In this document: positions 1 through 64,000 of the stretch, piece by piece | Position numbering within the stretch: position 1 is the stretch's first letter | Layout of the letters: the number at the start of each line of letters is the position of its first letter | Source of the DNA: Candidatus Peregrinibacteria bacterium | Lineage (GTDB): Bacteria > Patescibacteriota > Gracilibacteria > Peribacterales > Peribacteraceae | Direction: 5' to 3' | DNA length: 64,000 bases | NCBI GenBank assembly: GCA_043814035.1 | Contig: JBDRKJ010000012.1 | Span: 4,028-68,027 of the forward strand | Made by a program: the position numbers and the translations under genes | The notes under the pieces: model-generated | The model's input: only the letters and a program-made list of their open reading frames with translations | Told to the model about the DNA's origin: nothing | Database searches by the model: none

Positions 1-213
1 AAAAACCGTAAGGTTTGTCTCTCATGCCTTAAAAAAATGACCGTCCTGGTAGAGGAGCGGCCATTCGAAGATGGAAAGAACAATGTTCCGTCGCGGCGAA
101 GCTCCAAAGGAGCGAAGACGGACGAAAGCGGTGAATGTATACAGAAGCAGAGAAATGAATGCAAGAAAAATGAGACAAAAGGGAAACTTGCGAAGATGGA
201 ACCGTGGTAGAAT

Positions 214-660
214 GTGCCTCTCATGTTCACCTGTGTGCTTCACGTCTCGGCTGAGCGACGCCTGATCCATCTCTTCAAAGAAGTGGGAAGCAACCTCACG
301 TCATGGGGAAAAGACACCGCCGATCGCTACATCGTGAATCCGGTGGAGCAAGAAAATCCTGTAAAAGCTCTGATGGGCTCTGTGATGACTGTCGCGAGCA
401 CGATTCTGGAGGCCCCTGACGCCGCAGTGGCTGGCGTTTTCGATAACCGTGTGACATATGAGGGACGCACGGGACTGCGCACCACACGCGACGTAGGCCA
501 ATTTGTGAAAAATGCTGTTACGCTCCATCCCTTTCGTGCTGCTACGGATGCCTGGCGCGTTGCCACGACCGATATTCCCCTCGATCTCGGCGATGTTATT
601 GGAGGATTCTCCTCACGCACGCGAGCGCGTACTGCAGATATACTGGATACCGCCGCATAA
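214..660 (+). CDS. hypothetical protein
   Basis: 148-aa ORF with no motif I recognise. The start is uncertain, and a long antisense ORF (327..815) competes with it. Confidence 0.35.
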   Translation: MPLMFTCVLHVSAERRLIHLFKEVGSNLTSWGKDTADRYIVNPVEQENPVKALMGSVMTVASTILEAPDAAVAGVFDNRVTYEGRTGLRTTRDVGQFVKNAVTLHPFRAATDAWRVATTDIPLDLGDVIGGFSSRTRARTADILDTAA

Positions 661-665
661 GCGCC

Positions 666-800
666 ATGGAATCCCTTAGCGAAGCACCGATCGCCGCCGA
701 AGCCGGTTTCAACACGCACGCCCTCGTCACGCTCGGCGTTGCCGCCGTTGCCGTGTGGGTCGGATGGAAGATCTTCAAGAATCTCAGTGGCAATCAGTGA
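666..800 (+). CDS. possible small single-pass membrane protein (44 aa)
   Basis: Hand-translated ATG ORF MESLSEAPIAAEAGFNTHALVTLGVAAVAVWVGWKIFKNLSGNQ. It has one clear hydrophobic helix and starts 6 nt after the previous stop. It is below the ORF-track size cutoff. Confidence 0.3.
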   Translation: MESLSEAPIAAEAGFNTHALVTLGVAAVAVWVGWKIFKNLSGNQ

Positions 801-915
801 AGCTCCCCAGAACATCTGCCCAATCCATTCCAGAAAACATCCCTGTACTCCTGATGCGAAACTCGGCGTAGCGCCGTGTACGCGGCGCGAAGTCGAGTGC
901 TACGATACTTCCGAC

Positions 916-1224
916 ATGCCCACGTACGATTTCCGCTGCCCGAAGTGCTCTCACGTGTTTGAGGCGGTCCTTTCATTTGGTAGCAAAGCGCGTCCTCCCT
1001 GCCCCACATGCAAGCACGCAAAAACCGAAAAGCTCATCGCTCCTCCTGCAATTCACTTCAAGGGAACGGGCTTCTTCAAAACCGATAGCCGAAAGCCAAG
1101 CCCGAAGAAATCCGTAGAATCACCAGCAGAGAAATCTGTAGATACGCCCGCAAAAAAATCAACAGAGCCAGGAACAGACAAGGGCAAGAAACCCCCGTCC
1201 ACAACGGATATGAAGAATCCGTAG
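916..1224 (+). CDS. FmdB-family zinc-ribbon protein with Lys/Pro-rich tail
   Basis: The internal ATG at 916 gives MPTYDFRCPKCSHVFE...PPCPTCKH, the paired CxxC zinc-ribbon signature of the FmdB/CxxC_CxxC_SSSS family. The 5' part of the tracked ORF looks non-coding. Confidence 0.8.
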   Translation: MPTYDFRCPKCSHVFEAVLSFGSKARPPCPTCKHAKTEKLIAPPAIHFKGTGFFKTDSRKPSPKKSVESPAEKSVDTPAKKSTEPGTDKGKKPPSTTDMKNP

Positions 1225-1272
1225 AAAAGCGCATATCGCAAAAACGCAGGTTTTCTGCTACAATAGAAGGAA

Positions 1273-2136
1273 ATGAGACCTTACAAGGGCACAAACGGCC
1301 GTTTCTCTCTGCACACACGCATGATGGAGAAAGTGACGTCTCTGCCGTACGCGACGCTCTTTCTTGTGTGGTTCACCCTCGCAGGGCTCTTTGGCATGGC
1401 CTACGCCATCCTCGCAACGTACCTGCCCGCTCACGCACCGCAGCAGCTGTTGGGGCTCCCTACGTTTACACGTATCGGCGACAGTCTCTACTACAGCATT
1501 ATCACTGCCACCTCCACGGGCTACGGCGATATCGTGCCGATGGGATTTTCGAAAGTACTCGCAAGTACACAGGCCATGAGCAGCCTCTTCATCTTCGCAG
1601 TGCTCGTCACCAAGCTCATGAGCAAGCAGCAGGAACTGGCGGTGCGCCAGATGCATCGCCTCACCTACGAAGATGTCTTTCACAATACGCGCGAAGGACT
1701 CTTCATCATCCGCAAAGATTTCGACCGCCTCATCACCAAAGTCGAGCAGCGAGACATGCCCACATCAGAAGACTGGGAAGATATGGCAACGGCCTTCAAG
1801 CAAGGGCAGAGTCTGCTCCTGGAAATTCCCGACTTCTACGACACCGAGAACCAGCTCTACATGATCGACGAACGCCGCGAGCAGCTGCTACAAGAAGCGG
1901 TGCACCGCACCCTGCACCGCGTGAACCAGCTCATCGATGAATGTGCCCTCGCCGGTCTCGACTGGATGGCACAGCGAGATGTTGCCCAAGAACTCACCGA
2001 GCTGCTCCACGTGGTAGAAAAAGTGACTGCACTCTGGCGCGAACGCTCCCCTTACGCCAAGCATGAATCATTTGAAACAATCCTGCGCCTCAAGGAGCGA
2101 GCTGGAAATCGTATGAAGGGCACCATCGGAAAGTAA
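1273..2136 (+). CDS. potassium channel protein (two-TM pore domain plus cytosolic helical domain)
   Basis: Selectivity-filter motif TATSTGYGD lies between two hydrophobic helices. The start could instead be the ATG at 1321. Confidence 0.85.
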   Translation: MRPYKGTNGRFSLHTRMMEKVTSLPYATLFLVWFTLAGLFGMAYAILATYLPAHAPQQLLGLPTFTRIGDSLYYSIITATSTGYGDIVPMGFSKVLASTQAMSSLFIFAVLVTKLMSKQQELAVRQMHRLTYEDVFHNTREGLFIIRKDFDRLITKVEQRDMPTSEDWEDMATAFKQGQSLLLEIPDFYDTENQLYMIDERREQLLQEAVHRTLHRVNQLIDECALAGLDWMAQRDVAQELTELLHVVEKVTALWRERSPYAKHESFETILRLKERAGNRMKGTIGK

Positions 2137-2153
2137 TACTGTAAACAACACAT

Positions 2154-2222
2154 GTCACCCTGAGCGTAGTCGAAGGGTGACCGTATTTAAAAATGCCATG
2201 GTTCGACTACGCTCACCATGAC
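2154..2222. repeat. Y-family palindromic element (two complementary hairpin halves) between convergent genes
   Basis: gtcaccctgagcgtagtcgaagggtgac (2154-2181) and catggttcgactacgctcaccatgac (2197-2222). The core tgagcgtagtcgaa is the exact reverse complement of ttcgactacgctca. Related copies lie at 4613, 12311/12351 and 23876. Confidence 0.8.
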
Positions 2223-2246
2223 ATTTTGTAGATCCGCTGGGAAAAA

Positions 2247-4526
2247 CTACCGCCTCGGCGGCCCTCTTCTTCCGCCACCGAATCCGCCGCTGCGGGGAGG
2301 GCCTCCAGGACCGCTACGGCGTGGAGCCGCACTGTACCCTTCGGGCGGATCTGTCATCTGCTTGAGTGACATGCGCGTCTTGCCATCGACCGAATCGTAC
2401 TCGACGCATTTCGCTTTCACTTCGTCACCCATTTTGAGGATGTCTTCGACGTTCTCGGTGCGCGCCCACTGGAGTTCACTGATGTGAATCATGGCATCTT
2501 TACCACGAAGGAACTCTACAATCGCCCCCACGCCATCAATGACGCGCACGACTTTGCAGTCGTAGACTTTGCCAACCTCCGGCTTGGCCACGATGCCCTG
2601 AATCCACTCTTTGGCCTTATCCATAGAATCCCCATTGAGCGCAGTGACAAAGATGAGGCCGCTATCCTCAATATCGATCTCTACACCAAGCTCACCGGTG
2701 ATCCTCTGAATCATCTCGCCACCCTTGCCGATGACCAAACGAATATCCTCAGGATTGATCTGAATCACCTCAATGCGAGGTGCATGAGGCGAGAGCTCCT
2801 TGCGTGGCTCAGGAATAGCCGCCGTCATGACCTTCATGATCTCCATTCGGCCTTCGTGAGAGCGCGCAATTGCTTCTTCGAAAACGGAATCCGGGAGCCC
2901 CTTAATCTTGATATCCATCTGAATGGCGGTGATGCCCTTCTCGGTACCGCCGACTTTGAAGTCCATATCGCCACCAAAGTCTTCTTCATCCTGAAGATCT
3001 GAGAGAATGACATACTTGCCCTTCTCTTCATCACAGATGAGCCCCAATGCAATGCCCGATACCGGTGCCGCAATGGGCACGCCGGCCGCCATGAGCGCAA
3101 GCGTTGAGCCGCAGGTAGCCGCCATAGAAGAAGAGCCATTGCTCTCCAGAATTTCGGTGACCGTACGAATCGTGTAGGGGAAGTCCTCTTCGGTAGGCAA
3201 CACCGGCTCGAGTGCGCGCTGCGCCAGATTGCCGTGACCGATCTCGCGATTGCCCACCATCAGACGGTTGCTCGTCTCACCCACCGAGAACGGAGGGAAG
3301 TTGTAGTGATGCATGTAGCGCATCTTGTATTCGCCCTCCATGCCCTCGACGATCTGCTTATCACCGGGTGCTCCCAGCGTGCAAGTGGTGAGACCCTGCG
3401 TCTCGCCGCGCTGGAAGAGCGCGGATCCGTGCACGAAATTCGGCAGTATATCGAGAGTGGCCGTAATCGAACGGATTTCTGTGACTTTGCGGCTGCTCAT
3501 ACGGATCCCCTCTTCGAGGATCAAGCGGCGCACTTCATTCTTGATGATCTTATCCATGAGTTCGTGCGCGTTAGCGTAAAGCTCGACGAGTTTTTCATCC
3601 TCTTTAGTAGAACCGCCTGTGGTGAGCGTAGTCGAACCATACTTCTCTTGCAGTTTCTCGGCAGCTCCATTGATGAAACTGTTGAAAATGGCCCGACGGT
3701 CGAGCTTCTTGAGAGGATCTTTAATCGCCTTGGTAACCTCAGTGAGTGCCCACTCCTTGAGGAGCGCAGATGCTTCTTTATTCTCGTAGGGTGGAGCGAG
3801 TTCAAATTTCTTCTTGCCCTCTTTCTTCTGCAAATCTGCAAAGAACACGGCGATCTTCTGCGCCCACTTCTTACCGAACTGGATCGCGCGCAGAACCTCT
3901 GCTTCGGGCACCTGATTCGCACCCGCATCAATCATTACAATGCGATCGGCTGTTGTCGTGACGAACATATCGAGTTCGCTCTTCGTGCGAGCCTCGCGAG
4001 AGGGGTTGAGCACCAATTCTCCGCCAATCAGACCTACGCGCACGGTGCCAAGTGGTCCCGCTGCTGGACAATCCGAGAGTGCCACAGCGAGGTTCGCCGC
4101 GTTCGCAGCGGCAATATCATGTTCATGCTCCTCGTCATATGAGAGCACTGTGCAGAACACCTGAATATCGTTGCGAATGTGTTTGGGGAGCATGGGGCGC
4201 AATCCGCGATCTATCACGCGAGCGAGCAGAACGAACTTATCGGCCGGACGGCCTTCGCGTTTGCGGAACCGGCTACCACCGATACGACCACCGGCGTAGT
4301 ACTTCTCTTGGAATACCACCTGCAACGGCAGAAAATCGACACCATCGCGGGCTTTGGCACTTACCGTAACATTACCCATGCACACGGTGCCTCCCATCTG
4401 ACAGAGCACAGTGGCATTGGCCTGGGTAGCGATCAGCCCGGTCGAGAATTTCATCTCCTGATCACCGAGCATGAGTGTAAATTCCTTCTGCACGCTGTCA
4501 GAGGATGAACGGGTGAGTATGGACAT
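2247..4526 (-). CDS. pnp: polyribonucleotide nucleotidyltransferase (PNPase) with C-terminal RGG-rich tail
   Basis: Two RNase PH-like halves, then a KH segment (GKGGEMIQRITG) and an S1 segment (GKVYDCKVVRVIDGVGAIVEF). I chose the ATG at 4526; the tracked ORF extends to a TTG at 4568. Confidence 0.96.
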   Translation of the reverse strand: MSILTRSSSDSVQKEFTLMLGDQEMKFSTGLIATQANATVLCQMGGTVCMGNVTVSAKARDGVDFLPLQVVFQEKYYAGGRIGGSRFRKREGRPADKFVLLARVIDRGLRPMLPKHIRNDIQVFCTVLSYDEEHEHDIAAANAANLAVALSDCPAAGPLGTVRVGLIGGELVLNPSREARTKSELDMFVTTTADRIVMIDAGANQVPEAEVLRAIQFGKKWAQKIAVFFADLQKKEGKKKFELAPPYENKEASALLKEWALTEVTKAIKDPLKKLDRRAIFNSFINGAAEKLQEKYGSTTLTTGGSTKEDEKLVELYANAHELMDKIIKNEVRRLILEEGIRMSSRKVTEIRSITATLDILPNFVHGSALFQRGETQGLTTCTLGAPGDKQIVEGMEGEYKMRYMHHYNFPPFSVGETSNRLMVGNREIGHGNLAQRALEPVLPTEEDFPYTIRTVTEILESNGSSSMAATCGSTLALMAAGVPIAAPVSGIALGLICDEEKGKYVILSDLQDEEDFGGDMDFKVGGTEKGITAIQMDIKIKGLPDSVFEEAIARSHEGRMEIMKVMTAAIPEPRKELSPHAPRIEVIQINPEDIRLVIGKGGEMIQRITGELGVEIDIEDSGLIFVTALNGDSMDKAKEWIQGIVAKPEVGKVYDCKVVRVIDGVGAIVEFLRGKDAMIHISELQWARTENVEDILKMGDEVKAKCVEYDSVDGKTRMSLKQMTDPPEGYSAAPRRSGPGGPPRSGGFGGGRRGPPRR

Positions 4527-4612
4527 ACTGTAAAGGGGAAAGAGAGAAAGAAACTCTCCTTCCGACAAGATCAGATCCGCTGTGTGTATGGATTCACGCG
4601 GGAAAGCATTCT

Positions 4613-4640
4613 GTCATCCTGAGCGTAGTCGAAGGATGGA
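4613..4640. repeat. Y-family half element
   Basis: gtcatcctgagcgtagtcgaaggatgga has the same gagcgtagtcga core as the copy at 2161, inside a local 6-bp hairpin. Confidence 0.7.
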
Positions 4641-4765
4641 TGCGCTCCAGTGTAAACCCAACACAGAGGAGGAAGACGACCTGCGGAAGAAAAGAGCGGG
4701 GCTATTGTACGCCCGAACGAACCGAGGCAACACCTGTTTTCCCATATATTTCCCGGCATGTTGCC

Positions 4766-6580
4766 TTAGGAGAGAAGACGCGTGAGCGCCCCACCGAGAA
4801 TTCGGAGACCATTCTGGGTGAGGACAGACTCTGGGTGAAACTGGAAACTTGCGAACTGATCGCCTCGCAATGCATGAACACGCTTTGACCTCTGGTCGTA
4901 GGACATCTGGATACCGGGAATCTCCTGATGACGTGCAGAAAACGTATTGTAGAAACCAACGATCTGCTGCTCGCCAAACAGATCGATCTGCTTCCGAACC
5001 CCTTGCGACGGTGTCTCCTGACGCGAAACCTTCATACCCAGCTCCCTGCTCAGGATCTGATGGCCGAGGCAGACGGCAAGGAACTTCTTTCCTGATTCTC
5101 GAAGCTCACGTACAACACGACGAAACTTCTGCATTTTTGGATTCTGTTCGTCATTGGGATCACCAGGACCGGGGCCGACAACGACGAGATCCGCATCATC
5201 CGAGGCACAGTCATACTTATCAAAGCTCACGACGCGAACGTCCGCTCCCATGCTCGTCATCATGTGCTTGAGCGTTTGGCAGAAGTTGTCTTCATTGTCG
5301 ATGATGGTGATTATCTTTCCCTGCACGGCTTCGAGCGTGTTGTCGTTCTTCTCCTGGTCATCAAGAAAGTAGCGGGAGAGATCGAGATTCCTTTCTTTGA
5401 GCACCTGAAGAATCTCTTCGTCAGAAAGGAGATCCGTATCCGAAGGAACGACCATTTCTTGCGTCGGATGCAGAATGCTCCCCATAAGGGCGCCCAACTT
5501 CGCCTGCGTCTCTTCGACCTCATTTTCCGGATTCGAATCCCTGACCAGAGTTGCGCCTGCACGGACAGCAAGCGTGCCGTCGGCATCAATCTCCGCCGTG
5601 CGGATCGTAATGGCACTATCAAGGCTCTCTCCGCCATCCGCGTCCCGACCCAACAAGGCGAGCGCAGAAGCATAATACCCACGGGAACCAGGTTCGTACT
5701 TTTTAAGAATCCTGCACGCGTTTTTCATGGGACTGCCCGTGACCGTCGGTGCGTACATAGATGTGCGCAGCAGATCAATGGCTGGCAAGTCACTGTGGCC
5801 ACGCAACAGATATTCGGTATGAATGAGCCGCGACATATTCTTGAGACGCGGACCCTCGATTGTCCCGCCGCACTCGCACATCTGCGACATCATTTTGAGC
5901 TCCTCATCGAGCACCATGAAAAGCTCAAGGATCTCTTTGTCGTCACGGAGGAATGCGAGGAGCTCCTCTCTCGTAACGTTCTGTCCCAGCTTCTTCTTCA
6001 GAGTGCCGCTGATCGGATTCATCACGACCTCTCCTTTTTGCACGGTAAGATGCCGCTCCGGTGACGCCCCGATGAGGTATTTCTGCCCATCGAAGAAAAT
6101 AAATGTCATGTAGCTTCCATGCTCCGAGAGCAGAAGCGACCGATAGATGCTCAGCGCCTTCGCTCTGTTCATCTCGACGATCGTCCCCCTCCCCGTATTC
6201 GCGACGACGAAGTTCGCGCCTTCCCCCTTACCGATTTCATTGCGAATGATGTTCCGGATGACCTCTGCGTATTCTTCGGGAGTCATGTCGAACTGAATGC
6301 CGTTTTTGAGTTCCACTTTGTCAGAAGGAACGGAGGCGAGTAATTCCTCCAGATTCACTCTCGTTTGCTGAACAATATCAATGCAACGTATCGGCTCACC
6401 ATCCGAGTGTGTCTCGTACCCCCGCTCACGCACCTGAGAGAAAGGAATCGCGCAGATCGTATCAACGCCACCTCCGGCACCGGACTCGCCGTGATCGAGC
6501 TGTATATCCGCAAGAGAATGGCAAAGCCGTTGTGTCCCCGAAAGTACCTGTACCTCCTCGTCCGCCCCTCGCCGTATCAT
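4766..6580 (-). CDS. anthranilate-synthase-family fused enzyme (chorismate-utilising component I + class-I glutamine amidotransferase; TrpE(G)/PhzE-like architecture)
   Basis: The N-terminal ~400 aa carry chorismate-binding motifs (LIGASPERH, SRGYYASA...ITIRTA). The C-terminal ~190 aa are a GATase (LAVCLGHQIL, FQFHPES). ATG start confirmed at 6580. Confidence 0.85.
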   Translation of the reverse strand: MIRRGADEEVQVLSGTQRLCHSLADIQLDHGESGAGGGVDTICAIPFSQVRERGYETHSDGEPIRCIDIVQQTRVNLEELLASVPSDKVELKNGIQFDMTPEEYAEVIRNIIRNEIGKGEGANFVVANTGRGTIVEMNRAKALSIYRSLLLSEHGSYMTFIFFDGQKYLIGASPERHLTVQKGEVVMNPISGTLKKKLGQNVTREELLAFLRDDKEILELFMVLDEELKMMSQMCECGGTIEGPRLKNMSRLIHTEYLLRGHSDLPAIDLLRTSMYAPTVTGSPMKNACRILKKYEPGSRGYYASALALLGRDADGGESLDSAITIRTAEIDADGTLAVRAGATLVRDSNPENEVEETQAKLGALMGSILHPTQEMVVPSDTDLLSDEEILQVLKERNLDLSRYFLDDQEKNDNTLEAVQGKIITIIDNEDNFCQTLKHMMTSMGADVRVVSFDKYDCASDDADLVVVGPGPGDPNDEQNPKMQKFRRVVRELRESGKKFLAVCLGHQILSRELGMKVSRQETPSQGVRKQIDLFGEQQIVGFYNTFSARHQEIPGIQMSYDQRSKRVHALRGDQFASFQFHPESVLTQNGLRILGGALTRLLS

Positions 6581-6674
6581 GACGAATGGGTCAGTGCCGT
6601 GAATAACATTTTCGATCGATGCCGATGGTGAGAGAGAATGGGATTCCGTGGGAATGAAAGGAAGTAGTGAAATA

Positions 6675-6698
6675 CAAAAAAACTCCGGAGAGCGGAGT
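6675..6698 (-). terminator. intrinsic terminator downstream of the 176-aa ORF and ~95 nt upstream of the TrpE/G-like start
   Basis: Minus strand reads actccg-ctctc-cggagt followed by ttttttt: a 6-bp GC-rich stem, 5-nt loop and U7 tail. Confidence 0.65.
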
Positions 6699-6735
6699 GC
6701 ATGTGTAATTCATAGATCTTCAGGGCACTCCGTAC

Positions 6736-7266
6736 TTAGTGAGTCGCCCAGGTATCGACTGCGGGAACTCCAAAAATAGCCACCGCCGGAATTGTTGTAG
6801 CGGCAGAAACGGATTTCGCAGCTGAAATCTCTACCCGCTGACCGCACAATTTGAGTGGCGTTCCGTGTGTGCGTGTTGCATCTGATCCCTGAAGAGCGCC
6901 AACAGGGAAAGAATGTCCCCCTATAAAGGACACTCGTTTAAGGGGCTTATCGGCAGAGTCTGCGTTACACGGATTCTCGTCGCCAACGAAAAATGGTAAA
7001 CGACAATTGCCCGTGAACTGTGCATCACAATCGCAGAAGACGATTGTCTTATCGGGACCAAGTGATCCCACTCGAGCCACCGCCTGCTGCACGCTCGCAC
7101 AGATTCTCTCGAGTGCCATCTCATCCACAGCGAGCTCTGCACAGAGAGTCCGCACTTCTGCCGTCACGTTCTGCACATTCGTTGTTACCTCACGAACATC
7201 TCTTCCGGATCGGATCCGTACCGAGAGGAGCTGCTGCGCCGACGAAGTGGAGGGGGATGTTTCCAT
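6736..7266 (-). CDS. hypothetical protein (176 aa)
   Basis: ATG confirmed at 7266. No recognisable motif. It lies between the TrpR-like gene and the TrpE/G-like gene on the same strand. Confidence 0.5.
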   Translation of the reverse strand: METSPSTSSAQQLLSVRIRSGRDVREVTTNVQNVTAEVRTLCAELAVDEMALERICASVQQAVARVGSLGPDKTIVFCDCDAQFTGNCRLPFFVGDENPCNADSADKPLKRVSFIGGHSFPVGALQGSDATRTHGTPLKLCGQRVEISAAKSVSAATTIPAVAIFGVPAVDTWATH

Positions 7267-7284
7267 GTACCGTTACAACGGTAC
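7267..7284 (-). promoter_or_regulatory. perfect 8-2-8 inverted repeat directly abutting the start codon (candidate operator or translational hairpin)
   Basis: Minus strand reads GTACCGTT-GT-AACGGTAC, immediately followed by ATG. Confidence 0.45.
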
Positions 7285-7587
7285 ACAACTCCTTCAGACA
7301 AATCAAGACTTATTTTCAAAAATCACAAAACAACCAACAGCAAACAAATGCATAAACAAAACAGGAAACGTGGGGGCGGCGCGTCACCCTCCTTCGCTCC
7401 TTCTTAAGCTTCGGACGGGCAGGCGGGGGGTGAAGGGGAAGGCCCTGCACCGCATGAGAGCGGTGGACGCCGACGAGACGACTCCGAATCCTCTTGTCGG
7501 CCGTAGCCTTGGCGAAGGCTGATGTAGGAGTCGGCGAGGAGGCGCAGGGCCAGGCGGAGCGGGCGTTGGCGCGCCAGCGTTTTGGCT

Positions 7588-7611
7588 CCACCTTTGTCGC
7601 GACAAAGGTGG
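7588..7611. repeat. perfect 24-nt palindrome
   Basis: ccacctttgtcgcgacaaaggtgg, 24 nt downstream of the TrpR-like stop codon. Confidence 0.7.
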
Positions 7612-7634
7612 AAAAGGGTATCCTTCGTTTGTTC

Positions 7635-7928
7635 TTATTGTTGATTTGCCTTCTTCAGTTTCTTCAGGAAATAGCCAAATCCACCGCCTCCGTACTGGAG
7701 CATTCTGGATCCGCGTGTGATTTTGCTGATAGAAATTCCCAGTTTCTTTGCGATATCGCGCTGAGGCGTACCCTTGGCGAGCTCCTGAATGAGCCGCCAG
7801 CGCTCCGCGACGGACGCCATCTCCTGCGGCGTAAGAATATCAGCGAGAAGTTTCTCCGCCTCTTCTTCGCTGTGAACAGAAGAGAAGAGCTTGTAGAGAT
7901 CCCGTAGATGTTTAGAAGGCACGGCCAT
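7635..7928 (-). CDS. TrpR-family / YerC-YecD-like DNA-binding protein
   Basis: LLADILTPQEMASVAERWRLIQELAKGTPQRDIAKKLGISISKITRGSRML matches the Trp-repressor helix-turn-helix core (ILTP.E, QR, ITRGS). I chose the ATG at 7928; a GTG lies at 7937. Confidence 0.8.
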   Translation of the reverse strand: MAVPSKHLRDLYKLFSSVHSEEEAEKLLADILTPQEMASVAERWRLIQELAKGTPQRDIAKKLGISISKITRGSRMLQYGGGGFGYFLKKLKKANQQ

Positions 7929-7983
7929 ACCAAACACCAGTATACCTCTTCATTCTCCTATCCTCTATACCGTCAGCAAGACC

Positions 7984-8250
7984 TTATTTCTTGAGATCGT
8001 GCACTTCGAGCACAGCCTGGTACTCCTCGGGCTTATTCATCTTGAGATAGTTGAGAAGCTTACGGCGCTGTGCCACTTTGCCGAGTAGCCCACGACGAGC
8101 CGAAAAGTCCTTCTTGTGTTCAGTGAGATGCTTACTGAGAAGATTGATTTCTTTGGTAAGAATCGCCACCTGCACGGGAGCGGACCCAGTGTCTTTATCG
8201 TGAACACGATGCTTGGTGATGAGACGTTTCTTTGAGGCGCGCTTGAGCAT
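7984..8250 (-). CDS. rpsO: 30S ribosomal protein S15
   Basis: 88 aa with typical S15 sequence (HRVHDKDTGSAPVQVAILTKEINLLSKHLTEHKKDFSARRGLL). Confidence 0.95.
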   Translation of the reverse strand: MLKRASKKRLITKHRVHDKDTGSAPVQVAILTKEINLLSKHLTEHKKDFSARRGLLGKVAQRRKLLNYLKMNKPEEYQAVLEVHDLKK

Positions 8251-8337
8251 AGGAGAGAGGGAACGTGCGAAAAGAAGTGACGAGCCGCGCCTCCCGAGCG
8301 ACCGAGCGCTCGAACGGGGAAGCGAGGACAGAAGCCA

Positions 8338-8365
8338 ATTCTAAGCGAAATTTTGCAGAAAGCAA
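8338..8365 (-). promoter_or_regulatory. candidate sigma70-type promoter for rpsO
   Basis: Minus strand TTGCTT, 16-nt spacer, TAGAAT, about 90 nt upstream of the rpsO ATG. Confidence 0.4.
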
Positions 8366-8445
8366 GCATTTTGACGATGACTGAGACAGAAGGAGAAGAG
8401 CGACAAAAATAGGAAGGAGTGGACAACTGTGCACCCCGTGCTACG

Positions 8446-9567
8446 ATGCCCGGCATGGATGCACTCACCTTCTCTCTTGGTTTCGCCATCGGTCTCATCG
8501 GCGGCGGTGCCTTTGCTACGTTCTTCCTGCACAAGTCCTCCAAAGATGCCGAGTCCGTTGCCGAAACATTGTCGGCCAAGATGATGGCACGACAGACCGA
8601 ACAGATCTTGCAGCTCGCCGAGAGCAAACTCTCGGGCAAGAAAGATGTCATCGATATATCACTCAAGGCGGTACAGAAGGATCTCGACCGCGTCGAAACG
8701 CTATTACGCGAGATTGGAGGCAGCCACACAAAGATGGATACTCGCCTCGAGAATGCCGCAAAAGTAATCAAGGAACTGACCGAAACAACCGGAGGTCTCA
8801 AAACTGCACTGGCCGGTAACTCCGAACGCGGACAGTGGGGGGAACGTATGGCGGAGGACGTTCTCAGGCTGTCAGGACTGATCGAAGGAATCAACTACAT
8901 CAAGCAAATCAAGCTCGGATCAGCAGGATCCAAGCCGGATTTCACCTTCTTGCTCCCCAAGAACATGAAGTTGAACATGGATGTGAAGTTCCCCTTCAAT
9001 AATTACAAGCTCTACGCCGAGGCGAAGACCGAACGCGAGCGCGAGGAGCACAAGAAGGCTTTTCTCAAAGACGTGAAGAACCGCATCAAAGAGGTGCAAA
9101 CGCGCGACTATATCAATCCTGAAGACAGCACTGCCGATTACGTTCTCCTCTTCATCCCCAATGAACAGATCTACACCTTCATCAACGAAATTGATCGCTC
9201 GCTCATTGATGACGCCCTGAAAGCCAAGACCATTCTCTGTTCGCCAATGACGTTGTACGCCGTTCTCGCAGTGATTCGTCAATCCATCGATAATTTCAGC
9301 GTCGAGGGAAAATCGCAGGAGATGCTCACGGTCTTCGGCGCATTCCGTCAGCAGTGGGAGAAATTCAAAGATCAGATGGCCACCGTACAGAGCAGGTTCG
9401 AAACCGTGCACAAGGGGTTTGAGGAACTCACAAGCACCCGTGAACGCCAATTAGACCGTCAGCTCACCAAAATCGAAGAACTCCGTCTCGAACGGGGCGT
9501 GGATGTACCGGAGATCGAAGAGGCCTTCGAGACAGCAACAAAGAAGCGTGTAGCAAAGACGGCATGA
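8446..9567 (+). CDS. rmuC: DNA recombination protein RmuC
   Basis: N-terminal TM helix, long coiled coil, and a C-terminal RmuC nuclease-like region (KPDFTFLLPKN..MDVKFP...VLLFIPNEQIY). The start may be 8419 (GTG), 8446 or 8455. Confidence 0.88.
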   Translation: MPGMDALTFSLGFAIGLIGGGAFATFFLHKSSKDAESVAETLSAKMMARQTEQILQLAESKLSGKKDVIDISLKAVQKDLDRVETLLREIGGSHTKMDTRLENAAKVIKELTETTGGLKTALAGNSERGQWGERMAEDVLRLSGLIEGINYIKQIKLGSAGSKPDFTFLLPKNMKLNMDVKFPFNNYKLYAEAKTEREREEHKKAFLKDVKNRIKEVQTRDYINPEDSTADYVLLFIPNEQIYTFINEIDRSLIDDALKAKTILCSPMTLYAVLAVIRQSIDNFSVEGKSQEMLTVFGAFRQQWEKFKDQMATVQSRFETVHKGFEELTSTRERQLDRQLTKIEELRLERGVDVPEIEEAFETATKKRVAKTA

Positions 9568-9583
9568 AAGTGGGAAAGGATAC

Positions 9584-9611
9584 TTGACATTTCACATACA
9601 CGTTCTAATTT
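9584..9611 (+). promoter_or_regulatory. near-consensus promoter positioned for a leaderless transcript
   Basis: TTGACA (9584-9589), 16-nt spacer, TAATTT (9606-9611). The ATG at 9618 lies 7 nt after the -10 element. Confidence 0.5.
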
Positions 9612-9617
9612 GTATTC

Positions 9618-9950
9618 ATGAGCGCAGAACGTTTTCTCATCTCTGGGGACACAGGCAGAAAAGTGCACCGCAAAGAAGGATGTCCATGGCCCGAAGGGTA
9701 TGTTGCATTTGGCGAACGAACTGGACCGGATCAGATCTTCGTTGAAGTCCTCGCCCCTCCTCCAGCAGAGAGAGTAAAGCAAATTCACGAAACGATGCGT
9801 CGCGGTGGTGGAATGGTTCTCCTTGGTAAGATGGCTTTGGCAAGAGAGTATAAAGTTGCAGCTGGTGGTGCTGTTTCGGCTGATCAACCGATCTACACAG
9901 AAATTGCTCAATCCGAACATGGTCAGGAAAGTGACAAAGGGATGGCATAG
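9618..9950 (+). CDS. hypothetical protein (110 aa)
   Basis: ORF with a consensus -35 and plausible -10 directly upstream. No recognisable motif. Confidence 0.5.
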   Translation: MSAERFLISGDTGRKVHRKEGCPWPEGYVAFGERTGPDQIFVEVLAPPPAERVKQIHETMRRGGGMVLLGKMALAREYKVAAGGAVSADQPIYTEIAQSEHGQESDKGMA

Positions 9951-10017
9951 TAATCAGAACTAGGATGAAAGAAAGAATTATCGAGGCAGATACACGTCCC
10001 TCTGATACGATGCATCA

Positions 10018-12306
10018 GTGAAGGCAGCCAACACCTCATCGCGCGCAGAAAAAAAGTCTAAGCTGATCTTAGAGTCCCTCAATAAACCGCAACGCGAAGC
10101 CGTGGAACATACTAAAGGGCCGCTCCTTATTCTAGCGGGAGCCGGCAGCGGCAAGACCAAGGCACTCACTCATCGCATCGCGAACTTGATAGCGCATGGC
10201 GTGCCACCGTGGCAGATTCTCGCAGTCACGTTCACCAACAAAGCGGCGAAGGAGATGCGATCACGCATTGAGAATTTATTGCACTTAACCGAGGGTGAAG
10301 ATCCCGCTGCGTGGGGATCGAAGAGCGCCAAGCTCCCCGTGATGGGGACATTTCACAGTATCTGTGCACGGATCTTACGAAAAGACATCGAGAAGCTGGG
10401 GCGTGATCGCTCGTTCGTGATCTATGATAAAGATGATCAGCAACGACTCATGAAACAGGTACTTCGCGAGATGAAGGTGGAAGAAGAGGAACTCAAGCAC
10501 CGTGCCGCGCTCTCGTACGTCGGACGATTTAAGTGCGAGGCACTGAGTCCGGCAGAAGCCATGAAGGACGCAACGTCTCCGCGCATGGAAACGATCTGTC
10601 GCGCCTTTGCGGCGTATGAGAAAGCCCTGCGCACAGCCAATGCGCTCGATTTTGACGATCTCATGCTCGAAGTGGTGCGACTCTTTCATGAAGTACCTGC
10701 CGTGCTCGATCGCTATCAAGAAACATGGCGGTACCTCAACGTGGATGAGTATCAGGATACGAACCACGCGCAGTACCTCTTCACCACACTTCTCGCGCAG
10801 AAGTACCGCAATTTGTGCGTGATTGGCGATCCCGATCAATCCATTTACGCCTTCCGCGGGGCAGACATCCGCAATATTCTAGAATTCCAGCGAGAGTACA
10901 AAGACGCGACCGAGATCAAGCTGGAGCAGAACTACCGCTCCACACAATTGATCCTCTCGGCCGCCGATGCCGTGATTGCCGCAAATCCCAGCCGACCGAA
11001 GAAGAAGATGTGGTCCGATCGCAAAGAGGGACCGCAGATCCTCGTGCACGAGGTGGAAGATGAGCATAAAGAGGCAGAAGAGGCGCTCAAACGCATTACT
11101 CAGATCAAAGAGGAGGGCGTGCCGCTCAATAAACAGGTAATCCTCTACCGCACCAACGCACAATCACGCCTGTTCGAAGAGGCATGCATGCGACTAGGGA
11201 TCCCCTACCGCATTGTGGGCGGTGTGAAGTTTTACGCACGCAGAGAAGTAAAGGATGTACTCGCGTATCTGCACGTAATTCTCAACCCTGCAGATCTCGT
11301 ATCGCTGCTACGTATCATCAATATACCCCCACGCAAGATCGGTGAGACAACACTGCAACGTATTCGCGACTGGAGCGGCCAGAACGGCGCATCGCTCTGG
11401 TCATCTCTGGCGCGTGTAGAAGAAATTACAGCGCTCAACGAAGGAACTAAAAACCGTATCAAAGAATTTATGAAGATCGTCACGGAGCTGCAGGAGGATG
11501 CGAAGCGCCTCGCTGTGGCAGACCTCACGGTGCGGCTATTACAACGTATCGGTATGGAGAAGTGGCTCAAGGATGGAACCGACGAAGGTGAAGACCGCTG
11601 GCAGAACGTAGAGGAACTCCTCTCGGTGATGCACAAGTACAATCATTTGGAACCGCAACTCTCCCTTACGAGTTTTTTGGAGGAAGTGGCGCTCGTCTCG
11701 GAAGTAGATCGCCTAGCGGAGCTCAAAGATGACGCTATTACCCTCATGACCGTGCACCTGTGCAAAGGGCTCGAGTTCGAACACGTGACGGTCGTCGGCT
11801 GCGAGGAGGGAATCTTCCCACACGCAAGCAGCGTCTACGACCGCGAGCAACTCGAAGAAGAACGTCGCCTCATGTACGTGGCGATGACACGCGCCAAGAC
11901 ACACTTGACCCTCTTCTTCACACGCTCACGCATGCTGTGGGGCGAGACCAAGGCCAACGCTGCAAGCCGGTTTCTCGATGATCTTCCCGATAATGTGATC
12001 GAGCGACGCAGTGATTCGATCTTGAGCAGCTTCGCGTGGGCGGCGCAACGCGGGCAGGAAGAGGTGCTCACTGGAGGAACCATAGAGCCCTTCAATCAAG
12101 ATAAGAAACTGCGTGTCGAGTTCAACCAGGACGTCGTGTTCGATGACAGTACCCAGGAAACACTGGCCGAGGGCACGCGCGTGGAGCACCCCAAATTCGG
12201 CAAGGGAACCGTATCGGGCGTGCGTGGCGGGGTGGCGGATATCGCCTTCGACTCAGGGGAGCGCAAGAGCTTCGCGCTCTCGATTGCACCGCTGAAAATC
12301 CTCTGA
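10018..12306 (+). CDS. pcrA: ATP-dependent DNA helicase PcrA/UvrD
   Basis: SF1 helicase motifs: AGAGSGKT, TFTNKAAKEM, NVDEYQDTN, LEQNYRST, VMTVHLCKGLEFEHV and YVAMTRAK. GTG start. Confidence 0.95.
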   Translation: MKAANTSSRAEKKSKLILESLNKPQREAVEHTKGPLLILAGAGSGKTKALTHRIANLIAHGVPPWQILAVTFTNKAAKEMRSRIENLLHLTEGEDPAAWGSKSAKLPVMGTFHSICARILRKDIEKLGRDRSFVIYDKDDQQRLMKQVLREMKVEEEELKHRAALSYVGRFKCEALSPAEAMKDATSPRMETICRAFAAYEKALRTANALDFDDLMLEVVRLFHEVPAVLDRYQETWRYLNVDEYQDTNHAQYLFTTLLAQKYRNLCVIGDPDQSIYAFRGADIRNILEFQREYKDATEIKLEQNYRSTQLILSAADAVIAANPSRPKKKMWSDRKEGPQILVHEVEDEHKEAEEALKRITQIKEEGVPLNKQVILYRTNAQSRLFEEACMRLGIPYRIVGGVKFYARREVKDVLAYLHVILNPADLVSLLRIINIPPRKIGETTLQRIRDWSGQNGASLWSSLARVEEITALNEGTKNRIKEFMKIVTELQEDAKRLAVADLTVRLLQRIGMEKWLKDGTDEGEDRWQNVEELLSVMHKYNHLEPQLSLTSFLEEVALVSEVDRLAELKDDAITLMTVHLCKGLEFEHVTVVGCEEGIFPHASSVYDREQLEEERRLMYVAMTRAKTHLTLFFTRSRMLWGETKANAASRFLDDLPDNVIERRSDSILSSFAWAAQRGQEEVLTGGTIEPFNQDKKLRVEFNQDVVFDDSTQETLAEGTRVEHPKFGKGTVSGVRGGVADIAFDSGERKSFALSIAPLKIL

Positions 12307-12310
12307 TTTT

Positions 12311-12378
12311 GTCACACTGAGCTCTGTCGAAGTGCGACAAATCTATCAGTGTCATGGTTCGACAAAGCTCACCATGAC
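12311..12378. repeat. Y-family palindromic element between convergent genes
   Basis: gtcacactgagctctgtcgaagtgcgac (12311-12338) and gtcatggttcgacaaagctcaccatgac (12351-12378). The cores pair at 13 of 14 positions, and both arms differ from the 2154 copy. Confidence 0.8.
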
Positions 12379-12399
12379 ACCTTCAGAAGTTCTCAATAC

Positions 12400-14061
12400 C
12401 TAGAAACGGTAGTACGTCCCCTGCAGCTGTGCGCCATCGAATGGCACCCATGAGAAGCTGGTCGTGCCATCGGTCCACGTGAGCGCACCGGCGGAATTTA
12501 CGGATCCCGCAGGCGTCAGCGCAATCTGCAACCCCGCGCTTTGTGACGAGCCGGGGACGGTGACATCGCCACGCAGCGTGAGAATGCGAGTACCACTCGA
12601 AACGGTGCCAATGCCTTCGGGAATGGAGGCACACGTGATGGTATCGCCGGCAACGGAACAATCCGCACGCTCCGTCGTGCCATCGGCACCCAACGCAACA
12701 TTCGAGAGAATGACTCCACCACTCACGCCAAGCGAGAAATCGATATCCGTCACTCTCAGGTCCGCACTGCCATCCCCTCGCACACCTTCAAGCCTCCACT
12801 GCCCGAGTGTGCGACCAATGCCGCTCACCAATGCATCTTCGCTGGGACCAGAATTGGCAATAGACGTAAACGTGGAGCGCGCCGTCTCGAAGGTCTGGTA
12901 CGTTTCGGTGGTGGACTGACTATAGCGCCGGTTGCTCCAACCGCCACGACCTTCGATGAAGAAGTGATCGATCGCAATATCTTCACCACTCGCGCCACCT
13001 TGATCAAAAGTACGGGAGATTGCCCGCGCGTACACCGAAGCCTCTTCGCGTCGTGCTACTGAGAGAAGCCCAGGCGAAGAGTGCAGCGTAAATGAGGAGG
13101 GATCACTTGAATCACGTGACGCACCACCGAGGTAGCGACCGTCGGCCGTTGCGTACAAGCGCACCTGATCGATGGTTGGCACTGTACCCGTGAACACCAC
13201 AGTGACATCTTCTACGATGAAGGGCTCGGAATTATTGAAAATTTTTGCCGCACCGAGAATGGGTGACACCGTGCCCAACCGCAGGAACGATGGTAATTGT
13301 GAGAAATCCGGTCCGGGATCGTAAGCGACGGAGGAAGAAGATGCCGAGGAAACTGAAGAGAACGAAGAGGCAGAGGACATCGAGGAAGCGGAAGAAATCG
13401 ATGAGACCGAGGAAGCGGAAGATGACGTTCTGCCTTCCTGCGCAGCACGCAGTTCTACAAGCTCACCGCGATTCCACGCGAGAAACGATGCCGTCAGTTG
13501 CGCCACTTCTCCACGCGTGAGCATGTGCGCAGGATCAACACCCGGCAGCGCGATGCCCTGTGCGGTCGCTCCTACCAGAATCGGCTCATACCACACTGCA
13601 CCGATGGGCTGAATGGTCACAATGCCAAAATTTCTCATAAGGATCTTCAACGCTTCGACGTAATTCACGGTGCGATCGGGATGGAACTTCCAGAGCAAGG
13701 GATCTTTGCCCGCTTCGGCGTCTCCCGAGACGATACCGTCGCGCTTGGCAGCACACACGAACGGTGCATACCACGCAGCGGGGTCAATGTCAGGGAAACA
13801 AGCGGTATCAACCGTCGGAATGACTTCTTTCGTGCCCGCACGCTGAGCGATCTTTAGAAACTCTGCGCGATTCACTGGTTGACCGGGACGAAAGGTACCA
13901 TCGGGATACCCCTGTAGTACGCCCTCTTCCGTCAGAAAACTCACGGCAACGGCTGTCACACGATCGCCGGGCGCATCGCTGTAGGGCAGGTGCCCCGTGT
14001 CGTAGGCAGCGAGTGCAACGAGTGGGAACAAGCCGATGATGAGAGTGATTGTTTTACGCAT
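12400..14061 (-). CDS. secreted SLH-domain envelope protein with Ser-rich linker
   Basis: Signal peptide MRKTITLIIGLFPLVALAA. SLH-type repeats (GYPDGTFRPGQPVNRAEFLKI and related). A poly-Ser linker leads to a beta-rich C-terminal region. Confidence 0.82.
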   Translation of the reverse strand: MRKTITLIIGLFPLVALAAYDTGHLPYSDAPGDRVTAVAVSFLTEEGVLQGYPDGTFRPGQPVNRAEFLKIAQRAGTKEVIPTVDTACFPDIDPAAWYAPFVCAAKRDGIVSGDAEAGKDPLLWKFHPDRTVNYVEALKILMRNFGIVTIQPIGAVWYEPILVGATAQGIALPGVDPAHMLTRGEVAQLTASFLAWNRGELVELRAAQEGRTSSSASSVSSISSASSMSSASSFSSVSSASSSSVAYDPGPDFSQLPSFLRLGTVSPILGAAKIFNNSEPFIVEDVTVVFTGTVPTIDQVRLYATADGRYLGGASRDSSDPSSFTLHSSPGLLSVARREEASVYARAISRTFDQGGASGEDIAIDHFFIEGRGGWSNRRYSQSTTETYQTFETARSTFTSIANSGPSEDALVSGIGRTLGQWRLEGVRGDGSADLRVTDIDFSLGVSGGVILSNVALGADGTTERADCSVAGDTITCASIPEGIGTVSSGTRILTLRGDVTVPGSSQSAGLQIALTPAGSVNSAGALTWTDGTTSFSWVPFDGAQLQGTYYRF

Positions 14062-14104
14062 GAGCGTCCATTGTACAGGAATTCTGCTCTATAAAACGCC
14101 AGTA

Positions 14105-14902
14105 CTACGCATAGACGGCAGCATGGTATCGCGTACCAACGGGCTCGTTGTCGATGAGTACACGAGGAATAACATCAGGCTCATCCGCGGCTGCAATAAC
14201 GGACTCGATACCGAAACGAGCAAGGTTTGCAGCAACACGATCTTTACTTCTCATGCCACCCGTTCCATTGCGCGAAGAAGAGTCGTGCAAAAACTGTCGA
14301 TGCTCAGTTGAGCCAAAGGGAATCTCACGAATAAGGCTCTCTGCGTCATCTAAATCCTCCAGAATACCAGGGACACTCGTCAGAAAGAGTACGCGTTTCG
14401 CATGGATCAAGCGGGCAACATCTCCTGCTAAATAGTCGTTGTCAGATTTAAATTCTCTAACAGCAACAGTGTCATTCTCGTTGAAGATAGGGATGCCTGG
14501 TTTCTCTGATGCAAAAATCCGATGTAGTGTGCGATTCAGATTCCTGCGTCGCAAACGACTATCCATATCCGAATGCGTAACGAGAATCTGGTTCGCAATG
14601 CAACCGTGTTTCTGCAGGCTCTTGAGATACTCTGCAAAGAGCATCGGCTGTCCCGCAGACGCATACATCTGCAAAGTGGCAAGATCCTCATCTGGTTGTT
14701 TTGACATACCATAGAGATCGCGACCGGTCGTAGCTGCCCCCGAAGAGACGAGGCCGAGACGAGCAATCATCTTTCGTACAACGGCGAGCTGCAGAGCAAT
14801 CGACGCAACTGCCTGCGTATCGAGATGATCGTCAGAAGTGGTGAGACCATCGGAACCGACTTTTATGACTGCCGTGTCAATGACTTTTCGGCGATTATGC
14901 AT
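14105..14902 (-). CDS. proB: glutamate 5-kinase (amino-acid-kinase fold, no PUA domain)
   Basis: VIKVGSDGLT, VSSGA..GR, PIFNENDTVA, DNDYLAG and NGTGGMRSK align with ProB motifs. I chose the ATG at 14902 because the tracked N-terminal extension covers a terminator hairpin. Confidence 0.78.
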   Translation of the reverse strand: MHNRRKVIDTAVIKVGSDGLTTSDDHLDTQAVASIALQLAVVRKMIARLGLVSSGAATTGRDLYGMSKQPDEDLATLQMYASAGQPMLFAEYLKSLQKHGCIANQILVTHSDMDSRLRRRNLNRTLHRIFASEKPGIPIFNENDTVAVREFKSDNDYLAGDVARLIHAKRVLFLTSVPGILEDLDDAESLIREIPFGSTEHRQFLHDSSSRNGTGGMRSKDRVAANLARFGIESVIAAADEPDVIPRVLIDNEPVGTRYHAAVYA

Positions 14903-15110
14903 GGGAGAGAAATGGAAATGGAATACAAAAAATCCGGGCTTCAACCCGGAATTAGCTTGGGAGCAGGTGCCCCCGCAAACTTTAAAAGTTTACACAGGCA
15001 GCACCTCCCCCGCTCGCGGCGGAGTAATGATGTTGCCCGACAGAGTCACAGAGAGTGACATCACGTGCGCATCCTACGGATGGACATAGAGGGCGTCAAT
15101 GAAAAAAGGC

Positions 15111-15746
15111 CTACAGATCGTCCCGCAGGCTCATATCAATACGAACCGGGTGACCCTTTTTGCCGCACAATTCCTCGATGCGGCGAAGGGTGATGGCCTG
15201 TGTGCCATCCACCTGCCTGCGAATGCAATCACAAGCACTGAGGGCATTGTTGCCGAGGCACATGCCCAATTCGGGCAGAAGGCCGTTGAGCCCGCCTTTG
15301 GAGCAATCGCGTATATGTTGCAACGCTGCCAGAAGAGAAATCGCTTCTGGTGCATCCTGAGACTCAGAAGCAATCCGGGACGGGGACAATGTGTTGGTAG
15401 GCATGACAGAGGGGGGAAGATCGCGATGCCGGAGAGCGACAATCGCATGGATCATCTGGCAGATGATGGCTCTGCGCTCTTCAAGATCGTTGATTGCGAG
15501 TAGCGCGTTCACCATGCTGCGTGCGTTCTGCGCGTCGTTCTGTAATCGAAGAAGGGAGGCAATGTTTGGCGAGACAGTGAGATGGTGGCGTTTACATCCC
15601 TGCTCTAATTCTCGTGCCGCACTCCAGAGGAAGCATGCGTCGGCTACGGAGTACTGCCCGAGCCGGTCGACAGGCAGGTCTTTTTCGGTTGCAGACACAC
15701 AAGATTCGGATATGTCGGGCGGATGAGAGAGGACAGCGATACTCAT
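15111..15746 (-). CDS. hypothetical protein (211 aa)
   Basis: ATG at 15746 directly after the leader terminator. No recognisable motif. Confidence 0.5.
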   Translation of the reverse strand: MSIAVLSHPPDISESCVSATEKDLPVDRLGQYSVADACFLWSAARELEQGCKRHHLTVSPNIASLLRLQNDAQNARSMVNALLAINDLEERRAIICQMIHAIVALRHRDLPPSVMPTNTLSPSRIASESQDAPEAISLLAALQHIRDCSKGGLNGLLPELGMCLGNNALSACDCIRRQVDGTQAITLRRIEELCGKKGHPVRIDMSLRDDL

Positions 15747-15765
15747 GGGTGAATGGAAAATCAAA

Positions 15766-15906
15766 GTAAAAAAACGCCTTCCATTGGGGGAAGGCTCGAA
15801 TGCATCTGAATGTCCACGAAGATTACTTCAGATCATACGGCTCCTTCCCCGCAAGATAGGGGGTAAAGAAGAAGCCGTAGAAGTAAGATTGGCGATGCGC
15901 CATGTG
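15766..15906 (-). promoter_or_regulatory. structured 5' leader L1 (candidate attenuator or riboswitch) ending in an intrinsic terminator
   Basis: Minus strand has stems acggcttc/ggagccgt, cccc/gggg and atctgaa/ttcagat. The terminator is gccttcc-cccaat-ggaaggc plus U7 (15768-15795), 21 nt before the ATG. It is paralogous to L2. Confidence 0.55.
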
Positions 15907-15938
15907 ACGGATGGAGTGTAAAAGAACCGGCATCACTG

Positions 15939-16253
15939 TCAATGCACCTTTCCATTGCCGTTGCCATTGGCTGATCCGTTCTGCAGATACCCCCAAAGCT
16001 TGCGATTTACATCGGTGGAGACATGGTAGATACCTCCCAATCCCTGGGAAACCCGCGAAGCAATCGCCTTGCGGGCAGAGGGGCTGCGGCCGAGAACGGC
16101 GATCATCGCCGAGCGGAAATCAGGGAGCTCCTGCTTGCCGATGGTGAGCTTGTTACCCGCAAAATAGAGTTCCCCGAGTGCCTCCGACAAATCCACGGAA
16201 CAGCGATGAGACGGGGAAGGCTGAGATTCATGATCGGTAGAGAGAGAATCCAT
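15939..16253 (-). CDS. hypothetical protein (104 aa)
   Basis: I chose the ATG at 16253 (MDSLSTD...). The tracked upstream 27 codons overlap the leader terminator. Confidence 0.45.
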   Translation of the reverse strand: MDSLSTDHESQPSPSHRCSVDLSEALGELYFAGNKLTIGKQELPDFRSAMIAVLGRSPSARKAIASRVSQGLGGIYHVSTDVNRKLWGYLQNGSANGNGNGKVH

Positions 16254-16261
16254 CGAAAAAT

Positions 16262-16402
16262 AGAGGAATAGAGAAAAAACCTCTCCACCACTTGGGGAAG
16301 GCTCCGAACGTCTGAGTAAATTTAATTCAGACACATCGGCTCCTGCCCCGCACTAAACGGGAAGGTATAGAAGCCGAAGGCAAACGTCTGAATAGACATG
16401 TG
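16262..16402 (-). promoter_or_regulatory. structured 5' leader L2 (paralog of L1) ending in a hairpin plus U-run
   Basis: Minus strand has stems tcggcttc/ggagccga, cccg/cggg and gtctga/tcagac. A bulged hairpin plus tttttt (16274-16301) follows, 20 nt before the ATG. Confidence 0.5.
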
Positions 16403-16449
16403 CAGTCACACTTTACTTCGAATAGTGATGCTGTCAATGTCAGCCTCGT

Positions 16450-17265
16450 ATGGTTTCACTTCCTGATGAGATTCGGCAATTCTGCTCGATGCATGGCCTG
16501 AAACTCAATACGAACATCGGACAGCATTTCCTTTTGGATTCTTCTATTCTGGACCGTATTGTCGAGAGTGCAGATATCCTCAAGACCGACACCATCGTGG
16601 AAGTCGGACCGGGTATCGGCGTACTCACCCGAAAACTCCTTGAGCGCGCGGGATCTGTCATCGCTATCGAGCTGGATGAGCGCATGATTCCGCTGCTCAC
16701 GGCATTCATCCACGATGATCCAAAATTGACAATCACTCACGGAAACGCCCTGCATGTCTACATGCCCGAAGCACCTTACAAAGTCGTCGCCAATATCCCC
16801 TACCACATTACTTCCCCACTTCTGCGACACCTCTTTCTCGAATCAAAACGCACGCCCACGACTCTTACCCTCCTCATGCAACGGGAAGTCGCCGAGAAAA
16901 TCTGTGACGCAGAAGATGCCGGCATGCTCACAATTCTCGTTGGACTCTTTGGAACCCCAAAGATCATTGCGCGCGTGCCACCGGAGGCGTTTCTCCCCCC
17001 GCCCAAGGTAGACTCGGCAGTCCTGCACATCGCATGCTTTCCAGAGGCGCTCACAGATCGCGAAACCATAGAACAGCTCTTCACATTAACCAAAATCGCA
17101 TTCGGGCAGAAACGTAAAATGCTCCGCAATACCTTGGGGGCGTTCCATGGGGGAATGGAACGCCTTGCAGCGCTTGGCATAGCGCCAACACGCCGCCCAC
17201 AGACACTTTCGGTACAGGAATGGATCGCACTCGCACGCGCATGGCCGGATGATCGTGGTGCATGA
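16450..17265 (+). CDS. rsmA: 16S rRNA (adenine1518/1519-N6)-dimethyltransferase
   Basis: GQHFLLD, VEVGPGIGVLTRKL and ANIPYHITSPLL are KsgA/RsmA motifs. Confidence 0.93.
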   Translation: MVSLPDEIRQFCSMHGLKLNTNIGQHFLLDSSILDRIVESADILKTDTIVEVGPGIGVLTRKLLERAGSVIAIELDERMIPLLTAFIHDDPKLTITHGNALHVYMPEAPYKVVANIPYHITSPLLRHLFLESKRTPTTLTLLMQREVAEKICDAEDAGMLTILVGLFGTPKIIARVPPEAFLPPPKVDSAVLHIACFPEALTDRETIEQLFTLTKIAFGQKRKMLRNTLGAFHGGMERLAALGIAPTRRPQTLSVQEWIALARAWPDDRGA

Positions 17266-18773
17266 GACCCTCCCGTCTCGCTGCTACGTTCCTCGGCTGC
17301 TTTCTCATTGCAACGTTCCTGCTGCAGTGGTGGCAGCGTGCCACATACCCCGTCGAGCTCTGGATCACTCTGATTCTATTTATCAGCATCGCTATCGTGG
17401 GGTTGGTGGCGGACGAGACGCAAACACCCTGCGCTTACCTCTGCGCAATTCTATTCGGCATTTCCTGTTCACTGTTCGCCGTGGCACGCACAACGCATCG
17501 GGCTTCGCCTGACACGGTTGACTGGTACGCACGCGGGCAAATGGTCACCCTATACGGCACTATTGTAAGTGAGCCCGATCGCCGTCCGCCTGCCATGCGG
17601 TACACGCTCGATGCTTCTCTTCTAACGATAAGCGGTAGCATCGCGTGGAAACCGGTGAGCGGACGCGTGCTCATTACCGATCCCGTCGGCTGGCCCGAAA
17701 GATCCTACGGCGATCGTATATCGGCACGGGGACGACTCACACTCCCCGGCACCATCAACGGATTCCGCTACGATCAGTATCTGAGTATCGCGGGCATTCG
17801 CGCCGTGATGACACGTTCACACATCGAAACAGTGGAAGAGGGCAGCGGCAATCCGATCTTCAGAGCCCTCTTCTGGCTCAAGCAGCACTTTGAAGCGCGC
17901 CTCAACCGGCTCCTGCCCGAACCACACGCATCGCTTGCAGCAGGGCTGCTCACGGGATCACGGCGAGGCATTCCTGCACACCTGAGTGACAGCTTCATGC
18001 GCAGCGGCCTCACACACATCGTGGCGATCTCGGGCTTCAACATCACTATTGTGATCGCGCTAATTTCGGGTTTGCTCTTCTGGCTCCCCGTCACCTGGCG
18101 CCTACTGCCCGCGGCGGCCGCCATCATCGCCTTCACAGTCTTCGTCGGAGCGAGTGCCTCAGTGGTTCGCGCTGCGATCATGGGAATCCTCGGCCTCTTC
18201 GCCATCTCAACGGGCAGACGCGCCAACGTGCGACTCGCCATTCTGTGGACCGCCTTCGTCATGCTGATGTGGAACCCCAAACACTTGTGGTACGACGGAA
18301 GCTTTCAGCTCTCGTTCGCCGCGGTGATCGGCCTCAGTGAGCTCTCGCCACTCCTCAAGCCTTATCTCATGCGTCTGCCAAATCTTCTCGGAATGCGCGA
18401 AGCACTCGAAGCCACAATTGCCGCACAACTTTCAGCTATGCCGCTCGGCATCCTGCTCTTCGGCAACCTTTCGCTTATCTCTCCTCTCGCAAATATCCTC
18501 GTCGCACCTGCTATTCCGCTCGCCATGCTCATCACAGCATTGGCCGCACTCTTCAGCTTTCTATCATTCCCCTTTGGTCAGCTGATCGCGTACGGCGGCT
18601 GGGCGATTTTGCAATGGATCATCCTGATCGCACAGTGGTGTGCACGCGTTCCCTTTGCATCACTGCATCTCGAGAATGTGAGTGTCGTGATCATTCTTGC
18701 CTACTATGCAGCCCTTATAACAGCCATAGTTGTTCATAGCCGCAAGAATAGAGCCACTCTCGTAACTCAATAA
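17262..18773 (+). CDS. comEC: ComEC/Rec2-family DNA internalisation channel (no metallo-beta-lactamase domain)
   Basis: Polytopic membrane protein with the competence-domain motif GLTHIVAISGFNITIV. It overlaps the rsmA stop by 4 nt. Confidence 0.85.
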   Translation: MRPSRLAATFLGCFLIATFLLQWWQRATYPVELWITLILFISIAIVGLVADETQTPCAYLCAILFGISCSLFAVARTTHRASPDTVDWYARGQMVTLYGTIVSEPDRRPPAMRYTLDASLLTISGSIAWKPVSGRVLITDPVGWPERSYGDRISARGRLTLPGTINGFRYDQYLSIAGIRAVMTRSHIETVEEGSGNPIFRALFWLKQHFEARLNRLLPEPHASLAAGLLTGSRRGIPAHLSDSFMRSGLTHIVAISGFNITIVIALISGLLFWLPVTWRLLPAAAAIIAFTVFVGASASVVRAAIMGILGLFAISTGRRANVRLAILWTAFVMLMWNPKHLWYDGSFQLSFAAVIGLSELSPLLKPYLMRLPNLLGMREALEATIAAQLSAMPLGILLFGNLSLISPLANILVAPAIPLAMLITALAALFSFLSFPFGQLIAYGGWAILQWIILIAQWCARVPFASLHLENVSVVIILAYYAALITAIVVHSRKNRATLVTQ

Positions 18774-18855
18774 TCAAAATAATCATCGCGAACCCCGCAC
18801 TTGCTGCGGGGTGCCCGCCCGAATGTACCATTCGGTACGGGCGGGGAGCGATACC

Positions 18856-18942
18856 ACTTAAGGGAAAAGAGAGCCCATGAGAGAAAAACCGGCCTGTCGG
18901 CCGTAGCCCCGAAGGGCAAAGGCTGAAGGTTTGTCTCTCATG
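18856..18942. repeat. X-family hairpin element with a nested Z-type insert in its loop
   Basis: catgagagaaaaacc (18876-18890) pairs with ggtttgtctctcatg (18928-18942). The loop holds ggcctgtcggccgtagccccgaagggcaaaggctgaa, which resembles 7494-7523. Other copies lie at 56139-56172 and 1-26. Confidence 0.8.
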
Positions 18943-18945
18943 AAT

Positions 18946-20232
18946 TCACAAGTACTCCCACGACCGTAACTTATCCGAGTCATCCATCCACCGATCGCCG
19001 ATATCCGTGCGGTAGTACATGTTACTGATGATGATGTTCTGGATGCGCGTGTACATCTGCTTCTGCGCCTCACGCATAGTTATACCAGAGCCCGAAACGA
19101 CAAGTGCTACACCCTCCTGTCCCGTAATCAGCCACTGGTCGTTCTCTTGCTTGAGATCACTGATATGAATGCCATCCGTCATCTTCTTCCTGAAGAACAC
19201 CACAGCATCTTCTGAGAACGACTCGAACGTCTTAGGGTCATTGAACGGAAAAGGAGGCACCACGATGAGCGCACAAACCTGGTACCCACGCTTTACTTTG
19301 ATGTCGTTACCATCACCCCTGGCCATCCGCAATAAGAGTTCGCCTATCGGCTCGGTAATACCCTCCTCCTGCAAATTGATGAACGGAAAGCCAAAACGGC
19401 AGGTGAACTCGAGCGGGTAAATGCCGTTGCTATTTACAATACAATTGACATCAATATACCCCACATACCCCTCTTCGGCGAGAATCGCCTCGAAGGGACG
19501 CAAAGTTGCTTCAAAGATGGGGCTACGAGGTGTCCAGAACATGCTGGTGCCCATCTCACCGGTCGCAACACCCAACTCGCCGGGGAAGAGTCTCTTATGT
19601 TCAAAATTGACGCACACAGGATTCATAAATTGCTTACCATTGAAGAACGCACCGGTAGCAACTTCCACTCCCGTCACCCGCCGCTGGAGTTGAAAGACTG
19701 AAATGGTATCGCTCCACGTCTTACTGTAAGCGCCAAGAACGCGAATCACGTCACTGCCATCATCTTCGTTCCCCACAAAGAGAAGCTGCTTCAAATTCTG
19801 CGCATCACCTGAGGGCTTGACCACATATCGGCCGGGATTTTCCTGCACATACTTGATGCCCTCATCGAACGAATGAAACTCCTGGTAGGGAATGATGCGC
19901 ACCTTGTTGCGCTTAAGCTCCTCCTGTCCGAACGTGCGGTCATTCTCCAGCCGATCGGTGTAGGGAGTGCCACCAATACAAAGCTTACCTTTCTTGCGAA
20001 TGGCTTGTGCCTCCTCTCCTTTACCAATGTGGTCGAAGAGAACGATATCGGCCCAGTCGACATGCTTCTTCCAGTCGGTCACCACCTCGACGAATCCCTT
20101 GCCCACATCTTGAAACCCCGCCGCCTCGAGACAGAGTCGAACATGGTGACCCTCGCGCGATACCGCCCAAGCAAGACCGGTGGTGGTACCGTCGTACGAG
20201 ACAAATAGAAACTTCTTCGGCGTGTCAGTCAT
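18946..20232 (-). CDS. PurD-like ATP-grasp protein (phosphoribosylamine--glycine ligase family, divergent)
   Basis: EHKRLFPGELGVATGEMG and LEFTCRFGFP correspond to the PurD motifs DHKR..GPNTGGMG and IEFNCRFGDPE. The C-terminus ends RTDIGDRW, like PurD. Confidence 0.72.
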   Translation of the reverse strand: MTDTPKKFLFVSYDGTTTGLAWAVSREGHHVRLCLEAAGFQDVGKGFVEVVTDWKKHVDWADIVLFDHIGKGEEAQAIRKKGKLCIGGTPYTDRLENDRTFGQEELKRNKVRIIPYQEFHSFDEGIKYVQENPGRYVVKPSGDAQNLKQLLFVGNEDDGSDVIRVLGAYSKTWSDTISVFQLQRRVTGVEVATGAFFNGKQFMNPVCVNFEHKRLFPGELGVATGEMGTSMFWTPRSPIFEATLRPFEAILAEEGYVGYIDVNCIVNSNGIYPLEFTCRFGFPFINLQEEGITEPIGELLLRMARGDGNDIKVKRGYQVCALIVVPPFPFNDPKTFESFSEDAVVFFRKKMTDGIHISDLKQENDQWLITGQEGVALVVSGSGITMREAQKQMYTRIQNIIISNMYYRTDIGDRWMDDSDKLRSWEYL

Positions 20233-20351
20233 GTCGCGCGCAGACTATTCGCCTCGAACCATGAGTGCAAGTAAACATTGGCCAAGAAAAGCGGAGTATT
20301 TGATTATTGAAAGAGGAATAGCTACTCCTCTTTTTCTTCTATACTACATTC

Positions 20352-22064
20352 GTGGAATCTCCCTCTGCTCAAAAGGGATGGTGGACAGGTGCAGCGATGG
20401 CTGTGCTCGTTGGTCTTCCTTTCCTCGCCTTCGGCCAATCGCTTCTACAAGGCTTCGCTCCTATCGATGATCTCTTTCTCGTTGTGCAGAACCTCACCAT
20501 ACGCGGACCGACACTGGAGCATCTGAAGGCGGCCTTCACCACGTTTGATCCCGAGCTCTACATCCCCCTCACACTCGTCTCCTTCCAGCTCAATTACCTC
20601 ATCTCCGGTCTCGCACCGTGGAGTTATCACCTCGTGAACATTCTGCTTCATGGCACAAATGCCCTGCTGCTCTTTCTAATCCTTAAAAAAATTACCGGTG
20701 CTCCGCGAGCCTCGCTCTTCGCAGCAGCGCTCTTCGTTGTGCATCCTCTGAATACCGAAGCGGTTGTCTGGATTACGGCACGTAAAGATCTGCTCTCGAG
20801 CTTCTTCGCCTTTGCCTCGACATTGGCATTCTTAAGGCAGACACGACGAAGCATAATCTTCAGCCTTGCGCTCTTTCTCTGTGCGCTCCTCACCAAAGTT
20901 TCGGTCGTGCCACTCCCGGTCGTTTTCCCATTGCTCTTGAGAATCCAGAACGGTACGTGGGAAAAGAAATCATTACGATCTATTATCCCGTTCCTTTTGC
21001 TCTCTGGTCTCTTTGTGGGTATCGCCCTCTTCGGAAAAGAGCGCATCGTGCAGACATCTGGGGGAATCGAAACACTCCTGCTTGCTCCCTGGAGCATGTT
21101 GTTCCTGATCGGAAAATTCTTCTACCCGAGCAACCTAAGCCCCCTCTACGAAGTGACAAGCTCGATTGGCCTCACCAATCCAATGATCTTCCTTTCCATC
21201 CTTGCTTTTGTCGCGTTTTTTGCCTGCCTCATATTTCTCCGCAAAAAATCCCTCACCTTTGCCCTCGCCCTCACCTTCATCCTTCTTTCTCCCACCCTGC
21301 TTACCTTCTTCAAGGCAGGAACGATCTTTCTCGCATCTGATCGCTATCTCTATCTGCCAAGCCTTGGATTGCTCCTATTCATTGTGCTGTGTCTTCGGGG
21401 CGTGCATACGAAAATGGCACTGCCAAAACCGGTTATCGCAGGAGTCAGTGGCATGCTCATTGCGATCCTGTGCCTACTTTCGATCAAGCAAACGCGACTC
21501 TGGAGTTCTGCAGATATACTCTTCACTCATGCGCTCACAGTCACGCCACAATCGATAGTCGCGCGCACCGCACTCGCACAGACCAAGCTCGCTGCCGATC
21601 AACCTGAGCAAGCCTTCATGATCCTCAAAGAGGGCCTAGCACAGGGCGATGACATACGCCTGCACCTCATGGCCGGAAATATCTATGCGCACGTAGGACA
21701 GGTGACAGATGCACTGGAACAATTCAACACGGCAAAGCAGATGGACCCGATGAATGCCGATGCGTGGTTCTCGATTGGATCAATACAGGAACAAACCGGA
21801 AGCACCGATGCGGCGCTGACAAATTACCGCACAGCCGTAGAGCTTGATCCTTCGGACGTTCCGGCTCTCATTGGGATTGGAAGGATCCTCGCCAGCAAAG
21901 GCGATCTTCAGGGTGCAGAAGAGAAGTTTCGTGCGGCACTGAAGTGGAACCCCAATTCCGCAGACGCTCACCGCGGCCTCGCACCCGTACTGGCCAAGAG
22001 CGGGCGCGTTGATGAGGCCGAGGTTCATCGCAATCTCGCCAACGAACTGTCAGGACTGCGATGA
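20352..22064 (+). CDS. GT-C fold membrane glycosyltransferase (PMT/TMTC-like) with C-terminal TPR repeats
   Basis: About 11 TM helices with an early loop motif APIDDLFLVVQN. The C-terminal ~170 aa are TPR repeats (AWFSIGSIQEQTGSTDAALTNYRTAVELDP...). Confidence 0.75.
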   Translation: MESPSAQKGWWTGAAMAVLVGLPFLAFGQSLLQGFAPIDDLFLVVQNLTIRGPTLEHLKAAFTTFDPELYIPLTLVSFQLNYLISGLAPWSYHLVNILLHGTNALLLFLILKKITGAPRASLFAAALFVVHPLNTEAVVWITARKDLLSSFFAFASTLAFLRQTRRSIIFSLALFLCALLTKVSVVPLPVVFPLLLRIQNGTWEKKSLRSIIPFLLLSGLFVGIALFGKERIVQTSGGIETLLLAPWSMLFLIGKFFYPSNLSPLYEVTSSIGLTNPMIFLSILAFVAFFACLIFLRKKSLTFALALTFILLSPTLLTFFKAGTIFLASDRYLYLPSLGLLLFIVLCLRGVHTKMALPKPVIAGVSGMLIAILCLLSIKQTRLWSSADILFTHALTVTPQSIVARTALAQTKLAADQPEQAFMILKEGLAQGDDIRLHLMAGNIYAHVGQVTDALEQFNTAKQMDPMNADAWFSIGSIQEQTGSTDAALTNYRTAVELDPSDVPALIGIGRILASKGDLQGAEEKFRAALKWNPNSADAHRGLAPVLAKSGRVDEAEVHRNLANELSGLR

Positions 22065-22077
22065 GACATCGCCAATG

Positions 22078-22320
22078 TCATCCGGCAACAAGTTGCTCTT
22101 TCTTTTCTTTATTCCACGTCTTCACCTCCGCTTCACGACGACGTGCTTCAGCGAGTGTTGAAAATTGTTCATGGTAGACAAATTGGATCGGACGACGCGA
22201 ACGGGTGTACTTGGCGCCCTTACCATCATTGTGGCATTTTTCACGCTCTTTCAAATCCACGCATGAACCCGCATAGAGGGAATCATCGCAGCACCGGGCT
22301 AAATAGAAATAGTAGGGCAT
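22078..22320 (-). CDS. GIY-YIG nuclease family protein (80 aa)
   Basis: The internal ATG at 22320 gives MPYYFYLARCCDDSLYAGSCVDLKERE..H......KYTR...P...VY.E.F....EA..RE..VK.W, the UPF0213/GIY-YIG pattern. Confidence 0.8.
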   Translation of the reverse strand: MPYYFYLARCCDDSLYAGSCVDLKEREKCHNDGKGAKYTRSRRPIQFVYHEQFSTLAEARRREAEVKTWNKEKKEQLVAG

Positions 22321-22473
22321 TGGTATAAGTATAGCTCCTAGGCGAAATTGGCAGAACAGCGCGGTCGTGAGCTTACGACTTTGAGTCTCAGAGGGCGATT
22401 TTGAGGGTCGGGCACTTGGGAAAAAGAGGGCACCACGGTCGAGTATTTGCAATGTCGATTTTGACAAAATACA

Positions 22474-22767
22474 TCACCATCCTTTCCATTTAATAACCTC
22501 AAAAAGTGTTTGTAGGCAAATGACAAACACTGCCAGCAATGCAATCACATTTGCCTGAGACGTTGTTTGCTTTCCGCGTTTCTCGATTTCAAGCAATGAT
22601 TTTCGCTGTATTGCAGCCGAGACCAATCTGGATGCCTGCGCTTGCCTCTCGAGCTTACTTTGAGCGCCACCACGATTCTCCGTGGAGTTGTATGCCGCAA
22701 TTTCCTCTTCAGAAAGGAATATATTTGCTGCACGTGTGAAATTTCCATCAGAGTCCCAAAGAGGCAT
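22474..22767 (-). CDS. hypothetical protein with C-terminal TM helix (97 aa)
   Basis: Starts 5 nt after the upstream GIY-YIG stop. The C-terminal hydrophobic segment is VIALLAVFVICLQTLF. Confidence 0.4.
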   Translation of the reverse strand: MPLWDSDGNFTRAANIFLSEEEIAAYNSTENRGGAQSKLERQAQASRLVSAAIQRKSLLEIEKRGKQTTSQANVIALLAVFVICLQTLFEVIKWKGW

Positions 22768-22771
22768 GATC

Positions 22772-23050
22772 CTATGCTACCTGAGCATCCGTGGAAGTGT
22801 CAGACAAATAGTGCCTCATTTGCTTCTTTAATATTTCCCGACCATTTCCACTTTTCAAAAACTTCTCTCGGCCAAGAGCATCCAATTTTTCGATGTAGGC
22901 TTCGGCATACAAAAGTTTCCATGGACCTCTGTGTGCAGTGGAGACGTTCCGATGGTGATTGTGTGCGTCGAGACGCTTTTTGAGATCAGTCGTATAGCCG
23001 ATGTACCAACCGTGATCACTCAGGCTTTCGAGGACGTAGACAATGTGCAT
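22772..23050 (-). CDS. GIY-YIG nuclease family protein (92 aa)
   Basis: MHIVYVLESLSDHGWYIGYTTDLKKRLDAHN fits the GIY-YIG pattern. Confidence 0.8.
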   Translation of the reverse strand: MHIVYVLESLSDHGWYIGYTTDLKKRLDAHNHHRNVSTAHRGPWKLLYAEAYIEKLDALGREKFLKSGNGREILKKQMRHYLSDTSTDAQVA

Positions 23051-23272
23051 ACACCAACAGTACTTGCTTCAAAAGAATTGAGAAGAGTCTTGGGTACAAA
23101 AGAATGATCGGCAATGGTTTATTCTGATAGAAAAGAGGCGAAAAGCGTTCCATGCAGCAGTGGAACAGCCGCGTATAGCTCGCTCCGCTCGCACGCGGCA
23201 CGTATAGCGACGACCATAACTCACTCTTATTTTGAAGAGTTGGCTGTGCCACGTGCGCCGCAGCGCTATACG

Positions 23273-23347
23273 TGGCAGCCCCGGCGGGAATCGAACCCGC
23301 GTTACCAGATTGAAAATCTGGCGTCCTAACCGTTAGACGACGGGGCC
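23273..23347 (-). tRNA. tRNA-Glu (anticodon UUC), CCA encoded
   Basis: Minus strand GGCCCCGTCGTCTAACGGTTAGGACGCCAGATTTTCAATCTGGTAACGCGGGTTCGATTCCCGCCGGGGCTGCCA. It folds as a cloverleaf with anticodon loop TTTTCAA and a GTTCGATTC T-loop. Confidence 0.9.
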
Positions 23348-23435
23348 GGAAAGGAAAAGAACATTGAGACCTCCGCATCGCTTTCCGCGCTGATGCGCGG
23401 CGTTAGACCCGCCTACGCTCCTTGACTTCGTTCGG

Positions 23436-23454
23436 AGCTTCGGACGGGCAGGCG
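23436..23454. repeat. Z-family GC-rich repeat core
   Basis: agcttcggacgggcaggcg is identical to 7407-7425. Flanking sequence (cgctcctt...) is also shared. Confidence 0.8.
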
Positions 23455-23549
23455 ACGGGGCCATATAGAAAGAACTGTGCAGAAAGGGTATGACAGAGCG
23501 CGTTTAAGCGCCAGAGGCATGGTGGCAGAAACATGGAAAAAATGCTATA

Positions 23550-23981
23550 ATGATGAGAGACGTACATCCAATCCTCATGGTCTTCCGCACTCTACGCACA
23601 ACATTCATTTTGGCCGGTCTCGTCATCCTCGTCTCAACCGTGGGCAACGTACACGGCATTATGAGGGCAAATCTGACGAGTCAGGGATCGATGCTCTCGG
23701 GTTTGAACATCAAAGAAATGTCGACCCTGCAAATTCGACAGCACCTCAGCGCACCAGAGCGCACGAAGCGAGATGCTTCGGCCGAAATCGCACTTGGGAG
23801 CATGCTTCTGTTGCTCGGTCTGGGATTGCACGCCTACATCAAGCGTAGAACTCCTGACGAGCGTGCCGCCGAAGGCCCTGAGCGAAGTCGAAGGGTAAAG
23901 GTACACACAGCCCCTGCGCGCAAGGGACGCGAAACCCGCAAAATAGATCGCTGGTTTTTGTGGATGACAGTAAGGATGTAA
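23550..23981 (+). CDS. hypothetical membrane protein (C-terminal part may be repeat-derived)
   Basis: Two hydrophobic segments. The 3' end contains a Y-family core (ccctgagcgaagtcgaaggg, 23876-23895), so the true stop is doubtful. Confidence 0.35.
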   Translation: MMRDVHPILMVFRTLRTTFILAGLVILVSTVGNVHGIMRANLTSQGSMLSGLNIKEMSTLQIRQHLSAPERTKRDASAEIALGSMLLLLGLGLHAYIKRRTPDERAAEGPERSRRVKVHTAPARKGRETRKIDRWFLWMTVRM

Positions 23982-24261
23982 TAGCACTCACTCGGATCAT
24001 TCCTCCAAGCCTTGGAACTTTTTTCCTAATCTCCTCTCCCCCCTGGGAGAGGGTACCTGCCCGAACGACCGAAGTAGTCCGGGCGGGCGGGGGGTGAGGG
24101 GTTTCCGTATTATCGAAAAAGGCGGCCCCCGTTACGGGTCAACCTCCTCTCGAATTGGAGGAGTGGAACGCTTTAGCAGGAGCCACAGCAGCCTCCTTTT
24201 TCACCGCCGAACATACGAGAAGGGGGGAAGAGCTAAGAGAGAACAAGAATAGCACACTGTT

Positions 24262-24305
24262 TTGGCACTCTCAAGCATAGAGTGCCAATTTCTCCTTGAT
24301 TTTCG
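24262..24305. terminator. perfect 10-bp hairpin with T-rich tail on the plus strand
   Basis: ttggcactct-caagcat-agagtgccaa followed by tttctccttgatttt. It lies 39 nt beyond the pyrK stop, so it may act for either strand. Confidence 0.5.
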
Positions 24306-24326
24306 CTCAAAAGATGAGTGCTGCGT

Positions 24327-25142
24327 TCAGAGTGGGTGCTTCTTTCCCAGATCATCTCTGTGATATTTGCCAAATTCCATGATTTTGCGGGCAATTTCAT
24401 TTTTGAGCACAGGTCCATCGATACACATACGCATACCTGAGGAATCTACTGCACAGTTACCGCAGAGACCGTAACCACACTTCATGTACCGTTCGAGCGA
24501 GAGCTGACAGGCAACCTCGTACTGGGAACAGAGATCGGAAACGGCAACAAGCATGCGTTCCGGACCGCAGGCGAAGACCTGATCCGGTTTCTTTTTTGCC
24601 TTGAGTAACTCGGCAAGCAACTCGACGTTATACCCCTTGTGCCCCTGCGACCCATCATCCGTGGCAACGGAGAGCGTTGTACCGGACAAGCCCGAGAATG
24701 CATCCAGATAGAGTAAGTGCTCCTTGCTCCGTGCACCAACAATCGCGGTGAGCGTGCAGCCATCCTTAGCTGCTTCGGTTGCAGCGAAGAACATCGGTGC
24801 CGCTCCGTAGCCACCCGCGACGAGCGCGAGGTGCTGCTTGGATTTCCACTCGTAATGCGTGCCGAATGGGCCGCGCAGCCCTACCAAATCCCCTTTTTTG
24901 AGAGTGGCGAGCTTTTTGGTCGTATCACCGACAGCGAAGAACGTGATCTGCAGCTTTTTGCCATCATCCAGTGCGACACTCATGGGAATTTCATCCACCC
25001 TGGGGAGCCACACCATCACGAACTGTCCGGGCTTCGCCCCAAGCGAGACATCGAACGTGAAAGTCTGCACATGTTCTGTTTCTTTCTTCACGCTCGCGAT
25101 GCGATGTGTAACGGGCAGCCGATTCCCGCAACCGCACGTCAT
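24327..25142 (-). CDS. pyrK: dihydroorotate dehydrogenase B electron-transfer subunit
   Basis: FAD/NAD-binding fold plus a C-terminal 2Fe-2S motif (CGYGLCGNCAV...C). The ATG at 25142 overlaps the pyrD stop (ATGA). Confidence 0.9.
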   Translation of the reverse strand: MTCGCGNRLPVTHRIASVKKETEHVQTFTFDVSLGAKPGQFVMVWLPRVDEIPMSVALDDGKKLQITFFAVGDTTKKLATLKKGDLVGLRGPFGTHYEWKSKQHLALVAGGYGAAPMFFAATEAAKDGCTLTAIVGARSKEHLLYLDAFSGLSGTTLSVATDDGSQGHKGYNVELLAELLKAKKKPDQVFACGPERMLVAVSDLCSQYEVACQLSLERYMKCGYGLCGNCAVDSSGMRMCIDGPVLKNEIARKIMEFGKYHRDDLGKKHPL

Positions 25143-26083
25143 GATGGATGTGACGAAAGAGCCTGATGCATACCGCCAATGAGTTCGGCGATATTCTTCA
25201 CCCCCTCCGCCTTGCACCAGGAGATCATTTCTTCGGTCACCAGACGAAAGACTTCCGCACCGCGGTATCCGATGGCCGTGCCGATGCCAATGAGCGTGGC
25301 ACCTGCAAGCAGGAACTCGATGGCGTCTTCACCTGTCATCACACCGCCCGTACCGATGATGGGGAGCTTGCCATCCGTGGCACGGTACACATCGGCAATG
25401 CAGCGCACCGCAATGGGCTTGATGGCGGGACCAGACATACCGCCGACTTTATTGGCGAGAATGGGTAGGCGGCTCTTGAGATCGATCGCCATGCCCGGAC
25501 CAACTGTGTTGATGACGGTAAAACCATCGGCGCCCGCCTCTGCGCAGGCCGAAGCAATGGAACCGATGTCGTCCACATTCGGCGAAAGCTTGATGAAGAC
25601 CGGAATCTTGCCGCTCACCGCTTTCACGGCCTTCGTTACAGCTGAAGCATCACCTACCGAGCAGGCGAAGGGTTTACCGAATTCATCTTCGACATTGGGG
25701 CAGCTGATGTTCACCTCAAGAAAGTCCGGTTTGAGCTTCGCGATCTCTGCGGCAGTCTTTCCGTAGTTTTCGACCGTGTTCGCGATGATGTTCGCAATGA
25801 GAGGCACCAGTTTGTCCTTGTTGTAGTCACCGATCTCTTCGCGTGTCTTTTCGATACCGGCATCAGGTACGCCTACAGCATTGAGTGTCCAGTGATCTGT
25901 CGAAATGATCGTAGGGTTGGGATGCCCTTTGTGCTCCGAAAGCCACAGAGATTTGGTTGTGATTCCACCCGCTCCACTTTGCGCCACCCGCCGCCAGCTC
26001 GATGCCGTGATTCCCCAAATGCCCGACGCGAGAACAGTGGGGTTTTGGAAGGTGACCCCGAGGACCGTCTGGGAGAGGTTCAT
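25139..26083 (-). CDS. pyrD: dihydroorotate dehydrogenase B catalytic subunit
   Basis: Class-1 DHOD motifs: NISCPN, IKLSPN, NT..G, and GTGGV.TGEDA.E...AGA. Confidence 0.93.
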   Translation of the reverse strand: MNLSQTVLGVTFQNPTVLASGIWGITASSWRRVAQSGAGGITTKSLWLSEHKGHPNPTIISTDHWTLNAVGVPDAGIEKTREEIGDYNKDKLVPLIANIIANTVENYGKTAAEIAKLKPDFLEVNISCPNVEDEFGKPFACSVGDASAVTKAVKAVSGKIPVFIKLSPNVDDIGSIASACAEAGADGFTVINTVGPGMAIDLKSRLPILANKVGGMSGPAIKPIAVRCIADVYRATDGKLPIIGTGGVMTGEDAIEFLLAGATLIGIGTAIGYRGAEVFRLVTEEMISWCKAEGVKNIAELIGGMHQALSSHPS

Positions 26084-26139
26084 CGGTCGCCAGTATGCAG
26101 GAAGCGACGATCAGGATCCAGCAAAACCCGTACTTCTCT

Positions 26140-26796
26140 CTAGCGCTCCGGCCGCAGCAGCAGCCAGATTCCGGCGTAGCTTAAGGGGGTGTAGAGCACG
26201 CCCATGCCGAACTTGAAGAGCCACCAGGGAATCGCCATAAGCACGATCACCTTGAGCGGATACACACCGATGAAAGCGATAGAAAACCAGATTGTGGTAT
26301 CAATGAGCTGCCCCCACAGATTCGAGAGGTTGGATCGCAGCCAGAAATACTTGCCTCCGAATTTCGCTTTGAGAAAGAAGAACGAGAAGACGTCCTGATA
26401 TTCCCCAACGATGAACGCGATCAGCGAGGCGAAGGTGAAGCGTAGGGAGAGACCGAAAATCTGGTTGTAGGCGTCGGGCATGCGGAACTCTGCGGAAGTA
26501 GGCATGACGTTACTGAGCGCATTGAAGAGGAGGAAGACCACGAGGCTGAGAAATCCCATTCGCACGAAGGCGCGCGCATGGGCTTTGCCGTAGACCTCGC
26601 CCACAACATCCGTCATGAGGAAGACTAATGGAAACGCGAAGATTGCGGTCGAGAGATGCGTGCCGAAGATGAACGGCATGATCTTGATGCCAACGGTATT
26701 CGAGACGAAGAGGGCAGTGAGATAGAGCGTGAGCGCGAGGACGATTTTGCGGTCGAAGACAAGGCGCCCAGAAGTCGACGGAGAAACAGGATCCAT
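26140..26796 (-). CDS. yhhQ: queuosine-precursor transporter (YhhQ/VUT family)
   Basis: Six-TM protein with FPLVFLMTDVVGEVYG and GQLIDTTIWFSIAFIG, characteristic of the YhhQ family. Confidence 0.82.
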   Translation of the reverse strand: MDPVSPSTSGRLVFDRKIVLALTLYLTALFVSNTVGIKIMPFIFGTHLSTAIFAFPLVFLMTDVVGEVYGKAHARAFVRMGFLSLVVFLLFNALSNVMPTSAEFRMPDAYNQIFGLSLRFTFASLIAFIVGEYQDVFSFFFLKAKFGGKYFWLRSNLSNLWGQLIDTTIWFSIAFIGVYPLKVIVLMAIPWWLFKFGMGVLYTPLSYAGIWLLLRPER

Positions 26797-26823
26797 GGAG
26801 CTGTAGGAAGGAAAATAAGTGCG

Positions 26824-28470
26824 TTATGAGACAGCAGCCTTCATGAACGCTGCGAAGAGCGGATGCGGACGGTGCGGACGGCTCTGGAACTCGGGATGGA
26901 ACTGCGATCCGAGCATGAAGGGATGACCCTTCACCTCCACGATCTCCATGATCCCCTGCTCCTCCCACTCACCGGAGAACACGAGACCCTTCTCTTCGAG
27001 CTTCTTGCGAAGCGCATTGTTGAACTCGTAGCGGTGGCGGTGGCGCTCCGAAATTTCTTTCACGCCATAGGCCTCGAACGCCTTCGTGCCCTCTTTGAGC
27101 GTGCACTTGTACGCTCCGAGACGCAGCGTTCCTCCCTTGGACCGGCCGGCATGCTGACCGGGAAGGAAGTGCACCACATACTTCGACTTGGGCAGCTTGC
27201 CCGCTTCGTCGAATTCCTCGCTTGTGAGCGCAGGATCTTTGAGCATGGAACGTGCAAACTCAATAGCGAGGATCTGCGAGCCTAAGCAGAGCCCGAGGTA
27301 CGGCACCTTCTTCACGCGCGCGTAGTGCGCCGCGGCAATCTTGCCTTCGATGCCACGAAGTCCAAAACCTCCCGGAATCACCAATCCCTTGCAGGATTCG
27401 AGCTTCTTCCACTCTTCGGCGTGTGCCTTCTGTTCCTCGGCGCTGGCACTCGAGGCAGGCTTTTCGAGTAGTGTGGAATCAACCCAGACGACCTCTGCCT
27501 TGTGCCCTGCATGTACTGCGGCCGCCTTGATTGCCTCGATGACGGAGAGATAGGCATCTTCGAGATCCGTGTACTTGCCCACAAGCGCGATCGGCACCGC
27601 CTTCTCTGCAGCGGCATAGCGCTCACGACCACGCTCCCACTCAGACATATCGGGCGAGAGCTCGCCAAGCGCGAGTTCCTCACCAATGATGCGCGCGATA
27701 TTGTACTTCTGAAAATTGAGCGGCACATCGTAGATGGAATTCACCGTGAGTGCCGGAATGACCGCCTCCTCGCGTACATCGCAGAAACGTGCGATCTTTT
27801 TAAGGAGCTCCGGCGCGATACGATAGTCCGCGCGCGCCAGAATCATGTCAGGCTGGAGTCCATGACGACGAAGCTCGTTCACAGAGTGCTGTGTGGGCTT
27901 GGTCTTGAGTTCTTTGGATCCTTTAAGATATGGCAGCAGCGTGAGGTGTATATGGAGAATCCGCCCAGAACCAAGCTCAGACTTGAGTTGGCGTACAGCT
28001 TCGAGAAACGGCGCTCCCTCAATATCGCCAACCGTTCCACCAATTTCGACCATCATAATTTCTGCTTCACTCCCTTCCGCCGCAGCAATAACTCTCTGCT
28101 TGATCGTATCAGTGATGTGCGGCACCACCTGAATTGTTCCGCCAAGAAAATCCCCCTTGCGCTCTCTGCCAAGCACATTGAGATACACTTGCCCCGTCGT
28201 GACCGAAGAAAGCCGACTCATCGGTTCATCGATGAACCGCTCGTAGTGCCCCAGATCCAGATCCGTTTCTGCACCGTCATCGGTGACGAAGACTTCGCCG
28301 TGTTGGAAGGGACTCATCGTACCGGGATCCACATTGAGATACGGATCGAGCTTCTGTACGAACACCTTGTATCCACATGCCTTCATGATCGCTCCGATAG
28401 AAGAAGCGGCGATCCCCTTTCCAAGCGAGCTACAGACTCCTCCAGTCACAATGATAAAACGGGTCTCCAT
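26824..28470 (-). CDS. pyrG: CTP synthase
   Basis: FIIVTGGVCSSLGKGI, the ALS domain, and a GATase (GLCLGSQ, QFHPEF). I chose the ATG at 28470 (METRFIIV). Confidence 0.97.
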   Translation of the reverse strand: METRFIIVTGGVCSSLGKGIAASSIGAIMKACGYKVFVQKLDPYLNVDPGTMSPFQHGEVFVTDDGAETDLDLGHYERFIDEPMSRLSSVTTGQVYLNVLGRERKGDFLGGTIQVVPHITDTIKQRVIAAAEGSEAEIMMVEIGGTVGDIEGAPFLEAVRQLKSELGSGRILHIHLTLLPYLKGSKELKTKPTQHSVNELRRHGLQPDMILARADYRIAPELLKKIARFCDVREEAVIPALTVNSIYDVPLNFQKYNIARIIGEELALGELSPDMSEWERGRERYAAAEKAVPIALVGKYTDLEDAYLSVIEAIKAAAVHAGHKAEVVWVDSTLLEKPASSASAEEQKAHAEEWKKLESCKGLVIPGGFGLRGIEGKIAAAHYARVKKVPYLGLCLGSQILAIEFARSMLKDPALTSEEFDEAGKLPKSKYVVHFLPGQHAGRSKGGTLRLGAYKCTLKEGTKAFEAYGVKEISERHRHRYEFNNALRKKLEEKGLVFSGEWEEQGIMEIVEVKGHPFMLGSQFHPEFQSRPHRPHPLFAAFMKAAVS

Positions 28471-28634
28471 GCGCTTCTTCTTAGGGGAAGACTGGGGAGA
28501 AACCGGTAGTGGGGAACCTTTCGGTGGAATCATACAAAAAGTGGGCAATCCTTCCGGTGAACGGGGGAGGAGCCCGCCTGATATACTACTCTTTGGCGGT
28601 ATTTGAGCAAGTACATTAATTCAAAATTACTTGG

Positions 28635-28662
28635 TTGACCGCGCAGAGAACGTCCATATGAT
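28635..28662 (+). promoter_or_regulatory. near-consensus plus-strand promoter with no downstream plus-strand CDS
   Basis: TTGACC (28635-28640), 16-nt spacer, TATGAT (28657-28662). Confidence 0.4.
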
Positions 28663-28699
28663 CGCTCTTATGGAAGGGTTCTTTCTCCTTCCAGATACC

Positions 28700-28760
28700 A
28701 AGGGTTCCTAGGCACCGGCTCTCATCAGATTCATCTGATTCACCTCGCCTAGGAACCCTT
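28700..28760. repeat. perfect 14-bp inverted repeat enclosing a second palindrome
   Basis: aagggttcctaggc (28700-28713) pairs with gcctaggaaccctt (28747-28760). The inner sequence is atcagattcatctgat. Confidence 0.8.
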
Positions 28761-28763
28761 TCT

Positions 28764-28798
28764 CAAGAAAATAAAACACCGCCCTTGCGGACGGTGTC
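28764..28798 (-). terminator. intrinsic terminator of the 28822..29283 gene
   Basis: Minus strand acaccg-tccgcaaggg-cggtgt followed by tttattttctt. Confidence 0.7.
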
Positions 28799-28821
28799 TT
28801 GGACATCGTGCGAAAATCGCC

Positions 28822-29283
28822 TTACTGACCACCAGTTGTCAGATGGTTGGCGCGCTCCGTCATTTCGACGAGCGTGCGGCGCGTTACTTTCTGGAACGCA
28901 GAGTCAGAACCACCGGTCTGCACCAGTGAGGGAGGCAGAACGAGCATAGACTCGGCATTGTCGATGATACTGCGTCGGCTGGGGCGCTGCCCTTGCGTGC
29001 TCTGCATACGTGCACCGCGCAGTGTACTAATACGAGTGGTAATGCGGGAACGCCGCAGGAGAGAACGACCGGTATCATCTTTCATCGCATCCTGACGCTC
29101 GCGAAGACGGAGCCCGGTCCGCACTCCCTCTATGGGCACACGCTGTTCAGCCCTAGTCTGAACTTCAAGCAGACGACGCGAGATACGATTAGTCACGGCA
29201 CCTGCATTCATCCTGGCCATGGCTGGCATCGCTACAGAGAGCAGAATTGCTACGGAAGCGGAGATCGAAATTGCACGTTTCAT
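28822..29283 (-). CDS. secreted hypothetical protein (153 aa)
   Basis: The internal ATG at 29283 gives the signal peptide MKRAISISASVAILLSVAMPAMA. The mature part is Arg-rich with no known motif. Confidence 0.5.
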   Translation of the reverse strand: MKRAISISASVAILLSVAMPAMARMNAGAVTNRISRRLLEVQTRAEQRVPIEGVRTGLRLRERQDAMKDDTGRSLLRRSRITTRISTLRGARMQSTQGQRPSRRSIIDNAESMLVLPPSLVQTGGSDSAFQKVTRRTLVEMTERANHLTTGGQ

Positions 29284-29436
29284 AGTGACGTATGGAAAAG
29301 AATCAAAAGACGATCTCAGCGTACTGGGGGGATACGCCAAGTCAATCGGAAAGGGTGTTGTCTCCTGATCAATGCACAACAACAACACAATTCAACAGAC
29401 TGGCAAAAAGTAGGTAACAGAATAAAACACGCACGA

Positions 29437-29847
29437 TTACATCAATTTTCTCACCTTCGTCTTCATCCGGCGCGCAGTGCGCTTCGCCTTGCCCGCCGCT
29501 TTCTTCGCCACCTTGCGTGCGGTGGAACCTGCTCCCTGAGCAGCATCCGAGGCGGCTTCTTCGGCGCGATTGACAAGTTTCCCCAGCTCTTTTCGTGCAG
29601 TTTCGAGTGTATCTTGAGCGTAGATCTTGGCCTTTTTCAAATTCTGCTGCACATCGTCACTCTCGAGGAACTCCTGTGCCTGCGCCGCAATCTTCTTACC
29701 GTCACGCTGCAGGTGTTTACCGAGCAATCGTGCAGCGGTTTCTGCATCTTTGGCTTCTGCAAGATCTTTGCGCAACTTCTTGTTGCTGAAGAGATACCCC
29801 GCCATTGCGCCGCCAAGTGTGCCGATGAGGAGAGAGAGTTTTTTCAT
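29437..29847 (-). CDS. YtxH-domain protein
   Basis: MKKLSLLIGTLGGAMAGYLFS followed by a long Lys/Ala-rich helix, the typical YtxH architecture. Confidence 0.7.
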   Translation of the reverse strand: MKKLSLLIGTLGGAMAGYLFSNKKLRKDLAEAKDAETAARLLGKHLQRDGKKIAAQAQEFLESDDVQQNLKKAKIYAQDTLETARKELGKLVNRAEEAASDAAQGAGSTARKVAKKAAGKAKRTARRMKTKVRKLM

Positions 29848-29920
29848 AAACGAGAGAGGGAACCGAAGTACCGAGTATACAGTATGAGTATACAGGATGG
29901 CGAGAGATGACACGCAAACA

Positions 29921-31204
29921 CTACCCCAGCACCTTCGTCGTCGGGCGCACTTCTACGTTCCCCGAGCTGCGATCCTTCACTTCGACTCCCCCTGCCTTCA
30001 GGCTCTTGAGTGAAACAATGACACGCGTGGGAATACCAAGAAGATCGGCATCGTTGAGCCGTGAACCGACTGATGCATCTATGCGATCATCGAGTAGGCA
30101 GGCAACTCCCTTCTCCTGCAACGAACGATAGAGCTCCTGTGCGACAGTGAACGGCTCTTCGTCAGTGTGTTTAGCCAGCGGAACAATGAGAACACGTGCC
30201 GGTGCAATGTCTGCCGGCCACACGAGCCCGTCTTTATCGGCAAACGCCTCTGCAATGATACCCATAAGGCGCGAGATACCGATGCCGTAGCATCCCATGA
30301 GAATGGGGTGCACCGTGCCTTTCTCATCGGTGTACACGAGCTTGAATGGATCAGAGAACTTCGTGCCCAACTTGAAGATATTGGCAGCTTCGCTGGCACG
30401 CTCTTCGCGGAACTCTTTGCCATCAGTCACAGGGCACGTGGTTTTCTTGGGATCGTAGATCTCGTGATTCACCGCAATACGCTTACCCTGCTTCTCGGCT
30501 TCGACGCTCACGAAGATGGTATCTTCACCCTGTGGCAGAAGCACTTGGTACTCATGGGAATACGGTGAGAAGGAACCACCGGAGGCGTAGGTGAGGTACG
30601 TGCGATCGGCCAGCCCAAGTCGCTCAAAGATCTTGTCGTACGCACCTTGCACTTTTTCGTAGTAACGATCGAGGCAGGCGGCATCAGGATGGAAGGAGTA
30701 GAGATCCTTCATGAGGAATTCCTTGCCCCGAAGAATGCCGGATTTTGCTCTCAGCTCATTACGAAACTTCGTCTGAATTTGGTAGCAACCGAAAGGTAAA
30801 TCGCGATAGGAATGGATGAAGCGTTGCACAAGCGGCACCACGACTTCCTCGTGCGTGGGATTGAGTGCGTACTCCTGCTCCCCGGCGGCCGGTACGTGAA
30901 AGAGAGGCTCGAAGGCCTTCTTATCCCACCGGCCGGTCTTCTCCCAATACTCACGTGGAGCGAGCGCCGACATCACGATCTCCTGCCCACCGATGTCATC
31001 CATCTCTTCGCGAACGACCTGCTCGATCTTGCGTAGAACCTTGAGGCCCAGCGGAAGAAAGGAATACACACCAGCCATGGTCTTACTGATGTACCCCGCA
31101 CGCGTGAGTAGCTCCGCATTGACGCTTTTGGCATCGGCTACGGCATCCTTGGAGGTCTTGGTGAAAAGGTGAGAGAGAAGCATAGGAAGACGGAACGGGA
31201 TCAT
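29921..31204 (-). CDS. proS: proline--tRNA ligase (short form without INS editing domain)
   Basis: LLTRAGYISKTMAGVYSFLPLGLKVLRKIE, class-II motifs (FRNELR, GCYGIGISRL) and a C-terminal anticodon-binding domain. Confidence 0.92.
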   Translation of the reverse strand: MIPFRLPMLLSHLFTKTSKDAVADAKSVNAELLTRAGYISKTMAGVYSFLPLGLKVLRKIEQVVREEMDDIGGQEIVMSALAPREYWEKTGRWDKKAFEPLFHVPAAGEQEYALNPTHEEVVVPLVQRFIHSYRDLPFGCYQIQTKFRNELRAKSGILRGKEFLMKDLYSFHPDAACLDRYYEKVQGAYDKIFERLGLADRTYLTYASGGSFSPYSHEYQVLLPQGEDTIFVSVEAEKQGKRIAVNHEIYDPKKTTCPVTDGKEFREERASEAANIFKLGTKFSDPFKLVYTDEKGTVHPILMGCYGIGISRLMGIIAEAFADKDGLVWPADIAPARVLIVPLAKHTDEEPFTVAQELYRSLQEKGVACLLDDRIDASVGSRLNDADLLGIPTRVIVSLKSLKAGGVEVKDRSSGNVEVRPTTKVLG

Positions 31205-31237
31205 CTTACACTAGAGAGCTACCTCTAAAAGAAGTCA

Positions 31238-31699
31238 TTAGCTTAACCAAATTCCAATGACCGTCACCACAGCACCAAAGGTAATACCGGCAAATACTTC
31301 CGTAAAAGAATGCCCCAAGGTCTCTTTCAGCCTGTGAAAGTGCTGCAGCACATTGAGCACGCGTGCCTGTTCACCCAGTACGGCCCGCACGCCAATGGCG
31401 TCGTACCAGACAACGCAGGCGAAGACGACCGCAATTGCGAACTCCACGGAGTCCGCTCCTGTTTTGCGACCGACCACAATGAGGAGTGAAGTGACGAAAG
31501 CCGAGTGCGTACTGGGCATGCCACCCTGCTGAAAGAGATGTCTCTGCCCGGTGCCATGGAACTCATCGACAACGTACTTCACGATCTCTGTCAGCACGAG
31601 CACGACAAGAGGAATGAGGAAGAGGTACGTGTGCAGAAGATCCGAGAGAGAGGTCATGACGAAGAGTATAGCGTCAAGATGAAGGGACGGGAGATACAT
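31238..31699 (-). CDS. divergent PAP2-family membrane protein (YuiD-like)
   Basis: GGMPSTHSAFVTSL....WYDAIGVR matches the divergent-PAP2 (DUF212) signature. Confidence 0.8.
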   Translation of the reverse strand: MYLPSLHLDAILFVMTSLSDLLHTYLFLIPLVVLVLTEIVKYVVDEFHGTGQRHLFQQGGMPSTHSAFVTSLLIVVGRKTGADSVEFAIAVVFACVVWYDAIGVRAVLGEQARVLNVLQHFHRLKETLGHSFTEVFAGITFGAVVTVIGIWLS

Positions 31700-31815
31700 T
31701 TTTGTGACTGGTTGGCTCGTTACTCGTTACTCGATTGAGCAGAAGGCAAACAAATAACGAGCAACCAGCCAACGAGCAACAGGTACCCCATCCCCAATAT
31801 TCCAATCCCTCATCC

Positions 31816-32631
31816 CTAAACAGCAGCTACATCACACACTCCTCGGTACGGACACCACTTACACGCCGAGGCACTGGGTGTTGGCCGATAATCCTTCGCT
31901 GTCATGCGCTCGTGAATGAGCTTGATCTGTGTGCGTGCATCTTTGAGCTGAGAAGCTGATCGCATCGTGGCCCGCTCCACTACACCTTCATCAGAGAGAA
32001 AGAGCAGAAGAAGCTCGGTGCACGGTTTATCGAAGAGCTGCTCACTTGCGAGGGCATAGAGCGAGAGCTGTAGATCGGCATCGGCCTCCGCTTCTGTACA
32101 AGGGGCCGACGTCTTGAAATCCACGATCCGCACGCCCTGCTCAGCCTGTTCAATGCGATCAAGTCTGCCCGTGATCGTCGTGCCATCCACTTCTATCGAA
32201 AAACCTTTCTCGACAGCGATGATGTTCTGAGGAGAAGCCACCCACCATCCAAAGAATTGGCGCAGAAGTTCCTCTCCTCTCTTACGCGCAAAATCTGCCT
32301 CCAACCGTGTTTTGTACGTATCGAAGACGAAGCAATCGTGCCAGATTTCGAGGAGCTTCTCTTCTGAAAGAGAAGGTTCCTGAGGCACAGCCTGCTCAAC
32401 GAACAAACCCAGCTGATCCCCCCGCACCCCTTCTTTTTTTTGCTTTCTACGCCCTACGCCCAACTCCCTACCCCCTAATTCCAATTCCCCCCATCGCTTG
32501 AGCGCGTTGTGCACACTCCCGCCAAAACTCTCACCTTCCGAAATGCCCCACGGAATTTTTTTGACGTGCGAAAATTCGAACTGACGGGGACACGTGCGAT
32601 AGCGGCGCAGCTGGGAATACGAGAGGGGCAC
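31816..32631 (-). CDS. PD-(D/E)XK nuclease, Cas4/RecB-like with four-Cys Fe-S cluster signature
   Basis: N-terminal Cys (YRTCPRQF), GRLDRIE, IVDFKTS, QLSLYAL, and C-terminal CKWCPYRGVC (C-x2-C-x5-C). GTG start 19 nt after the giant ORF stop. Confidence 0.8.
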   Translation of the reverse strand: MPLSYSQLRRYRTCPRQFEFSHVKKIPWGISEGESFGGSVHNALKRWGELELGGRELGVGRRKQKKEGVRGDQLGLFVEQAVPQEPSLSEEKLLEIWHDCFVFDTYKTRLEADFARKRGEELLRQFFGWWVASPQNIIAVEKGFSIEVDGTTITGRLDRIEQAEQGVRIVDFKTSAPCTEAEADADLQLSLYALASEQLFDKPCTELLLLFLSDEGVVERATMRSASQLKDARTQIKLIHERMTAKDYRPTPSASACKWCPYRGVCDVAAV

Positions 32632-32650
32632 GACGGCAGTTTACATCATC

Positions 32651-35600
32651 TCACTGCGAAGGCTCCTTTCCATGATTGATGGCATCGAGATCCTCAAGCA
32701 GACGATTGTATGCACCCGAACCGCCATACATATTGCAACAGAATGCCGCAGGGTCTTGCAGATCAGAAAGGCTGCCCAAATCAGCAAGCCATTTCCCCTG
32801 CTCCTCATCAAAGGTGATATAAAGATACTTGTTGATCCACGTGCCATACTCCTTCGTGTAGTAATGCCCATTCACATTCGCATTGATTCTGCGCATCAGG
32901 GCTTCTCCCGCCTCAATTTTGGGACGATATTTCTCTGACACCTGATCACGCGGTGTAAACCCGTACCCGAGACGCTCCTTATCCTCCGTCGACATGCTCT
33001 GCCACGTTGATGCAGGATCCGCCAGCAGGCGCTCGACTTCCCGCTGCGCATCCTGCAGGACCTCCTGGAACTCCCATACGCCCTGATCACGCGGAGCTTT
33101 AGCATCAGACATAAGCTGTCGCGTGAGCGTACTGCCCTTTTCTCTAGCCAGTGTTTTCACTTGTTCCATCGCATACATGCGCACGATGCGAGGAGAATCC
33201 CCATCGAGTCCGCCCTTGATGTTATCTTCTGCGGAACGCATGCAATAATTGACGTAAGTCTGCTTTGCGTTAGAGAGAACGGTAGAGGCAATCACCTGCT
33301 CGACCTGGTGATACTGAGCCTTACGCTGCTGCGGACTCTGCATCGCCAAATACACAGATAAACCTCCATAGAGCTCATCGGTCTGCTTGCGACGCAGATA
33401 CTTCTGATAGAGCTGTGCCTGCTTCATCAAATCGGTCTCATCGAGAATCTCACCCAATTGCGCTGCGATCCCGCGGGCAGCCGGATCGGTGGAGCGCTGC
33501 AATTCTGCACGGCGTTTCTCGAGGACTGGCCTGTCCTTAGCAAGGAGACCTGCGGCTTCGGATTCCTCGAGGAGATCGGTGATATTGCCGTACGATTTGA
33601 TGGCATGCGCGGCATCCTGACGGCGCGAGAGGATGTACTCTACTTTGGCTTCCACATACCGATCAAGTTCCTGCTGATACTGTTTCACTTCCGTGGGATA
33701 GAGATCCCGAGGTTGGCCATCATCTCCTGTGACTACCTCAGGAATAGTGACAGTGGTGGTATGCGCGACGACGGCTCTGATCTTCTTTCGATCAACCTCC
33801 TGGATGCGCCGAAAAAGATCTTTAATCTGCTCCTCTCTGCCACCAGAAACCAGTGTGTAGAGTTCGGATCCCTGCTGCCAGACATGCGCTCCAGGAACAG
33901 CCAGCGTCCAAAGCGACATATTCGAGAGTTCCCATGCGTGCCCCGTACGCTCGCCAAAACTATACGTGCGGACATCCGTGAGAAGCGCGATGATATCGAA
34001 TTCCTTGTGCCAATCTTCCGCCGTGCGTTCCTGGGCCTCCTTCCACTTATGTCCTTCGTACGCACCATAGATAACTGCCGAAACCGGAAGCGTTGCAAGA
34101 ACAAGCGGCAGCGCTACCGTACCACCGACACCCACGATCAGACAGCCACCGGCGATAAACCCTACACCAGAAACACCCAGCTGGGCTGCCTGGTAGTAGT
34201 AGCGTTGCTCGGTAAGTCTGATCACCTCCGGACTAACATTCTTCTGCTTCTGCTGATCAATAATCTCAGCCGTTTCGATCATTTCGCACACGGTTCCGAA
34301 GATCACAGCCACATCAATGACCACTGGCGCAACCCGACCCGCTCCTTTCAGGACACGCATAACACGGGAAGTCTTCGAGAGTGCACTTACAAGATCACCA
34401 CCTCCATCAACTACTTTGAGTGCACGAGCAAATCCCTTCTCAGACTGCATGACGCGTCCAAGGAGGGCAGCATGTTCAGGGACATCCGCCGAGGCATTAA
34501 GTGTGCGCAAAAGTTTGGCAGGATCATCGACAGAATCCAGATGGCGGAAGAGTATCCGAGCAAATTCCGGCGATTCATCGAGTGCTTTCTGTAGATTGGT
34601 ATTCAGTGGAACGGTCTTGAGAAGGTTGCGCACTTTGTCGGAAGCCTTGAGGGCATCCAGTCGCTTGGCATTGGCCGCGGCCTGTTCGATTGCCTCACCC
34701 ACATCTCCGTGCTTATCCACAAAGCGCGCGGCAGCCTCAGGTGAAACGAGTTCATGAGCCGGGGTGGTGGTGCCGGGACCGACAGAACGCGTGCGTCCGG
34801 CACCGGGCATACGTTCAGCCTGCGCCGTGCCTGTGCCTGTAGTGCGAGCCGAAGCGGGCTGTGTCTGGGGGCCTCCTGCAGGAGTCGTGCTGCCACTACG
34901 TGGACCCTGCGCTGGGTTTCCTGACGGAGAAGTAGGAGCCTTTCCGCCCGGATTTTTCGGGGTAGCAGGACTCGTCTTTGGTCCTGTGGGATGTGGTGAA
35001 GGCGCACCTGCGCGAGACCGACACAAGCGCGCAGCATCTTTGTACGCTGCCTCAGCAGCCTCATCCCCTATTGGATCAGAGAGAAACATACGCACTCCAA
35101 AGTTTTTGCGGGAGAGTTGCCTCACCCGACTTTTCTTCAGCCTTGCGATAATTGTATCTTTAAGGCTCTTACGAACGGCTGCAATGCTTTCTGCACGATC
35201 CGGACGGGACACGTGGAGCTTCGCGGCAACGGTATCGAGCTCATCGAAAGTCGTTGCGGATTCCAGCATACCAACCCACTCCGGACGAATGGCCATGATC
35301 TTCTCTCCTTCCGCGGCTCTGGCGAAAATAGAGTTGAGACGACGACCCGCAAAATAGCCCCTGACTGTACCTTGTTCCGACATGAAATTCTTCACGAGTC
35401 GCACATCAAGCGCGCCGCGGTAAGCATTGCGCATCCAGAAATATTCAGCAACTCCTGGAGTCATATTCTTAAGCACGGACCACTTTCCACCCAGTTTGAA
35501 AACATAGCCACCTCCAACAGCAATCCGCTTCAATCGCGAAAAAGCAACAAACGGCAAAGACAGTAGCCCGGTATCTGCTATCCCTGTGAGAAGGCCGCTC

Positions 35601-37756
35601 GCATTTTCTGCGGCAACGTTCGACCAGGACTCGCCCTTAAGACGATGAAGCCCCGGAAGTGTTGTGACGACATCAGCGACCGAAGTGAATGGAACAACAC
35701 AAACGGTTGCCGCATCATCGATGAGATCCGTAAAGAAAAAAGCATTCCCCAACACCATTCCAACAGTTTCAGATCCCCATACATTCCCAAGCTTGTCATG
35801 CGCTTCTCTCTGGCGTCGGCGTACGTACCGACCCACACGAGCGAGGAAGTAATTGAGCGCATTCTCCTCACCCGGCTGCATTTCTTCGGCAAGACGCAGA
35901 AGTTCATCGCGATCCCGAATGCGGGGATCGGTGCAGAGTTGTTGTTGAGGTTCCTGTGCATGCTGCCAACGCACAATCCCGCCAGAAATATCCAGCGAGA
36001 TGCCAACTTCCCGAAGAAGCGGTTTCAGTGCTTCAAAAGCACGTTCGGGTCCATCACTCTGCGGCACATCTTTTCCGCGTTCGGCAACAAAAACTTCCTC
36101 AAAGGTATCCAATGTTTCCAATGCCTTTTTGAGTTTTATCGGATCGCCTGCCTTCTTCCTCTCGTCCGACCGGCCGGCCTCATCAAAATCTGCCTGAAGC
36201 CAGAAGCGCAGACTGTGTATTCCGCACCGGTTCTGATTCTCAATGATCTGCTCATCGGAACCCCCAATGATTCGAGGGATAGCCTCATCCAGTTTCGCAA
36301 TAAAATCTGTGAGCTGATCCTGCAACCATGGGCCAAAAGTGCCGCTCGACATCGCGAGATTCACCGCGTGATCGCGTAGATCATTAAACACGCCGGAGAT
36401 CGCCTCAGAAACTCCAAGGACAACAGGCTCCTTCCGCACACATGCCTGACCGAGGGCCTGCAGATTCTCGGGCAGGAATAATTCCTTGCCGGCAGCCACG
36501 GAACGCCGGGCGGCCAGAATACCTCCGCCGATTGCAAACAGTGAGAAGAAAGGATGATGCAAGAGCTGCTTAAACCCCCAACTGGCAATAGTTGTGGTGA
36601 CCTCCACAGCCTTCTTCGCAGCCGAACCCGATCCTTTAAGTATAGGAAGAAGCACTCCAAGTTTGGCTGCAATGAGACCGGCACCGATTACTTCAGCAGG
36701 GTGATCTTCGATCCACTTGATTAAGTAGCGGATACCCAGCTCCAACTGCTGTTCGTAGTGCGCAAGGGCAACATCGATGCGTTGATACGTGACTGTGCCT
36801 TCTGGCAGCTTCTTTGTTTCGTACTTCTGGCGCATATCTGCAAGAAACTCTGCGTACTGCGGAGTTTCTCCTTTCTCTGCAAATCCAAACAACGCACGAA
36901 TTTCAGGAAGCGCGGCTGTTTCACCTAATGTGTCGTAACTCTGTTCTGCCCTGTCGTACTCCTCATCACTGATGCCGTACTTTTTGCCCTTTCCCTCAAA
37001 ACCGAGCCCCGCCTTGATCTTGTGCTCCATCCTCGCCATCCAGTCTTTCGCCTGATCCCACGATCCAAAGTTTTTGCGCATCCATTGCACTCCTTCGTAG
37101 ATACCCCATCCAGCCAGAGCCATGAGTCCGACTCCTGGAATCCATTTCGCCGCTCTCCAGAAGAGACTCTCTCTTTTGGCTGGTTTCTCACCCTCTTTTT
37201 TCTCTGCTTCCCCTTCCTTCTTCTTATCCCCTCTCCACCACTTCCAGAGCTTGTAGATCAGTGCCACTCCTAGTGTGGACCCAACGGCAATCGTCAGAGT
37301 CGGATGCTCCTTGGCAAACCCCTTTGTGTGCTCCCACCCCGCCTGCGTTTTCTCTTTCGTCCACTCCCACGCTCCTGCAAGCCCGTTCTTTTCCGTGGTC
37401 GCAGCGGGAGCTGAGGGGGTCTGACGCGATGCATTGATGCCGTTCTGCAGCAGACTGATCTTGCGCAGTGTTTCGGCTCTCTCCTTGGCTTGCTCCCTCA
37501 GGCGCTGACAGTTCATGTTGATGATGTTGCACTGTTGCTCCGAGAGCGTCTTACTGCGCTCGAGCATGGCCTGATACACAGGAGACTGCTCATCGAGTGT
37601 GCCCACCGCTTGTTCCAGTTTTTCAACATCCGGATTGGACTGTAGAAATGTCTCCAAAACGTGTTTTGGAAGCACCTCCACATTCCGACACAAGAGTCGG
37701 TGCTCACTGATGGATTCAACGTGCCGATAGGGACGGGGCAGTTTCGTCATACTCAT
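32651..37756 (-). CDS. giant (1701 aa) multi-pass membrane protein of unknown function
   Basis: Uninterrupted ORF with several hydrophobic helix clusters (aa ~165-225, ~370-430, ~1140-1240), a Pro/Gly/Thr-rich disordered segment (aa ~985-1070) and long helical regions. I recognise no catalytic motif. Confidence 0.8.
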   Translation of the reverse strand: MSMTKLPRPYRHVESISEHRLLCRNVEVLPKHVLETFLQSNPDVEKLEQAVGTLDEQSPVYQAMLERSKTLSEQQCNIINMNCQRLREQAKERAETLRKISLLQNGINASRQTPSAPAATTEKNGLAGAWEWTKEKTQAGWEHTKGFAKEHPTLTIAVGSTLGVALIYKLWKWWRGDKKKEGEAEKKEGEKPAKRESLFWRAAKWIPGVGLMALAGWGIYEGVQWMRKNFGSWDQAKDWMARMEHKIKAGLGFEGKGKKYGISDEEYDRAEQSYDTLGETAALPEIRALFGFAEKGETPQYAEFLADMRQKYETKKLPEGTVTYQRIDVALAHYEQQLELGIRYLIKWIEDHPAEVIGAGLIAAKLGVLLPILKGSGSAAKKAVEVTTTIASWGFKQLLHHPFFSLFAIGGGILAARRSVAAGKELFLPENLQALGQACVRKEPVVLGVSEAISGVFNDLRDHAVNLAMSSGTFGPWLQDQLTDFIAKLDEAIPRIIGGSDEQIIENQNRCGIHSLRFWLQADFDEAGRSDERKKAGDPIKLKKALETLDTFEEVFVAERGKDVPQSDGPERAFEALKPLLREVGISLDISGGIVRWQHAQEPQQQLCTDPRIRDRDELLRLAEEMQPGEENALNYFLARVGRYVRRRQREAHDKLGNVWGSETVGMVLGNAFFFTDLIDDAATVCVVPFTSVADVVTTLPGLHRLKGESWSNVAAENASGLLTGIADTGLLSLPFVAFSRLKRIAVGGGYVFKLGGKWSVLKNMTPGVAEYFWMRNAYRGALDVRLVKNFMSEQGTVRGYFAGRRLNSIFARAAEGEKIMAIRPEWVGMLESATTFDELDTVAAKLHVSRPDRAESIAAVRKSLKDTIIARLKKSRVRQLSRKNFGVRMFLSDPIGDEAAEAAYKDAARLCRSRAGAPSPHPTGPKTSPATPKNPGGKAPTSPSGNPAQGPRSGSTTPAGGPQTQPASARTTGTGTAQAERMPGAGRTRSVGPGTTTPAHELVSPEAAARFVDKHGDVGEAIEQAAANAKRLDALKASDKVRNLLKTVPLNTNLQKALDESPEFARILFRHLDSVDDPAKLLRTLNASADVPEHAALLGRVMQSEKGFARALKVVDGGGDLVSALSKTSRVMRVLKGAGRVAPVVIDVAVIFGTVCEMIETAEIIDQQKQKNVSPEVIRLTEQRYYYQAAQLGVSGVGFIAGGCLIVGVGGTVALPLVLATLPVSAVIYGAYEGHKWKEAQERTAEDWHKEFDIIALLTDVRTYSFGERTGHAWELSNMSLWTLAVPGAHVWQQGSELYTLVSGGREEQIKDLFRRIQEVDRKKIRAVVAHTTTVTIPEVVTGDDGQPRDLYPTEVKQYQQELDRYVEAKVEYILSRRQDAAHAIKSYGNITDLLEESEAAGLLAKDRPVLEKRRAELQRSTDPAARGIAAQLGEILDETDLMKQAQLYQKYLRRKQTDELYGGLSVYLAMQSPQQRKAQYHQVEQVIASTVLSNAKQTYVNYCMRSAEDNIKGGLDGDSPRIVRMYAMEQVKTLAREKGSTLTRQLMSDAKAPRDQGVWEFQEVLQDAQREVERLLADPASTWQSMSTEDKERLGYGFTPRDQVSEKYRPKIEAGEALMRRINANVNGHYYTKEYGTWINKYLYITFDEEQGKWLADLGSLSDLQDPAAFCCNMYGGSGAYNRLLEDLDAINHGKEPSQ

Positions 37757-37947
37757 GAACGGGAAAAGAGTGAGTGACCAAATTCTTTGATACCGCGTAT
37801 CGTTGTGTTGATGCCCCTGCCTACAGCCCCCATTCCACCGACGACGACAGGGTTGATGACACGATCAAAGGATCCGTGCACCCAACGCTGTACGCGTTCG
37901 ACAGGTGATTGCATCGCCGGATCACGATCGAGTGTGTTGGATTTCAT
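37753..37947 (-). CDS. 64-aa microprotein, translationally coupled to the giant ORF
   Basis: ATG at 37947. Its TGA stop overlaps the ATG of the giant ORF (ATGA at 37753-37756). It has a Gly-rich hydrophobic core, VVVGGMGAVGRG. Confidence 0.5.
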   Translation of the reverse strand: MKSNTLDRDPAMQSPVERVQRWVHGSFDRVINPVVVGGMGAVGRGINTTIRGIKEFGHSLFSRS

Positions 37948-37980
37948 GATGAGAAAATGGATGTAAATAATTATCGGAAA

Positions 37981-38832
37981 TTAACGCGCTTTCTTGCCCC
38001 TCATCTTTGCGATATACCCCAACGGCACCGAAACCGGTGCAATGATGCCTTGCGCCATCGTACCCAGAAGACCTGCAGGCGCACTGCCACGAACACGCTG
38101 ATGCCAACGCCCAAGACCATAGAGTCCTGCGCCAACACCGAGAGGCAGAGCTGCACTCATTGCAAGGCCCGAGAGAACTCCCGCACCTTGAACCGCTCCA
38201 AGTGCTGCAAGTCCGGACGGCGCACCGCCCGTCATGCCCGCAACCGTAGAAAGGTTAACGTACGGCACAACCGCCATTGTTGTTGCCGCACCGGCAGCAG
38301 CACCTGCCAGAGATCCGGCAACGGGATGCTTAAGTTTCTTTCCGAGATAGTATCCCGCCGCTCCTCCAGCAGCAGGAACGCCGAGTGTGAGCCCCAACAT
38401 GCTCGCCGAAGGCATAAAGCCTGCAACAGTCGTAGCTGCTACCGGGGAAAGTATGGTAGATCCATACGCGGGCAACACCGACGCGGCAGCGGCCGTTCCG
38501 AATGCTGCTGCAGCTGTGCCTTTTACGATTGATTCCCGTGAAACGGCTTCTTTCTGCGAGGCAGGTACGTCAGAGATTTGCAGAACATCAGGAGCGGCGA
38601 CGGGAACAGGTGTTTCCGAACGCAAAGTAGCTGCCTTAGCAGCAGCTTCCTGCTCCTCCTGCTCGCGCTCTCTTTCCTGAGCGGCATCGTTTGAAGCGGA
38701 GAGAAAAGGTGCCAGTTGATCGCGAGCCAATGCTCGGCCCTGCTCGACATCACCATGTTCAGGGAGACCTGTATGAAGTGGAACGCTCTCCGGCTGGGAA
38801 CCCTCTGGAAGAAATGGTGTGGGTGTGTGCAT
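37981..38832 (-). CDS. glycine-zipper-rich membrane protein (283 aa)
   Basis: Acidic disordered N-terminal half. The C-terminal half is Gly/Ala-rich hydrophobic segments (GAAGYYLGKKL..AGSLAGAAAGAATT..GGAPSGLAALGAVQGAGVLSGLAMSAALPLGVGAGLYGLG). Confidence 0.65.
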   Translation of the reverse strand: MHTPTPFLPEGSQPESVPLHTGLPEHGDVEQGRALARDQLAPFLSASNDAAQEREREQEEQEAAAKAATLRSETPVPVAAPDVLQISDVPASQKEAVSRESIVKGTAAAAFGTAAAASVLPAYGSTILSPVAATTVAGFMPSASMLGLTLGVPAAGGAAGYYLGKKLKHPVAGSLAGAAAGAATTMAVVPYVNLSTVAGMTGGAPSGLAALGAVQGAGVLSGLAMSAALPLGVGAGLYGLGRWHQRVRGSAPAGLLGTMAQGIIAPVSVPLGYIAKMRGKKAR

Positions 38833-38852
38833 AGGAAAGAATGTAAGGAATA

Positions 38853-40286
38853 TCAGGACATTTTCTCAAACTTGAATTTTTCTACTGTCACAGATGACTT
38901 GCCGCTCCCGAGCGCATCGAGCACCGCGCACAACTTATCCATCTTGAGCGGCTTCTCTTCTGAGTAGTTGCCTTGCCCCTGCTTTGCCCACGGCATGGTC
39001 GGCTCTACAGTGAAATGTACGGTGGCGCCCAGCACCAAACCCTCTGATCTCCACTCCGCCTTTGTGAACCGAGGCTGAACTTCGGTTTCGTTGCAGGACT
39101 TCACATACGCGATGGTTTTGGAAAGCAATATCCGATCGGTGAAACTCAAGGGACGCAGAACGCGGTAGCGGTACGCACCGATCTGAATCTCGCCGCTCGG
39201 TAGAACGGACACGGTGAGACGATTGCCCTTGTACGTGATCTGCTGCGGCGACTCGAGAAAACTCGTGCCGTATGCGGGACCGGTGAGCACCGATGGATTG
39301 ACGGCTTCAGGGGAAGGAGTGGAAGTTGAAGGAACTGCCTGTGGATTCGCCACGGGAGCACCGACGGCAGTTGCACCGACCGCGGCAGCGGCAGGAGCAG
39401 CAGCCGGAACCGTACCAGGAGCAGGAGTTGGTGTGGCTGCAGGAGCTGCGCCGGGAGCAGGAGTGGGCGCAGCTGGCGTCGCCAGCTTCTGCGCAACAAC
39501 CTGATCGGCCGCCTGTTCCAGCTGCAGTTGCGTCACCTTGAGCGGGATCACACTGCGGTTTGCAGGGTTCTCACGCAGCTTGAGAGCGACCAGCCGGCAG
39601 TACTCATCGAACGAGAGTGCTTGCCCCGTCACCGCAATCATCTGAAACTTTTCCATGAACGGCTTCAGCGAGAGCTCTTGCTTGGGATCATTGGGCAAAA
39701 CCTCGACCTTGAACTTGGCAAAGTTCTTGTAGAGCACGCCGTAGTCCCCCATGACGAAATTGAGGGGTTTCTTGATCCAGTCAGGCAGGTAGTCATCCAC
39801 CGATGCGGCGAGGGTACCGAACATTTGCGCTGATTTCTCGCGCAACCACGAGAATGCGGTCCCAACGGCCGCGATCGTGGCCGTCAGCCCTTCGACGAAT
39901 TTTCCCCAGCCCTTTCCGCCCCACTCCTTTGTCCATCCCCAGCCATCCTTCAGCCAGCCTTGCACCGTCTCGGCCCCGTCTTTGAGCTTGTCACCCGTCC
40001 ACGCCATCCAGCCTTCAGGCTTCTCGGGGGATGGTGCGCTGGGAGCGCTCTCGGAGGGCTTCGGCTGTTCGACAGGCGCAGAAGAAGTTTGTGAAGGTTG
40101 CTCTGGTAGACCATTCCTTGCGATTTCGCGCGCAGCTTTCGTTCGCTCTTCCAGAGCCTGCTGCTCTGTTGTAAGACGTTCCTGCGCTTCTCGAGCAATG
40201 CGCTGATCATCTGTCTCAATCCGCTCTGCGGATGCAGGAGCAGATTCTATGGGAGAAGAGGGTTGTTTTTTTTGATCTTCGGACAT
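38853..40286 (-). CDS. hypothetical protein (477 aa), paralog of the 385-aa protein
   Basis: Disordered acidic/Pro-rich N-terminus, a Trp-rich motif (GWGWTKEWGGKGWGKF) with an adjacent hydrophobic helix, a Pro/Ala linker, and a C-terminal domain shared with 40304..41461. Confidence 0.7.
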   Translation of the reverse strand: MSEDQKKQPSSPIESAPASAERIETDDQRIAREAQERLTTEQQALEERTKAAREIARNGLPEQPSQTSSAPVEQPKPSESAPSAPSPEKPEGWMAWTGDKLKDGAETVQGWLKDGWGWTKEWGGKGWGKFVEGLTATIAAVGTAFSWLREKSAQMFGTLAASVDDYLPDWIKKPLNFVMGDYGVLYKNFAKFKVEVLPNDPKQELSLKPFMEKFQMIAVTGQALSFDEYCRLVALKLRENPANRSVIPLKVTQLQLEQAADQVVAQKLATPAAPTPAPGAAPAATPTPAPGTVPAAAPAAAAVGATAVGAPVANPQAVPSTSTPSPEAVNPSVLTGPAYGTSFLESPQQITYKGNRLTVSVLPSGEIQIGAYRYRVLRPLSFTDRILLSKTIAYVKSCNETEVQPRFTKAEWRSEGLVLGATVHFTVEPTMPWAKQGQGNYSEEKPLKMDKLCAVLDALGSGKSSVTVEKFKFEKMS

Positions 40287-40303
40287 GGAAAGTGGAAGAA
40301 AAA

Positions 40304-41461
40304 TTACACAGGAATGCGCTCGAAGCGGAATTCACTACTCGTGTACTGCGCACCATTGGGATTACGCACTACTGCCTCCAAAAAGGCGCGGACATCAGTC
40401 ATCGCCACAACCTTCGGAGAAAAATATTCAATAGGAGCTGTGTTACTTCCTGTCGCTTTCCCCTCAAACTGGAATCCAGCCTGTGAGAGTTGAGCATTTC
40501 TCATTTCCCACCTCAACGAATTGGGATCCGTAATCGCAGTGGGCACCAAACGATACCGTAGAGGGGCAGTCGCCGGACCAACGGAGACGTTCCACTCGCC
40601 ATTCGGCAGAACCTGAAGGGCAACGGTCTGATTGAGTACCTGCACCTTCGTCGGAGCCGGACCCATAACATTGATTGCGGTCGTCACTGATTCGAGAGGA
40701 GACACAAATTCAGGCGCCTGCGCCACCTGCCCGGGGAGCGTTCCCGGCAGCTCCTTGGCGGCTGCTGCCATGGCTCGAAAATCTTCGGCGACGATCTGTG
40801 TTTTTGTTCCGTTGGTCTTCTTCCACTCGCGCACAACCTCGTTGTAGTAAACCTCACGCGTGAATGTAGGGCCGCGTGTCTGCGCGAGTACCTTGTACTG
40901 CTCGGCTAACATTGTCTGCGCACCTTCGGCAATTTCCGTCTGTGCCTTTGCATTCGCATCCTCTGGGTTGATTACAGAGAGTGTCAGGTTTCCTTTCTTA
41001 AGAGCAGAAACGAGTTCCGCGTAATCGGCGCCTGCCATCTCGTTGAGCCACTCAGCAGCCTTTTTGAAGCCGAGCATCGTGAGCGTACTGGCCATGCCGC
41101 GGAGCGTTGCAGACCCCATCGATTGAATCTGCTTCATGAATTTCTGCACCATCGCGAACATCTTCTGCATGGCATCGCCCACTCTCTCGAAGGCACCCTT
41201 GTTGGTGCCCAAATCATCCTCTTCGGGTGTGCCCGGCTTTGCTCCCTCCGGCTGTTGCATCACCGCAATGCCCTGCTGCAATTTCGCCTCAGGATCGTTG
41301 ACACTCTGAGAAAGACCTTCGCGATTATCTCTGTTCTCCGTGCGAATCCTCCCTTCATCGAGAGAAGGAGGGGCGGCAGATTCTTGAGGGGCAGCCGGTT
41401 GAGTCTCTTGGCCCTCAGGCGCCGCAGAAAGAGGTGTGTTTTCGAGGGGTTTGTAGCTCAT
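40304..41461 (-). CDS. hypothetical protein (385 aa), first gene of the cluster
   Basis: Disordered N-terminus, a Met-rich amphipathic segment, and a C-terminal domain (LQVLPNGEW...LRYRLVP...FRFERI) paralogous to 38853..40286. Confidence 0.7.
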   Translation of the reverse strand: MSYKPLENTPLSAAPEGQETQPAAPQESAAPPSLDEGRIRTENRDNREGLSQSVNDPEAKLQQGIAVMQQPEGAKPGTPEEDDLGTNKGAFERVGDAMQKMFAMVQKFMKQIQSMGSATLRGMASTLTMLGFKKAAEWLNEMAGADYAELVSALKKGNLTLSVINPEDANAKAQTEIAEGAQTMLAEQYKVLAQTRGPTFTREVYYNEVVREWKKTNGTKTQIVAEDFRAMAAAAKELPGTLPGQVAQAPEFVSPLESVTTAINVMGPAPTKVQVLNQTVALQVLPNGEWNVSVGPATAPLRYRLVPTAITDPNSLRWEMRNAQLSQAGFQFEGKATGSNTAPIEYFSPKVVAMTDVRAFLEAVVRNPNGAQYTSSEFRFERIPV

Positions 41462-41485
41462 GTTTGTTTTGGTGAATTTACTACT

Positions 41486-41515
41486 ATTCTACCACAAAAA
41501 CCCCATTTCTCACAA
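41486..41515 (-). promoter_or_regulatory. candidate promoter of the six-gene cluster
   Basis: Minus strand TTGTGA, 18-nt spacer, TAGAAT with an extended -10 TG (tgGTAGAAT), about 25 nt upstream of the ATG at 41461. Confidence 0.45.
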
Positions 41516-41578
41516 CAGGCCAAAGCACGCTAGAGTGAGCTTCCGACCCTTATCCTCACCCTATCCCTCCCCCCTCGT

Positions 41579-41911
41579 ATGAACATCCAGCACTTCGAGA
41601 AGAACTTCAGTTTTACAGGCCGCGAGCTCCCCACGATTGCGCGCAAAATCGGCAAGATCGCTACCTACTGCAAGCGCGTAAAGGATTCATCATCCTCCAT
41701 TCGCGTGGAGGTGGAACGACAGGAAACGAAGAAGGAGCGTGATCAGATCATGGTGACCATCACTGTGGAGTTGCCCGAAAAAGTGCTGCGCGCAGAATCA
41801 CGCAAGCCCGATGTGATCGAAGCACTCGACCGCTGCATCGAGAAACTGGAGCCGCAACTCAAGCGTTACAAAGAGCTGAAAACGGGCAAGACGAAAATGC
41901 GAGTAAAATAA
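41579..41911 (+). CDS. hpf: ribosome hibernation promoting factor (short HPF/RaiA)
   Basis: 110 aa with the typical pattern: ....F..T..L..YI..K..K.......V.V.L........V.V......L.A......D...A.D.....LE.QL.K.K. Confidence 0.85.
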   Translation: MNIQHFEKNFSFTGRELPTIARKIGKIATYCKRVKDSSSSIRVEVERQETKKERDQIMVTITVELPEKVLRAESRKPDVIEALDRCIEKLEPQLKRYKELKTGKTKMRVK

Positions 41912-41941
41912 TGAATCCCCGGTTGCCCTCCCACGAAATCA

Positions 41942-42985
41942 TCATTCTTCAAGCCACTTCACCCGATCAAAACCGGGGAGCACCGTGACCCACGTCTGCC
42001 CGGGGGCAAAGAGGAACACCGAGCCCTCATCTGTTTTGAAAACAAAAGAATCGAGGAGATCCTCCTTCTGCCACTCGCCCTGCTGCACCGTACCGCCCGT
42101 GAACAGGAGCGCACGTCCGTGCCCACTCACCGGAATCGTCAGGCGGCCCATCTCACCAATGGCGGTAACGGGCATCTCGAGCACCAGCACATTGCGCGGA
42201 TGGCCCTGGTCTTCCACTGGACCACTTGAGCGTACGTACGCATCTCGCAACCGTGAGTAACGGTAGACGACATCGTGATCCGGATTGTGGAAATTGAGCT
42301 TCACGGTGAGCGCCACTGGGTCACCGATAGGGTCGCCGATCGCATAGGGCGGCCATGGAGTTTCTATGATGGACGCACCGGGGAGTTTGTTAATTGCAGA
42401 ACGTCGAATGAAGAGATTGTGCGGTTCGGGAATGTTTTCGTCTCGTTCAGCGCTGCCGTAGTGCGAGAGCAAATCAATCGCCGTGATGTCACCGTTTCGC
42501 GCCTTGCCGTACGCCTCGGGGCTCGCGCCCGCATGAATAACAGTCGACACTAGTGGCTGCAGCGCATCGATGAAGTACGGTCGCAGCGATCGCACTGGGC
42601 CAATGCGGCCGGGTAGATTATCGGCATCGAACGTCACAGCAAATCGTGAGATGAATCCCTCAACGGGGAATTCCCAAACCATCAGGGCATCATTCATGCC
42701 TTCTTGATGCGGCCGTGCTCCCTCATGATTCTCTATCATCACCGCGAGTAGGCGCTTGCGCGGAATATCACTTGGAATCCTAAGCTTCGAGAGAATCGTT
42801 GCATCACCACCGATTGCACTCCCAGTTTGACGCTGATGAGGCTGCCATCCTCCCGTCGAAGCAGATGATCCCGGCAAGACCAAACGAACGAGGAACGCAC
42901 TCACCACACAAACGGCGAGCACCATGCCAACCGCGATACCCAGTGAGCGCACCTGCGCGCGATTATTGAGGAGGAACCTCTGCAT
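41942..42985 (-). CDS. DUF3048-domain secreted/anchored protein
   Basis: N-terminal TM anchor. LAVMIENHEGARPHQEGMNDALMVWEFPVEGFISRFAVTF matches the DUF3048 core. Confidence 0.78.
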   Translation of the reverse strand: MQRFLLNNRAQVRSLGIAVGMVLAVCVVSAFLVRLVLPGSSASTGGWQPHQRQTGSAIGGDATILSKLRIPSDIPRKRLLAVMIENHEGARPHQEGMNDALMVWEFPVEGFISRFAVTFDADNLPGRIGPVRSLRPYFIDALQPLVSTVIHAGASPEAYGKARNGDITAIDLLSHYGSAERDENIPEPHNLFIRRSAINKLPGASIIETPWPPYAIGDPIGDPVALTVKLNFHNPDHDVVYRYSRLRDAYVRSSGPVEDQGHPRNVLVLEMPVTAIGEMGRLTIPVSGHGRALLFTGGTVQQGEWQKEDLLDSFVFKTDEGSVFLFAPGQTWVTVLPGFDRVKWLEE

Positions 42986-43082
42986 GAAACGCAGAAAAAG
43001 AAAAGACGCAAGACTATACCATGATCTGCGTTTTCCCTCTTCGAGAAAACGGAGAATTCTCTACGGCAATTCCACAGCAAAA

Positions 43083-43790
43083 TTACTCACCCTTGCCCTT
43101 TTTCTCCTTCTTGGCGGCATTGTCTTCGGCAGGTGCCACGGCACCCTCCGCAGCTGGAGCACCCTCTACAGCTGCCTCTTCTCCTTCGGCAGAAACGCCC
43201 TCTCCCGCCGCAGCAGATGGAGCTGGTTGAACCTCTTCCTCCTTGCGCTGTTCCTGTGCTGTGACGAGAACGGCATCGGCATCATCCAAGATGGTGACGC
43301 CTGACGGCACAACAAGATCTGCAACCTCCACAACATCGTGCACCTGCGCAAGCTTCGTCAACGATACTTCGAGATCGCGTGGTAGATTCATTGGCAGACA
43401 GCGCACAGTCACGTGGTTCTGCACGGTGACGATAATTGCGGCAAATTCCTTCGCGGCAAGGGCCTCGCCCGTAAAGCGGATCGGCACCGGTGCCTCAATC
43501 TCCTTCTTCAGGTTCACTGCGTAGAAATCCACATGGGTGATGCGGCCCGTGATCGGCTCGAATTGGAGTGCATGAAAGAGAACAGGCACCTTCTTTCCGT
43601 CGATATCCAAATCCACGAGGGTGTTCGCACCCGCCTTCATATACGCCTTGGTGAGTTCAATGGATCCACACTGCATTGTGGTGTTCTGCACCTCGTTACC
43701 GTAGAGCACGCACGGCACACTGTTCGCCCGACGAATATCGTTGGGCGACTGCTCACTGCGGGCCATTGCTTTGAGTGCAACCATTTCCAT
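43083..43790 (-). CDS. rplY: 50S ribosomal protein L25/general stress protein Ctc with acidic Ala/Glu tail
   Basis: RRANSVPCVLYGNE..., the two-domain Ctc form, and a low-complexity C-terminal tail. Confidence 0.9.
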   Translation of the reverse strand: MEMVALKAMARSEQSPNDIRRANSVPCVLYGNEVQNTTMQCGSIELTKAYMKAGANTLVDLDIDGKKVPVLFHALQFEPITGRITHVDFYAVNLKKEIEAPVPIRFTGEALAAKEFAAIIVTVQNHVTVRCLPMNLPRDLEVSLTKLAQVHDVVEVADLVVPSGVTILDDADAVLVTAQEQRKEEEVQPAPSAAAGEGVSAEGEEAAVEGAPAAEGAVAPAEDNAAKKEKKGKGE

Positions 43791-43858
43791 AGAAAAGCTG
43801 CACGAGAGTACGGGAGGAAGCGAAACCGGTCAACGTCCGCAAAGGGTTTTTTTGGTAT

Positions 43859-44704
43859 TTACACAGGCATTTTGCGCCACTTCCAAAAGTACTTGAGTGC
43901 GCTCGCAATGTGGATGCGCCCCGTCTTGCGAAGAAGAAGCGAGAAGAAACCCCCGCCGCTCAAGCGCTGCTTGCGATCGCGCGCCACAATGGAAGAGGTG
44001 TACATCACCCGCTTACCTGCAAGGCAGCACCGCCGACACAAGTCCATATCTTCGAAGAAGAGGAAGAATCGTTCATCAAATCCGCCAAGTTGCTCGAATA
44101 AATCACGCCGAAAGAACAGGCATGCGCCCACCACCCAATCGACATCACGTAACGGAGGATTCGGTGCATCCGTCTGCAGGTAGCGCCGCAGGCGACCCGG
44201 AAAGATGTACTGCAGAAACGTGCGCTTGATACAGACATCGAAAAGAGACGGAAATGCTCGTGCAGACTCACGAACGCGCCCATCGGGGAACGCAAGCTTG
44301 GGAGCGAGAATGCCGATGGAGGGATCCTCCTGAAAAATCCGCACCATGCGTTCCAATCCTCCGGGTTCCAATTCATTGTCGGGATTGATGATGAGCAAAT
44401 ATTCCCCACGCGCGTACTGCGCTGCATAGTTATTGCCCCCTCCGTAGCCGCGATTACGGTTGGACTCGAGCAGTCGCACCTGCGGGTGTCGACCGACCTG
44501 TCCCCCGAAGCCTTGGCGAAGGGGGAAGCGCGCTCGCAGCGTGCCGATGGAGTCATCTTCGGAATGATTGTCGATGACGAGGATCTCGATGTCCTGCGCA
44601 ATTGTCTGCTGCAGGAGTGCCTGCACACACTTCACCGCATCTTTCGGTGTCCACGTGGTGACAATAATGGCCGATATGAGGGGCCGTGGGAACATCAAGG
44701 ACAT
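43859..44704 (-). CDS. family-2 glycosyltransferase
   Basis: ISAIIVTTW......C..ALL.Q....IEILVIDNHSEDDS, ESNRNRGYGGGNN and DNELEPG are GT2 motifs. Confidence 0.88.
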   Translation of the reverse strand: MSLMFPRPLISAIIVTTWTPKDAVKCVQALLQQTIAQDIEILVIDNHSEDDSIGTLRARFPLRQGFGGQVGRHPQVRLLESNRNRGYGGGNNYAAQYARGEYLLIINPDNELEPGGLERMVRIFQEDPSIGILAPKLAFPDGRVRESARAFPSLFDVCIKRTFLQYIFPGRLRRYLQTDAPNPPLRDVDWVVGACLFFRRDLFEQLGGFDERFFLFFEDMDLCRRCCLAGKRVMYTSSIVARDRKQRLSGGGFFSLLLRKTGRIHIASALKYFWKWRKMPV

Positions 44705-44742
44705 CGTAGACCGAAAGGAGAAGGGAACGTAGAAAAAAGACA

Positions 44743-44860
44743 GAGATGGAATAAAGGAAATAAAAGAAACAGAGGAAGTAAAGGAATGCTCCTTGCATGT
44801 CTCTTGAGCACAAATCCTCTATTTCTTCTCTTTCCTTTCTATCCTCTATTTCCTCATCTC
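44743..44860. repeat. polypurine tract facing a polypyrimidine tract (imperfect ~45-nt inverted/mirror repeat) in a divergent promoter region
   Basis: gagatggaataaaggaaataaaagaaacagaggaagtaaagga (44743-44785) faces tcctctatttcttctctttcctttctatcctctatttcctcatctc (44815-44860). The outer ends gagatg/catctc are exactly complementary. Confidence 0.7.
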
Positions 44861-44876
44861 ATGGCATGATAGTCCC

Positions 44877-47333
44877 GTGCCCAAGAAGAAGAACCCCAAG
44901 GAGGCCGAGCTTAAAAAGCGCGTTGCCAAACTGCCAACCAAGCCCGGCGTCTACCGCTGGCTCGATGCCAAAGGCACGGTGCTCTATGTGGGCAAAGCCC
45001 TGAATCTGCGCAAGCGCGTGACGAGCTATTTGAACAAGGATGCCGTACTGGGACCGTGGAAACAGTCGCTTATTGCAAAGGCTGTCGATGTTTCGGTGAC
45101 GGTAACGAGCTCGGAGCTTGAGGCGCTCATTCTTGAAACCAACCTCATCAAGCAAAAGAAGCCCAAATACAACGTGCTTATGAAGGATGACAAGAACTAC
45201 GTGTACGTGCGCATCAGTTTGCAGGATACCTTTCCTCGCATTGATCTCGTACGCAAGCCATCTGAAGATAAGGCCAAGTACTTTGGCCCGTACGTGAGTG
45301 CATTCTCTGTTCGCGAAACGCTTACATTGCTGCGACGTGTGTTCCCCTACCGCACATGCAAGATGTGCATTGAACCCGCGATGGGCAAACTTCCCTCCCC
45401 CCGCGGGGGAGGGAGCGAGGGAGAGGGGCTTTCCGTCACCGTCACGCACCGCGACCGCCCCACACCGTGTCTGGATTATCACATCAAGCAATGTTGTGCA
45501 CCCTGCATTGGATGCGTGACATCAAAGGAGTACCAACACATGGCAACAGAAGGCGTGATCGACTTTCTCAAGGGCAAAACCGACGATGCTCTCGCCCTCC
45601 TCAGAGAACAAATGAAAGTCGCCGCGCGCGACCGTAAGTTCGAGCAGGCCGCCAAACTGCGTAACGCGTTGCAGACAATTGAGCGACTTTCCGAAAAACA
45701 GATCGTCTCTGACACCACAGGAGAGGATGCCGATATCTTCGGCATCGCAGTGGAAGGAAGCCGCGTGCACGTGGTGCTGCTCAAAGAGCGAAGTGGAAAA
45801 GTCATCGACGAATCATCGTTCACACTGCTCGGTCATGCAGAGAGTGACACCGAAGCACTCACGCAGTTTTTACCCCAGTACTACGCGGACGCCCCCGATG
45901 TGCCACCACTCCTACTGCTACCAACTGATGTCTCCGACTCAAAGCTCCTTGCACAGTGGCTCACGAAACGTCGCGCCCTTCAACTACGTTCAGGGCGCCC
46001 TGAGCGACAAGTCCCGCAGAGCGGGATGAGGAGTCGAACGGGCGGATCGAAAGTTGTCATCCGTGTGCCGGAACGCGGCAAGGGAGGCAAGCTCCTCGCA
46101 CTCGCCGAAGAGAACGCACACGAGAAGGTGCAGCACTTCGAAACCAAGTGGGAAGCCGCCGCGCGCAATGTGGAGGATGCGCTGAAGGAATTGAAAGTCA
46201 CCCTCGACCTGCCGACGGCTCCCAAGCGCATCGAAAGCTATGATATTTCGCATTTAAGCGGCACCGAAACAGTGGGGAGCATGTCGGTTTTCGTTGATGG
46301 TAAGCCAAAAAACGACCAGTACCGATCGTTCACCCTCCGCACGGTGCGCGAAGGGGAGATCGACGACTATCGGGCACTAAAAGAAGTACTGGGACGCAGG
46401 CTCCGCCACCTGACAACGGACTTACGACAGGAACAAAAGGGATGGAAAACGGAAGGCGTCACGTTCGGCAAAGTGCGAAAAGATGAGCACAAGCACATCA
46501 TGAGCCTTCATAAAGAGCACTATCAGGAAATCAACGATGAAGACATCGACTTTGCCAAGTACCTAGTGGCCCGCCAAGGAAAATCAATCGTCGGATTCTG
46601 CCGCATCGTGGAACATACAGGAGGGCATAAAGAGCTCAAGAGTCTCTGGATTCATGATGATTTTCGCGGGCAGAAACTGGGGCAGTTTCTCATAAGAAAA
46701 ATTCTCTCCATGCAGAAGAAAACAAAGAAGATATTCATCACAGCAAAAACTTCTCTCGTGGAATACTACGGAACCATCGGATTCCGGCCAGCGAATAACC
46801 CGCCGCAAATCATCGTCAAAAAACATGAACGGGCAGCGCGGAAGAAAGGAGTACCGACAGGTATCGTCATGGTCTACATCTTCGCAGAACACAAAAAGGA
46901 TGATGTCTCGTTGACCGCGTATCCCGACCTCCTTCTCATCGACGGCGGCAAAGGGCAACTCAACGCTGCATTGGAAGTCCTCAAGGAACTCGCGCTCTCT
47001 ATTCCTGTGATCAGCCTCGCCAAACGGGAAGAGGAGGTATTCGCACCAAGGCACCCCAACCCCATCACGTTTGCCAAAGATGCGCCGGCACGATTCCTGC
47101 TCATGCGCCTGCGGGACGAAGCCCACCGCTTCGCCAATGCCCACCGCGAAACGCGAGCCAAGAAACGTGCGGTCTTCTCGGTCTTAGACTCTCTCCCCGG
47201 TATTGGTCCGCAGACACGCGTGAAGCTACTGAAGAAATTCGGCTCGCTCGAAGCTATTCAGGCAGCGAGCGATAAAGAGCTCCTCAAGATCCTTTCACGA
47301 TCGCAGCTCACAACGTTGCGAGAACAGCCTTAA
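44877..47333 (+). CDS. uvrC: excinuclease ABC subunit C with an embedded GNAT domain
   Basis: GIY-YIG (GVYRWLD..GTVLYVGKALNLRKRV), UVR motif (RKFEQAAKLRNALQTIERL), endonuclease domain (IESYDISHL, LLLIDGGKGQL) and C-terminal HhH. At 818 aa it is ~200 aa longer than typical UvrC. GTG start. Confidence 0.93.
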   Translation: MPKKKNPKEAELKKRVAKLPTKPGVYRWLDAKGTVLYVGKALNLRKRVTSYLNKDAVLGPWKQSLIAKAVDVSVTVTSSELEALILETNLIKQKKPKYNVLMKDDKNYVYVRISLQDTFPRIDLVRKPSEDKAKYFGPYVSAFSVRETLTLLRRVFPYRTCKMCIEPAMGKLPSPRGGGSEGEGLSVTVTHRDRPTPCLDYHIKQCCAPCIGCVTSKEYQHMATEGVIDFLKGKTDDALALLREQMKVAARDRKFEQAAKLRNALQTIERLSEKQIVSDTTGEDADIFGIAVEGSRVHVVLLKERSGKVIDESSFTLLGHAESDTEALTQFLPQYYADAPDVPPLLLLPTDVSDSKLLAQWLTKRRALQLRSGRPERQVPQSGMRSRTGGSKVVIRVPERGKGGKLLALAEENAHEKVQHFETKWEAAARNVEDALKELKVTLDLPTAPKRIESYDISHLSGTETVGSMSVFVDGKPKNDQYRSFTLRTVREGEIDDYRALKEVLGRRLRHLTTDLRQEQKGWKTEGVTFGKVRKDEHKHIMSLHKEHYQEINDEDIDFAKYLVARQGKSIVGFCRIVEHTGGHKELKSLWIHDDFRGQKLGQFLIRKILSMQKKTKKIFITAKTSLVEYYGTIGFRPANNPPQIIVKKHERAARKKGVPTGIVMVYIFAEHKKDDVSLTAYPDLLLIDGGKGQLNAALEVLKELALSIPVISLAKREEEVFAPRHPNPITFAKDAPARFLLMRLRDEAHRFANAHRETRAKKRAVFSVLDSLPGIGPQTRVKLLKKFGSLEAIQAASDKELLKILSRSQLTTLREQP
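46412..46920 (+). other. GNAT acetyltransferase-like domain inserted inside the UvrC endonuclease domain
   Basis: The ~170-aa insert lies between ...VLGRRLRHL and PDLLLIDGGKGQL. It contains LWIHDDFRGQKLGQFLIRKIL, an acetyl-CoA-binding motif A of the R/Q-x-x-G-x-G/A type. Confidence 0.7.
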
Positions 47334-47899
47334 GCGGCACCCGGCGCATTCTCCGGCTGATGATCGTACCGCTGGTAGCGCGTGACGACCTCGCTGATCT
47401 TGGCTGCCACCTCCTGCGCGCGCGGCACGTAACTCTTGACGATGCGATCGCCACCCAGTCCCTCTTTGAGGTGCACGCTCACGATGCCGAATGGAAAAAT
47501 GCTCCAGTACTGTGTTTGCACACTCACCCCGCCTACGTTCTCGAGATTGAGTGGTTTGATCTCTTGCCGGAAGATGGAAGTCTGATCGACGAAAATGATC
47601 TTGTCGGTGGTGACGAGAATAAAATCGTACGCCCAGTCGATGTATGCCTTGAGCAAATTGAAGAATACGAACACGAACCAGAGCAGAAAGAGAATGCCGA
47701 CAGTCCACCACGGAGGAGCGCCCCACCATATCGTGCCTCCACCAACCAGCACCATCACAATAGTAATGATCATCTCACGCAGACTTGCGAAGAAAAACGA
47801 AAGACCGTGGTAGTACGTCATGAGTATTTCTTGTTCCCCCTCTGAGAGGAACTGCTTCTTGAGTTTCTGAGTATCGGTCTCGAGAGCGAAGATGCGCAT
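47330..47899 (-). CDS. membrane protein with bacterial PH-like domain (YdbS/DUF304-like)
   Basis: Two TM helices followed by a ~90-aa beta-rich domain. The architecture is typical of the bPH_2 family; this is a weak motif-level call. Confidence 0.6.
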   Translation of the reverse strand: MRIFALETDTQKLKKQFLSEGEQEILMTYYHGLSFFFASLREMIITIVMVLVGGGTIWWGAPPWWTVGILFLLWFVFVFFNLLKAYIDWAYDFILVTTDKIIFVDQTSIFRQEIKPLNLENVGGVSVQTQYWSIFPFGIVSVHLKEGLGGDRIVKSYVPRAQEVAAKISEVVTRYQRYDHQPENAPGAA

Positions 47900-47980
47900 G
47901 TCGACATTCTATCTCTTTTACGCCAAAACCGCATCAACCGCTTTGCAGCGCCTTCGTCGGATCAGTACACTGCGCGTGCT

Positions 47981-48055
47981 GGCCTCATCGTCTAACGGTT
48001 AGGACACAAGGTTCTCATCCTTGAAATCGGGGTTCGATTCCCCGTGAGGCTACCA
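47981..48055 (+). tRNA. tRNA-Glu (anticodon CUC), CCA encoded
   Basis: GGCCTCATCGTCTAACGGTTAGGACACAAGGTTCTCATCCTTGAAATCGGGGTTCGATTCCCCGTGAGGCTACCA, with anticodon loop TTCTCAT. Confidence 0.9.
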
Positions 48056-48210
48056 ATACCCATAATAAAAAGGCTACCGGTGCGGTTCTCCTCGTTCCCG
48101 CTTTCATCAAGTTTCTCATGGCTATTGCCCCTGAAGGGGCGTAAGGTGCCTTCTGGATGGCACAGAAGATATCTCTGAGTCCTCCTCTCTATATTTTTTC
48201 TCCCCGTTTC

Positions 48211-48405
48211 ATGGCTACAGGTACGATCAAGAAGAAGACAGACAAAGGATTTGGTTTTATTTCGATGGAAGGTTCAGATGACTTGTTCTTCCACAACACT
48301 GAGTGCAACGGACAGTTCGACAGTATGCAAGAAGGTCAGGCCGTGCAGTTTGATGTTGAGCAAGGCCAGAAAGGCCCGAAGGCGGTCAGAGTGGTCGCCG
48401 CGTAA
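48211..48405 (+). CDS. cold-shock protein (CspA family)
   Basis: MATGTIKKKTDKGFGFISMEG.DDLFFH contains the RNP1 (KGFGFI) and RNP2-like (LFFH) motifs. Confidence 0.9.
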   Translation: MATGTIKKKTDKGFGFISMEGSDDLFFHNTECNGQFDSMQEGQAVQFDVEQGQKGPKAVRVVAA

Positions 48406-48544
48406 AGCTGTAATCCAGCATTTCAACTGAGAGCACTTCGGTGCTCTCTTTTGTTATCACGCACTCAATCATCTTGGCGTGAAGAAAAGGATTGCTCTGC
48501 CAACAACGAGCACAGGATATAAACTCCTATCACAATAATCACAT

Positions 48545-50203
48545 TCATTCTTCGAAGAATCCTTCGCTCTGCGGATCAAAGTGAAGCTGCACCTCATAAT
48601 CCTCCATACGCTCAGCATCATTTTCCCACTCAGGTTGCCATCGCGGATGACGATAGATACCCAATACTTCCATGCCTGATACCGTAATGGCATGCACTTT
48701 GGTTTCTTCAGGAAAGCTACGCTGATAGTGCTGCCATCGAAAATTATCGAGGATGTATTTGGTGTCGAACTGCTTACGCACGACGAGCCTGCGACGCTGA
48801 TCCTGTGTAAGGATATTAAGATTCTCCCAGCCTGGACTGCTGGTCACGGCAACCGAGATCAGATCACTCGAATCGTTTTCCAGAATCCATTCGAATCCCC
48901 GCCGGAATGAAAGGCCCCAGTAATCCAGCTCAAACCGCCCTTCGATCCAGTTGGATGGAAGAGAGAAGTACGCGTACTGCAGCGGATGATTGCGCACCAT
49001 CCACATCGCGGAGCCGAGGAAACTCATGACGCAGAGGAGGACGAGGCCACCCCGAAGCGCGAAACGCGTAGAGAACATCCAGAGCATGCGAAGTGCGTAA
49101 ACGGCTAGCAGAAGGAAGGCAGGATAGATGAAGTAGATGTGTCTCCACTCGTCGAAGAGCGATGCTCCTAGAAAAATGACCATGAAAATCGGCAGGAAAA
49201 GCCACAACAGGAACAAAAGCAGATTGCGATGTTCTAAAAGCGCCGAGACTGGCCGTCTGATCATGGAAGCAATAAAGAACACACATCCGAGAACCGCAAG
49301 AACTGTATAAAGAAGCGGCGTGGAGATAAAAACGTGAACCGGAACCCAATGCCATGGCAGAGCGCTTGTGATTTCGCCGAAATAAAACCCGCCGGGAGCC
49401 TGCTGTTCCCAGAGCATGTTCTGCAGTGCATCGAGAAGATGCTGAACCGGGTGCGCCCACAGGAGCGGCCAGAAGGCTACGGTAGCGAGACTAAGCGCAA
49501 TGAAGTAGGCCGTGAACAAAGTTGCGGAGCGTTTCCATGTCACGCGCTCTCCCTTCGCGACATTGGCAACCATCTGTAGGCATAGGAACAGGACCGTATA
49601 CAGAGGAAGGAAGAGAAGACCGACACGAAGCGAAATCACAAGCCCGCACGCGATGCCATGAAACACGGCATGTTTGAAGTCTGGCGTATCGAGGAAGAGA
49701 AGAAGCGTGTACATGCTCACCGCAAAGAACGTCATAGCGGGGATGTCTCTGCCGTTGAAGAATGCATGCCCGAACTGGCGCGGGCTTAAGAGGAGCAGAA
49801 TCATCGCGACGAGCGCCCACGTTCTACTCTTGAATGTGCGTAGGGCGATCGCGTAAATCGCCATGAGCCCGATCCAGAACATCACGAAATTCAGCATGTG
49901 GCGCATGATGAAGATGGCTCGGGCGAAGCGCAGCTCCATCACCTCCTGCACAACGGTCTGCACGATTTCAAACCAAGCTCCGTGGTAACGGATGCCGAAT
50001 TCCGTCGGATATGACTCGCCCTTGAAGACATACTCGTATGCTTCTTCGCCAAGAACAAACATCGCCTTCTCATCCCATGAGATACCGTAGTCCTTCGCAA
50101 TGAAGAAGCCGCCGACAAGAATGAGAGTGAAAAAGATGTACGCAGCTACGCGCGACGTCACGAGATCGCCGACTCTCCGCCACCGGGAATGGGAACCTTC
50201 CAC
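48545..50203 (-). CDS. GT-C fold membrane glycosyltransferase (family 39 / ArnT-like)
   Basis: About 12 TM helices with an early periplasmic-loop acidic motif (YGISWDE). GTG start. Confidence 0.68.
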   Translation of the reverse strand: MEGSHSRWRRVGDLVTSRVAAYIFFTLILVGGFFIAKDYGISWDEKAMFVLGEEAYEYVFKGESYPTEFGIRYHGAWFEIVQTVVQEVMELRFARAIFIMRHMLNFVMFWIGLMAIYAIALRTFKSRTWALVAMILLLLSPRQFGHAFFNGRDIPAMTFFAVSMYTLLLFLDTPDFKHAVFHGIACGLVISLRVGLLFLPLYTVLFLCLQMVANVAKGERVTWKRSATLFTAYFIALSLATVAFWPLLWAHPVQHLLDALQNMLWEQQAPGGFYFGEITSALPWHWVPVHVFISTPLLYTVLAVLGCVFFIASMIRRPVSALLEHRNLLLFLLWLFLPIFMVIFLGASLFDEWRHIYFIYPAFLLLAVYALRMLWMFSTRFALRGGLVLLCVMSFLGSAMWMVRNHPLQYAYFSLPSNWIEGRFELDYWGLSFRRGFEWILENDSSDLISVAVTSSPGWENLNILTQDQRRRLVVRKQFDTKYILDNFRWQHYQRSFPEETKVHAITVSGMEVLGIYRHPRWQPEWENDAERMEDYEVQLHFDPQSEGFFEE

Positions 50204-50281
50204 TCCGGCAAGTGTATCCGATCTACTTAGAAGTCCCTATATCAATCAGGCATGTTCAGTAGGCTGTTGTGTCTTCTCCTT

Positions 50282-52348
50282 TCAGACCACCACTTTGGCA
50301 TCAAGGATTGTAAGATCGTTCTCTGTGACCAACACGGGATTCAGATCAATCGCACTGATCTGCGGGCACTCCACAGCAAGACGGGAAACAGTGGAAATAA
50401 GCTCGGCAAGAGCATCGATGTTCAGCTGCGGCTTGCCACGCAGCCCTAAGAGAAGCTTCCAACTCTTGAGTTGTGTGAGCATGAAGTAGGCCTGATCGGT
50501 AGAAACGGGCGACACACGAAAGGCGGTGTCTTTGAAGAGCTCAGTGTAGATCCCCCCAAGCCCAGCCATCACCAGATGTCCGGCAGTCTCATCTTTGAGC
50601 GCGCCCACGATAAATTCGCTGCCCGGCGGCAGACTCTGCTGAATGAGCACACCGGCCACACGCGCCTTGGGTGCTTTGGATTTCACACTCTTTGAGATTC
50701 GAGTGAATGCCGCGCGCACCTGTGCATCATTTGTGAGGTGCACAGCCACGCCACCCACATCCATCTTGTGCAGGATTTCTTTGGAGCTGACTTTCGCCAC
50801 CACGGGGTAACCGATGGCATGCGCGATTTTGACGGCAGCATCCGCGGTCTTGGCCACCTGACCCTGCGGCAACGGGATCTTGTAGAGCGTGAGAAGGGAA
50901 CGCGTGTGCTCTGGATTGAGAAGCCCCTTTCCACCAGCATGCAAAATGCGCTTGGCCTTGGCTGCACGTTTGGCATTCACGGGAATGGCGCGACGCTTGA
51001 CCGCTGTCGTTTTAGCTCTCCTCAGTGAAGAGAAGATGTGCATGGCGGATTCCGGGCACGAGAAATTGGGAATGTCATGCATGTGGAGCACAGATACAGC
51101 CTCGCGGATACTCTCGCCACCCATAAAACAGCCGAGAATGGGGAAGAGCGGATGTCGCTCCTTAATGGCAACGACGGTCTCGGCGATCTCTTTGGCTGGC
51201 GTCATGATCTGCGGCGTGACGATGATAAGCGCGCCATCGATGTTCGGATCCTGTGCCACCGCATTCAGTGCGCATTCGTAGCGATCGGCCAGCGCATCAC
51301 CCAATACGTCGATGGGATTCTTGGCACTCGAAGACGGAGGGAGTGCGGCATGCAGAGCTGATTCATTTTTAGAGGAGAGTGATGGAAGCATGATCCCCTC
51401 ACGCTCCGCCGCATCGGCAGCAAGAACACCCGGCCCACCGGCATTCGTGACGATGGCAATGCGATCAGAGAGAAGAGGTGGTTGCTGCGAGAGCGTGCGG
51501 AGTAAATCGAGGAACTGGCGCGTGGATCGTGCACGCAGAATTCCCGCCTGTTCGCAGATGGCTTCGACTGCCGCATCGGACCCTGCCAGTGCCCCGGTAT
51601 GGGATGACGCCGCCTGACGACCTTTGTCCGTGATACCGCCCTTGAGCAGCACGATAGACTTCGTGCGCCCGATTCGCTCAGTGAGAGCAAGGAAACGTCG
51701 TCCATCCACGATACCCTCAAGATAGAGCCCGATCACCGTCGTCTCTGTATCCTTCTCGCAGATCTCGAGCAGGTCACACTCGTCCATCGTCACCTTATTA
51801 CCAAGACTGAGGAAGAGTGAAAAACCAAGGCCAATGGTATCGGCACGGTCGATAAAGGCATCACCCAATGCGCCCGACTGGCTGATGAGTGCCACGCCTC
51901 CTGCGGGCGGCAGCCGATTGGCAAAGGAAGCATTGAGCCCGATACCCGGACGTATGAACCCGAGCGAATTGGGCCCCACAAGGTACATACGATGTCGCTT
52001 CATAATGCGCTTGAGCTCCTCTTCGATCGCACGACCATCGACTCCCACTTCGCGAAATCCGGAACTGATGATGACGAGGGTTTTGACCCCTTTCTTACCG
52101 CATTCCTCCGCGATTGCCGGAACGGTTGCCGCAGGAGTGGCGATCACGGCCACATCAACATCACCTGGAATCGCGCTCACCGAAACATAGACCTCATGAT
52201 CGAGAATCGTTCCGCCTTTTGGATTCACGGCATAGACATTCCCCTTGTAGCCCTGCGTGAGAAGGTTACGCAAAATCAAATGTCCGACTTTGTGCTCATC
52301 ACTAGAGGCACCGATCACCGCAACCGAGTCAGGACGCAGAAGGGACAT
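50282..52348 (-). CDS. ADP-forming acetyl-CoA synthetase (acetate--CoA ligase family, fused alpha/beta)
   Basis: CoA-binding N-terminus (SVAVIGASSDEHKVGH), a succinyl-CoA-synthetase-like ligase domain, and a C-terminal ATP-grasp (GYPVVAKV.S..I.HK.DVGGV). Confidence 0.9.
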   Translation of the reverse strand: MSLLRPDSVAVIGASSDEHKVGHLILRNLLTQGYKGNVYAVNPKGGTILDHEVYVSVSAIPGDVDVAVIATPAATVPAIAEECGKKGVKTLVIISSGFREVGVDGRAIEEELKRIMKRHRMYLVGPNSLGFIRPGIGLNASFANRLPPAGGVALISQSGALGDAFIDRADTIGLGFSLFLSLGNKVTMDECDLLEICEKDTETTVIGLYLEGIVDGRRFLALTERIGRTKSIVLLKGGITDKGRQAASSHTGALAGSDAAVEAICEQAGILRARSTRQFLDLLRTLSQQPPLLSDRIAIVTNAGGPGVLAADAAEREGIMLPSLSSKNESALHAALPPSSSAKNPIDVLGDALADRYECALNAVAQDPNIDGALIIVTPQIMTPAKEIAETVVAIKERHPLFPILGCFMGGESIREAVSVLHMHDIPNFSCPESAMHIFSSLRRAKTTAVKRRAIPVNAKRAAKAKRILHAGGKGLLNPEHTRSLLTLYKIPLPQGQVAKTADAAVKIAHAIGYPVVAKVSSKEILHKMDVGGVAVHLTNDAQVRAAFTRISKSVKSKAPKARVAGVLIQQSLPPGSEFIVGALKDETAGHLVMAGLGGIYTELFKDTAFRVSPVSTDQAYFMLTQLKSWKLLLGLRGKPQLNIDALAELISTVSRLAVECPQISAIDLNPVLVTENDLTILDAKVVV

Positions 52349-52458
52349 TGTGGGGATTGTAGGCGTGTTCGTCGATCCGTTCCATCTCGCGTCAAACTTG
52401 CGCCCTTTGGCACTCGGGACATCAAGCCTATACTCACAGTGTTTCTTCTCCCTCTCTT

Positions 52459-53220
52459 ATGTTCGACCTCACCGGAAAAGTCGCCCTCGTTACCGGCGCA
52501 CAGCGCGGGATGGGACGCGCCGATGCCCTTGCACTGGCAACGCAGGGCGCGACAGTGATCGTGACCGACATCGATCTTAAAACATGTGAATCTGTAGTGA
52601 AGGAAATCGAAAAAGCCGGCGGAAAGGCGGCGGCGTTCGCACTGAATGTGACAGAGAAGAAGCAGATTGATGCGGTGTTTGATGCCGTCATCAAACAATT
52701 CAAGAGAATCGACATCCTCGTGAACAATGCGGGCATCTTCCGCCCCAAGCCAGCTCTGGAGATGACCGAGGAAGAGTGGCAACAGACGATCGACGTGAAC
52801 CTGAAGGGATACTTTCTCTGCGCACAGCGCGCCGCAAAAGAGATGGCCAAACAGAAGTACGGCCGCATCATCAACATCGCCTCCATCGCCTGCGGGCAAG
52901 TGGGTGCGGGCTTCATAGGCGCCGCACACTATAGCGCTACAAAAGGGGGTGTGATCGGCATGACCGAGACCATGGCCCTCGAATGGGCAACGCTCGGCAT
53001 CACCGTCAACGCCATCGGTCCGGGAGCGATCGACACACCCATGGTCGCCATGATCAAGGACGACCCTGCCTCCATGAAAGCCATCACCGACCGCGTGCCG
53101 ATGAAGAGGATGGGAACACCCGAAGAGATCGCCGCAGCGGTAGTGTTCTTGGCCTCGGAAGAGGCAAGTTACGTGACTGGAGCTACGCTCTTTGTGGATG
53201 GCGGGTATCTTGCGGCCTGA
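52459..53220 (+). CDS. SDR-family oxidoreductase (FabG-like)
   Basis: VTGAQRGMGRA (TGxxxGxG), NNAG and YSATKGG (YxxxK). Confidence 0.9.
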   Translation: MFDLTGKVALVTGAQRGMGRADALALATQGATVIVTDIDLKTCESVVKEIEKAGGKAAAFALNVTEKKQIDAVFDAVIKQFKRIDILVNNAGIFRPKPALEMTEEEWQQTIDVNLKGYFLCAQRAAKEMAKQKYGRIINIASIACGQVGAGFIGAAHYSATKGGVIGMTETMALEWATLGITVNAIGPGAIDTPMVAMIKDDPASMKAITDRVPMKRMGTPEEIAAAVVFLASEEASYVTGATLFVDGGYLAA

Positions 53221-53286
53221 GGAGAACGACCCGTGCGGAATCTGCTTTGCCTTGCCAGACTTCAAACTTTCGCGAGAATAGAGCGC

Positions 53287-56004
53287 ATGAGCAGCACATC
53301 CGCGCAACCCCTCCACACGCCGGACCCCTTTGCAAAGAGTATATGGCACACCATGACGGTGGAAGAAACGGTGGATGCGCTGCACACGCCCGCGCAGAGC
53401 GGACTCAGTGAGGCAGAGGCAGAACGCAGGCTCAAAGAATACGGAGTCAATGAGCTCAAGAAAGTAGATGGAATTTCGCCGTGGAAGATTCTCTTCGAGC
53501 AAGTAAAGAACGTGCTCATCGTGATCCTGATCATTGCCATCGCCCTCTCGGCAGCACTGGGACATCAAATCGAAGCTATCACCATCGGTGTTATTGTCGT
53601 CTTCGCTGTGCTGCTCGGATTCGTTCAGGAATTTCGTGCGGAGCGTGCTATAGAAGCTCTGCGCAAGATGGCCGCGCCTCTCGCCACCGTGCTGCGAGGC
53701 GGCGAAGAGAAAGACATTCCCGCGCGCGAAATCGTGCCAGGTGACGTAATTTTTCTGGTAGCGGGCAATCGGGTACCCGCAGACGGACGCGTGATGAAAT
53801 CGATCAATCTGCACGCCGAAGAAGCACCTCTCACCGGTGAATCCATTCCCGTGGCGAAGGCGATCGAGCCCATGCTCAGCGAAAATCCACCCATCGGTGA
53901 CCGGCACAATATGCTCTTCGCCGGTACGGCCATTACTTACGGCCGCGGCACGATGGTGGTCACGGCTACCGGCATGCAGACCGAATTCGGCAAGATCGCT
54001 CAACTACTCCAAACAGTGAAAGAGAGCTCCACGCCGCTGCAGCGAAACTTGGACGTGGTAGGCAAGCGCCTCGCTCAGTGGGCCTCGGTCATCGTCGTTT
54101 TCATCGTCGGGGCCGGTATTGTGCGCGGCCAGCCGATTCTCGACATGGTGATCTTCGGTGTGGCGCTGGCTGTAGCCGTGGTGCCGGAAGCACTGCCCGC
54201 CGTCGTGACGATCTCGCTGGCCATCGGCGTGCAGCGCATGGTCAAGCGCAACGCACTCATCCGCCACCTGCCAGCCGTCGAGACATTGGGGAGCACGTCT
54301 GTGATCTGCTCCGACAAAACCGGCACGCTCACTCGAGACGAGATGACCGTGCGCCGCATCTGGATGTGGGATGAAACGTACGACGTCACCGGGAGCGGCT
54401 ATGAACCCAAAGGGGAATTCCAAAAGGACAAACAGCGCATCGATCCGCCTGAGGCACTCCGCGACATGCTGCGTGCCGCCGTGCTCGCTTCGGATACGCG
54501 GCTCGTGCGCGGAGAGGGAGGCACGTGGGGTATCAAAGGCGATCCCACCGAGGGATCACTCGTCGTGGTCGCGACCAAAGCCGGCGTGCACAAAGATCAG
54601 GAGGATGAACTCGCTCCCCGCAAAGCCGAGATTCCCTTCACATCGGAATCCAAACGGATGGTGACTCTACTTGAGACACCACAAGGTCTCACTGCACACG
54701 CAAAAGGTGCTCCCGAAGTGATTGTGGAATCGTGCGGATTCATCCGCATGCCCGAAGGAATAATCCCCTTCACTCCTGATGTGAAAGACAGAGTTCTTAC
54801 GGCTGCCCGTTCGATGGCCAATGATGCACTGCGTCTGCTGGCAATCGCCACCAAAGAAACCGACGACATTACCGACACAGGAGAGGGCATGATCTTTCTT
54901 GGGCTCATCGGCATGATTGATCCTCCGCGCGAAGAGGCGCAAGCAGCTGTGCATCGCTGCGAGGAGGCCGGCATTCGTGTGATAATGATCACAGGTGATC
55001 ACCCCATCACCGCACAAGCCGTAGCAAAGGAGCTCGGACTTCTGCACAACAACCGCGTGGTCACGGGCCAAGGTCTCGACGCCATGAACGATGTGGAACT
55101 GGAATCCAGCATCGGGAGTATCGACGTCTTCGCCCGCGTTTCACCGGCCCACAAGTTGCGAGTCGTCACCGCTCTGCAGAAGCAGGGCCGTATCGTGGCC
55201 ATGACGGGTGACGGTGTAAATGACGCACCAGCGCTCAAGAAAGCGGATGTGGGTGTGGCCATGGGTATCTCGGGCACCGACGTGAGCCGCGAGGCCGCAG
55301 ACATGACCCTCACAGATGATAACTTCGCCTCGATCGTGGCAGCGGTAGAGGAGGGGCGTGCCATCTTCGGCAACATCAAGAAGTATCTCATGTACCTGCT
55401 CTCTTCGAACATCGGGGAGCTCTTGCTCATGGTTGGCGCGACCCTGCTCGGTATACCCTTGCCCTTGAGCGCCGTGCAGATTCTGTACGTGAACCTGGCA
55501 ACCGACGGCCTGCCCGCACTCGCACTGGCAGTGGATCCTGCAGAGCGCGACCTCATGCGTCGCCCGCCGCGCGACTCCAAGGGCAGGATTTTCAGTCGCT
55601 CCGTAGTGTTTCTCATGCTGCTCGGAGGATTCTGGTCCGCCTGCGCTAACCTCGGCCTCTTCGTGTGGGCCTCCGCGTCGGGCCGACCGCTTGCAGAGGC
55701 AATGACCATGACATTCCTCTCGCTCGTGCTCATTCAGTTTTTCAAAGCGTACAACTTCCGCTCTGATCACGACTCCGTGCTGCGTGGGCTCTTCAGTAAT
55801 CGTTGGCTTAATATTTCCATCTTCTGGGAAATCCTGCTGCTCATCGCCATTGTGTACTGGCCCGTACTACAACATCCCTTCGGCACGTTCGCCGTCACAG
55901 GGCGCGACTGGATGATTATCCTGCTCCTTGCGGCGACGGTGATTCCCGTGCTCGAAACCGGTAAGTGGATGATTCGACGTGGTATGTTCGGCCTGCACCT
56001 CTGA
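53287..56004 (+). CDS. cation-transporting P-type ATPase (type IIA/IIB, Ca2+-ATPase-like)
   Basis: TGES, ICSDKTGTLT, MITGDH, VAMTGDGVNDAPALKKADVGVAMG, and 10 TM segments. I chose the ATG at 53287. Confidence 0.93.
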   Translation: MSSTSAQPLHTPDPFAKSIWHTMTVEETVDALHTPAQSGLSEAEAERRLKEYGVNELKKVDGISPWKILFEQVKNVLIVILIIAIALSAALGHQIEAITIGVIVVFAVLLGFVQEFRAERAIEALRKMAAPLATVLRGGEEKDIPAREIVPGDVIFLVAGNRVPADGRVMKSINLHAEEAPLTGESIPVAKAIEPMLSENPPIGDRHNMLFAGTAITYGRGTMVVTATGMQTEFGKIAQLLQTVKESSTPLQRNLDVVGKRLAQWASVIVVFIVGAGIVRGQPILDMVIFGVALAVAVVPEALPAVVTISLAIGVQRMVKRNALIRHLPAVETLGSTSVICSDKTGTLTRDEMTVRRIWMWDETYDVTGSGYEPKGEFQKDKQRIDPPEALRDMLRAAVLASDTRLVRGEGGTWGIKGDPTEGSLVVVATKAGVHKDQEDELAPRKAEIPFTSESKRMVTLLETPQGLTAHAKGAPEVIVESCGFIRMPEGIIPFTPDVKDRVLTAARSMANDALRLLAIATKETDDITDTGEGMIFLGLIGMIDPPREEAQAAVHRCEEAGIRVIMITGDHPITAQAVAKELGLLHNNRVVTGQGLDAMNDVELESSIGSIDVFARVSPAHKLRVVTALQKQGRIVAMTGDGVNDAPALKKADVGVAMGISGTDVSREAADMTLTDDNFASIVAAVEEGRAIFGNIKKYLMYLLSSNIGELLLMVGATLLGIPLPLSAVQILYVNLATDGLPALALAVDPAERDLMRRPPRDSKGRIFSRSVVFLMLLGGFWSACANLGLFVWASASGRPLAEAMTMTFLSLVLIQFFKAYNFRSDHDSVLRGLFSNRWLNISIFWEILLLIAIVYWPVLQHPFGTFAVTGRDWMIILLLAATVIPVLETGKWMIRRGMFGLHL

Positions 56005-56138
56005 AGTCACGCTACAGCAAGAGCTGAAAGCCATTGCAATAAAATATGCGCGGCGAAGCGGTGGGTGGCTCCGCCGGGCCCCACCGCTGGCCGAAGGTCC
56101 CCGGAGGGAAGCGACACCGCTTAAGGGAAAAGAGAGCT

Positions 56139-56172
56139 CATGAGAGAAAAACCGTATGGTTTGTCTTTCATG
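56139..56172. repeat. X-family hairpin element (compact copy)
   Basis: catgagagaaaaacc-gtat-ggtttgtctttcatg, preceded by cttaagggaaaagagagc as in the 18856 copy. It lies between the convergent ATPase and rlmH genes. Confidence 0.8.
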
Positions 56173-56178
56173 AATCAA

Positions 56179-56646
56179 TCACGCGTGGTGGTATCCGCTC
56201 CCTCTCTGAATCTCGCTTGCGCGGTAGAGCTGCTCGAGAACAAGGATGCGCACGAACTCATGTGCCAGCGTGAGCCGTGACAGGGACACAAGGCAATCAC
56301 TGCGATCCCGCACCACATTAGAAACGCCGTATGCTCCTCCAATGATGAGCGTGAGAGGGGTTCCCAGATCCCGTAGCTTGCCGAGCTCCTGCGCAAGCTC
56401 GCCACTGGTCCACTCCTCGCCGCGCTCGTCGAGCAACCAGACAATGCCTTCCCGACGGCTCAGGATTTTTAGCACTGCATCAGACTCCTCTCTCACCTGC
56501 CCCTCCGAATCCTTTCGCTTGCTTGCGGCAAGTTCCAAAAGTTCAAACGAGGCGCCACGCGAGAGACGGTCACGGTACGTCGCAATTCCTTCCCGCACCC
56601 AGGGCGTCTTGAGTGAGCCGACGCAGAGCAGGGTGATCTTCTGCAT
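56179..56646 (-). CDS. rlmH: 23S rRNA (pseudouridine1915-N3)-methyltransferase
   Basis: MQKITLLCVGSLK......GI..Y..RL, with a SPOUT C-terminus (LIIGGAYG....V......S.S..T..H...R..L.EQ.YRA). Confidence 0.9.
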   Translation of the reverse strand: MQKITLLCVGSLKTPWVREGIATYRDRLSRGASFELLELAASKRKDSEGQVREESDAVLKILSRREGIVWLLDERGEEWTSGELAQELGKLRDLGTPLTLIIGGAYGVSNVVRDRSDCLVSLSRLTLAHEFVRILVLEQLYRASEIQRGSGYHHA

Positions 56647-56676
56647 GCCACTAAGGTACACGAAAATCCGCAGGCA

Positions 56677-58206
56677 CTATTTGCGCTGCAGCAAGCTCAC
56701 CGCCTCGATGTGCGCCGTGTGCGGAAAGAGGTCTACTGGCTGTACTGTGCGCAGTTCGTAACCTGCCTTGAGGAACTCGCCTAAGTCACGCGCAAATGTC
56801 GCCATGTTGCATGAGACGTACACGATCTTGTCGGGCTTGTGGGCGATCACCGCCTCGCGCGCATCGGGGTGCAGCCCTGCCCGTGGCGGATCCACAACAA
56901 TGACATTGAATTTGTACTTGGACCCGGGCTTAAGCTGCTCGTTGAGCACCTGTTCGGTGCGCCCACGGTAGAAGCTGATGTTGCCAATGCGATTCTTGCC
57001 GGCACTCTTGAGTGCATCTTCGATGGCCGAGGGATGACTCTCGATCCCCACAACCTTCTCACAGAATCGCGAGAGGTACTGGCCGATCGTGCCCATGCCA
57101 CAGTACGCATCCAGCACCGTATCGCGAGGACTCAAGTCTGCCGCCGCTGCCACAGCCTGATAGAGCTTTTCAGCGCCGAGCGTGTTGGTCTGGAAGAAAG
57201 AGAAGGGTGAAATCTCGAACGAGAGGTCGAAAAGTCTCTCGGTAATGGTGGGCTTACCCGTGAGACAGTGAATCTTGGGATTTTCGGGTTTGTCGTTAAG
57301 ACCCAGATGCTCGACGACGAGCAGAGAGGCTAAGCCCGAACGCCCGCCGAACCGCATGAAGTGCTGAAACAACGGCTCGAGCTCTTTCTTACGTGCATTC
57401 ACGAGGAAGGCAATCATCTGTTCGCCAGTGTTGATGCCACGCCGCAGTAGCAGAATGCGCAACATGCCGCGGTGTGTTTTGGGATTGTAGACCGGGAGTT
57501 TTGTCTCGCGCATGAACCGCTGCACATCGGTGAGTAGAGTCGGTAGTTGCTCGTCGTACAGGTGGCACTCCGAAACCGGCAGAATCGTGGACCATTGACC
57601 CGGCAGATGAAACCCGACGGAAGGATTTTCGTCGATGAACTGGCGCCGGCCGTTCTTTTCCTCACTGTGCATGGATTCGAAACCGAACGACATCTCCAAC
57701 TTGTTGCGGTAGTGAAAGACCTGCGGACTCGGAATAATCTTGAGCACGCGGCCACCGAGTGATGCACGTACAGAAGCATCTGCAGGCGTGAGATGTGAGA
57801 GTGTCTCGCGTACAATATCCTCTTTGTACTGAATCTGCTTTATGTACGAAAGCTGCTGCCACACGCACCCACCACAACTGTGACAATGCTGACACTTGGG
57901 CATCACTTCATCCTTGGAGCGCTTGAGTACTTTCTCGATTTTGGCCTCAGCGTAGCTGTCACGATTTTTTGTAATCACGATTTCTACCTTCTGCCCGGGT
58001 AGCGCGCCCGTCACGAATACAGGAATCTTGTCGACATGGGCGAGCCCTGCGCCGCCGTGCGTGAGCTTTTCGATGCTCACCGTATGTCGCTGGCCGGGCT
58101 TCAGTGAAGCCGTTTTGGGAGCGGATCCTGAAGGAACGGAGCCCTCCTGAAGCCCTTCTTGCCCGGGTGTTTGCCCAAGATCTTCTTGTGCGGACATTGT
58201 TGACAT
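56677..58206 (-). CDS. rlmD: 23S rRNA (uracil-C5)-methyltransferase RlmD/RumA family
   Basis: TRAM domain, Fe-S Cys cluster (CQHCHSCGGC), SAM motif (VLDAYCGMGTIG) and catalytic YVSCN. I chose the ATG at 58206. Confidence 0.88.
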   Translation of the reverse strand: MSTMSAQEDLGQTPGQEGLQEGSVPSGSAPKTASLKPGQRHTVSIEKLTHGGAGLAHVDKIPVFVTGALPGQKVEIVITKNRDSYAEAKIEKVLKRSKDEVMPKCQHCHSCGGCVWQQLSYIKQIQYKEDIVRETLSHLTPADASVRASLGGRVLKIIPSPQVFHYRNKLEMSFGFESMHSEEKNGRRQFIDENPSVGFHLPGQWSTILPVSECHLYDEQLPTLLTDVQRFMRETKLPVYNPKTHRGMLRILLLRRGINTGEQMIAFLVNARKKELEPLFQHFMRFGGRSGLASLLVVEHLGLNDKPENPKIHCLTGKPTITERLFDLSFEISPFSFFQTNTLGAEKLYQAVAAAADLSPRDTVLDAYCGMGTIGQYLSRFCEKVVGIESHPSAIEDALKSAGKNRIGNISFYRGRTEQVLNEQLKPGSKYKFNVIVVDPPRAGLHPDAREAVIAHKPDKIVYVSCNMATFARDLGEFLKAGYELRTVQPVDLFPHTAHIEAVSLLQRK

Positions 58207-58251
58207 TACTCCAAAATAGTAGTATAAATAACACCTTTTTACTGCTCTCAC

Positions 58252-59178
58252 GTGCGAGGAAAAACCTTTCTCATTATCGGCATCGCTCTCACGCTTAGCA
58301 ACGCGTCCGGACCAACCGGAACCATTGCAAGTATAGCACAAGAGCCCTTTGCCGCAAGGCCAGAGGCCGTTGTGCAAGCATTGCCGACCGTCTCACTGCT
58401 CCCCCTCCCTGAAGAATCGCACGAGGCGCGTCCCGGTTCACGCATCCTCTCAAAGCAACGCACATGGGAACCCGTGCCCATCATCGTGCAGAAGGCACCC
58501 GCAGCCCCGAAGGTATTGCAGCACACGTTCCTCTCCGTAGTGGATCAGCCGGATATTCAGGAACGACATAAGATCATCGCCGATGAAGTATTGCGTCTGC
58601 TCCCAACAAGTTGCACGAATCAGCTCAAGAATTTCTACGTTCGCTACGACAAGCCGGAACGCCGAGGGCTGGCCGGTAAGAGCACCATCATTCTTGATGG
58701 CACCCTGCCCGACAAGGAGTTTCGCGCCGTACTCATTCATGAAGCTTTAGGGCACGTGTTTGACTTAGGATGCCTCGTTGGTTCGCCGCTTGCGGGGGAC
58801 AGCATCTTCAAAGACGGAAACGAGCCGATCTTCCGCGACGACCCTAGTCTCTCGTTCTATCGTATCTCGTGGTTCGACAGTACGCATCAGCGAAGCGAGA
58901 CGCGACCGGAAGATTTCGTGAGTGGCTACTCCACATCGGATCCCTTCGAGGATCTAGCCGAGAGTGCCATCTACTACCTCTTGCAGAACGAGGCATTCAC
59001 CCAGCGCGCCCTGACAAACTCCGTTCTCGCCTCGAAGTTGAAATGGCTACAGGCATTCCTACCGGTGAATCCGGCCATTGTTGCGACACCCGGTGAAGGA
59101 TGGGATGGCTCAGTCCCCTGGGATGTCACCAAACTGGCCTACACGTGGAAAAACCCCGCGATTGTCGCGCGACAGTAA
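58252..59178 (+). CDS. secreted hypothetical protein with HExxH motif (putative metallopeptidase-like)
   Basis: N-terminal signal/anchor (FLIIGIALTLSNA) and VLIHEALGHVFD. No further family recognised. Confidence 0.55.
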   Translation: MRGKTFLIIGIALTLSNASGPTGTIASIAQEPFAARPEAVVQALPTVSLLPLPEESHEARPGSRILSKQRTWEPVPIIVQKAPAAPKVLQHTFLSVVDQPDIQERHKIIADEVLRLLPTSCTNQLKNFYVRYDKPERRGLAGKSTIILDGTLPDKEFRAVLIHEALGHVFDLGCLVGSPLAGDSIFKDGNEPIFRDDPSLSFYRISWFDSTHQRSETRPEDFVSGYSTSDPFEDLAESAIYYLLQNEAFTQRALTNSVLASKLKWLQAFLPVNPAIVATPGEGWDGSVPWDVTKLAYTWKNPAIVARQ

Positions 59179-59213
59179 GCTACCGGCGATACGCTATTCG
59201 CGATAAGCTACGC

Positions 59214-60044
59214 ATGATTCTCTTTTGTATGTCTCGCTCACGCCTCCTTCTTCTACTCTGGCTCCTCTCAGACCTCCTTCTGTTCGTCGGTCTCTATGTC
59301 TTAGCGTACTTCATGCGCGTGGGATGGATTCTCTCGACGAACTTTCCGTTCCTCCCCTTTCTCACCACCACCTTACTGGTGGCACCAGTCTGGCTACTCG
59401 TGCTGGGTACCACACGGACATTCGCCCTCACAAGGAATCAGAGGACACTACGCAATGCCGCGTACATCGCATACGCCGCTCTTGTGGGAGTGTCGCTGTT
59501 CACGCTCGCATTCTACTTCCGCTACAAGACATCATTCCAAGGCGTGAGCAGACTGCTACTGCTCGAAACCTTCTTTCTCACAGCGGGCGGCATCTGGGCA
59601 TGGCACCTCGTCTTCGATGTATTCAGGAGGATCGCACTGAGAATGTCGCCACCCAGTTTTCCCACACTCATTGTGGGGCTCACACGCGAATCGAAGGCCC
59701 TCATCACAGAGCTAAACCGACACCGCAATCCACTCGTGCCAGTGGCCATCTTAGATGGGCAGGGAGCAAAGGAAACAGATGTCGACGGTGTTCCGGTGCT
59801 CGGCAAACTCGATCGGCTCGAAGAGACGTTGCAACAGAAGAAGGTCACGCACCTTATTCAATGCAGCAACCTCGAGCAGAGCTTGAATCTCTTAAGCGCT
59901 TGCCGGCAGAAAGGCATGACCTACATCCTGCTCCCCTCCGTGCTGGGCATCGTGGAACGCGATGAGCACGTAGAATCTCTCGAGGGCCTGCCAGTCACCG
60001 TCGTGCGGCCTTCACATACAGCCTGGCACTCCTTCTTTCTCTAG
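59214..60044 (+). CDS. N-terminal module of a polyprenyl glycosylphosphotransferase (TM bundle plus CoA-binding-like domain), lacking the catalytic sugar-transferase domain
   Basis: Four N-terminal TM helices followed by TLIVGLTRESKALITEL....PVAILDG......VDGVPVLGKLDRLEETLQQKKVTHLI, as in WbaP/WcaJ-type enzymes. The ORF stops before the region where the Bac_transf domain would begin. Confidence 0.5.
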   Translation: MILFCMSRSRLLLLLWLLSDLLLFVGLYVLAYFMRVGWILSTNFPFLPFLTTTLLVAPVWLLVLGTTRTFALTRNQRTLRNAAYIAYAALVGVSLFTLAFYFRYKTSFQGVSRLLLLETFFLTAGGIWAWHLVFDVFRRIALRMSPPSFPTLIVGLTRESKALITELNRHRNPLVPVAILDGQGAKETDVDGVPVLGKLDRLEETLQQKKVTHLIQCSNLEQSLNLLSACRQKGMTYILLPSVLGIVERDEHVESLEGLPVTVVRPSHTAWHSFFL

Positions 60045-60047
60045 ATC

Positions 60048-61004
60048 ATGCGCGCATTCCTCCTCGCCGGCGGATTTGCTACGCGGCTCTGGCCGCTAAC
60101 TGAAAAACGTGCCAAGCCGCTGCTGCCTCTTGCAGGTAAACCGCTCATCGATCACCTGCTCGAGCAACTGCCTGCCGATCTGCCCGTGACCGTGAGCATC
60201 AATGCTGCATTTCAAGAGAGTTTCGATCACTGGAAGGTGCAGAGTAAGCACATAAACACAGAGATTCTCGTGGAACAGGCACGTAAAGATACCGAGAAAC
60301 TGGGGGCACTGGGAGCTGTCGCCCAGTGGATCGCTCGCCAGCACATTACCGATGATGTACTCCTGCTCACAGGCGACAACTACTGTGGCTTCTCGATTGC
60401 ACATTTCTTAGAACAGTACACCTCCGGCACCCCGCTAGTGGCAGCCTACGACATCGGTGATCCGGCACGCGCACAAGGATTCGGAACCATCGTGCCAGAT
60501 GTAAATGGAACGCACGTCGCCGCATTCGAAGAGAAACCTCCGCATCCTTCAAGCTCGCTCGTGAGCACGGGAGTGTCGATCCTGCCTGCCGCACATCTAC
60601 CCGTCGTGATGGAGTACGCACAGAAGAAACCCGACAACGTGGGAGGGATCTTCGAGGAATTTCTGCACCGCGGTATTCCTGTAGAATTTCGCGCCTTCAC
60701 GGAACCATGGTTCGATATCGGTTCGTTTGAAGCGTACCTTGAGGCGACACGCGTGCTCGTGGGCGACCGCGTGCTACTGGGCCACGGCGCTGCGTGCGAA
60801 AAAACCACGTCAGAGGGACCTGTTGTTCTGGGTAATCACTCCATGGTGCGCAATGCGACACTGCGCAACGTAATCATGTTCGAGCACTGTACTGTCGAAG
60901 ACTGTGTGCTCACCGATTGCATCCTCGATGACCACTGTACGCTCAAGGGCATCGATCTCTCGAAACAGATGTTGCGCGAAGGCACGATTCTCGAAAGAAA
61001 ATAA
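60048..61004 (+). CDS. sugar-phosphate nucleotidyltransferase with C-terminal left-handed beta-helix
   Basis: MRAFLLAGGFATRLWPLTEKRAKPLLPLAGKPLIDH is the NTP-transferase signature. Hexapeptide-like repeats lie at the C-terminus. Confidence 0.85.
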   Translation: MRAFLLAGGFATRLWPLTEKRAKPLLPLAGKPLIDHLLEQLPADLPVTVSINAAFQESFDHWKVQSKHINTEILVEQARKDTEKLGALGAVAQWIARQHITDDVLLLTGDNYCGFSIAHFLEQYTSGTPLVAAYDIGDPARAQGFGTIVPDVNGTHVAAFEEKPPHPSSSLVSTGVSILPAAHLPVVMEYAQKKPDNVGGIFEEFLHRGIPVEFRAFTEPWFDIGSFEAYLEATRVLVGDRVLLGHGAACEKTTSEGPVVLGNHSMVRNATLRNVIMFEHCTVEDCVLTDCILDDHCTLKGIDLSKQMLREGTILERK

Positions 61005-61054
61005 CACCAGACGTGTTTGCGGCAGGGAGTCCGCTTCCCTACACTCTCTCTGCT

Positions 61055-61738
61055 ATGAAGCGCCTCTTTCCGCTTGTACTGCTCACACTCATCCTCACTG
61101 GATGCAGCTCTCCGTACGCTTGGATCAGTCAATCCAATAATTCCGTTAATCTTGTGCTCACTTTTGATATAGATGATCCCGTACATCGGACCATTCTGCT
61201 CGAAGAGGCCAAGAAAGTGATCGGCCGACGTCTGAGCCGTTTTGAGGATGCGACCCCGTCAGAGATGATGGTGAACAACCAGGAAGACGGTTCGCTACTG
61301 CTCTCATTCGATGTGGAGAATGACGAAGCGCGCACAATTCTCGTCGACGAGCTGCTCATGCCCTACTCACTGAAGTTGATGACCGTGAGCACAGGAACCG
61401 GTGATCTGTTTGTTGAGGATGTCGGTTGGTTCAACAACACAGCGATCACGCAGAAACAGATTGTATGGACAGAAGGCGACTCAGATCAGGATGGCAAAGG
61501 TGTCGTGCGACTCGTCTTCTCCGAAGAGGGCCACGCAATGCTCGGTGAGGTCTTTCGCCAGCATCAAGACGGAAACCTAGGCCTCTTCGTGCGAGACAGA
61601 CTCATGGCCACTATGCCGATTGATACACAGGAACCGAAGGCAGAGATTATCATTGCCGGTATTCCGGTGCCGGATATGGCTGGTATCTTCGCAGATGATG
61701 TGAATGTAGGAACGCACGTTACCTTCTCTCTCCCTTAA
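61055..61738 (+). CDS. lipoprotein resembling the SecD periplasmic P1 domain
   Basis: Lipobox [30 protein letters not shown]...LLLSFDV and [18 protein letters not shown]....[20 protein letters not shown] parallel SecD P1 motifs (RID..GV.EP.I, IA.VLD..V.SAP.I...I.GG.A.I.G). Confidence 0.55.
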
Positions 61739-61767
61739 GCCCTAATCCTCATCCTCACCCTATAACC

Positions 61768-64000
61768 ATGGAATCCAACCGTCGCATGATCTGGCCCGTC
61801 GTCACGGGCATTGTCGCACTTTTTCTCCTCTTTATTGCCCTGCCGGACGGGTGGAAACTCTGGGCTCCGGGATTCTTGCGCGCACCCAGCTTCCACTTCG
61901 GCTTAGACCTCATTGGCGGCACGCAGCTCGATTTCCGTATTTCGGAACAGGAAATGAATGACCAGGTTGCTCGTCTAAACGCCGAAATTGAGCTACTCAA
62001 GGAACAGGGAGCCGGTTCGGACAAGATCTCCATTCTCGAAAATCAGCTCTATTCCACGCAGCAGCAGCAGGCGAGCGTCGTGGAATCTATCCGTACCGTT
62101 CTGGAGCGACGCATCAACGCGCTGGGCGTGAGCGAGGCAGTGATCACACCTTCGTACATCGGCGATGAGCGGCATCTGCTCGTGGAATGCCCAGGTGTCG
62201 TAGATACGCAGGAGTGTATTGCCACGGTGGGTAAGACCATTCAGTTGGAATTCAAGGAGGAGTTCACAGAACCGACGGAGGAATTTGAGAGGGATGTGCG
62301 CGATCGTGCCGACGCTTCCATGCGTCGCATCACGGTGAGTGGCGCCACGATCGACCTTGTGGGTGAGGACCTCGGCTCCACCCTCGGCGTGGCCTATTCC
62401 GACCGGCAGTGGTTCTTTAGAAAAGACCTACCCAAAGGGCTGGAAGACACATGGACGCTATCAGCTGGAAAGGTGATAAAGCGTGAAGGATCAATTACCG
62501 TGCCACAGCAGGATGACCAGGGTCAGCCCACGGATACAGAAATTCCTGGCATCTTCTTGGCAGAAGTCGTTGGACCGCGCACACAGACCGGCCGCGTGGT
62601 GGTAGAAGCACCTACGGCTTTCGCCATCCTGGCCAAGGAGAAGAAGCTCTCCTACACGCCGCACGCCGACACGCCGCTGGACGCAAAGGTGGAACCCAGC
62701 ATTATAGGTGCCCTGCAGTCAATGGCGCCGGGAGATCTGCAAACCGTAAGCCTAGGTGAGGACGCCGCATCTCTCCTCTTCCTGCGTCTGCGCACGCCCG
62801 GTCAGGAGCAGATGGCCGCGAGCCACATTCTCATCTCCTTCAAGGACGCGACAGCCATGGGTGATGACATCACGCGCACCAAAGCAGAGGCACTCACCCT
62901 CGCAAAGGATCTCAAGCAGCAACTCGATAATGGTGCAGACTTCGCTGTGCTGGCAAAGGAATACTCCGATGACGGCACAGGAAAATCAGGAGGAGATCTG
63001 GGGACATTTGTTCGTGGAGCAATGGTGGCTCCGTTTGAGCAGGCAGCTTTTATCCTCCCACAAGGCGGTATCAGTGATCCGGTTGAAACGCAGTTCGGTT
63101 ATCACATTATCCGTGCAGATCGCGCCGCTTCGCGCTCATTCGATGTCGCGTCGTACGATGAACTACGCTTTAGCGGTAGTGGTGCAAAGATGCAGGCAGA
63201 TACCGCACAGGCTGATCTGCAGGCAGGAGCGGTAATGGAGTACGAAGATGCCATCGCTCTGCGCTCCATTTTCTTCTCATTGCTCCCCACGGGCTGGAAA
63301 GACACCACACTAACCGGCAAGCACTTCCGTTCTGCTGGTGTGACTTTGGACAACACATCGAGCCTGCCGATCGTGCAGATCGCTTTCGATGAAGAGGGCG
63401 GCAAGCTCTTTCAGGAACTCACGAAGAATAATGTCGGCAAGCGCATCGCAATCTTCGTCGGTGGCGATCTCGTCTCTGCGCCCACTGTGCAGCAGGAAAT
63501 TATCGGAGGTACCGCCATCATCACTGGCAGCAGTAATTTTGAAGAGGCCCAGAGACTCGCCCAAGATCTGAATACCGGAGCGATTCCGGCGCCCATCTAC
63601 CTGGCTGGTCAGCATACAATCGAGGCGACGCTCGGTAGCGAAGCTCTGCGCACATCGCTCGAGGCTGCCCTCATCGGCGTCTTTCTACTCATGATCTACA
63701 TGGTCGTGCTCTATCGTTTCTTAGGGTTACTCGCCAACGTAGCGTTGTCGATGTACGCCATACTCTTCGTCGTCATCCTCAAACTCCCACTCTTCCTCTT
63801 CTCAAGCCAACACATCGTACTCACGTTGGCAGGTATGGCTGGTATCATCCTCTCGATCGGTATGGCAGTGGATGCAAACGTGCTCATCTTCGAACGCATC
63901 AAGGAGGAACTACGCAAAGGTAAGCTCGTGACAACTGCCGTAGAAGTTGGCTTCAAGCGTGCCTGGCCGAGCATCCGCGACGGTAACGCCTCTACCCTGC
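61768..64000 (+). CDS. secD: protein translocase subunit SecD (3' end beyond window) with an embedded parvulin-type PPIase domain
   Basis: Hand-translated open frame from the ATG at 61768 to the window end, absent from the ORF track because no stop is reached. It has an N-terminal TM helix, [42 protein letters not shown], and TM segments with [28 protein letters not shown]. Confidence 0.9.
62809..63126 (+). other. PpiC/parvulin-type peptidyl-prolyl isomerase domain inside the SecD periplasmic region
   Basis: [13 protein letters not shown]......[64 protein letters not shown] is the canonical parvulin pattern, in frame with SecD (62812-61768 = 1044 nt). Confidence 0.8.

Follow-up and report, generated by a model that had tools for sequence, protein, structure and literature searches.

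Known leader-peptide attenuators

In the published model of the pheL leader, control of transcription rests on the pairing of segments 1:2, 2:3 and 3:4, and pheL has been found almost only in Gammaproteobacteria (PMC3082878). Attenuators of the trpL type are known from Enterobacteria and from Corynebacterium and Streptomyces, and classical attenuators outside Proteobacteria can be found by comparative genomics (PMC1262725). Our literature search retrieved no report that joins CPR bacteria or Peregrinibacteria with leader-peptide attenuation.

Here we analyzed two leaders, L1 and L2, in a 64-kb stretch of DNA from a Candidatus Peregrinibacteria bacterium (contig JBDRKJ010000012.1; the whole stretch is called the window below). 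Their layout matches the pheL model, and they are very probably classical leader-peptide (ribosome-mediated) transcription attenuators that sense charged aromatic tRNAs. As in pheL-pheA (and pheM-pheST), a short leader ORF, whose Phe codons cluster on segment 1, is followed by the 1:2, 2:3 and 3:4 pairings, a Pro codon stands beside the Phe run within the pairing region, and in relatives of the window's genome the target is prephenate dehydratase. Unlike pheL-pheA, L1 and L2 match no Rfam leader family even at E <= 10, encode peptides of 25-26 codons with interspersed Phe/Tyr(/Trp) in place of the run of 7 Phe, and have a leader ORF with almost no 5' UTR and no Shine-Dalgarno (SD) sequence. 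They also differ in an extra hairpin (P3) that carries the stop codon, in their occurrence in Peregrinibacteria, and in their targets in the window, which are proteins without recognizable function. With the trpL-type attenuators they share the four-segment logic, whereas the regulatory codons (Trp only in trpL) and the targets differ, and there is no homology to L1 and L2. The leaders are a family-specific addition to the classical leader-peptide attenuators, in which the mechanism is the textbook one and the version is undescribed. The coordinates of the features are summarized in Table 1.

Table 1. Positions in the window of the leaders L1, L2 and L3, their parts and the genes that follow them
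Feature	Position	Strand	Description
L1 leader	15768-15942	minus	promoter-like site, structured RNA, and hairpin with U-run upstream of ORF1
L1 promoter-like site	15915..15942	minus	TTGACA 15942-15937, 16-nt spacer, TACACT 15920-15915
L1 leader-peptide ORF	15823..15903	minus	26 codons + TAA, MAHRQSYFYGFFFTPYLAGKEPYDLK, 4 Phe + 4 Tyr
L1 5' hairpin	15890-15903	minus	UGGCG-CAU-CGCCA
L1 stem 1:2	15837..15878	minus	P1 ACGGCTTCT (15878-15870) : AGGAGCCGT (15845-15837)
L1 nested P2	15863-15847	minus	CCCC/GGGG
L1 segment 2	15850-15843	minus	includes GGGGAAGG
L1 hairpin P3	15804..15833	minus	ATCTGAA...TTCAGAT; leader stop 15825-15823 inside
L1 segment 3	15794-15787	minus	CCTTCCCC; alternative partner GGGGAAGG
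L1 terminator	15768..15795	minus	GCCTTCC 15795-15789, loop, GGAAGGC 15782-15776, T7 15774-15768
ORF1	15111..15746	minus	211 aa; N-terminal ~105 aa is the helical family found after L1-type leaders in relatives
L2 leader	16274-16437	minus	promoter-like site, structured RNA, and hairpin with U-run upstream of ORF2
L2 promoter-like site	16410..16437	minus	TTGACA 16437-16432, 16-nt spacer, TAAAGT 16415-16410
L2 leader-peptide ORF	16322..16399	minus	25 codons + TAA, MSIQTFAFGFYTFPFSAGQEPMCLN, 5 Phe + 1 Tyr
L2 5' hairpin	16382-16399	minus	AUGUCU-AUUC-AGACGU
L2 stem 1:2	16336..16377	minus	P1 TCGGCTTCT (16377-16369) : AGGAGCCGA (16344-16336)
L2 nested P2	16361-16347	minus	CCCG/CGGG
L2 segment 2	16349-16342	minus	includes GGGGCAGG
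L2 hairpin P3	16310..16332	minus	GTCTGA...TCAGAC; leader stop 16324-16322 in loop
L2 terminator	16274..16305	minus	segment 3 CCTTCCCC 16301-16294, segment 4 GGTGGAGAGG 16289-16280, T6 16279-16274
ORF2	15939..16253	minus	104 aa; family conserved downstream of L2-type leaders
L3	14927..15099	minus	weak covariance-model match; TTGACG-17-TAGGAT (15099-15071), stems like P1/P2/P3
L3 leader ORF	15061-14990	minus	MSLSVTLSGNIITPPRAGEVLPV
L3 5' hairpin	15043-15061	minus	GUCAC-ucucu-GUGAC
L3 stand-alone terminator	14950-14933	minus	CCGGG/CCCGG, then U-run
Glutamate-5-kinase-like gene	14105..14902	minus	AA_kinase (Pfam); downstream of L3

Homology and distribution of the leaders

The preliminary description of this DNA had proposed, from a set of shared sequence blocks, that L1 and L2 are homologous and adopt one fold. 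Both proposals were borne out. The pairwise alignment gave a column identity of 75-77%, and the common fold, in which an outer stem (P1) surrounds the small hairpin P2 and is followed by hairpin P3 and a last hairpin with a U-run, was more stable than those of shuffled sequences (z = -4.4 for L1 and -2.9 for L2). The arrangement CGGCTTC-N10-40-GGAGCCG occurs exactly twice in the 64 kb, both times in these leaders, against an expectation of 0.05. The hairpin and U-run that had been placed 20-21 nt 5' of each ATG were also recovered. The scan of L1 returned GCCTTCC-CCCAAT-GGAAGGC followed by T7, the last U (15768) being 21 nt upstream of the ATG of ORF1 (15746), and the terminator stem of L2 is bulged, with 8-12 bp, and is followed by U6. 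A hairpin with a U-run is present in the homologues of L1 and L2 as well.

The preliminary description had assigned the leaders to no known riboswitch class and had asked for a scan of Rfam with covariance models, and the scan agreed with this assessment in giving no family. At the gathering threshold, cmscan of the whole window detected two tRNAs only and no leader or riboswitch family; at E <= 10, the region 14900-16900 gave only chance-level matches to OmrA-B and Clostridiales-2. The covariance models of the Rfam amino-acid leader families (Phe_leader, Trp_leader, His_leader and others) did not match L1 or L2.

We searched for homologues with two covariance models, the first of which covered a 96-nt core while the second was built from 26 sequences. 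With the 96-nt core model, no copies beyond L1 and L2 were found in the 1.23-Mb genome of the window. Of the eight further genomes of the genus, seven had two tandem copies about 500-1100 nt apart, as did genomes from several additional genera of the family. When the second model was applied to 401 genomes of the class, the window's genome and 40 more of its family were matched, whereas only one of the 339 genomes outside the family was, so that homologues are known from 41 sampled genomes of one Peregrinibacteria family. The order of the locus is syntenic, with the divergent rsmA followed by the L2 gene, the L1 gene, in some cases the L3 gene (see below), a gene for an SLH-domain protein and one for a UvrD-like helicase. 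In dozens of genomes the leaders are always co-oriented with the ORF and lie 20-60 nt 5' of its start, and the identity of the ORF varies.

Alternative pairing

The leaders can be divided into four segments. The aromatic codons of the leader ORF lie in segment 1, which makes up the 5' side of P1. Segment 2 (GCGGGG.AGGAGCC) comprises the 3' sides of P2 and P1. Segment 3 has the sequence CCTTCCCC, and the 3' arm of the terminator constitutes segment 4. In L1, GGGGAAGG of segment 2 is the exact complement of segment 3, and in L2 segment 3 likewise has an alternative pairing with segment 2, which forms an antiterminator.

The preliminary description had noted compensatory changes between the two sequences, had suggested the antiterminator GGGGAAGG:CCTTCCCC, and had called for homologous leaders and a test of covariation. 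The homologues were found, and the 26-sequence alignment covaries in both helices. For P1, P2 and P3, 90.9% of the cells were paired, double changes were seen at 9 pairs, and none of 500 shuffles and no slid register matched this result. The changes noted from two sequences held in the 26 homologues: the outer pair of P1 is AU in 11 and UA in 8, and the closing pair of P3 is GC in 11 and AU in 9. For the 2:3 antiterminator, 93.3% of the cells were paired with double changes in 5 of the 8 pairs; none of 500 shuffles was as good, and the pairing was better than all slid registers. The suggested antiterminator is thus upheld by exact complementarity and by covariation. Of the two possibilities raised at the outset, riboswitch or attenuator, the attenuator is supported by the covarying antiterminator, and the riboswitch is disfavored by the conserved, aromatic-rich ORF on segment 1 described below.

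Leader peptides

The preliminary description had not mentioned the short ORF of each leader, the promoter-like site of the TTGACA-16-TAnnnT form or the third copy, L3. The short ORF begins at the ATG of 'cacATG', a block conserved at the 5' end of both leaders. An ORF from a conserved ATG, 19-22 nt 5' of the structural core, was found in all 25 first-round homologues and in 22 further genomes, and of the 47 leaders examined nearly all keep the equivalent frame open from an ATG in the corresponding position. The peptides are 20-27 residues long in 45 of the 47, and 25-26 residues long in 33. Aromatic codons make up 307 of the 1223 in-frame codons (25.1%), compared with 3.2% and 6.5% in the other frames and 7.7% in the proteome, part of the Phe excess being imposed by a P1 strand rich in pyrimidines (CUUCUUC). 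Codons for Phe, Tyr and Trp interchange at equivalent positions in distant homologues (GFYWFPY, GAYWYPF, SFWFSF), and therefore the amino acid class is conserved and not the nucleotides. L2 is mainly Phe-coded, and L1 is coded by Phe and Tyr. Since the conserved Phe/Tyr(/Trp) ORF sits exactly on segment 1, the sensor is most likely the translating ribosome and not a ligand pocket.

A Pro codon is near-invariant in the peptides, and a C-terminal AG.E(P) motif is kept in most leaders. Both would suit arrest by the nascent peptide, as in TnaC and SecM, with a tail such as ...P(F/Y)xAG(K/Q)EP acting instead of a shortage of charged tRNA. However, the codons of the motif are the RNA strand GCGGGG.AGGAGCC, which forms P1/P2 and the antiterminator, so that the conservation of AG.E(P) is explained by RNA pairing. 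Moreover, a ribosome arrested at the motif would cover segment 2 and favor termination, and what varies with the target gene is the content of aromatic codons. We consider such an arrest very unlikely.

A new riboswitch, or a leader that binds a protein or tRNA, would share with an attenuator the covarying structures, the terminator/antiterminator alternative and a free RNA mostly in the terminator state, and the lack of a match to any known family would be natural for it; the ligand or factor would stabilize P1/P2 and select the terminator, and the mini-ORF would be incidental. The best-conserved nucleotides, however, are those of the pairing strands and not of loops or junctions. We looked for unpaired positions conserved as a possible ligand-binding core and found none: the loops (those of P2 and P3 vary freely) and junctions are variable, and conservation lies in the pairing strands and the reading frame. 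A riboswitch would also leave unexplained the promoter-proximal ATG, the open frame, its fixed length and the 25% of aromatic codons in frame. This explanation was rejected on the conserved, aromatic-rich, promoter-proximal ORF, and we give it very little probability; a false lead, that L1 and L2 form a new riboswitch class, is removed.

Promoter-like sites and the start of the leader

Each leader is preceded by a promoter-like site, the -10 element of which ends 11 nt (L1) or 10 nt (L2) before the leader ATG. The arrangement of a TTGACA-like element, 16 nt and TAnnnT was found in 40 of 44 homologous leaders, and in 36 of these 40 the -10 element ends 8-12 nt before the ATG, so that the leader mRNA would have almost no 5' UTR. 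The putative transcription start sites of L1 and L2 are placed from the promoter consensus only. Translation signals are atypical in the window's own genome (G000): SD-like words were not enriched before the starts of about 1200 long ORFs (13.6%, compared with 16.6% in a control window), and TAnnnT was sharply overrepresented 6-9 nt upstream of the ATG, which suggests that many mRNAs of this genome may be leaderless. The near-absent 5' UTR of the leader ORF fits a genome without an SD signal. Because the leader AUG has no SD sequence and is partly in a 5' hairpin, its efficient use by initiating ribosomes is an assumption based on the leaderless signal seen across the genome.

As for that hairpin, L1, L2 and L3 each have a small one at the 5' end, which includes the leader AUG or directly follows it, and the sequence of which differs between the copies (Table 1). 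These hairpins might time initiation on a near-leaderless mRNA.

Since a promoter-like site and an intrinsic terminator belong to every unit, the leaders might instead be genes for stand-alone small RNAs of about 135 nt that act in trans, their place before ORFs being incidental. Terminated leader transcripts are expected in any case. Against this stand the constant orientation and the spacing of 20-60 nt before varying ORFs in dozens of genomes, and the covariation of the antiterminator, which would be purposeless in a constitutively terminated small RNA. We rejected this explanation on these two grounds and give it an extremely low probability.

Proposed mechanism

For attenuation by a leader peptide, we propose the following course of events. 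A sigma-70-type promoter would start the transcript a few nucleotides before the AUG, with almost no 5' UTR, and a ribosome would translate the peptide of 25-26 codons, whose Phe/Tyr codons occupy segment 1 (5' side of P1). When charged tRNA is plentiful, the ribosome would reach the stop codon in P3, and segment 2 would be covered or re-paired with segment 1; segment 3 (CCTTCCCC) would then pair with segment 4, and the hairpin with its U-run would terminate transcription about 21 nt before the gene. A ribosome stalled on the aromatic codons would occupy segment 1 and leave segment 2 to pair with segment 3 (GGGGAAGG:CCTTCCCC), and this 2:3 pairing would block the terminator so that the downstream gene is transcribed. 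In this scheme it is inferred that the peptide is translated, that translation is coupled to RNA polymerase and that the system responds to starvation.

In silico folding was consistent with this course of events. The ribosome was modelled by holding the leader single-stranded up to the leading edge of the ribosome, followed by minimum-energy folding. The antiterminator was the predicted minimum-energy fold with the A site on codons 9-14 of L1 (YGFFFT) and on codons about 5-13 of L2 (TFAFGFYTF). In both leaders, the terminator was the minimum-energy fold when the A site lay on later codons or on the stop codon, and also in the free RNA. Most of the homologues tested folded like L1 and L2 under the modelled ribosome. 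Note that the thermodynamic model is only approximate, because in several homologues the free RNA already forms the antiterminator.

Ribosome-coupled transcription attenuation thus probably operates in Peregrinibacteria, a CPR lineage, and the leaders provide a sequence-based handle on regulation in unculturable organisms. Any gene behind such a leader is predicted to be switched on when the charging of Phe or Tyr tRNA falls, and the leaders flag small-protein families of unknown function and orphan pathway enzymes as putative members of a response to aromatic amino acids.

Genes behind the leaders

The preliminary description had found no recognizable function in the genes behind the leaders. 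This stands for the window, in which ORF1 and ORF2 have no match to a family or fold, and does not extend to relatives, in which the same leaders precede enzymes of the aromatic pathway. ORF1 and ORF2 each belong to a conserved family, and neither matched Pfam or NCBIfam; Foldseek searches of the PDB with their AlphaFold models (pLDDT 81 for ORF1 and 72 for ORF2) gave nothing below E = 1. Paralogy of ORF1 and ORF2 was ruled out (BLASTP E = 13; hhalign probability of the two families 0.15%).

Whereas ORF1 has 211 aa here, its counterparts in sister genomes have about 105 aa; that of G004, the closest genome, has 106 aa. The C-terminal half of ORF1 resembles an extension or a fusion with a small ORF that stands separately in G007 and G008.

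According to Pfam and BLASTP, the same leaders precede a prephenate dehydratase with an ACT domain in five relatives (G001, G002, G309, G061 and G381) and a DAHP synthase in six (G005, G025, G030, G125, G329 and G185). Since these are the genes behind the leaders of relatives, the sensed signal is taken to be the supply of aromatic amino acids. The leaders before prephenate dehydratase are Phe-only (at most one Tyr and no Trp), whereas all those before DAHP synthase, an enzyme of the common pathway, have Trp or at least two Tyr besides Phe. A codon content that matches the branch of the pathway is the prediction of a charged-tRNA sensor and not of a riboswitch, and the way in which the leader codons track the enzyme speaks against the latter. 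In G001, a DAHP synthase gene directly follows the ORF1-family gene, with no further attenuator core detected between them.

In tblastn searches with queries from the same genus, neither DAHP synthase nor prephenate dehydratase was found in the window's genome. Chorismate synthase was not found in any of the nine genomes of the genus, the window's included, which makes orphans of the enzymes that follow the leaders in sister species. In some species of the genus (G000-G008) these leaders stand before DAHP synthase, prephenate dehydratase-ACT or the glutamate-5-kinase-like protein, all of kinds that are classically feedback-regulated, and these enzymes lack the remainder of their pathways.

The third copy, L3

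Downstream of ORF1 lies L3, a diverged copy followed by the glutamate-5-kinase-like gene, the best NCBIfam match of which is TIGR01027 proB (170 bits, below the cut-off of 186 bits). The L3 peptide has no aromatic codons, and its T-P-P(-P) motif, TPP(P)RAG, is kept in relatives. In the models, the L3-type leaders of G030 and G035 behaved as a simple attenuator with a stall window ending at the Pro codons. In the window's genus, no antiterminator was found that breaks the CCGGG/CCCGG terminator of L3, which was formed in every modelled state. Furthermore, proA was not found in any of the nine genomes of the genus, so that a link of L3 with proline has no pathway support. Because the extra terminator is always formed and proA is absent, proline sensing by L3 is possible but unproven.

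The two or three attenuators near rsmA could together be a charged-tRNA-sensing starvation regulon of an auxotroph, in which small proteins would acquire or respond to aromatics and L3 would be re-coded for proline. This idea, which we put forward as tentative and regard as rather doubtful, is based on a genus without chorismate synthase and proA; its targets would be the orphan gatekeeper enzymes, namely DAHP synthase, prephenate dehydratase-ACT and the glutamate-5-kinase-like protein. The same slots interchangeably hold three unrelated families of proteins of about 100 aa without a known fold. If such a regulon exists, these would be small proteins with a new function in episymbiotic CPR bacteria, and the TPP motif of the L3 peptide would mark a re-coding of the shared scaffold for proline sensing.

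Insertions in terminator loops

GC-rich palindromic hairpins are inserted in the terminator loops of some homologous leaders, L008 (G007, L1 and L2), L009 (G006, L2) and L013 (G031_a). The L2 leaders of G007 and G006 carry an identical insert of 26 nt (GCCACGCCTTTCGCGAAAGGCGTGGC), which resembles a small, palindromic mobile element that tolerates, or makes use of, the loops of terminators.

What the first reader, a model, noticed from the sequence alone, without database searches (positions are those of the whole stretch)
31816..41515. Six-gene cluster of unrecognisable proteins built around a 1701-aa membrane giant and ending in a Cas4/RecB-like Fe-S nuclease
Seen in sequence: six co-directional minus-strand ORFs (385, 477, 283, 64, 1701 and 271 aa) are packed with gaps of only 17, 20, 33, -4 (ATGA overlap) and 19 nt. 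A candidate promoter sits upstream (TTGTGA-18-TGgTAGAAT, 41486-41515), and a hairpin follows the last gene. I recognise a family only for the last gene: a PD-(D/E)XK nuclease with GRLDRIE, IVDFKTS, QLSLY and a C...C-x2-C-x5-C cluster. The other five have no catalytic motif I can name. They share an architectural theme: disordered acidic or Pro-rich N-termini, Trp-rich amphipathic motifs next to hydrophobic helices, glycine-zipper membrane segments, and a giant protein with at least three clusters of TM helices. Inference: this looks like a membrane-embedded multi-protein apparatus co-expressed with a DNA end-processing nuclease. Envelope or host-contact machinery, DNA uptake or processing, and a defence module are all conceivable. 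Nothing in the window (no cas1/cas2, no array, no pilus or secretion ATPase) assigns it to a known system.
Basis: partly seen in the sequence, partly recalled or inferred. Interest (0 to 1): 0.8.

Follow-up and report, generated by a model that had tools for sequence, protein, structure and literature searches.

The report
Hypervariable membrane-protein operon unique to Peregrinibacteria
A tightly packed gene cluster in an uncultured Peregrinibacteria (CPR) bacterium encodes five proteins that match no known family or fold. It sits at the same chromosomal spot throughout the phylum, yet whole protein modules differ between close relatives, and the nuclease at its end looks like an ordinary DNA-repair enzyme next door.

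Summary
Six co-directional minus-strand ORFs lie at the stated coordinates and spacings, behind a promoter-like element conserved in 7 of 8 related genomes. The last ORF is a PD-(D/E)XK nuclease with a four-cysteine Fe-S motif.

The organism is a Peribacteraceae bacterium (Candidatus Peregrinibacteria). The other five proteins match nothing in Pfam, NCBIfam, PADLOC, PHROGs or PDB sequences. AlphaFold models of the giant's N-half and of the 385-aa protein have no Foldseek match.

The cluster occupies the same site (HPF | cluster | nuclease | DUF212 | ProRS) in every Peregrinibacteria locus examined. The 283-aa gene is optional.

The giant is modular: a conserved N-terminal anchor, then interchangeable middle and C-terminal modules joined by Pro-rich linkers. 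Against a relative with about 90% identical flanks, window 34969-39331 is unalignable and synonymous sites are saturated. This indicates replacement by an anciently diverged allele.

The nuclease evolves slowly. In other phyla it is the C-terminal domain of UvrD-type helicase-nucleases, so it is probably a repair enzyme, and its link to the cluster is unproven.

My best reading, at low confidence, is a lineage-specific membrane-anchored assembly under diversifying selection. Its function is unknown.

The parts
41486..41515 (-). Sigma-70-type promoter-like element: TTGTGA, 18-nt spacer, TG-extended TAGAAT. It lies about 25 nt upstream of the first gene's ATG.
   Evidence: Consensus scan. The hexamers, spacer and 5'UTR are conserved in 7 of 8 Peribacteraceae loci while the surrounding intergenic DNA is not.
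40304..41461 (-). p385, a 'stalk-and-head' protein. It has a disordered acidic/Pro-rich N-terminus (aa 1-~90), a very conserved helical core (aa ~90-236), a short Pro-rich linker, and an exchangeable C-terminal beta domain (aa ~265-385).
   Evidence: ORF. No HMM hit. The family has 22 clusters, all from Peribacteraceae/Peregrinibacteria. AlphaFold pLDDT is 70 overall and about 90 for the beta domain. No Foldseek hit in PDB or BFVD. dN/dS is 0.12 against L001.
38853..40286 (-). p477, a second 'stalk-and-head' protein. It has an acidic coiled-coil N-terminus, a Trp/Gly-rich amphipathic motif plus a weakly hydrophobic helix (aa ~90-150), a conserved LPDWxKKPLNF segment, a Pro/Ala-rich linker (aa ~270-330), and a variable beta 'head' (aa ~330-477).
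   Evidence: ORF. Orthologue alignment A3. Its N-part weakly matches the giant's N-anchor profile (E = 4e-5 here, 4e-6 and 4e-5 for two other family members). The head type differs from that in L001-L007.
37981..38832 (-). p283, an accessory glycine-zipper membrane protein with a Pro-rich/acidic N-terminus.
   Evidence: ORF and hydrophobic segments. Homologues occur only in L004, L007 and L008; there is an 86-aa remnant in L002, and it is absent elsewhere.
37753..37947 (-). s64, a small conserved protein whose stop overlaps the giant's start (ATGA).
   Evidence: Conserved in L001-L004, L006-L008, L034 and L036, including an uncalled copy in L001. dN/dS is 0.49.
37067..37756 (-). Giant, N-terminal anchor module (aa 1-230). 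It comprises a confident helical bundle (aa 31-110), a W-rich amphipathic motif, and a hydrophobic hairpin (156-174 and 203-221) with a Lys-rich loop.
   Evidence: This is the only part shared with the otherwise unrelated giants of L005, L008 and L010, and with distant L021. AlphaFold pLDDT is about 90 for aa 31-110. The family-averaged loop has 5.5 K/R against 2.6 D/E.
35087..37066 (-). Giant, middle module (aa 231-890). It is all-alpha and of unknown fold, and it is the most divergent part between close relatives.
   Evidence: An exhaustive HMMER search gives 69 representative clusters, 47 below 1e-30, all from 1200-2100-aa proteins or fragments of them. AlphaFold is confident over aa 260-630 and 740-880. 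Foldseek against PDB gives no hit at E <= 1e-3. Identity to L001 is 30-33% against about 90% in the flanks.
34730..35086 (-). Giant, Pro-rich low-complexity linker (aa ~891-1009). One breakpoint of the divergent cassette lies here.
   Evidence: Alignment A1. The blastn breakpoint is at window 34969.
32651..34729 (-). Giant, C-terminal module (aa 1010-1701). It is helical, with a hydrophobic block at aa ~1140-1230 and a conserved ~90-aa C-terminal domain.
   Evidence: Found in only a subset of family members, including two that lack the middle module (P0083, P0090). It is 89% identical to L001.
34969..39331 (-). Divergent 'cassette' relative to the closest relative L001. It spans the p477 head, p283, s64 and the giant's aa 1-~930.
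   Evidence: blastn flanks are 88-95% identical. Inside the cassette there is no alignment, apart from s64 plus the giant's aa 1-140 at 79% and a 79-nt stretch (37033-37111) at 84%. Inside it dS is 0.58-0.70 or saturated, against 0.13-0.31 in the flanks.
31816..32631 (-). Stand-alone RecB-family PD-(D/E)XK nuclease with a four-cysteine (Fe-S type) motif.
   Evidence: PF12705 at 1.3e-34. Catalytic and Cys residues are invariant. Closest solved relative is the AdnAB nuclease domain at E = 1.7e-7. It is fused to UvrD helicases in other phyla. dN/dS is 0.13.
31703..31781 (-). Stable hairpin in the nuclease-DUF212 spacer. It is not a canonical terminator and is not conserved.
   Evidence: dG -44.9 kcal/mol, z = -4.3, no U-tract. 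Inverted repeat. The spacer is absent in L001 and unique in the window.

Best explanation
The region is a vertically inherited operon specific to Peregrinibacteria. It is driven by one conserved promoter and encodes a membrane-anchored protein assembly built from folds not yet described.

Proposed anatomy:
- The conserved pieces form the invariant core of the complex. These are the helical core of p385, s64, and the N-terminal anchor of the giant (helical bundle, Trp-rich interfacial helix and a hairpin with a Lys-rich loop), with a weak copy of that anchor in p477.
- The variable pieces are carried on Pro/Ala-rich linkers. These are the beta 'heads' of p385 and p477, the optional glycine-zipper protein p283, and the giant's middle and C-terminal modules.
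- The variable pieces are exchanged between lineages by recombination, with breakpoints in the sequences that encode the linkers.

A fixed core carrying swappable modules that show ancient allelic divergence is what one expects of a structure facing a changing partner, such as a host or neighbour cell surface, or phage. I therefore read it as an envelope-associated contact or exposed apparatus under diversifying selection.

The nuclease at the 3' end is a stand-alone AdnAB/AddAB-type Fe-S RecB nuclease domain. It most likely acts in DNA end processing and repair, perhaps with the stand-alone UvrD/PcrA at 10018-12306. It may be co-transcribed, but it is not a demonstrated component of the assembly.

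Shown: gene structure, promoter conservation, phylum-wide position, modularity, allelic replacement, purifying selection, and the absence of known folds.
Inferred: physical complex formation, membrane topology, exposure to the outside, and the selective agent.
For: Real, expressed-looking operon:
- Gaps run from -4 to 33 nt.
- The promoter and 5'UTR are conserved in 7 of 8 loci.
- All parts have dN/dS of 0.12-0.49.

Lineage-specific and vertically inherited:
- Homologues occur only in Peregrinibacteria MAGs.
- The position is the same in L001-L008, L010, L014, L017-L021, L034, L036 and L038.
- There are no phage hits.

Unknown folds:
- No hit in Pfam, NCBIfam, PADLOC or PHROGs.
- No Pfam domain in 27 diverse giants beyond a low-complexity repeat.
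- No PDB sequence hit.
- Confident AlphaFold domains have no Foldseek match.

Modularity:
- The N-anchor alone is shared with the L005, L008 and L010 giants. The C-module occurs with or without the middle module.
- A p385 in L035 carries a p477-type head.

Allelic replacement:
- Flanks are 88-95% identical at nucleotide level, but 34969-39331 is almost entirely unalignable against L001, and the breakpoints lie in Pro-rich linker DNA.
- Synonymous sites are saturated inside the cassette and dS is 0.13-0.31 outside it.
- A third close relative, L008, carries yet another giant type.

Membrane anchoring:
- The hydrophobic hairpin with a K/R-rich loop is conserved across the family.

Nuclease as a repair enzyme:
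-.
Against: - None of the proteins has a signal peptide. p385 has no hydrophobic segment and p477 only a weak one. External exposure of their heads is therefore unexplained, and the whole assembly could be cytoplasmic.
- The topology of the giant is unresolved. The anchor region has low AlphaFold confidence.
- Complex formation has not been tested.
- The p477 head type and the giant's middle-module type do not co-vary strictly across loci.
- Conserved position together with HPF, DUF212 and ProRS shows that this genome region is simply very collinear. Co-location is weak evidence of joint function.
- Fast evolution of helical, low-complexity proteins can partly reflect weak constraint.
Confidence: 0.4

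Rival explanations
1. Cytoplasmic or peripheral membrane scaffold. This would be a cytoskeleton-like or polar 'organelle' framework, analogous to the terminal-organelle proteins of Mycoplasma. The variable parts would be tolerated spacers rather than exposed surfaces.
For: - No signal peptides; long acidic/Pro-rich disordered regions; an aromatic- and glycine-rich motif next to hydrophobic helices; mostly helical domains; no enzymatic motif.
- Mycoplasma gliding and terminal-organelle proteins combine acidic proline-rich domains with aromatic/glycine-rich (EAGR) boxes (PMC9262362).
- The investment is large for a small genome, and the locus is present in every member examined.
Against: - No Pfam hit to the EAGR box or to any terminal-organelle family.
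- Replacement by anciently diverged alleles between strains with about 90% identical flanks, with saturated synonymous sites, is not expected of an internal scaffold.
- Swappable beta heads look more like binding modules.
Confidence: 0.2
2. One reading: a membrane apparatus functionally coupled to the nuclease, for example for DNA uptake, export or processing at the membrane.
For: - The nuclease directly follows the large protein on the same strand in every Peregrinibacteria locus with enough sequence, down to 44% nuclease identity.
- The gap in the window is 19 nt, with no terminator in between.
- In this phylum the nuclease is detached from the helicase it is fused to elsewhere. It could have acquired a new partner.
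Against: - The rates of evolution are decoupled: nuclease 67-93% identity against 30-34% for the giant's middle module.
- DUF212, ProRS and HPF are just as syntenic.
- The five proteins contain no DNA-binding, ATPase or channel domain.
- ComEC lies 15 kb away and is not linked.
- In L001 the nuclease abuts DUF212 as closely as it abuts the giant.
Confidence: 0.15
3. An anti-phage defence module, or a defence hotspot between core genes, with the nuclease as effector.
For: - Variable content between conserved core genes.
- The nuclease matches Cas4, DruK and Aga-nuclease models in PADLOC at E from 1e-13 to 1e-5.
- A CBASS system lies about 4 kb further upstream in L007.
Against: - The PADLOC hits cover only the generic PD-(D/E)XK domain.
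- The five other proteins have no PADLOC hit.
- The locus is present in every genome examined, with a homologous anchor, p385 core and s64. It behaves as alleles of one system, not as alternative cargo.
- There are no mobile-element genes.
- The nuclease is the least variable part.
Confidence: 0.1
4. There is no common function. The genes would be unrelated lineage-specific 'hypothetical' genes that remain adjacent only because Peregrinibacteria chromosomes are highly collinear.
For: - The whole 20-kb neighbourhood, from UvrC to CTP synthase, is collinear in Peribacteraceae.
- No interaction has been tested.
Against: - There is a single conserved promoter followed by gaps of -4 to 33 nt, and s64 overlaps the giant.
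- Motifs and architecture are shared between p477 and the giant's anchor.
- Heads are exchanged between p385 and p477.
- The p477 head, p283, s64 and the giant's N-half are replaced together as one block.
Confidence: 0.1

Closest known systems
Nuclease domains of AdnAB / AddAB-type helicase-nucleases (RecB-family PD-(D/E)XK with a four-cysteine Fe-S motif; Pfam PF12705)
   Same: The 271-aa protein covers PF12705 end to end (E = 1.3e-34). It has the D...D-x-K and Q...Y motifs and a C...C-x2-C-x5-C cluster. Its closest solved relative is mycobacterial AdnAB (6ppu/6ppj/7sjr, E = 1.7e-7). Its closest homologues outside the phylum are C-terminal domains of UvrD-helicase fusions.
   Different: It is a stand-alone domain with no helicase part. 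The only UvrD/PcrA in the window is 20 kb away and lacks a nuclease domain. Throughout the phylum it sits behind a giant membrane protein.
Cas4 (CRISPR adaptation nuclease)
   Same: The same superfamily and the same four-cysteine arrangement. There are weak hits to Cas4 models (PF01930 at 1.4e-5; TIGR00372 at 3.4e-11).
   Different: It scores below the curated Cas4 cut-off (43.3 against 65 bits). The window has no cas1/cas2 and no CRISPR array. The match covers only the C-terminal half.
Mycoplasma terminal-organelle / gliding proteins (HMW1, MG200, MG312, MG386: acidic proline-rich domains plus EAGR boxes)
   Same: The resemblance is one of architecture only. Shared features are the lack of signal peptides, long acidic/Pro-rich disordered regions, aromatic- and glycine-rich motifs, no enzymatic domains, and genes embedded among housekeeping genes in a reduced genome (PMC9262362).
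   Different: No sequence match to the EAGR box or to any such family. The proteins here have hydrophobic hairpins. The locus shows recombination-driven allelic replacement.
Hypervariable loci for large cell-surface proteins, which sit at fixed chromosomal sites and vary by allele replacement (statement from general knowledge of strain-variable surface-antigen and giant-protein islands)
   Same: Conserved flanks, anciently diverged alleles, module shuffling at low-complexity linkers, and very large proteins.
   Different: Surface location is not shown and there are no signal peptides. There are no known adhesin, Ig-like or repeat domains. The locus is never absent and always keeps a homologous anchor.

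Membership tests
PD-(D/E)XK nuclease superfamily, PF12705 (PDDEXK_1) | Profile match above the gathering score over the whole domain | tested here: met
   120.7 bits against a cut-off of 22, covering residues 3-267 of 271.
PD-(D/E)XK nuclease superfamily, PF12705 (PDDEXK_1) | Catalytic D...D/E-x-K plus Q-x3-Y motifs and a four-cysteine cluster | tested here: met
   D158, D171-x-K173, Q188/Y192, C14 and C257-x2-C260-x5-C266 are invariant in 7 orthologues. Metal and cluster binding were not tested.
Cas4 | Score above the curated equivalog cut-off (TIGR00372) | tested here: not met
   43.3 bits against a cut-off of 65.
Cas4 | Association with cas1/cas2 or a CRISPR array | tested here: not met
   No CRISPR repeat family in Rfam and no tandem array in 64 kb. 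The neighbours are housekeeping genes.
AddAB/AdnAB helicase-nuclease | UvrD-type helicase (or helicase-like) domain fused N-terminally to the nuclease | tested here: not met
   The window protein is 271 aa and consists of the nuclease domain only. Fusions of 950-1150 aa occur in Saccharibacteria, Doudnabacteria, Chloroflexi and others.
Druantia DruK / other PADLOC defence nucleases | Presence of the partner genes of the system | tested here: not met
   Only the generic nuclease domain matches (E = 7.6e-12). The five neighbouring proteins have no PADLOC hit.
Type IV pilus / T4SS / competence machinery | Secretion ATPase, pilin, secretin or ComEC-type channel within the cluster | tested here: not met
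   The five proteins have no Pfam or NCBIfam hit. ComEC is at 17262-18773 and is not linked.
Mycoplasma terminal-organelle proteins | EAGR box or another family-specific domain detectable by profile | tested here: not met
   No Pfam family at E <= 1 for p385, p477 or the giant, apart from chance-level hits. None was found in 27 giant homologues.
Polymorphic toxin / contact-dependent inhibition systems | Recognisable toxin domain at the variable C-terminus followed by an immunity gene | tested here: not met
   No toxin domain in the window giant or in 27 homologues. The most variable part is the middle module, not the C-terminus. The downstream gene is a conserved nuclease.
Secreted / surface-anchored proteins | N-terminal signal peptide, lipobox or sorting signal | tested here: inconclusive
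   By inspection, the N-termini are polar and acidic and no hydrophobic leader is present. No dedicated predictor was available. The giant's second anchor helix, preceded by a K/R-rich loop, could act as a signal anchor.

The most novel reading that the evidence does not exclude
This is the conserved core of a previously undescribed, phylum-specific cell-envelope contact apparatus of Peregrinibacteria. A fixed membrane anchor complex (p385 core, s64 and the giant's N-anchor) displays interchangeable modules of novel fold. These modules are reshuffled between lineages by recombination within the DNA that encodes Pro-rich linkers. This would make it the CPR counterpart of an attachment organelle or a phage-facing surface layer.
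Probability: 0.25. Interest if true: 0.8.

Novelty: categorically new. Interest (0 to 1): 0.55.

Why it matters
How CPR bacteria contact other cells, and what their many lineage-specific 'hypothetical' genes do, are open questions.

This locus takes about 9 kb of a genome likely to be small (a related complete contig, L038, is 1.25 Mb). It was found in every Peregrinibacteria locus retrieved and is under purifying selection. It nevertheless shows allele replacement and domain shuffling of the kind usually seen in structures that face hosts or phages.

If that reading is right, the locus gives a concrete set of genes to look for in cryo-ET, proteomic and population-genomic data from Peregrinibacteria. 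It would also add several new protein folds.

If it is wrong, the locus remains a clean example of modular evolution at low-complexity linkers.

The nuclease result matters in a smaller way. It shows a helicase-nuclease that has been split into separate genes in one phylum.

Tried and rejected
1. Known-family assignment. Pfam, NCBIfam, PADLOC and PHROGs gave nothing for the five non-nuclease proteins. Pfam on 27 diverse giant homologues gave only a low-complexity 'Decapeptide' repeat.

2. PDB sequence-profile searches for the giant, p385 and p477 gave only chance-level hits.

3. Foldseek found no match at E <= 1e-3. I searched the giant aa 1-880 model against PDB, and the p385 model against PDB and BFVD.

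4. Phage origin. tblastn of the giant and p385 against 50,697 phage records gave no match.

5. A profile word-index search with the giant's N-terminal alignment returned nothing and wasted one capped search. The exhaustive HMMER search later showed that the family has 69 representative clusters.

6. Paralogy of p385 and p477. hhalign gave E = 0.007 and probability 5%, which is not enough to claim it. Paralogy of p477 with the giant was not found by hhalign on shallow alignments. It is weakly supported by the deeper profile (E about 1e-5 for three p477-family proteins).

7. Separating the nuclease from the cluster by synteny failed. It is always adjacent to the cluster, but so are DUF212 and ProRS.

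8. The hairpin as a conserved terminator or a repeated element is rejected. It is absent in L001 and unique in the window.

9. No Shine-Dalgarno motif precedes any gene, including the housekeeping genes. Ribosome-binding sites therefore give no information here.

10. The exact-sequence look-up of the window giant failed because of a two-residue difference in start position from the deposited protein.

Full report
**1. What is in the sequence**

The six minus-strand ORFs exist exactly as described: 40304-41461 (p385), 38853-40286 (p477), 37981-38832 (p283), 37753-37947 (s64), 32651-37756 (giant, 1701 aa) and 31816-32631 (nuclease, 271 aa). The gaps are 17, 20, 33, -4 and 19 nt.

G+C content is unremarkable relative to the rest of the window.

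The neighbours are housekeeping genes:
- On one side: ProRS, a DUF212/PAP2-like membrane protein, CTP synthase and PyrD.
- On the other: a divergently transcribed ribosome hibernation factor (HPF), DUF3048, L25, a GT2 glycosyltransferase and UvrC.

A deposited protein identical apart from its start site names the organism as Candidatus Peregrinibacteria, and related records say Peribacteraceae / Ca. Peribacter.

**2. Signals**

The consensus scan finds the proposed promoter, TTGTGA-18-(TG)TAGAAT at 41515-41486. Such matches are not enriched in the region. Conservation is the stronger evidence. In 7 of 8 related loci the -35 hexamer, the spacer, the extended -10 and the short 5'UTR are almost identical, while the upstream intergenic DNA has diverged.

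The hairpin after the nuclease is thermodynamically real. However, it lacks a U-tract, occurs once in the window, and its spacer is missing in the closest relative, where the nuclease and DUF212 nearly abut. It is therefore not a conserved operon end.

No gene here, housekeeping genes included, has a Shine-Dalgarno motif.

**3. The nuclease**

It is a full-length PF12705 PD-(D/E)XK domain (E = 1.3e-34), and all catalytic residues and four cysteines are invariant.

It falls below the curated Cas4 threshold, and the window has no cas genes or arrays.

Its closest solved relatives are the nuclease domains of mycobacterial AdnAB. Outside Peregrinibacteria, its homologues are the C-terminal domains of 950-1150-aa UvrD-helicase/nuclease fusions. 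These occur in Saccharibacteria, Doudnabacteria, Gaiellaceae, Chloroflexi and deltaproteobacterial MAGs.

The window has a stand-alone UvrD/PcrA at 10018-12306 without a nuclease domain. It is 30% identical to the helicase part of such a fusion, which is compatible with a split but does not prove one.

The nuclease is 67-76% identical across Peribacteraceae, and its dN/dS is 0.13. It behaves as a housekeeping repair enzyme.

**4. The other five proteins are unknowns**

- None matches Pfam, NCBIfam, PADLOC or PHROGs.
- Profiles of the giant, p385 and p477 find nothing among PDB sequences.
- An AlphaFold model of the giant's aa 1-880, built on 45 family members, has mean pLDDT 70. It has confident all-alpha domains at 31-110, 260-630 and 740-880, and low confidence in the anchor region. 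Foldseek against PDB gives no hit at E <= 1e-3.
- A model of p385 (22 sequences, pLDDT 70) shows a disordered N-terminus, a helical bundle and a confident beta domain. It has no hit in PDB or BFVD.
- Twenty-seven diverse giant homologues carry no Pfam domain apart from a low-complexity repeat.
- There are no phage homologues.

**5. Distribution and synteny**

The word-index search found only six giants. The exhaustive HMMER search with the N-half profile found 69 representative clusters, 47 of them below 1e-30. Essentially all are 1200-2100-aa proteins or fragments of them. The p385 family has 22 clusters, and every named one is from Peregrinibacteria.

In every Peribacteraceae locus the order is:

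HPF(-) | p385 | p477 | (p283 or nothing) | s64 | giant | nuclease | DUF212 | (proBAC) | ProRS

This order is seen.

In deeper Peregrinibacteria, where nuclease identity is 44-63%, the same frame persists. A ~400-aa acidic protein ending in a beta domain and a 468-1679-aa protein with a coiled-coil N-terminus and a Lys-rich-loop hairpin lie between HPF and the nuclease-DUF212-ProRS block. A deeper profile shows the L021 giant to be homologous (E = 8.5e-95).

The system is therefore ancient, vertically inherited and specific to the phylum.

Because the flanking housekeeping genes are equally syntenic, adjacency alone cannot tell whether the nuclease belongs to the cluster or to the flank.

**6. 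Modularity and hypervariability (the main new result)**

The giant consists of four parts:
- an N-terminal anchor (aa 1-230: helical bundle, Trp-rich amphipathic motif, hydrophobic hairpin with a K/R-rich loop);
- a middle module (aa 231-890);
- a Pro-rich linker;
- a C-terminal module (aa 1010-1701).

Evidence for independent modules:
- The giants of L005 (Ca. P. riflensis), L008 and L010 share the anchor and little else with the window protein; the deeper profile adds only weak, patchy matches in their C-halves.
- The C-module occurs in only a subset of the family. That subset includes proteins that lack the middle module.
- p477 weakly matches the anchor profile (E about 1e-5 in three family members). 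It then continues through a Pro/Ala linker into a beta 'head'.
- The head of the window's p477 is of a different type from that in L001-L007, and it resembles the p385 head.
- In L035 a p385 carries a p477-type head, and p477 itself is missing.
- p283 is intact in only 4 of about 12 loci, with a remnant in L002.

Evidence for allele replacement:
- Against L001, whose flanks are 88-95% identical at the nucleotide level, window 34969-39331 does not align. The exceptions are s64 plus the giant's first 140 codons (79%) and a 79-nt stretch at 37033-37111 (84%). Both breakpoints fall in Pro-rich linker DNA.
- dS is 0.13-0.31 in the flanks, 0.47-0.70 at the edges of the cassette, and saturated in the middle module (33% amino-acid identity). 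dN/dS stays below 0.5 everywhere.
- This is the signature of replacement by an anciently diverged allele. It is not the signature of decay or of merely fast protein evolution.
- A third close relative, L008 (flanks about 83% identical), carries yet another giant type.

**7. Interpretation**

My best reading has a conserved core carrying exchangeable modules on Pro-rich linkers. The core would comprise the helical core of p385, s64, and the anchors of the giant and p477. The pattern of variation suggests that the modules face a changing partner. I therefore favour an envelope-associated contact or exposed apparatus, at confidence about 0.4.

The main weakness is that there are no signal peptides and the topology is unresolved. 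The K/R-rich loop suggests that the second anchor helix could act as a signal anchor, but this is inference.

The rivals are:
- a cytoplasmic scaffold analogous to Mycoplasma terminal-organelle proteins, a resemblance of architecture only;
- a defence module;
- mere collinearity.

None of the rivals is excluded. The nuclease-coupled reading is weakened by the decoupled rates of evolution and by the nuclease's helicase-fused homologues.

**8. Verdict**

The nuclease is a new stand-alone member of a known kind. The other five proteins cannot be filed under any known family or fold with the tools available.

The locus stands out from ordinary 'hypothetical' genes because of its phylum-wide fixed position combined with recombination-driven module exchange. 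Its function remains unknown.

Noticed in passing
window 44877-47333 (+): UvrC carries a GNAT acetyltransferase domain (aa ~548-641) inserted between the two halves of its RNase H-like endonuclease domain. The same insertion is present in all related Peribacteraceae loci.
   Followed up: partly
window 29921-31204 (-) versus L002 16638-18068, L003 19659-21131, L010 9507-10937: ProRS at this conserved position comes in two unrelated types among close relatives. The window, L001, L005, L006 and L008 have a 420-427-aa form (85-97% identical). L002, L003 and L010, and probably L004 (gene truncated at the contig end), have a 476-490-aa form with a ProRS-C_1 domain, only 25-32% identical. This suggests in-situ displacement of an essential gene. 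proB/proA/proC are inserted before it in L003, L004 and L007.
   Followed up: partly
L002 6113-6499: A bAvd / 23S_rRNA_IVP four-helix-bundle gene is inserted between DUF3048 and HPF, directly upstream of the cluster, in one relative. This family includes the accessory protein of diversity-generating retroelements. No reverse transcriptase was seen in the fetched flank.
   Followed up: no
L001 15020-15240 and 2062-4864: The closest relative has a tandem duplication of the first ~15 codons of the nuclease gene, which may be an assembly artefact or a real repeat. It also has a 2.8-kb insertion between GT2 and L25 (four small ORFs plus a TrmB-family regulator) that the window lacks.
   Followed up: no
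L007 1-2398; L005 1-352: A CBASS system (SMODS cyclase, E2-like protein, SAVED effector) lies about 1.4 kb beyond UvrC (about 7.6 kb upstream of the cluster) in one Ca. Peribacter contig. A T6SS Hcp-like gene lies near the same place in Ca. P. riflensis. The region beyond UvrC is therefore variable.
   Followed up: no
window 10018-12306 (+), 12400-14061 (-), 17262-18773 (+): The window also encodes a stand-alone UvrD/PcrA helicase, an S-layer-homology (SLH) domain protein with an acidic tandem repeat (13345-13422), and ComEC. The SLH protein suggests a wall-anchored surface layer in this organism.
   Followed up: partly
window, upstream of all genes checked between 31204 and 41461: No Shine-Dalgarno-like motif precedes any of nine start codons, including ProRS and DUF212. 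The upstream regions of several (p477, p283, s64 and the giant) are pyrimidine-rich (for example ttttcc).
   Followed up: no
L019 630-4644; L020 1-3692: In deeper Peregrinibacteria the genes beyond HPF are a 7TM_transglut membrane protein and an ATP-grasp/MATCAP-like fusion, instead of DUF3048 and L25. This shows where phylum-wide synteny ends on that side.
   Followed up: no
P0041-type giants (alignment A9): Six of 27 giant homologues match Pfam PF25296 'Decapeptide repeat region' (best E = 9e-12). The match may lie in their low-complexity linkers, but its position was not checked and the window protein does not match.
   Followed up: no
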